From Octopus bimaculoides (taxonomy: Eukaryota): 35,905 bases of DNA. The stretch's first letter is position 1. Every line of letters begins with the position of its first letter. The notes under the pieces were generated by a model, which was given only the letters and a program-made list of their open reading frames with translations, ran no database searches and was not told the origin of the DNA. The translations under genes and the position numbers were made by a program. The stretch covers positions 94,959,070 to 94,994,974 of the forward strand of contig NC_068986.1 of assembly GCF_001194135.2 (NCBI RefSeq). The letters run 5' to 3'. This document shows positions 1 through 35,905 of the stretch, one piece after another.

Positions 1-13737: not shown

Positions 13738-15481
13738 CGCGTATGTATGTAGCCTCGGGCCGACCAAAGCCTTATGAGAGGATTTGGTAGACGGAAACTG
13801 AAAGAAGACCGTCTTATCCATGTGTGCGTGTGTGTGTGCGCGCGCGCTCGTGTGTGTATTTGTGCGTCAGTGTTTGTCCCCCAACATCGCTTGACAACGG
13901 ATGTTGGTGCGTTTACCTCCCCGTAACTTAGCAGTTCGGCAAAACTGACCGATAGAATGTGTACCAGCCTTACAAAGAATAAGTTCTGAGGTCGATTTGC
14001 TCGACTAAAGGCGGTGCTCCAACATGGCGACTGCTGTCAAATGACTGAAGCAAGTAAAAGAATAAAAGAATAAAAGAATATATACAGTTGAAATTTACAG
14101 AAAAAACAAAAGACAAAGACAGGTGTAGGAACAACAAGCATCTGTATTAGTTTAACGCTCGGGAAGAATGGAAAAGTCTTTTACGTTTCGAGCCTACGCT
14201 CTTCGACAGAAAGGAATAAGAGGGGAAAAAACAGAGAGAATGAAGAAAAAAAGGAGAGAGAGAAATTCTGTAGAGATTAACAATTCAATACAAAAGATTT
14301 TTATTTTATTTTTTCACCATACAGCCTCATCAGAAAACTGTGGTCGCGCTGACGTTGCGCCTGATCTCAAAGGCAGAATACGAAATAAAGGAAAATCCTC
14401 AGGTATTTGGCAAAAGTATTAAAGAGACAATCACGTAAGTAATGTCATCTTACAGTTTGAAGACTACTTAATAATACGTTAGCCCTCTAAGCCATCTGTT
14501 AGACATATGAACAATTAGTATCGAGTGTATTTAGTTTGTTACTGAAGGTGGTATCTTGACGCTGGTATTAAAGGTGGTATCTTTCCCCGCAAGGGTTGAA
14601 CGGCAAGCCATCTTGGGGTGCTTTGAGACTTCCTATGTACATATCACCCAATTTGTATTTCTGGGAGGCTGAACTATTTTAGACGCCCTAGCGATTCCAA
14701 TATTAACAATCTTTTCTTTATTGTCCATAGGGTCGCACTATTTATTGATCATGCTTCAAAAACCCTGTGGAGAACTCTTGTTCTTCCAAGACATGATGCT
14801 TTTTTTAGATGTTCTATATTTATATTTGCTCCGCTCATTTTGAACCACGTTGGTAGTTGAGTACTGATATTTCCAAGCGTGCCAATTATTATCGGTATCG
14901 CGTTTAATCTCTTCATTGCCAACAACCTACGTATTTCCCACTTCAAATCATCATAGTCGTTCAAGGCTTCTTCTTTTCTCCTTTCACTCCGATCCTGTTT
15001 ATTATTATTATTGTTCAGTAGTTTTATTTTTATAACGTGCTTTCACTTCACTACCGAGCGCAGCTCTGTGCGCCTTGGGTATGTGCTGTGGTTTGCTGTG
15101 ATGCTCTTATGTTTACTGTATTGAAAGTGTTTTGCGTAGGATGTGTGCAGTACCCAGTAGTGCAATTTTCTGTATGTTATATATATTTGTAAGTCCTGGT
15201 GTTTTTGTTATGTATTTGTCTGAATATTTTTTATTAGACCTAAGACACCTACTATGATAGGAATTGTTTCTGTTTTTAGATTCCACATTCGAGTTATCTC
15301 TATTTCCAGGTCTTTGTATTTTGAAAGTTTTTCCATTTCTTTTAGAGAAACATTGTCATCTGCTGGTATTGATACATCAATTAGAAAGCATTTTTTTCTT
15401 CATGATCTTTGACAACTATATCTGGTCTATTTGCCATTATTATAATTATTATTATTACTATTATTATTATTATTATTATTA

Positions 15482-15528
<47 letters not shown>

Positions 15529-16079
15529 GAGTGAGCGAGAGAGTAGTGCATGCCATCAAATTGACACTGAGGTAAAATATACGAAGCCTAGTATATCCAT
15601 CATGGCTTCTCGTCTGATAAGAGTACACCTTGGACATGCATCACAACCATATGTGCGCGACATGATCATCTCATATCAAGATAAACAACACATGATCTTG
15701 AAGGTGGGGGCCCAGTTAGAATATTCATCAGGTTGAGTAGCCCATCCTGCTCAAAAGGTCACCGAATAAGGGTTGTTTAAGGATGATGAACGACACACTA
15801 ATTATCCAAACCCCAAAGAATTCCTCTCAACACATGGTTATGATGTTCCCCCACTACTTCTGCTCATGATTAGAGATGCACATATCGTCAGCCACCAAGG
15901 GACATGCTCAACTGGTTAAGGTCAAACAACTGACAAGCAAATATGTGGTATTGAGTAGAATATTTGTTGTAGCACATCTTTTATACCAAGACAAAACAAT
16001 GTACATGACACTTCCAATCAATTAAGATCAGAAGCCACTGCCTGGTACTGTATTCGGGCATTATTATTATTATTATTAC

Positions 16080-16140
<61 letters not shown>

Positions 16141-17313
16141 TGTATTCTTCTTGTTAAAGGCGTGAAGGGATGCTGATTCCTCTCATCGTTACCAGTTGCA
16201 TCAAGGAAATCGAGAAAAGAGGTAAGTGAATTTAGCAAGACTCTCACTAAATAATTTTCCACGTGACAACACGACTAGGGGACAATGTTATCCCATGATC
16301 TCTGCTGTCCCTTTGCTTTGTGCAGCATTATAACTTTTTTTTAGCGTAGACAACTGGGCTAAAAATATTGCATAATCGTTCGTCAGTGTCAATCATTGAA
16401 ATGCGGCCATGCTGTGGCACACTCTTCAACGGTTTTTAGTCGATCATATTGACCTCAGCCGGATATTATTTCATCGGATTCTTTTTATCGAAACGTTAAA
16501 TGTGCTTCGATCTGTAGGGACACAATTCCGGTTTACAACGCAAAGTATAAACATAAACACTGAAACGGGTACAAATATGCATGGAGACACGTGTGTGTGC
16601 ATGTGTGTGAGTGTACTGGTGCTCCGTCTGTTGCGACGACGAGGTTTTCAGCTGATCCAAACATCGAAACAACCTGCTTGTGAAATTAACTTGCAAGTGG
16701 CTGAGCATTCCACGGACAAGTGTATCCTTCACATAGTTCTCAGAGAGATTCAACGTGACACAGGAATGTGACATGGTTGGCCCCTTGAATAATAAGTACA
16801 AGTCATTTTTGCCAGCTAAGTGGACTGGAACAACGTGAAATAAAGTGATCTTCTCAAGGACATAATCCACTTACGGGAAATGAAATCATCCCCGCACTTA
16901 AACACATATTATGCCACTTTGTGGGCGTGGACCGGTGCAGTAACACCGGATGCAGGGCATGGTGCAAAGAAGATTCCTCGGGTGGCATAATATGTGTTTA
17001 AGTGCGGGTATTTAGATCTCAGCTTCGCTGCATTGAGAGATTCTATCAGTTTGGGAGGATATGTTCAAACACTTGAGCTGATAGAATCTCTCAATGCAGC
17101 GAAACTGAGATCTAAATACCCGCACTTAAAAGCATATGGAGTCTTCTTTTCCCTCTGCCCTGCATCTGATGCTATTGCACCAGTCCGCGCCCGCTCGGAA
17201 TAGTGCATCATGAAGACGAAACAATTGTCGTGATAATAGATTGTTTTTCGGTACACCTCGTCTTCTCCATTAATCTTTAATATATACATATATATATGTG
17301 TGTGTGTGTGTGT

Positions 17314-17349
<36 letters not shown>

Positions 17350-18612
17350 GCGTGTGCATGTGAATGTATGTATGTATGTATGTATGTATATTTCGTGCTC
17401 TCTTTTGTCCATGTATATGCGTTTATATTTATTAGGTTTATAAATATTCAACGAATTAATGTATATTTCATTATTTATTTTTAAGGACTGGACCAGGAAT
17501 CGTTATACATTTCGAAGGGGAACACGCTAAATGTGTGTCGCCTGTATCAAGCATTTGAACATTGTACGTATTTATTTATATCTGAGAATATGTCAGCTTA
17601 TTTTCCTAATTATTAAGCTATATATCCTCATATTTATTGCTGTGAGCATTAAAAAGTCTAACTATATTTAGCAGCATGTATAAGCGTTTTAGTTCATTTT
17701 CTGGAAATTATTCGATGCAACATAGAAATAATTAAAAATTTCCAAGAGTTTTGTAGAATATGTTCTCAACACCTATCTTAAGTTATCTTGTTAATTAGGC
17801 GTGAAAATTATCCCAGTACACAGAATATTAATATGCCAGTCGGCCAGCGAACAACAAATTTTGTCGACATTTCAAGAACGTTTCATTGGACCCCTCCAAG
17901 TGTTTGCGATGATTGTTGGTAATACGATTACACGATATCTAGAAGGCACATGGTCTAGCAGTTAGGGTATTCGACTCATGATCACATAGTCGTAAGTTCA
18001 ATACTGGTACTAAGTGGTGCGTTGCATCCTTCAACAAATCACTTCATTTCAAGTGTCTGCAGATCTACTCAGTATAATTCGTTTCAACCGATTGTTGGTA
18101 CCGCCCCACCCTGTCCTTGCAGCTGCATTATCCCGAATATTCCATGCGATCAAGGGCGAAATAGGTTTCTATGTCTGATCGCGAACACATAAGAACTGAA
18201 AACAATTAATGAAAGCATGGTAGATTCTACTAATCCATTCTCGCTTGTGTACAAAGCAGTTCAAACGTTTGGTGACCTTATTATACAGCTGAGCCAAGTC
18301 GGACTGTTAGCTGGGTTTCATCTATCCAAGAATAAGACAACAGATGATGATGTGGGAACCAAGCGTAACTGTTTTTATACTTTTATTCTGTGAGTTTTTT
18401 AATGGATTGTGGCCATGCTGGTACGCCATGTTAATTGGCTTAAGTCTATCATATCGAACCTAATAATTATTTCAGGCATGTAATTATGGTAGCCATCTCG
18501 ATTCATCGAATAACTAAATTGCTTCATGATATAAACCGGTACTACTCGACCTGCCATTTTAAACCAATATACGTGCACATACATGCACACATATCTATTC
18601 ACCACACGCGCG

Positions 18613-18661
<49 letters not shown>

Positions 18662-19301
18662 GCGTGATAAGAAGGTCGCTTCCCAACCACATGGTTCTGG
18701 GTTCAATCCGACTGTGTGACAATCGGGCAAGTGTCTTCTACTATAGCTTGGGTCGACCAAAGCCGTGTGAGTGGATTTGGTAGACGGAAATTGAAAGCCC
18801 GTTGTGTGTGTNNNNNNNNNNNNNNNNNNNNNNNNNNNNNNNNNNNNNNNNNNNNNNNNNNNNNNNNNNNNNNNNNNNNNNNNNNNNNNNNNNNNNNNNN
18901 NNNNNNNNNNNNNNNNNNNNNNNNNNNNNNNNNNNNNNNNNNNNNNNNNNNNNNNNNNNNNNNNNNNNNNNNNNNNNNNNNNNNNNNNNNNNNNNNNNNN
19001 NNNNNNNNNNNNNNNNNNNNNNNNNNNNNNNNNNNNNNNNNNNNNNNNNNNNNNNNNNNNNNNNNNNNNNNNNNNNNNNNNNNNNNNNNNNNNNNNNNNN
19101 NNNNNNNNNNNNNNNNNNNNNNNNNNNNNNNNNNNNNNNNNNNACAAATGGTGCAAATACAGCAAAATCAGCTCGCAGCGCCACTTACCGAGATTGTCGG
19201 ATGCAAACATTTCGAAGTGTTTATCTCCCCTTCAGCCACACAGCTAAGATGTCAAAATATCGTTCACTAGATAACAATGGTACTCTTCTTTTAATTTTGA
19301 T

Positions 19302-19355
<54 letters not shown>

Positions 19356-21262
19356 TACTATTATTATTATTATTATTATTATTATTGTTATTATTATTAT
19401 TATTAAGGTTGCTTATTCGCAATTTACAAAGGGCACAAGTATAGAGGTCACTAGAGTGACTGAGGGTGCTAGTCAGCACCAGTATTGCTAGGAATAAGGG
19501 TCAGAACAACTCTTAGTCACAGGGTAGTATTTATCTAATGACTGACAAGGGAGACAATCTCCCTACAACAAGCGTGGCAGAGCCAGATCACCGATCAATG
19601 ATTTCGGATTTGATTAATCCTCATCAGTAACTCTCATCCTGTAGCCGAGGGTTAAAGCTAACTCGCCATGTATGTATATGTATATGTGTATACGTCGAGG
19701 TTGCAGCTTCCGTCTAGTAGATTCTATTTAGAAGGATTACTGGGACCACCTTCGGTCATAACTGACCATGGGATTGCACCTAGAAGTTACCCTCCCAGGC
19801 ACAAGTCCGGGCAAGGTTGTTTATGGAAGACCAGCAGTCGCCCATGCATACCGGCGACCAATGTTATCCAAGGGAAAGACAAAAGGGCCGATACAGCTTG
19901 GCACCTGTGACGTTGCAACTCATTTCTACAGCTGAGTGAACTGGAGCAACGTGAAATAAAGTGTCTTGCTCAAGAACACAACACGCAGCCCGGTCCGGGA
20001 TTCGAACTCACAACCTCACGATCGTAAGCTCGACGCTCTAACCACTGAGCCATGCGCCTTCACTTAGAGGGATTAGTCACCCAGAAATTAAGGTGCCCCG
20101 TCTTCGTTCTGAAGTGATCTTTTAACCACACAGCCATGCCTATGTGTGAATACAAATATTGTAAATATAGAAATATGGTGAAAGTTCGTGATCGCATGTT
20201 TGGTATGTCGCATTCATAATCACAAGATTGTGACTTCGATTACTGGATCGAGTGGGTCGATTTGCTTTTGAGCAAAGTACTTCATTTCAATGTTCCCCGG
20301 TCCACTCAGCTATAAATGAGCGACTTTAGGATGGACTAGCGTCCCGTTCAGTGGTGGTGGGTATGTTTTTAATCTCGATCAATTATACGTCATGGAAAAT
20401 GGCCCCATGAACTTACTAAGAATATAATATGTAAATATAAGACGGTGAGCTGGCAGAGTCGTTAGCACACTGGGCGAAATGCTGTCTTCATGTTCTGAGT
20501 TCAAATTCCACTGACGTCGACTTTGCCTTTCATCCTTTCGGGAGTTGATAAAATAAGTGCTAGTTAAGTACTGGGGTCGACATAATCGCCTTACCCCCTC
20601 TTCCGAAAATACTGGCCTCGACAGCATTTCGTCCGTCTTTACGTTCTGAGTTCAAATTCCACTGACGTCGACTTTGCTTTTCATCCTTTCGGAGGTTGAT
20701 AAAATAAGTACCAGTTAAGTACTGGGTCGACAAAACCGACTTACCCCCTCTTCCGAAATTTCTGTTCTTATGCCAAGATTTGAAATCAATTATAGTATGC
20801 AAAGAGAAAATTAATAGTTCGAGAAATTATAACTTAAAAACTGTTTTTTTCACATTTTTTAAGGTCTTTTGCCTTCCTCCAAACAGGTTCGAATTCAGCC
20901 GTTGAACTCATCCAAAACCAGAAATACACCATACACGACATTTCACAATTACTACTGTGGTACATCAAAACATTGCCGATATCATTATTACAGTGTCCAG
21001 ATTCATTCATCCTCCTATACGGTGAGAACAACTACTTACCCATATTTAACATCCTTGTTTCTTTGCTTTCCTATTCTGCATGAAGCTCGATATGAAATCC
21101 GTAGTTGGGTTTCGGAGTTGCGTCCCGTGACTTTCCTGAAAAGAATCCTCAGTCGTGCTAAAGGTATTCCTTTCCCTTACAGCAATAACGTTAATTGATT
21201 TTACTTTTAATGCGTAGCAGCACATTATTTTGAATATGTCAGTATTCATATATCTCTCTCTG

Positions 21263-21302
<40 letters not shown>

Positions 21303-22044
21303 NNNNNNNNNNNNNNNNNNNNNNNNNNNNNNNNNNNNNNNNNNNNNNNNNNNNNNNNNNNNNNNNNNNNNNNNNNNNNNNNNNNNNNNNNNNNNNNNNN
21401 NNNNNNNNNNNNNNNNNNNNNNNNNNNNNNNNNNNNNNNNNNNNNNNNNNNNNNNNNNNNNNNNNNNNNNNNNNNNNNNNNNNNNNNNNNNNNNNNNNNN
21501 NNNNNNNNNNNNNNNNNNNNNNNNNNNNNNNNNNNNNNNNNNNNNNNNNNNNNNNNNNNNNNNNNNNNNNNNNNNNNNNNNNNNNNNNNNNNNNNNNNNN
21601 NNNNNNNNNNNNNNNNNNNNNNNNNNNNNNNNNNNNNNNNNNNNNNNNNNNNNNNNNNNNNNNNNNNNNNNNNNNNNNNNNNNNNNNNNNNNNNNNNNNN
21701 NNNNNNNNNNNNNNNNNNNNNNNNNNNNNNNNNNNNNNNNNNNNNNNNNNNNNNNNNNNNNNNNNNNNNNNNNNNNNNNNNNNNNNNNNNNNNNNNNNNN
21801 NNNNNNNNNNNNNNNNNNNNNNNNNNNNNNNNNNNNNNNNNNNNNNNNNNNNNNNNNNNNNNNNNNNNNNNNNNNNNNNNNNNNNNNNNNNNNNNNNNNN
21901 NNNNNNNNNNNNNNNNNNNNNNNNNNNNNNNNNNNNNNNNNNNNNNNCAGAGGCGTGGCATCATTCGAAAGCTAAAACGACGCAAACCGTATTGTGACCG
22001 GCGATATAAACATCCAGTGGTCTGATCGATCAAGTCATCACATA

Positions 22045-22103
<59 letters not shown>

Positions 22104-22447
22104 CGCGCGTGTGTGTGTTGTGTATGCATATAGCGTATATGTCTACATGGTTTGAATACTGCGTATGCACACTGCGAAGCAAAATAGATCTCAATACTCA
22201 GTATAGAGTAAAATATTTCTTCGGGTAACCAGACAAATCGAAGCATCTCAGTCGCTCTCAGTTCTTCAGACTGCGGTTATTGATGTAGCTTATCTCTATA
22301 TTTATATGATATCGGTTGATCGAAATGTTGTAGCAGTACTGAGACTGGCGTATTGTTGATAGGATGGGGTGATGGCTGGTGACTGTTTCGTCGTGTAGTT
22401 AATGTTGTAATGTGGTGTATGGTGGTGAGTTGCTTACATAGATAGAG

Positions 22448-22510
<63 letters not shown>

Positions 22511-22747
22511 CAGACAGGCTGCGAGCTGGCAGAAACGTTAGCACGCCGGGCGAAATGCTTAGCCGTATTTTGTCTGCCGTTACGTTCTGAGTTCAAATTC
22601 CGCCGAGGTCGACTTTGCCTTTCATCGGTTCGAGGTCGATAAATTAAGTACCAGTTACGCACTGGGGTCGATGTAATCGACTTAATCCCTTTGTCTGTCC
22701 TTGTTTGTACCCTCTATGTTTAACCCCTTATGGACAATAAAGAAATA

Positions 22748-22830
<83 letters not shown>

Positions 22831-25800
22831 CAGACACACGGACGGACAGACAGAGAGGGAAAAAATGCGTGTATACGTGTGTATATACGTGGATGTATGC
22901 ATGCGTCTGTGTGTGCGCGTAGGCGTGTATGGTGAAACCGAAACGAGCCAAAACTCCATAACTACATCTAACACATATCCAACACGCAAACGAAACCACC
23001 GCTATCAAACCACTGTAAAAGGTGGTACCTCCAGCTTCAGCATAATCAAGGCTGCAAGAAGATTGCAGAAGAACGCTGGATATTGAGCAAGAGCCACAAT
23101 AGCAGTTGAGCAGATCCAGGTTCTTCTACAAGAGATACAAACAAATCTGCTATGAACCAAAAGACTCGTCTCGTTTAGAGAGGCGATGGAAATGTTGCTT
23201 TAAGCGTTTCCCGTGAGCCTTGGGATAAATGGCCAGGTGAATGGTAAAACGCTGATTTGTGTGGCTTAAGATCTGGTGAGTGGAAAGGGCTGCACACACT
23301 TAAGAAGACAATGCCTAGGAGTGATTTCAGGTGATGAAGACTTCGTTATTTTTGCCAGGCGATATGGGACAAAATAGAGATAAAATTCGCCTCACGGCCA
23401 TGCTCAAACGTGAGAAATTGACTCTCATTTCGATGTATTTTGGAAGGTGAAAAGAAAGGTGATGGTGTTGGATGTGCAATCCGAATTGAACATCTGGTAA
23501 GTAGTGGTTTCCGATGCGCTAGAAGGGTGTGTCACAGTCATGGACATGAAGTACTACAAGATGCTTTGGATACCTCGAAAAAATCTTCAGCCAGAAGCAC
23601 CTTCATGGCAGCACTACCATCCTTCCAACGCCATCCCTCCAAAAATAGTGGACGAACAACACAACGTACAAAAACTCACACAAACAAATCAGACCAATAC
23701 GGTCATGCTGTTACTCTTTCCATCTGTGACGTCTCTCCTCCAGAGATTTCAACAATCTACCCACACGAGGAGAGACCATGGAAACAATTCGTGGCAGGGA
23801 GACGTAAAAGAGGAAGAATATGGTGGGGTCGAATGAGATTGCTGAAAAACTCTTCATAATCGACACCATATTTGGTACTTTGTGAAACAACACATTTGAC
23901 TTACTTTAAGCCAGTGAAATGTCAACACACAACAGAAGCAATCGACTGGTAGCTTGCAGTGTGTCGAAGCTCTCATTATATTATTTGAAACATCAAATAT
24001 TAAAATGAACGCATTGTAGTCAAAGGAAATAAATGTGACAATGAGTTACTGCATTTGCCATTCGTAGGTATATTCCCAAGTCCTCCTGGGAAACGTATCG
24101 AGCAGAAGAATCCCAGTCAGTCCACGTGATACTTCCTCATCTGCCGTGACCATGTGGAATGCTGTCGACCAACACGCGCCGTCAACTCAGCCGGGTCCTC
24201 AGTGAAAAGAATAGGGTCTAACTCAGAAAATCGAGCAACATGAACAAGCAGTCGGAGCTGCCATCTGTATGATTCGAAGAACAAGGAGATATAAGAATTT
24301 TCATGATCCAACATTTCAATGACAGCTTCATTTAAAAGCTCGTTCTAAAGCTGGAGAAACTGGAACGGGCAGGTGTTCGCCATGTGGCAATAATGCAATT
24401 GAATATGGGATGAATGGACAGGACAACTTCGTCCTACCTTATGATCCTTTATAATTAGACACGTCCAACATACAAAAATAGCAGTCGTTTTGATGGTCTG
24501 TCGGTTCTTGCCAGCTTCTCGGAATATCAAACGGCATGCATTTCCCAATTTTCCATCCTTCTAATGTAAATTTGTAACTACCACAGATGACATAATGAAC
24601 CCTGGTTAGTCCCGGTCTCGAATGGGATTGCCGAAAAATTCTTCATAATCGACACCATATTTGGTACTTTGTGAAACAACACATTTGACTTACTTTAAGC
24701 CAGTGAAATGTCAACACACAACAGAAGCAATCAACTGGTAGCCTGCAGTGTCTCGAAGCTATCATTATATTATTTGAAACATCAAATATCAAAATGAATG
24801 CATTGCAGTCAAAGGAAATAAATGTGACACAAGCTAAATATTGAAAGACTTCGTGATTCTTTATTAATTTTCTTTTTGTACAACTCTTACAATTTTCAAA
24901 AAATAGCTTACTTGAATATTTGTAAAATACTGCTCTTATATACTAGAACAAAAAAAAAACGACTTCATGAGTTTCATAAATATGCAAACATGTTTTCTTG
25001 CGTTTACTCGAACAGTTCTATCAATAGTAGCCTATTGTTATGCGGTTTATTGTCTGTATGAATATTTTAGCATCAGTGAAGTCTACCATTTTTTTTTTAT
25101 TCTGGAAAGTTCTAAACAAAAGCAGAACCTTGAAATTAGTGTAATTTCAACACAGTGTTACACGACAGAAAAAAAAATTGTTTCGATATAACTGATAAAA
25201 TATTGATGCTATTATGAAAAGAATGAAAATAATTTTACCGTCATGTTTAGAACGCTGAAAATATGCAAGAAACTTTAAAGAAAACGTCACGTGAAGAATT
25301 TTCTGTTGTGATGTGTTACAGACAAAATTCATTCAGGTGGCTCTGCTCTAACGGCTGGGATGGATTTGTCTGTTCGAATCTGTTTAAAATGCGCGCAGGT
25401 TAACGTAACTGCCGTCGGTACTCATTCGTTCAATGGCTGTTTTTTGTTTATGTTGAGTACCGTTTATCAGGTTATTTGAAACGGATTCGCCTTTCAGCCG
25501 ATCTCTTGGAAAGATAGACCAATCGTCTTTTTTAGCAAGAAAGAGCGAGTCGTCTACCGCTCTCTGATTGCTATGACAAAGGGAATTGTATCGTTGATAC
25601 TGTTGAAAGGTTTATGACAAAGCTTTTTCTCCCCGGCTAAGGTCTTATCAATTTTTACAATATCATTTAGGAGGAATGTATGAGTAAAGAGAGAGAAGTG
25701 CTAACCCCTTGTGTAATTTATGGATGACAGTAACAAAAATAAGCATGGATAAATGGGCCCCTAATTAACAATGAATTTGTAAGCTGACACCAAGAACTCA

Positions 25801-26939
25801 TGCAGGCACTTGCTTTTTGGTATGTATATGTAATCTTGTGGTCATATCATTCCATTTAGTGGAAATTTCGTTTTATTTTATTGTTCTGTTGTGTTATTGC
25901 TATTTATCATTTGCTGTCTTTATTGTTTAGTTATTTCCCCGCTTTTAACTAATATAAATTCCCCACTAATATGTTTTTCTTTTGGATTTTTGCCTTTATC
26001 TTGTTTCCCCGATCTCGTGGGTCCTTGTAACCAATAAAAGAATTCATCATTATGATTGATATTGAGTCGGCGAGTTGGCAGAATCGTTAGCACGCCGGGG
26101 AAAATGCTTAGCGACATTTCTGAGTTGAATAGCCGACGCGGTCGACTTTGCCTTTCATTCTTTTGGGGTAAATAAATCAAGTAACAGTGAAACACTAGAG
26201 TGGATGTAATTGACTAGTCCCCTCCCACCAACTTTCAGGCTCTGTGCCTTTAGTAGAAAGGATTATTATTGTTAAGGCAGCGAGCTGGGCAAAATGCTTT
26301 GCGGCATTTCGTCCATCTTTACGTTCTGAGTTCAAATTCCGCCGAGGTCGACTTTACCTTTTATCCTTTTGGAGTCGATAAACTAGGTACAGTTGAGTAC
26401 TGGCATCGATGTGATCGACTAGTCCCCTCCCCTAAAATTCAGGCTTTGTGCCGTTAGTAGAAAGGTTATTATTATTATTATAGTTATCATTTTCCAATTG
26501 GCTTGCATTTTATTTTATCTTTTGACGGAGTCTCAACCAGAAACCTCAGGCACGTATATATTAAATATAGAGAAACTTCCTGAGAATGTCGGTGGTTAAT
26601 ATCGACACAATTTTCTGAGTCACATTGATTGTTAGTATCCCAGGGATCTAGTCGAAAAACTTTTCAGTACCTTTTTTTTTATCATTCCCGGGGCACCTAC
26701 AACATCAGGGATGGTTTTGATTTTTAATTGCCACGTCCAAGATATCTCAATCTCAAGGTCCTTATCTTTCGACAGTTTTTCAAATTCCTTTGTTGAGATG
26801 TTTCTATCCGTAGTTACTGTAACGTCAATTAGCAGGCATGTTCTTTACTTTAGGTCTTTGATGACGATGTCTGATCTGTTAGCATCTATTTGCCTGTCTG
26901 TATGTATCCCAAAATCTCATACGATAGTAACATTCCCTC

Positions 26940-26992
<53 letters not shown>

Positions 26993-27314
26993 GTGAGTGA
27001 GTGAGAGAGCAGTGCATGCCATCAAAGTGACACAGGGGTAAAATATACGAAGCCCATTATACCCATCATGACTACCCGTCTGATAAGGGTACACCAGGCA
27101 CATGCATCACAACCATATGTGCGCGACATGGTGATCTCATATCAAGATAAACAGCGCATGACCTCGCAGGTGGGGCCTAGTTAGAATTTTCTTCAGGTCG
27201 AGTAGCCCATCCTGTTCAAAAGGTCCCTAAATAAGGTTTGTTTAAGGATGTTGAACAAAACACCCATGTTTCCAAAGGTGAATTATTCAAACCCCCAAAG
27301 AATTCCTCTCAACA

Positions 27315-27353
<39 letters not shown>

Positions 27354-29414
27354 AGATATATACAATGAAACTAGAAAAGAGATAGCCCTCAGGTCACTGA
27401 TTTGCCAATTACCCATGGAAGAACGTCGCGTTTTATTCTGTCTTTTGGATCATTTCGTTAAGTAAGCTACCTGTTCCATTTCTTCCAGTTACTAATGAAA
27501 GAAAGATTTATGATGGAAAAAATAGACAGATTCTGCCTAGTCACCATTCTAAATCACTCCCTGCCATGTTAAATTAGGAAATGTTGTACTAGATACTCTA
27601 GTCTCACGTTAAACGCACTATGATGACATTAAGGCTGCATGGTCGCAGTGTAGGGACTGCTTCAGCGAGCAAGCCTCACTACGACTGCTCAATATGCTAG
27701 AAATAGCAGCTAAATCTCCCTTAAATTACACTTTATCGTCTTAAAATTCTTCACACCGCACCTTTTAAGCAAGAAATTACACGCTGGGATAATGTAATTT
27801 TATGTACCCTTAAGACATGATGATCGTAGGTAGAATGAATTTGATTGTAAGTATGTTTAATCAAAGTACAACTGTGTTAATCGACTACCACAACAACAAC
27901 AACAATAGCAACAACAACAACAATAGCAACAACGACAACAATAAAACTTATAACAAATTCTTAACCTGAAAGCTCCCTAATCTATTCCTAAATGTTGCCA
28001 AACTGGAATAAATTATTTTAACACTTTAGACATCACTTCTAGAAAACACAGATATTTCCGTTCAACTGCTTATAAATATAAGCATTTCTGGCAGCGTCAT
28101 TTGTAAATATATGCATCTATGACAGTACTATTAATACATAGAAGCATTTCTGGCTACACTATTTGTAAATATAATCGTTTCCAGCTGCACTACTAGTAAA
28201 TATAAACATTCCTGGCAACACTACTAATCGATATAAACATTTCTGGTTGTAATACTAGTAAATATAAATATTTCTAATAACTCTGCTCCAAAATATGAAT
28301 GTCTCTGGCCACACTACTAGTCCCGTATTTTAACGTGTATAAAGAACCCTTTTTTTTGTCAAAATTTAGGTTTTAAAAATATGTTTCTTATACATGGATC
28401 TCTTACAAAGCCTTTTTACAAATGTTTAGCCCCCCCCCCCAAAAAAAAAATAGGGGTTCATTATACACGTTAAAATACGGTAAATATAAACGATTTTTGG
28501 CAAAACTACTAATAAATATAAACGTTTGTGGCAACAGTTGTAGTAAAGATGCGCTATTTCCTGCAGAAGATGAGTCAGGAACCCAGACGATTGGGGAAAG
28601 CCATCAAGGAGATAGTCGTGGCAGCTGAAACTAGTTCATGGTGGTTATGGTTGATAGGGTACAGCAAGTGGAAGCCTTCCATAGGTGAACACTAGTTCAG
28701 TCCTTGCTGCCCCACTCAGACAAAGCGTACAGGCTAAAGGGCGAAACGCTTGTGATCCTGAGATACCTGAGGGCGATACGGAAGGGTTTCCAGTATTGCA
28801 ATAGATTTAGAAGGGCTTGCAAAACATGTGAGTAGCTTCCGCAGTTTCTACGTGGGGACAGCATCTCTAACGTTTATTTCACCATCTATTTTTTTTTAAG
28901 GGTAAAAACCCCTTTCGGTCCGAGGCACAACTACGGGAAAGGTTGTTTCGGAGGAAACGTTAATCTTCTCTCCACAACAACAAACTAATTTTACTCCACT
29001 TTGCGAACGTTCTGTTTTCACTAATTACCGAAACAGATCGCTTGTTTCATTAGACTGCATTGTTTCATTATTAATACCAGTTCGAATTTGCTAAAAGCAC
29101 GTTCGAACCTGTAAACAAGACAGTAAACATACAATGCTAAAATGCAAAATGTAATGTTTCATTATATTCCTCTCTGCTACGTTTGCCATGTAAACTATAC
29201 TAATTATTTTTTCCTTGTTCTCTGCAGAGTTTGTAGACACATAGGAAACAAAATAACACCTACAGCAGTGGGACGGATACTCTGTGCTGTGTTTTATGAC
29301 TTAGAAGGTTCAGAAAAAACATCAGAGTACCGGAAACAGCAGAATAAGTTTGTCAGTGTAATGGAATACATTGTTTACTTGAGATTAGAAGGAATCAGTC
29401 TTTACACAAATTAA
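175..29414 (+). CDS. BCR/ABR-like: 3' part of a divergent BCR/ABR-family gene (PH end - C2 - RhoGAP), 15 exons, ~476 aa in window: join(175-281,871-924,1763-1904,2395-2421,3706-3752,4258-4288,4503-4577,6688-6893,13402-13467,14325-14434,16160-16221,17486-17563,20887-21021,27356-27461,29228-29414)
   Basis: All exons are bounded by AG/GT, phases match, and the frame stays open to TAA at 29412-29414. Motifs are colinear with human BCR: [13 protein letters not shown]~ESLLLLMSPSMAF; [14 protein letters not shown]~YTFLISSDYERAEW; [14 protein letters not shown]~LYCTLEVDSFGYF; VFGKSI~VFGVKI; [16 protein letters not shown]~VPYIVRQCVEEIERRG; LLDHFVKV~LLDHLKRV. Orthology versus paralogy not established. 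Confidence 0.9.
871..924 (+). CDS. Exon b: [18 protein letters not shown]
   Basis: Acceptor tttatacttcacag, donor GTGAGG; 54 nt; the only open frame; aligns with BCR KATERLKKKLSEQ. Confidence 0.8.
1405..1624 (+). mobile_element. Mariner-derived MITE
   Basis: ~30-bp TIRs (cgaggaggtgctgaaaagttcctggcttt / aaagccaggaacttttcggcatcccctcg) flanked by TA; internal [23 protein letters not shown] resembles a mariner transposase C-terminus. Confidence 0.85.
1653..1724. repeat. (GT)n microsatellite
   Basis: Direct. Confidence 0.98.
1763..1904 (+). CDS. Exon c (PH C-terminal strand and helix): [47 protein letters not shown]
   Basis: Acceptor ctttattccacag, donor GTACGT at 1905 (phase 1); contains the PH signature Trp helix. 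Confidence 0.85.
1983..2190 (+). mobile_element. Decayed SINE, family A
   Basis: Similar to the full copy at 22517-22750. Confidence 0.55.
2395..2421 (+). CDS. Candidate 27-nt microexon d: YDLLLASYV
   Basis: Acceptor tatttccag, donor GTACGT at 2422; symmetric phase 1-1; restores the Trp-to-EL spacing seen in BCR (22 vs 21 residues; 13 without it). Confidence 0.5.
3706..3752 (+). CDS. Exon e: [16 protein letters not shown]
   Basis: Strong acceptor ttttcttcttgtacttcag, donor GTAAGT; aligns with BCR VELQMLTNSCVKLQ. Confidence 0.8.
4258..4288 (+). CDS. Exon f (31 nt): [10 protein letters not shown]
   Basis: Acceptor ttattttctattcatag, donor GTAAGT; aligns with BCR IPLTINKED. Confidence 0.8.
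4503..4577 (+). CDS. Exon g (C2 start): [25 protein letters not shown]
   Basis: Acceptor ctttatctgcag, donor GTTTGT; aligns with BCR LYGFLNVIVHSATGF. Confidence 0.85.
4927..4964. repeat. (GATA)n microsatellite
   Basis: Direct. Confidence 0.95.
5274..5655 (-). mobile_element. Full-length tRNA-derived SINE, family B
   Basis: Minus-strand head GGAGGCGCAATGGCCCAGTGG (A box) and GGTTTCGATTTCC (B box); 3' tail shared with 16620-16870. Confidence 0.85.
5705..5890 (-). mobile_element. Decayed SINE, family A
   Basis: ggaatttgaactcagaa = reverse complement of the family A B-box region. Confidence 0.55.
6266..6512. repeat. (CT)n - N gap 6336-6472 - (AT)n
   Basis: Direct. Confidence 0.95.
6688..6893 (+). 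CDS. Exon h (C2 core): [69 protein letters not shown]
   Basis: Acceptor atattttcag, donor GTAAAT; VDSFG, PxFDExFDI and LKICFY motifs of the BCR/ABR C2 domain. Confidence 0.92.
7085..7475 (-). mobile_element. SINE family C (CORE-like)
   Basis: Reverse complement of the copies at 13745-14080 and 18665-18811; CORE-like accttaggtaagtgccttct segment. Confidence 0.8.
7662..8033 (+). CDS. Orphan intronic 123-aa ORF with predicted signal peptide (possible nested gene or TE relic)
   Basis: ATG start, no low-complexity sequence; [19 protein letters not shown] fits a signal peptide with a V-R-A cleavage site; no homolog recognised. Confidence 0.3.
   Translation: MTLASCIFCIAFFTSVVRARMRYVQVEAESKEKNRYVAQTRQPSGRNLRIMMVYDKDMEIEKKITKMKNLIRVRLDPEVFEPEERAVLLEKEKVDKLIDLFGCRIRTTGLYFQYDNLPTLQTT
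8255..8893 (+). mobile_element. Internally deleted mariner transposase relic
   Basis: HTH region ([17 protein letters not shown]) joined to [18 protein letters not shown] at 8607-8636; stops and frameshifts; decayed right TIR. Confidence 0.85.
9653..9737. repeat. (TATG)n microsatellite
   Basis: Direct. Confidence 0.95.
9737..9960 (+). mobile_element. 5'-truncated SINE family A with duplicated 3' part
   Basis: Matches the body of 22517-22750; the segment gcact-ggggcaatgtaatcgac recurs. Confidence 0.6.
10223..10448. repeat. CT/CTTT-rich tract followed by (ACAT)n
   Basis: Direct. Confidence 0.92.
10913..10983. repeat. (GATA)n microsatellite
   Basis: Direct. Confidence 0.97.
11020..11335 (-). 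mobile_element. Dispersed repeat (possible Penelope-like pLTR fragment), with a head-to-head second arm running into a gap
   Basis: Reverse-complement match to 34553-34860; inverted arms 11230-11277 and 11287-11335. The Penelope assignment is inference. Confidence 0.6.
11554..11666. repeat. Compound (GT)n after N gap 11336-11553
   Basis: Direct. Confidence 0.95.
11830..12251 (+). mobile_element. Decayed LINE 3' end (RTE-like) with C2H2 fingers
   Basis: [23 protein letters not shown] (C-x2-C-x12-H-x3-H) at 12174-12242, preceded by a disrupted finger ending [10 protein letters not shown]; no TGEKP linker. Confidence 0.45.
13305..13346. repeat. (AAC)n(AGC)n trinucleotide tract, intronic
   Basis: Direct; 55 nt upstream of exon i. 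Confidence 0.9.
13402..13467 (+). CDS. Exon i: [22 protein letters not shown]
   Basis: Acceptor atttctaatccatcag, donor GTAAGT; 66 nt, phase 0-0; position matches the short BCR LDPQAL segment. Confidence 0.75.
13745..14080 (+). mobile_element. SINE family C, head lost or replaced by (GT)n
   Basis: agcctcgggccgaccaaagcc...gcggtgctccaacatggc...aagtaaaagaataaaagaa tail. Confidence 0.85.
14325..14434 (+). CDS. Exon j (C2 end and pre-GAP linker): [36 protein letters not shown]
   Basis: Acceptor ttttttcaccatacag, donor GTAAGT; VFG motif that precedes RhoGAP domains. Confidence 0.88.
14745..14975 (-). mobile_element. R4/Dong-like LINE fragment (restriction-like endonuclease C-terminus)
   Basis: [30 protein letters not shown]...[13 protein letters not shown] (ORF 14749-14964). 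Confidence 0.75.
14998..15445 (-). mobile_element. 5'-truncated R4/Dong-like LINE (RLE domain and 3' UTR)
   Basis: [24 protein letters not shown]...[17 protein letters not shown]...[17 protein letters not shown] (one frameshift); PD..D..K nuclease motif; both ends abut TAA repeats. Confidence 0.88.
15529..16060 (-). mobile_element. Non-coding retroposon embedded in (TAT)n (family D)
   Basis: Clear match to 26993-27316; (TAT)n on both sides; shared end next to the (AAT)n tail. Confidence 0.75.
16160..16221 (+). CDS. Exon k (RhoGAP start): [21 protein letters not shown]
   Basis: Acceptor ttcttcttgttaaag, donor GTAAGT; IPxIVxxCIxEIExRG RhoGAP signature. Confidence 0.92.
16385..16610 (-). mobile_element. 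Decayed SINE family C, 3' half
   Basis: gcggccatgctgtggcac...ttagtcga matches 7100-7160. Confidence 0.55.
16620..16870 (-). mobile_element. SINE fragment with family B 3' tail
   Basis: gcttgtgaaattaacttgcaagtggctgagca matches 5338-5370; aacgtgaaataaagtg matches 19949-19964. Confidence 0.7.
16891..17008. mobile_element. MITE-like element with perfect 27-bp terminal inverted repeats
   Basis: cccgcacttaaacacatattatgccac (16891-16917) and its exact reverse complement (16982-17008). Confidence 0.65.
16990..17137. repeat. Near-perfect hairpin, 60-bp arms and 28-nt loop
   Basis: Arms 16990-17049 and 17078-17137 are 57/60 complementary. Confidence 0.95.
17281..17390. repeat. Compound (TA)/(TG)/(TATG) microsatellite
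   Basis: Direct. Confidence 0.95.
17486..17563 (+). CDS. Exon l (arginine-finger loop, Arg absent): [26 protein letters not shown]
   Basis: Acceptor ttatttatttttaag, donor GTACGT; phase 1-1; aligns with [25 protein letters not shown]. Confidence 0.85.
17945..18075 (+). mobile_element. Decayed tRNA-derived SINE head
   Basis: tggtctagcagttag (A-box-like) and aagttcaatac (B-box-like). Confidence 0.45.
18665..18811 (+). mobile_element. SINE family C, 5' half, truncated by an assembly gap
   Basis: ggttctgggttcaatcc B box, then gggcaagtgtcttctactatagc...gaccaaagcc. Confidence 0.85.
18812..19143. other. Assembly gap (N)
   Basis: Direct. Confidence 1.
19302..19406. repeat. Inverted (TAA)n/(TTA)n microsatellite palindrome
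   Basis: Direct. Confidence 0.92.
19745..20062 (-). mobile_element. tRNA-derived SINE (family E)
   Basis: Minus-strand head GGCGCATGGCTCAGTGGTTAGAGC...GAGTTCGAATCCC with near-consensus A and B boxes, then cttgagcaagacacttt. Confidence 0.85.
20443..20790 (+). mobile_element. SINE family A with local tandem duplication
   Basis: Two bodies share the private variants aaattccactgacgtcgac and ttaccccctcttccgaaa. Confidence 0.8.
20887..21021 (+). CDS. Exon m (RhoGAP middle): [45 protein letters not shown]
   Basis: Acceptor gccttcctccaaacag, donor GTGAGA; aligns with [21 protein letters not shown]. Confidence 0.87.
21303..21947. other. Assembly gap (N)
   Basis: Direct. Confidence 1.
22439..22850. 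repeat. (GATA)n and (GACA)n(GATA)n arrays flanking a SINE
   Basis: Direct. Confidence 0.92.
22517..22750 (+). mobile_element. Full-length SINE family A
   Basis: gcgagctggcagaaacgttag...GAGTTCAAATTCC...aataaagaaataag; resembles described octopus tRNA-derived SINEs (OK/OR families; exact assignment not verified). Confidence 0.88.
23829..24829 (+). repeat. 212-bp direct repeats (23829-24040 and 24618-24829), 10 mismatches
   Basis: Direct comparison; the repeated unit contains the transposase start region on the minus strand. Confidence 0.92.
24050..24765 (-). mobile_element. Chapaev/CMC-like DNA transposase relic (N-terminal Cys-rich domain)
   Basis: [15 protein letters not shown]...[18 protein letters not shown]...[29 protein letters not shown]...[10 protein letters not shown] matches the recalled WREPxxHxxDCYFC signature; stops and frameshifts. 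Confidence 0.65.
26065..26470 (+). mobile_element. Two head-to-tail SINE family A copies (26065-26270 and 26274-26470)
   Basis: Both carry gtcgacttt...gactagtcccctccc...ttagtagaaagg-(tta) tails. Confidence 0.8.
26470..26940 (-). mobile_element. 5'-truncated R4/Dong-like LINE (RLE domain and 3' UTR)
   Basis: [21 protein letters not shown]...CLLIDV...[23 protein letters not shown]; ends in (TAA)n. Confidence 0.8.
26993..27316 (-). mobile_element. 5'-truncated family D retroposon between (TAT)n arrays
   Basis: Homologous to 15529-15835. Confidence 0.78.
27356..27461 (+). CDS. Exon n: [35 protein letters not shown]
   Basis: Acceptor (TAT)n-tacag, donor GTAAGC; LP...L..LLDH RhoGAP motif. Confidence 0.9.
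28070..28560. repeat. Degenerate ~31-bp minisatellite (about 11 units)
   Basis: Consensus approx. actactagtaaatataaacatttctggcaac. Confidence 0.7.
28323..28480. mobile_element. Pogo/Tigger-type MITE
   Basis: 27-bp TIRs ccgtattttaacgtgtataaagaaccc / gggttcattatacacgttaaaatacgg (26/27); right flank TA. Confidence 0.8.
28570..28780 (+). mobile_element. HERO/NeSL-like LINE 3' fragment
   Basis: [22 protein letters not shown]...* resembles the AIK..S.AAE..S.WLWL C-terminus of HERO-type elements. Confidence 0.5.
29228..29414 (+). CDS. Terminal exon o: [62 protein letters not shown]
   Basis: Strong acceptor ttttccttgttctctgcag; NK motif of the RhoGAP NKM segment; stop TAA. Confidence 0.88.
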
Positions 29415-29423
29415 AAACGGATG

Positions 29424-29459
29424 AATAAAGGAAAGAAACTGAAACAAAACAATAATAAA
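29424..29459 (+). terminator. Candidate polyadenylation signals (AATAAA at 29424-29429 and 29454-29459)
   Basis: Two canonical hexamers just after the stop codon; usage unverified in an AT-rich context. Confidence 0.4.
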
Positions 29460-29629
29460 AGAGCAAAACTAAGTTGCTAAATAACGTTTTTCATCGTATT
29501 AATTATTTTTGGCATTTCACATTCTGAGTTCAAATCCCGAAGGAATTAACTTTGCCTTTCTTTATTTTAAGATCGATAAATAAAGTACCAATCAAATGAC
29601 GTGTTCTGCTATAAGCACAAAGTCAGAAA

Positions 29630-29770
29630 TTTTGGAAGAGGGGCTCTAATAGATTACATCGACTCCAGTACTCAACGGGTACTTATATTATCTACCCCGA
29701 AAGGTAAGGTCCGTCGAAATACTGCGAAGCGTTTTACTCGGAGCGGTCACGATTCTACCAGCTCATCGCT
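29630..29770 (-). mobile_element. Decayed SINE family A
   Basis: gattacatcgactccagtac...cgattctaccagctc. Confidence 0.55.
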
Positions 29771-30960
29771 TTAAGTTCCAATCAAAGGAGCGCGATATAA
29801 TCAGCTGATCCCGCCCCCTTCCTCCTTCCATGTGTCCGGTTTTTTCTCAGTTAGAAATAATCATTTTATTTTTGTTTTGGTAATTCATGTTCTGCGTTCA
29901 GATCCCACCGCGGTCAACTTTCACTTTTTATCCTTTTGGGGACGACGAAATAAAGTACCTGTCAAGTAATGGGGTTAATGATATTGACGAACCTCTTACT
30001 CTTAAAACCCTTGTTTCTAAAATGTTGCTAACTTACTTCTTCTGGCAAAATTCGCTGAAGTTAATTTAGCCTTTTATTCTTCCAAGATCGATAAAATAAG
30101 TATTTTACAATTCCTTTCTGTATAACACCATCAAGCTAACGACCGATCACTGATGACATTTATGACAAGTACAATGCACACTGCGGCTCATTACGAAATT
30201 TTCACAGGTGTCTTCAGAGGTGTTTATCTGTTAACTTCCTTTGAGTATTTTTTCTGTTCTACAAGACACCATCTTGCTGGTGAGAGCCGATTCTCAAAGA
30301 CAGAAGGGAGAGTGAGGAAAGAAAAGAGAATCAACACCAATATCCCATGAGTGGGAAACCACTTAGCCTATTGGTTAGGACGTTCAGCTCATCATAAAAA
30401 GGTTGTTCCGTACAGTATTTTGTCCTTCATTTCACGTTAGTCCAGTCTACCCAGCTGTAGTGTAAACCAAATGAATGATGGTGCATCCCTCTCCGAATAT
30501 ACCGCTGAGTCGAGGTTGAGGGGTCGAGGAAAGTGTCTATGTATGTGACTCTACGCATCTATTCCCCTCGTATCTACATCGAATTGGTTGATTACTTATG
30601 GCTTAGTGCGGGAGCCAGGATGAAGACACTCCTTGCTAACAGAGAAAACTCTACTGAAAGGTACTAGATAACCCTATGGTTTATATTGATAAACCTATTG
30701 TTTTTATTTTATGTAGTACCCTTGTTACAGCTGCATAGACTGCGTTATTGTGCCCTATATACTATTATCACACGTGTAGTGATGCTCATATAATGATATA
30801 ATCTGGAAGGATGTCTTATGTTTTGCGAGTGGGAGTCGAACCCGGAAGCATCTGTTTCGTGACTCAGCCATGGTACTTCATTTTATGAAAACAAGAAGAA
30901 AGAAAGTAGACATAACCGCAGCAAAATTGCGACACGGAATATTAGTTTCATTTTTTTTAC

Positions 30961-31157
30961 ACAAGGCCAGCAATTTGGGGAGAGGGGGCAAGTCCATTAC
31001 ATCGAGCCGGGTACTCAGCTAGTACTTATTTAATCGACCCTGGTAAGGGATGAAAAGCGAAGTCGACTACGGTGGAATTTGAACTCAGAATGTGAATACG
31101 GATGAAATGCCGATAAGCATTTTTTCCGGCATGCTAACGATTCTACCATCTTGCCGA
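30961..31157 (-). mobile_element. SINE family A
   Basis: ggaatttgaactcagaa...gctaacgattctacc = reverse complement of the family A head and body. Confidence 0.75.
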
Positions 31158-31699
31158 GCACAAGAAATATTTTCTACGCTGCTATATAAATGAATGACAC
31201 GAGATCTGGTTATTTCTTACGCATACATTATGAGTTATCTCCCTTGAATGTATCAATTACGGGAGACAACTCTTACTTTTTTCAAATTAAATTTTAAAAA
31301 TGTATACAACAGGCCGTGACCGCGTTGTATAAAAGAAAATTAAAACAAAAATAAAATAAAGAGTTGATAGTAAATGCAGATTACGATGAGTTCTAAAGTT
31401 TCAGGCTTTATGGCTTTTGAACAACGATTTTGCCTTCTAACAATTACATTTTACTTTAAATTAATGAGAAAATGTAAAATATTGGCATTTAGTATGAAAG
31501 AGAATGTGACTCGATATCCGAGAGACGTCCGTTGTAAATTTAAAGTGAAGTTTATATATGCACAATTATGTGGATGTATGCATAATTCACGTATGTATAT
31601 TCATTTATATGCGTGTGTATTGGACATAAACGGATTATTTGTCAAAATGAATTCCTAGTTTTTTCGGTATATCTCTTGTGATGCAGTTTAATATCATGT

Positions 31700-31950
31700 G
31701 ATATTTTCCTGGAGGTCATTGAGCGCTTTGGAGTTTTCAACAAACAGACGTCACACATTTTCCCCGTCACCAAGGCGATCCAGCCATGATTGCTCAAGCC
31801 CCAGCATGCACTATCTTAGTTAACACTTATCGCTCGGAAGCTCAAATTTTCTAATCCACAACCACTTTGATGGAACCTCTACCGCCTCCCTAGCCAATTT
31901 GATGACTCGGCCCCTTACTGGCCTCTAGCGTACCCAGCGTACCCAGATCG
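31700..31950 (-). mobile_element. HERO/NeSL-like LINE 3' fragment
   Basis: Minus strand GRVIKLAREAVEVPSKWLWIRK...* followed by a 3' UTR-like tract. Confidence 0.5.
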
Positions 31951-32644
31951 ACAAAAGTACTTGTCAGTAAACTTTTTGCATCTCACCTCAATGGGATCGC
32001 ATTTTGCTACCCGTCAAATGTTTCGGAATAACTCCACAAGTTCAGTACATTTAGTTCTCTTCCACTCAATACGATCACCCCAGGGAATGGAGAGTTTTAA
32101 AATCCCGAAATACAACAATATCTGTTTCAACACACGATTTCACATCAGGAATCTTGCAAAACGAATTGGTAAACGTAAGGACATAACTCTGTTGATATTG
32201 TATCATATTGTATCTCGAGGCGCCAACGTGGAAATCTCATCGCCTGACGTTCTCAAACGTTAAGAAAAAGGGTCTGTCGAGAGGAGCCGCAGATGGTTTT
32301 AAAATGAATTAGCCACAATACTGTTGTACACCAATATGAATAATATTTCATTCGATCTTCAGCAAGCGATAGCCATTACTCTACGTGAATACTCGACCAG
32401 CTAGAAATAGCAGCCTTATGTCCCTCAAACTAATCCGCCTTTAAAAAAGTGACATATTAGATAATAAATATTTGACCAAACGTATAACGTCCACCCAAAA
32501 CTCGGGGTGGTCACGAATGGAATGCCTTTGATCATAGATTTGCTTAATCAAGTTTGACGTTGGTCTGATCGATAATAATGCTCTGCTACCAACTGGATCG
32601 TTACAATGCGTAAAGACATTTGTTTGGCACTAAAACTAAACAAC

Positions 32645-34435
32645 CACTTAACGGACCCTTTCGTGTCGAGCACTACTTTCGTCGCTTTCAGTACGTTTTG
32701 ATGCTAGACCCTTTGTTGCAGAGGATGGAAACACTGAAGTGCACGCCGCTACAAGTGGAATAGAAGAGAGCTATGTCTGCATATGTGGGCTACGTCACTG
32801 ATATTGTATCGGGCACACTAGAAATCAAGGTGATAAGCAAGTTTCCAGAGAGTTAACGTAGGATAACGAAAGCATGCATTAACTGGATCGCGATATCCTA
32901 ATGAGCTTGCAACTATGAAGGGGCAGGTCGATGACGGTCAGAGCATCTTTTACCGAACCGACTGCCCGTTTCAAGCAGAATTATTAGAGCGTCGGAAAGA
33001 AATTTTAGCCTTGCCGGAACCAAGTTTGCAGTTTAACTTTCCAGGTTGGATAAAACAAAGTACCAGTCAAATACTGGAGTCGATAGTATCGACAACTCCC
33101 TTCCAATAAAAATTGCTAGCATGTGGTCTAATTAATAAAATTGCAAAGAATTAGCAATAGAAACAAATAGAACTAGTGAGCAACCTAGAAGAAGTGGTAA
33201 GTAAAAGTATTACGACAGACGTGCTAGCGGCGAGAATGGCCTTTGACCATTTCTTTGAGGCGAAACACGAAGACTGCGTTGTTATAGCTAAGGCTCTTGC
33301 GGTCTAACACAAAGGAACTAAAGCCTTCCGATGGACCCAAACGGTGAATACACGACCTAATAACAAAACCATGATCAAATTTTTCACAAACGGGTATGGG
33401 CGCTTGCTACACGTTTTCGAACAGATTTGAGCGATTTTCCTGCAGCTTTTCGTCTAACTGCTAGAGGAGGGCGATAGGTCGGCGGCGGTTGCGGACTTTA
33501 GTTCGTAACTGAACAGCCTGCCGCGGCTTTCGTCAGCGGATGCAAGATTCTGCGAAAAGCTGATAACGACCACTGAAATACAGAAGACGATGAGTGGTTA
33601 CACAAGATGCAAATCACGCAGCTTGGATCGTCTACCTTATGAATTCTACGAGTTCATTCAAGATTTGCTTCACCACTTCTTGTCAGACGTCTAAAGTAAT
33701 TGGCAGTAGAATGGGAAAATGTTTAGTGTTGTAAACCGGGGTGTGCTGACGCTTCTGATGAAGGACTCCCATGTCGGCGTCCTACCTCAGGATGCCGCAA
33801 GAAAATTCGCCCCAGTTTAAGATTTTGGCCAAGATGTTAATGAAAAGGTTAGCGCTTGTCGTCGGTAACCTGCTCGGAGAAGCGCAAATGTGTGCGACTC
33901 CGAACAGGTCCATCCACAACAATCTCCACCTTATAGGATACATCATAACAAGGGCTCAGACGAAAGCTGGCTACGCGGGCGCTCTGATCAATTTGAATTA
34001 ACCTGAAGCATTCGATAGGGACGACCATAGTTATCTGGGAGGCTTTCGGAAATTGGCCGGGTTCAAACCTGCTTTTTAAGGTTGGATCGCTGCAATTCGC
34101 AGAGGTAACTGCTCAGTAACCAAAGTAAATCACCACCAATTGGAACCGTTTCGCATCGTACGCTCGGTCTATCAGTACGTATCTCTTCTGTACGTACCGG
34201 ATCTCGAGTCATTACTGCTGAACCTGAAATAGTTAAGGGACATCCCATTCGAACTGGGTCATGGGAAAGGAGTGTCGGCTTACGTCATGGTGTCAGACAC
34301 CTCTGAAGTAGTGACGACCAGCACCATTCTAAACGAATATGAATCGGTGGTAGGGGCCAAAAGCAACACCGAGAAGTCGGTAGGCTTGCGGCTGAGCACC
34401 TGGAGACGCAGGTCCATGCCGTCGGATGGCAACTG
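32645..34435 (+). mobile_element. Degenerate Tx1/L1-clade LINE ORF2 (linker and reverse transcriptase)
   Basis: KILAKMLMKRLALVV...HNNLHLI...ALINLN*PEAFDR...GWIAA...VSAYV...EYESVVGAKSNTEKSVGL; upstream LDRLPYEFY; an out-of-order RT piece at 32645-32850. Confidence 0.85.
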
Positions 34436-34552
34436 AGGAGCAACTCATCTCACAGGTCATTAACCTAACAATCTATTAATATAAAGCATACATACATAGT
34501 ACATACATACATACATACATACACACATACATACATACCTACATACATATCC

Positions 34553-34860
34553 TTGTCTTCGAAACGCGGAGTAGATGAAACAGGGACAACTGACGAAGGG
34601 GCATACTCTTTATATTGCATGTTTCGTTTCTCTGTTTGTTTGTTTTTTTCGCTGTTCGAAAAAAGTTCGTTTTCTATGTTTTCGTTTTTATGCTTTCGTT
34701 TCTCATTGTGTTTTACGTTTTTTCGATGTCCTGTACCCATATATGCATGTATGTATCCATATACATGCATATATATGTATCCATATATATGCATGTATGT
34801 ATCCATATAGATGTATCCATATGCATGTACGTATCCATATCGATGTAGGTATGTACATAT
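34553..34860 (+). mobile_element. Dispersed repeat, same family as 11020-11335 (possible Penelope-like pLTR)
   Basis: ttcgaaacgcggagtagatgaaacagggacaactgacgaagggg...cctgtacccatatatgcatg. Confidence 0.6.
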
Positions 34861-34927
34861 ATGCGTATATTTATATATTATTTATATCATATATATATAT
34901 ACATATATATATATATAAATATATATA

Positions 34928-35027
34928 NNNNNNNNNNNNNNNNNNNNNNNNNNNNNNNNNNNNNNNNNNNNNNNNNNNNNNNNNNNNNNNNNNNNNNNNN
35001 NNNNNNNNNNNNNNNNNNNNNNNNNNN
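34928..35027. other. Assembly gap (N)
   Basis: Direct. Confidence 1.
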
Positions 35028-35062
<35 letters not shown>

Positions 35063-35296
35063 ACACACTCACACAGATATATATATGGAATTAAAAAAAG
35101 AAAACAGGAGAGTTTTGGAACTTTTTCCAGTTTTCTGTTTTAATACGTAATTACTCAACAACATTTCCCAGTATTTAATAATATTCTCATATAAACCATA
35201 ACACCCACAAATATACTTTGGAGAACTGAAATACGAAGATGAGCTCCATGAGGTCACACCATGGATTATAACCTTTACCTATATACCATATACATA

Positions 35297-35905
35297 TACG
35301 TGGTCTGATCAATAGGTATCCGGACTGTTGTCATAGTAACGAAGCTAAAGCATGCAGAGTGAAACCACTTGGTAAAGAAACTCTGCTGCGCATGCACACT
35401 ACGTTTTAGCGCTCTAGCTCACTTCCGCTGTTTACAGCAGTGCTTGGAAGGAAGGTGTGTATCGTGTGATCGTCGCATTGACCACGAATCTGCATCAAAT
35501 TTTGTCAAAAGCTCAGAGGCCAACGCAAAGTTGCAGAAAGTGTATGGAGAGGAGTGTATGAGCCGAAAAATTGTCGATAGTGACTAACGTTCTGGGAGAC
35601 ATGCAACCAACAGAACTGAGAAAAACATCGCAGATGTGCGTGCAGCTTGGAGGGGAAATCGTCGAATCACCATCCGTGAGTTATCAGAGGATGTACAGAT
35701 TAGTTACGGTTCAGTTCAGTTCATTATCACTGAAGATTTGGGATGAGACACGTGTCTGCCAAGTTTGTGCCAAAACTGCTTTCAGCTGAGACAACGCACC
35801 TGCCCATTCAGTGCAGCTTGTGAAGCAGCTTTTGGCTAGGCACAGCATTCCCCAGGTCCGACAGCCACCGTATTCGCCAGATCTCGCCCCTTGCGACTTT
35901 TTCTT
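35297..35905 (+). mobile_element. Internally deleted mariner element, running off the window end
   Basis: TA plus 5' TIR cgtggtctgatcaataggtatccggact; HTH (NRRITIRELSEDVQISYGSVQ); FVPKLL fused almost directly to DNAPAH; PYSPDLAPCDF at 35868-35900. Confidence 0.9.

What the first reader, a model, noticed from the sequence alone, without database searches (positions are those of the whole stretch)
17486..29414. Intact BCR/ABR-family gene whose RhoGAP domain lacks the catalytic residues (pseudo-GAP)
Seen: the frame is open through canonical splice sites to the stop. Against human BCR, the arginine finger GIYRVSG (R1090) reads SLYISKG (Ile, ATT 17509-17511). LKLYFRELPEP reads [11 protein letters not shown] (Lys->Leu 20955-20957; Arg->Lys 20967-20969). 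HNLATVFGP (N1202) reads TAVGRILCA (Asn->Ala 29265-29267). Established: R1090 and N1202 substitutions abolish BCR GAP activity toward Rac/Cdc42. Inference: loss of all these GTPase-contact residues while the hydrophobic core and reading frame are kept points to a pseudo-enzyme. It could be a GEF-only protein, scaffold or Rac-GTP sponge, uncoupling the dual GEF/GAP switch of BCR/ABR.
Basis: partly seen in the sequence, partly recalled or inferred. Interest (0 to 1): 0.85.

Follow-up and report, generated by a model that had tools for sequence, protein, structure and literature searches.

The report
Octopus BCR-like gene with dead GAP domain
This is a real, already annotated Octopus bimaculoides gene, one of at least four clustered fast-evolving copies of the BCR/ABR signalling gene, whose GTPase-switch-off (RhoGAP) domain keeps its fold but has lost the catalytic arginine and its partner residues, so it joins the known class of "pseudo-GAPs".

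Summary
The exon chain 16160-16221 | 17486-17563 | 20887-21021 | 27356-27461 | 29228-29414 is open, with GT-AG at every junction and matching phases. It equals the C-terminus of NCBI's 484-aa "breakpoint cluster region protein" of Octopus bimaculoides. Both N gaps lie in introns, and no protein segment is missing. The domain is a confident RhoGAP fold (Pfam 4.8e-20; AlphaFold pLDDT above 90; Foldseek TM 0.81-0.87). It reads Ile, Leu, Lys and Ala where 84-95 of 96 catalytic homologues read Arg, Lys, Arg and Asn.

New context:
- The gene is one of at least four paralogs in a 240-kb cluster, and all of them lack the finger.
- A canonical catalytic ABR/BCR persists in an octopod (Argonauta).
- The family predates the Octopus/Argonauta split.
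- The family evolves fast: dN/dS is about 0.4-0.5 in the PH and C2 cores and about 0.8-1 elsewhere, yet its reading frames are protected from indels.
- The 484-aa model is cut at its N-terminus by an assembly gap. DH-end and PH exons lie upstream.

The pseudo-GAP reading is supported by sequence and predicted fold. The "GEF-only" and "Rac-GTP sponge" readings are not supported, because the GTPase-binding determinants are gone too and the DH domains of relatives are degenerate. This is a new member of a known kind, of moderate interest.

The parts
192..281 (+). Coding exon 1 of the annotated model P0001, whose ATG is at 192. It corresponds to the PH-insert region of BCR/ABR. It is probably an internal exon whose upstream partners are lost in the assembly gap that borders the window.
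   Evidence: an AG sits directly before position 192; DH-end and PH exons upstream of the gap
871..924 (+). Coding exon 2
1763..1904 (+). Coding exon 3: the C-terminal strands and helix of the PH domain ([47 protein letters not shown])
3706..3752 (+). Coding exon 4 (linker)
4258..4288 (+). Coding exon 5 (linker)
4503..4577 (+). Coding exon 6: first strand of the C2 domain
6688..6893 (+). Coding exon 7: C2 core ([12 protein letters not shown]...)
   Evidence: Pfam C2 E=8e-4, 20 bits, just under the gathering score
10143..10208 (+). Coding exon 8 (C2)
13402..13467 (+). Coding exon 9 (66 nt, frame-neutral). It has no counterpart in paralogs B, C and D or in canonical BCR/ABR, and it is modelled as disordered. 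It may be a cassette exon or an over-predicted one.
   Evidence: (pLDDT below 50 at residues 241-258)
14325..14434 (+). Coding exon 10: last C2 strand and the linker to the GAP-like domain
16160..16221 (+). Coding exon 11: RhoGAP helix A ([20 protein letters not shown])
17486..17563 (+). Coding exon 12: the finger loop, SLYISKG in place of GIYRVSG. Ile (ATT) is at 17509-17511 where the arginine finger should be. Lys (AAG) at 17515-17517 sits at finger+2.
18812..19143 (.). Assembly gap inside the intron between exons 12 and 13
20887..21021 (+). Coding exon 13: [11 protein letters not shown] in place of LKLYFRELPEP. Leu is at 20955-20957 (the Lys319 position) and Lys at 20967-20969 (the Arg323 position).
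21303..21947 (.). Assembly gap inside the intron between exons 13 and 14
27356..27461 (+). Coding exon 14 ([34 protein letters not shown])
29228..29414 (+). Coding exon 15: [14 protein letters not shown] in place of NKMSLHNLATVFGP. Ala is at 29265-29267 (the Asn391/N1202 position). The stop TAA is at 29412-29414.

Best explanation
The window holds the C-terminal two thirds (end of PH, C2, RhoGAP-like) of an octopod-specific paralog of the BCR/ABR gene. I call it paralog A. It lies on O. bimaculoides chromosome CM046606.1 at about 94.96-94.99 Mb.

Shown:
- The exon chain is open and canonically spliced.
- The C-terminal domain keeps the RhoGAP fold.
- It has Ile at the arginine-finger position, Leu at Lys319, Lys at Arg323, and Ala, Arg and Ala at Asn391, Val394 and Pro398 (p50RhoGAP numbering).
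- Three further paralogs (B, C, D) in the same 240-kb cluster also lack the finger.

Inferred:
- The finger was lost once, before the copies multiplied, and before Octopus and Argonauta split.
- The domain cannot stimulate GTP hydrolysis by the canonical arginine-finger mechanism, and it probably binds Rho GTPases poorly or differently.
- It survives as a non-catalytic module, either a protein-interaction surface or an intramolecular regulatory surface, in a DH-like/PH/C2 membrane-associated scaffold.
- The normal GEF/GAP switch stays with the canonical ABR/BCR gene.
- The family evolves fast under weak constraint on sequence but clear constraint on an open reading frame.
For: - Exons and phases. 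The chain is identical to the NCBI model P0001.
- RhoGAP homology: Pfam 4.8e-20; PDB hits ARHGAP15, GRAF and others at 5e-9 and weaker.
- Fold: AlphaFold2 with a 100-sequence alignment gives pLDDT above 90 over residues 290-480. Foldseek finds RhoGAP domains at TM 0.81-0.87 and rmsd 2.2-3.4 A.
- Selective loss: 23 of 33 strongly conserved columns are kept. The ten lost include all four of the finger Arg, Lys, Arg and Asn. Structural invariants (F, G, P, C, G, Y, F, L, P, P, H) are kept in all three aligned paralogs, A, B and C.
- Paralogs: B reads FIYIMRG, C reads NIYLIPG, D reads YVYVQKG. All share the same exon structure. A, B and C form a clade in 100% of bootstraps, next to the Argonauta canonical gene (50%), and they share a 2-residue insertion with it.
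- Canonical octopod gene with GIYRVSG, LKLYFRELP and NKMTNGNLAVIFG.
- Age: Argonauta has a C-type paralog whose GAP-like half still scores RhoGAP 3e-15.
- Frame maintenance, measured on paralog B between O. bimaculoides and O. vulgaris: 0 indels in 675 exonic nt against 9.0 per kb in introns (P about 0.003), and no stop codon (P about 0.05). Applied to A's 1455-nt frame, these rates make an intact frame very unlikely (of order 1e-4) if A had been neutral since that split. This last step is my inference.
- Folded domains, the GAP-like one included, are more alike among paralogs (32-49%) than the linkers are (17-24%).
- Literature: the arginine finger is required and R1090A gives GAP-dead Bcr (PMC6713510). 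Finger-less RhoGAP domains are inactive, and p85 also lacks the binding determinants (PMC8305018).
Against: - No expression or splice-junction data could be consulted. No orthologue of paralog A itself was found in another species, so selection on A is argued only from its intact frame and from its sisters.
- Where it could be measured, sequence constraint in the family is weak. The overall dN/dS is 0.90 for B (PH and C2 cores 0.4-0.5, linkers 1.0-1.5) and 0.8-0.9 for the one GAP-like exon of C that was available. The latter rests on only 12-19 differences.
- Lack of GAP activity is inferred from sequence, not measured.
- A, B and D carry Lys or Arg two residues after the lost finger, at a position that is never basic in 96 catalytic homologues. 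Its role is unknown.
- The N-terminal half of the gene (DH domain) was not recovered.
Confidence: 0.68

Rival explanations
1. Paralog A is a functionless, recently relaxed duplicate (an incipient pseudogene). Its loss of catalytic residues is simply decay.
For: dN/dS is near 1 in large parts of sister paralogs: B overall 0.90, and the C GAP-like exon 0.8-0.9. No orthologue of A was found in the protein databases. No assembled transcript (Logan source) is on record for P0001. Exonic and intronic substitution rates in B are equal, 8.4% against 8.8%.
Against: The 484-codon frame spans 15 canonically spliced exons and is intact. The loss of residues is not random but concentrated on the GTPase interface, while the fold core is kept. 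The same loss is shared by four paralogs that have since diverged to 30-40% identity, and by a lineage shared with Argonauta. The predicted fold is very confident. In B, indels are excluded from exons (P about 0.003) and the PH and C2 cores have dN/dS of 0.4-0.5.
Confidence: 0.15
2. One reading: the protein is a GEF-only enzyme, or its dead GAP domain acts as a Rac-GTP-binding sponge or effector-like module.
For: DH-end and PH exons lie upstream of the window. The product annotated upstream of paralog B, and the O. sinensis C-type neighbour, both carry a Pfam RhoGEF hit. OCRL1 is a precedent for a finger-less RhoGAP domain that still binds Rac-GTP (PMC8305018).
Against: The binding determinants besides the finger (Lys319, Arg323, Asn391, Val394, Pro398) are replaced, as in p85, which shows no detectable GAP activity toward Rho proteins and lacks most of these determinants (PMC8305018). 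The DH regions of the full-length D paralog and of Argonauta's C-type paralog score only 21-23 bits, below Pfam's 27.6-bit threshold. No Pfam hit is on record for the product upstream of A. Only the last DH helix of A was seen.
Confidence: 0.15
3. The domain is still an active GAP. Catalysis would come from another residue (for example the Lys at finger+2) or from an arginine-bearing alternative exon hidden in the assembly gap at 18812-19143.
For: A, B and D have Lys, Arg and Lys at finger+2, where none of 96 catalytic homologues has a basic residue. The gap cannot be read.
Against: The finger exon lies upstream of the gap and is itself spliced in frame. The same exon lacks Arg in all four paralogs. 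The equivalent intron of paralog C is gap-free and holds no extra exon. There is no finger-like exon elsewhere in the window. Lys319 and Asn391 are lost as well. I know of no precedent for a +2 finger in the RhoGAP fold (own knowledge).
Confidence: 0.06

Closest known systems
Canonical BCR/ABR (human BCR and ABR; molluscan and other invertebrate orthologues such as Mytilus BCR1 and Argonauta hians ABR-like)
   Same: Colinear similarity from the PH insert through C2 to the RhoGAP domain, at 26-31% identity and E down to 5e-25. DH-end and PH N-terminal exons lie upstream. There is a C2 signature ([10 protein letters not shown]). A 2-residue insertion is shared with the octopod canonical gene.
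   Different: The finger Arg, Lys and Asn are lost and Arg323 is replaced by Lys. The sequence evolves much faster. The gene is an extra copy in a four-gene cluster. There is no C-terminal tail after the GAP-like domain. The DH status is unknown.
Human finger-less RhoGAP-like proteins (pseudo-GAPs): OCRL1/INPP5B, the p85alpha/beta BH domain, ARHGAP36, DEPDC1/DEPDC1B, FAM13B, CNTD1 (list from PMC8305018)
   Same: The RhoGAP fold is kept and the catalytic arginine is absent. As in p85, the surrounding binding determinants are also missing.
   Different: The origin is independent, from a BCR/ABR ancestor within cephalopods. The domain context differs (DH-like, PH, C2). No biochemical data exist.
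Octopus paralogs B (XP_014790547), C (XP_052824455) and D (O. bimaculoides XP_014782260; O. sinensis XP_036359371, 1070 aa)
   Same: Same exon structure, same chromosome cluster, and the finger is lost in all. Identity to A is 30-41%.
   Different: The replacement residues differ: I, I, L and V at the finger, and L, T, M and L at Lys319. B keeps Arg323. D has a long Lys/Ser-rich C-terminal tail. A has an extra 22-residue exon.

Membership tests
BCR/ABR family (DH-PH-C2-RhoGAP architecture) | C-terminal RhoGAP-fold domain | tested here: met
   Pfam PF00620 E=4.8e-20, 72 bits against a gathering score of 24.5. AlphaFold pLDDT above 90 and Foldseek TM 0.81-0.87 to RhoGAP structures.
BCR/ABR family (DH-PH-C2-RhoGAP architecture) | C2 domain directly before the RhoGAP domain | tested here: inconclusive
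   Pfam C2 gives 20 bits, E=8e-4, just under the gathering score of 22. The region is modelled as a beta-sandwich with pLDDT 80-90 and is colinear with the C2 of BCR/ABR.
BCR/ABR family (DH-PH-C2-RhoGAP architecture) | PH domain | tested here: inconclusive
   The C-terminal PH exon is in the window at 1763-1904. The N-terminal PH exon is upstream at L001 7206-7331 (tblastn E 1e-4 to 3e-9). The middle part presumably lies in the assembly gap. There is no Pfam PH hit.
BCR/ABR family (DH-PH-C2-RhoGAP architecture) | DH (RhoGEF) domain | tested here: inconclusive
   Only the last DH helix exon was found, at L001 6293-6374. The upstream annotated product has no Pfam hit on record. Relatives give sub-threshold RhoGEF hits or recorded RhoGEF hits.
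BCR/ABR family (DH-PH-C2-RhoGAP architecture) | Closest relatives outside the species are BCR/ABR orthologues, aligned colinearly | tested here: met
   HMMER against 1.84 billion representatives. After the octopus paralogs, the best hits are BCR/ABR of molluscs, a brachiopod, an annelid and a chelicerate, matching query residues about 35-434.
Catalytically competent RhoGAP | Arginine finger (p50RhoGAP Arg282 / BCR R1090) | tested here: not met
   Ile325 (ATT 17509-17511). The column reads Arg in 95 of 96 homologues.
Catalytically competent RhoGAP | Conserved Lys319 and the binding determinants Arg323, Asn391, Val394 and Pro398 | tested here: not met
   They read Leu, Lys, Ala, Arg and Ala. The determinants are as listed in PMC8305018.
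Catalytically competent RhoGAP | Stimulates GTP hydrolysis on a Rho-family GTPase | not testable with these tools
   Needs a biochemical assay.
Pseudo-GAP (RhoGAP-like domain without catalysis, retained by selection) | Fold retained while the finger is absent | tested here: met
Pseudo-GAP (RhoGAP-like domain without catalysis, retained by selection) | Retention by purifying selection | tested here: inconclusive
   For: an intact 15-exon frame, the loss shared by 4 old paralogs and by an Argonauta relative, and indel exclusion plus dN/dS of 0.4-0.5 in the PH and C2 cores of paralog B. Against: dN/dS of 0.8-0.9 in the one measurable GAP-like exon, from paralog C. There is no orthologue of A.

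The most novel reading that the evidence does not exclude
The finger was relocated, not simply lost. Paralogs A, B and D carry Lys, Arg and Lys two residues after the old finger position, a site that is never basic in 96 catalytic homologues. This residue could reach the nucleotide and give weak or regulated GAP activity. In A both relevant lysine codons (AAG 17515-17517 at finger+2; AAA 20967-20969 at the Arg323 position) could be recoded to arginine by the A-to-I editing that is common in octopus, which would make GAP competence conditional at the RNA level. The Ile finger codon (ATT) cannot be edited back to Arg.
Probability: 0.05. Interest if true: 0.75.

Novelty: new member of a known kind. 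Interest (0 to 1): 0.38.

Why it matters
Catalytically dead RhoGAP-like domains are an established class (OCRL1, p85, ARHGAP36, DEPDC1), so the principle is not new. The gene itself is already in NCBI's annotation under the name "breakpoint cluster region protein", which is misleading.

Three things are new here:
- BCR/ABR, normally a single conserved dual GEF/GAP regulator in invertebrates, gave rise in octopods to a cluster of at least four fast-evolving copies.
- All of these copies lost the arginine finger early and have nevertheless kept the fold since before the Octopus/Argonauta split.
- The cluster is a compact natural example of pseudo-enzyme birth by duplication, and a possible lineage-specific addition to Rho-GTPase signalling in a cephalopod.

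The work also flags annotation problems. The gene models of A, B, C and D in O. bimaculoides are split or truncated, at least A and B at assembly gaps.

Tried and rejected
- Word-index homology search with the GAP piece alone found nothing, not even the window's own protein. Negative results of that tool are therefore weak.
- The search with the concatenated exons returned only P0001 and no orthologue of A.
- A search with the upstream DH/PH exon peptides, meant to retrieve the 345-aa upstream product, failed. DNA further upstream could not be fetched, so the DH domain of A remains unseen. tblastn of canonical DH regions against the 8 kb available found only the last helix.
- The O. vulgaris locus of paralog B (L004) ends before its GAP-like exons. 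dN/dS of a GAP-like domain could therefore be measured only on one exon of paralog C against O. sinensis.
- Literature support for the N1202 mutation was not found in the library. The claim rests on the equivalent Asn391 of p50RhoGAP (PMC8305018).
- I first considered OCRL/INPP5B, DEPDC1 and p85 as the identity of a finger-less C-terminal RhoGAP domain. I rejected them once the C2, PH and helix-A exons matched BCR/ABR.
- I rejected a retrogene origin because there are 15 introns at positions shared with the paralogs.
Full report
**1. Where the window comes from**

The window is Octopus bimaculoides chromosome CM046606.1 (GCA_001194135.2), roughly 94,959,070-94,994,974, plus strand. It is a contig bounded on both sides by large scaffold gaps: L001 8111-9809 upstream and 45715-47888 downstream.

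**2. The observation**

Reading the DNA gives the exon chain 16160-16221 | 17486-17563 | 20887-21021 | 27356-27461 | 29228-29414.
- Every junction has an AG acceptor and a GT donor, and the split codons match (g|ga = Gly, t|gt = Cys, g|at = Asp, aa|a = Lys).
- A brute-force splice search over 15 exons has a single solution, and it reproduces the NCBI protein "breakpoint cluster region protein [Octopus bimaculoides]" (P0001, 484 aa) residue for residue.

**3. The assembly gaps**

- Gaps 18812-19143 and 21303-21947 both lie inside introns.
- Across both junctions the protein aligns to canonical BCR/ABR and to its paralogs without a missing segment. Only a 2-residue loop difference appears.
- Pfam's RhoGAP profile is matched continuously, positions 1-137 of 148.
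- In paralog C the intron equivalent to the first gapped intron is fully read and has no extra exon.
- A motif scan of the whole window finds no alternative finger exon.
- A hidden arginine-bearing exon is therefore very unlikely, though the gaps cannot be read.

**4. What the domain is**

- Sequence: Pfam RhoGAP gives E=4.8e-20. The PDB sequence search hits ARHGAP15, GRAF, Rgd1p, DLC1, MgcRacGAP and chimaerins, with the finger Arg of each aligned to Ile.
- Predicted fold: AlphaFold2 with a 100-sequence alignment gives pLDDT above 90 for residues about 290-480 and 80-90 for the C2 sandwich. Foldseek against the PDB returns RhoGAP domains at target-normalised TM 0.81-0.87 and rmsd 2.2-3.4 A.
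- Catalytic columns: among 96 catalytic homologues the finger column is Arg in 95, the Lys319 column is Lys in 95, the Arg323 column is Arg in 90, and the Asn391 column is Asn in 84 of 89.
- Conserved columns: of 33 columns at least 80% conserved in the GAP domain, the octopus protein keeps 23. The ten it changes are G322S, R325I, S327K, D357T, K366L, R370K, L421F, M432I, N436A and L437V, which include all four known catalytic or binding residues. The chance of hitting all four with ten changes among 33 columns is about 0.005 (my arithmetic).
- Literature: R1090A is the standard GAP-dead Bcr (PMC6713510). Finger-less RhoGAP domains are inactive, and p85 additionally lacks Arg323, Asn391, Val394 and Pro398 (PMC8305018). 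This protein likewise lacks all four: Arg323 is Lys, Asn391 is Ala, Val394 is Arg, and Pro398 is Ala.

**5. Family and context**

A HMMER search of 1.84 billion representatives found O. bimaculoides paralogs first, then BCR/ABR orthologues of molluscs, Lingula, Owenia and Limulus. The latter are 26-31% identical, colinear over query residues about 35-434, and all carry GIYRVSG, LKLYFRELP and NKMSxxNLATxFGP.

The paralogs lie on the same chromosome (positions):

| Paralog | Position (Mb) | Strand | Finger motif |
|---|---|---|---|
| D | 94.79 | + | YVYVQKG (from the full-length O. sinensis orthologue, 1070 aa, 30% identical to A) |
| C | 94.86-94.89 | - | NIYLIPG |
| A (this gene) | 94.96-94.99 | + | SLYISKG |
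| B | 95.00-95.02 | - | FIYIMRG |

- They form two tail-to-tail pairs.
- All share the same exon structure.
- In a neighbour-joining tree A, B and C are monophyletic in 100% of bootstraps. They sit next to the canonical gene of the octopod Argonauta hians, weakly (50%), and share a 2-residue insertion with it.
- That canonical gene (1515 aa) keeps the finger, the Lys and the Asn.
- Argonauta also has a C-type paralog (GAB1608410/11) close to its canonical gene. Its GAP-like half still scores RhoGAP at 3e-15.
- The duplication and the finger loss therefore predate the Octopus/Argonauta split.
- I did not directly retrieve the canonical gene of O. bimaculoides itself.

**6. The gene is longer than annotated**

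- Upstream of the 1.7-kb assembly gap that borders the window lie two exons. One encodes the last DH helix (L001 6293-6374...KYIPPDKRDYMEMRLAV...). The other encodes the first PH strands (L001 7206-7331, HPLKSGYAVQVINRKRYLRYLFLFPNNLIIT). The second ends in an unused GTAAGT donor.
- NCBI annotated this part as a separate 345-aa product.
- The same split is seen for B, C and D in O. bimaculoides. O. vulgaris and O. sinensis models join the parts.
- The DH regions of D (O. sinensis) and of Argonauta's C-type copy score only 21-23 bits on Pfam RhoGEF, below the 27.6-bit threshold. The products next to B, and the O. sinensis C-type copy, have RhoGEF hits on record.
- Whether A has a working GEF module is therefore open.

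**7. Selection**

No orthologue of A could be obtained, so I measured its sisters.

| Comparison | Region | dN/dS (NG86) |
|---|---|---|
| B, O. bimaculoides vs O. vulgaris, 220 codons | overall | 0.90 |
| B | PH C-terminus | 0.51 |
| B | C2 core exon | 0.41 |
| B | linkers | 1.0-1.5 |
| C, O. bimaculoides vs O. sinensis, last exon (72 codons) | GAP-like part and tail | 0.8-0.9 (from only 12-19 differences) |

- In paralog B, exonic substitution divergence is 8.4% against 8.8% in 10 kb of introns.
- Exons have 0 indels in 675 nt, whereas introns have 9.0 gap openings per kb (P about 0.003).
- Random placement of the observed substitutions gives a stop-free frame only 4.8% of the time.
- Among paralogs the folded domains, the GAP-like one included, are 32-49% identical, against 17-24% for linkers.
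- The family is thus maintained as open, foldable proteins but evolves fast, either under weak constraint or with some adaptive turnover.
- With these measured rates, A's 1455-nt frame over 15 exons would very probably be broken had it been neutral since the O. bimaculoides/O. vulgaris split (my inference). Any pseudogenisation of A would therefore have to be recent.

**8. Mechanism**

Most likely (about 0.68): the domain is a non-catalytic RhoGAP-like module in an extra BCR/ABR-derived scaffold.
- It cannot supply an arginine finger.
- Having lost the binding determinants as well, it probably does not engage Rho GTPases in the canonical way.
- What it binds instead is unknown.

One unexplained detail feeds the most novel reading. 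A, B and D have Lys, Arg and Lys two residues after the old finger, a site occupied by Ser, Cys, Ala, Asn, Pro or Gly and never by a basic residue in 96 catalytic homologues. In A, this Lys codon and the Lys codon at the Arg323 position could both be recoded to Arg by A-to-I editing. This is speculation and was not tested.

**9. Novelty and verdict**

- Pseudo-GAPs are a known class (PMC8305018), and the gene is already annotated.
- No paper in the library links octopus to BCR-like genes.
- The clustered, old, fast-evolving, uniformly finger-less BCR/ABR paralogs of octopods appear to be undescribed.
- This is a new member of a known kind, of moderate interest.
The pseudo-enzyme inference is supported at the level of sequence and predicted fold. 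The specific functional proposals are not supported.

Noticed in passing
L001 6293-6374 and 7206-7331 (2.5-3.5 kb upstream of the window start, across the N gap at L001 8111-9809): DH-end and PH N-terminal exons of the same gene are annotated as a separate 345-aa product. The gene models of paralogs A, B, C and D in O. bimaculoides are all split or truncated, those of A and B at assembly gaps.
   Followed up: partly
L001 48200-48316 (minus strand), just beyond the window end and the gap at L001 45715-47888: Paralog B lies tail-to-tail with this gene. Its annotated protein stops at ...DHMAK, so its last exon (the one with the Asn position) is probably lost in the gap.
   Followed up: partly
L002 29609-29695 and 30062-30148: Paralog C carries two identical copies of the helix-A exon (RREKRDVPLILESCVKFIEERG) among small gaps. 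NCBI's model XP_052824455 includes both. This is either an assembly artefact or an exon duplication.
   Followed up: no
window 13402-13467: A 66-nt frame-neutral exon is present only in paralog A and is modelled as a disordered loop in the C2 domain. It may be a cassette exon or an over-predicted one.
   Followed up: partly
window 8067-8820 (+): Remnant of a mariner/Mos1-like transposase in intron 7. There is a weak HTH_48 hit (E=0.017), and the peptide ...[14 protein letters not shown] is typical of the C-terminal part of such transposases (my reading).
   Followed up: partly
window 12099-12248 (+): A short open frame with a C2H2 zinc-finger signature (zf-met E=8e-5) sits inside an intron. 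It is probably a fragment of a dispersed zinc-finger gene or of a repeat.
   Followed up: partly
window 33160-34450 (both strands): Reverse-transcriptase-like open frames (RVT_1 E=0.046, weak) lie downstream of the gene. They are probably a decayed LINE.
   Followed up: partly
window 20440-20725, 22521-22682, 26051-26477, 29522-29945, 30960-31157, 5771-5838: A SINE-like repeat of roughly 140-160 nt (translating as ...[17 protein letters not shown]...) occurs at least 8 times on both strands, at 66-86% identity.
   Followed up: partly
window 16066-16141 and 27318-27352: Long (ATT)n microsatellites sit directly upstream of the acceptor sites of exons 11 and 14, in the place of a polypyrimidine tract. 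(GT)n runs flank several other exons, for example 17300-17350.
   Followed up: no
protein P0100 (Logan contig, organism unknown): This is the only other finger-less sequence among 96 aligned homologues (YLYSQAG). It otherwise keeps Lys319 and Arg323 and scores RhoGAP at 7.6e-36. It is a possible independent pseudo-GAP.
   Followed up: no
window 17515-17517; the equivalent site in paralogs B and D: Lys, Arg and Lys at finger+2 in A, B and D. This position is never basic in 96 catalytic homologues (Ser 82, Cys 5, Ala 3, Asn 2, Pro 2, Gly 1).
   Followed up: partly
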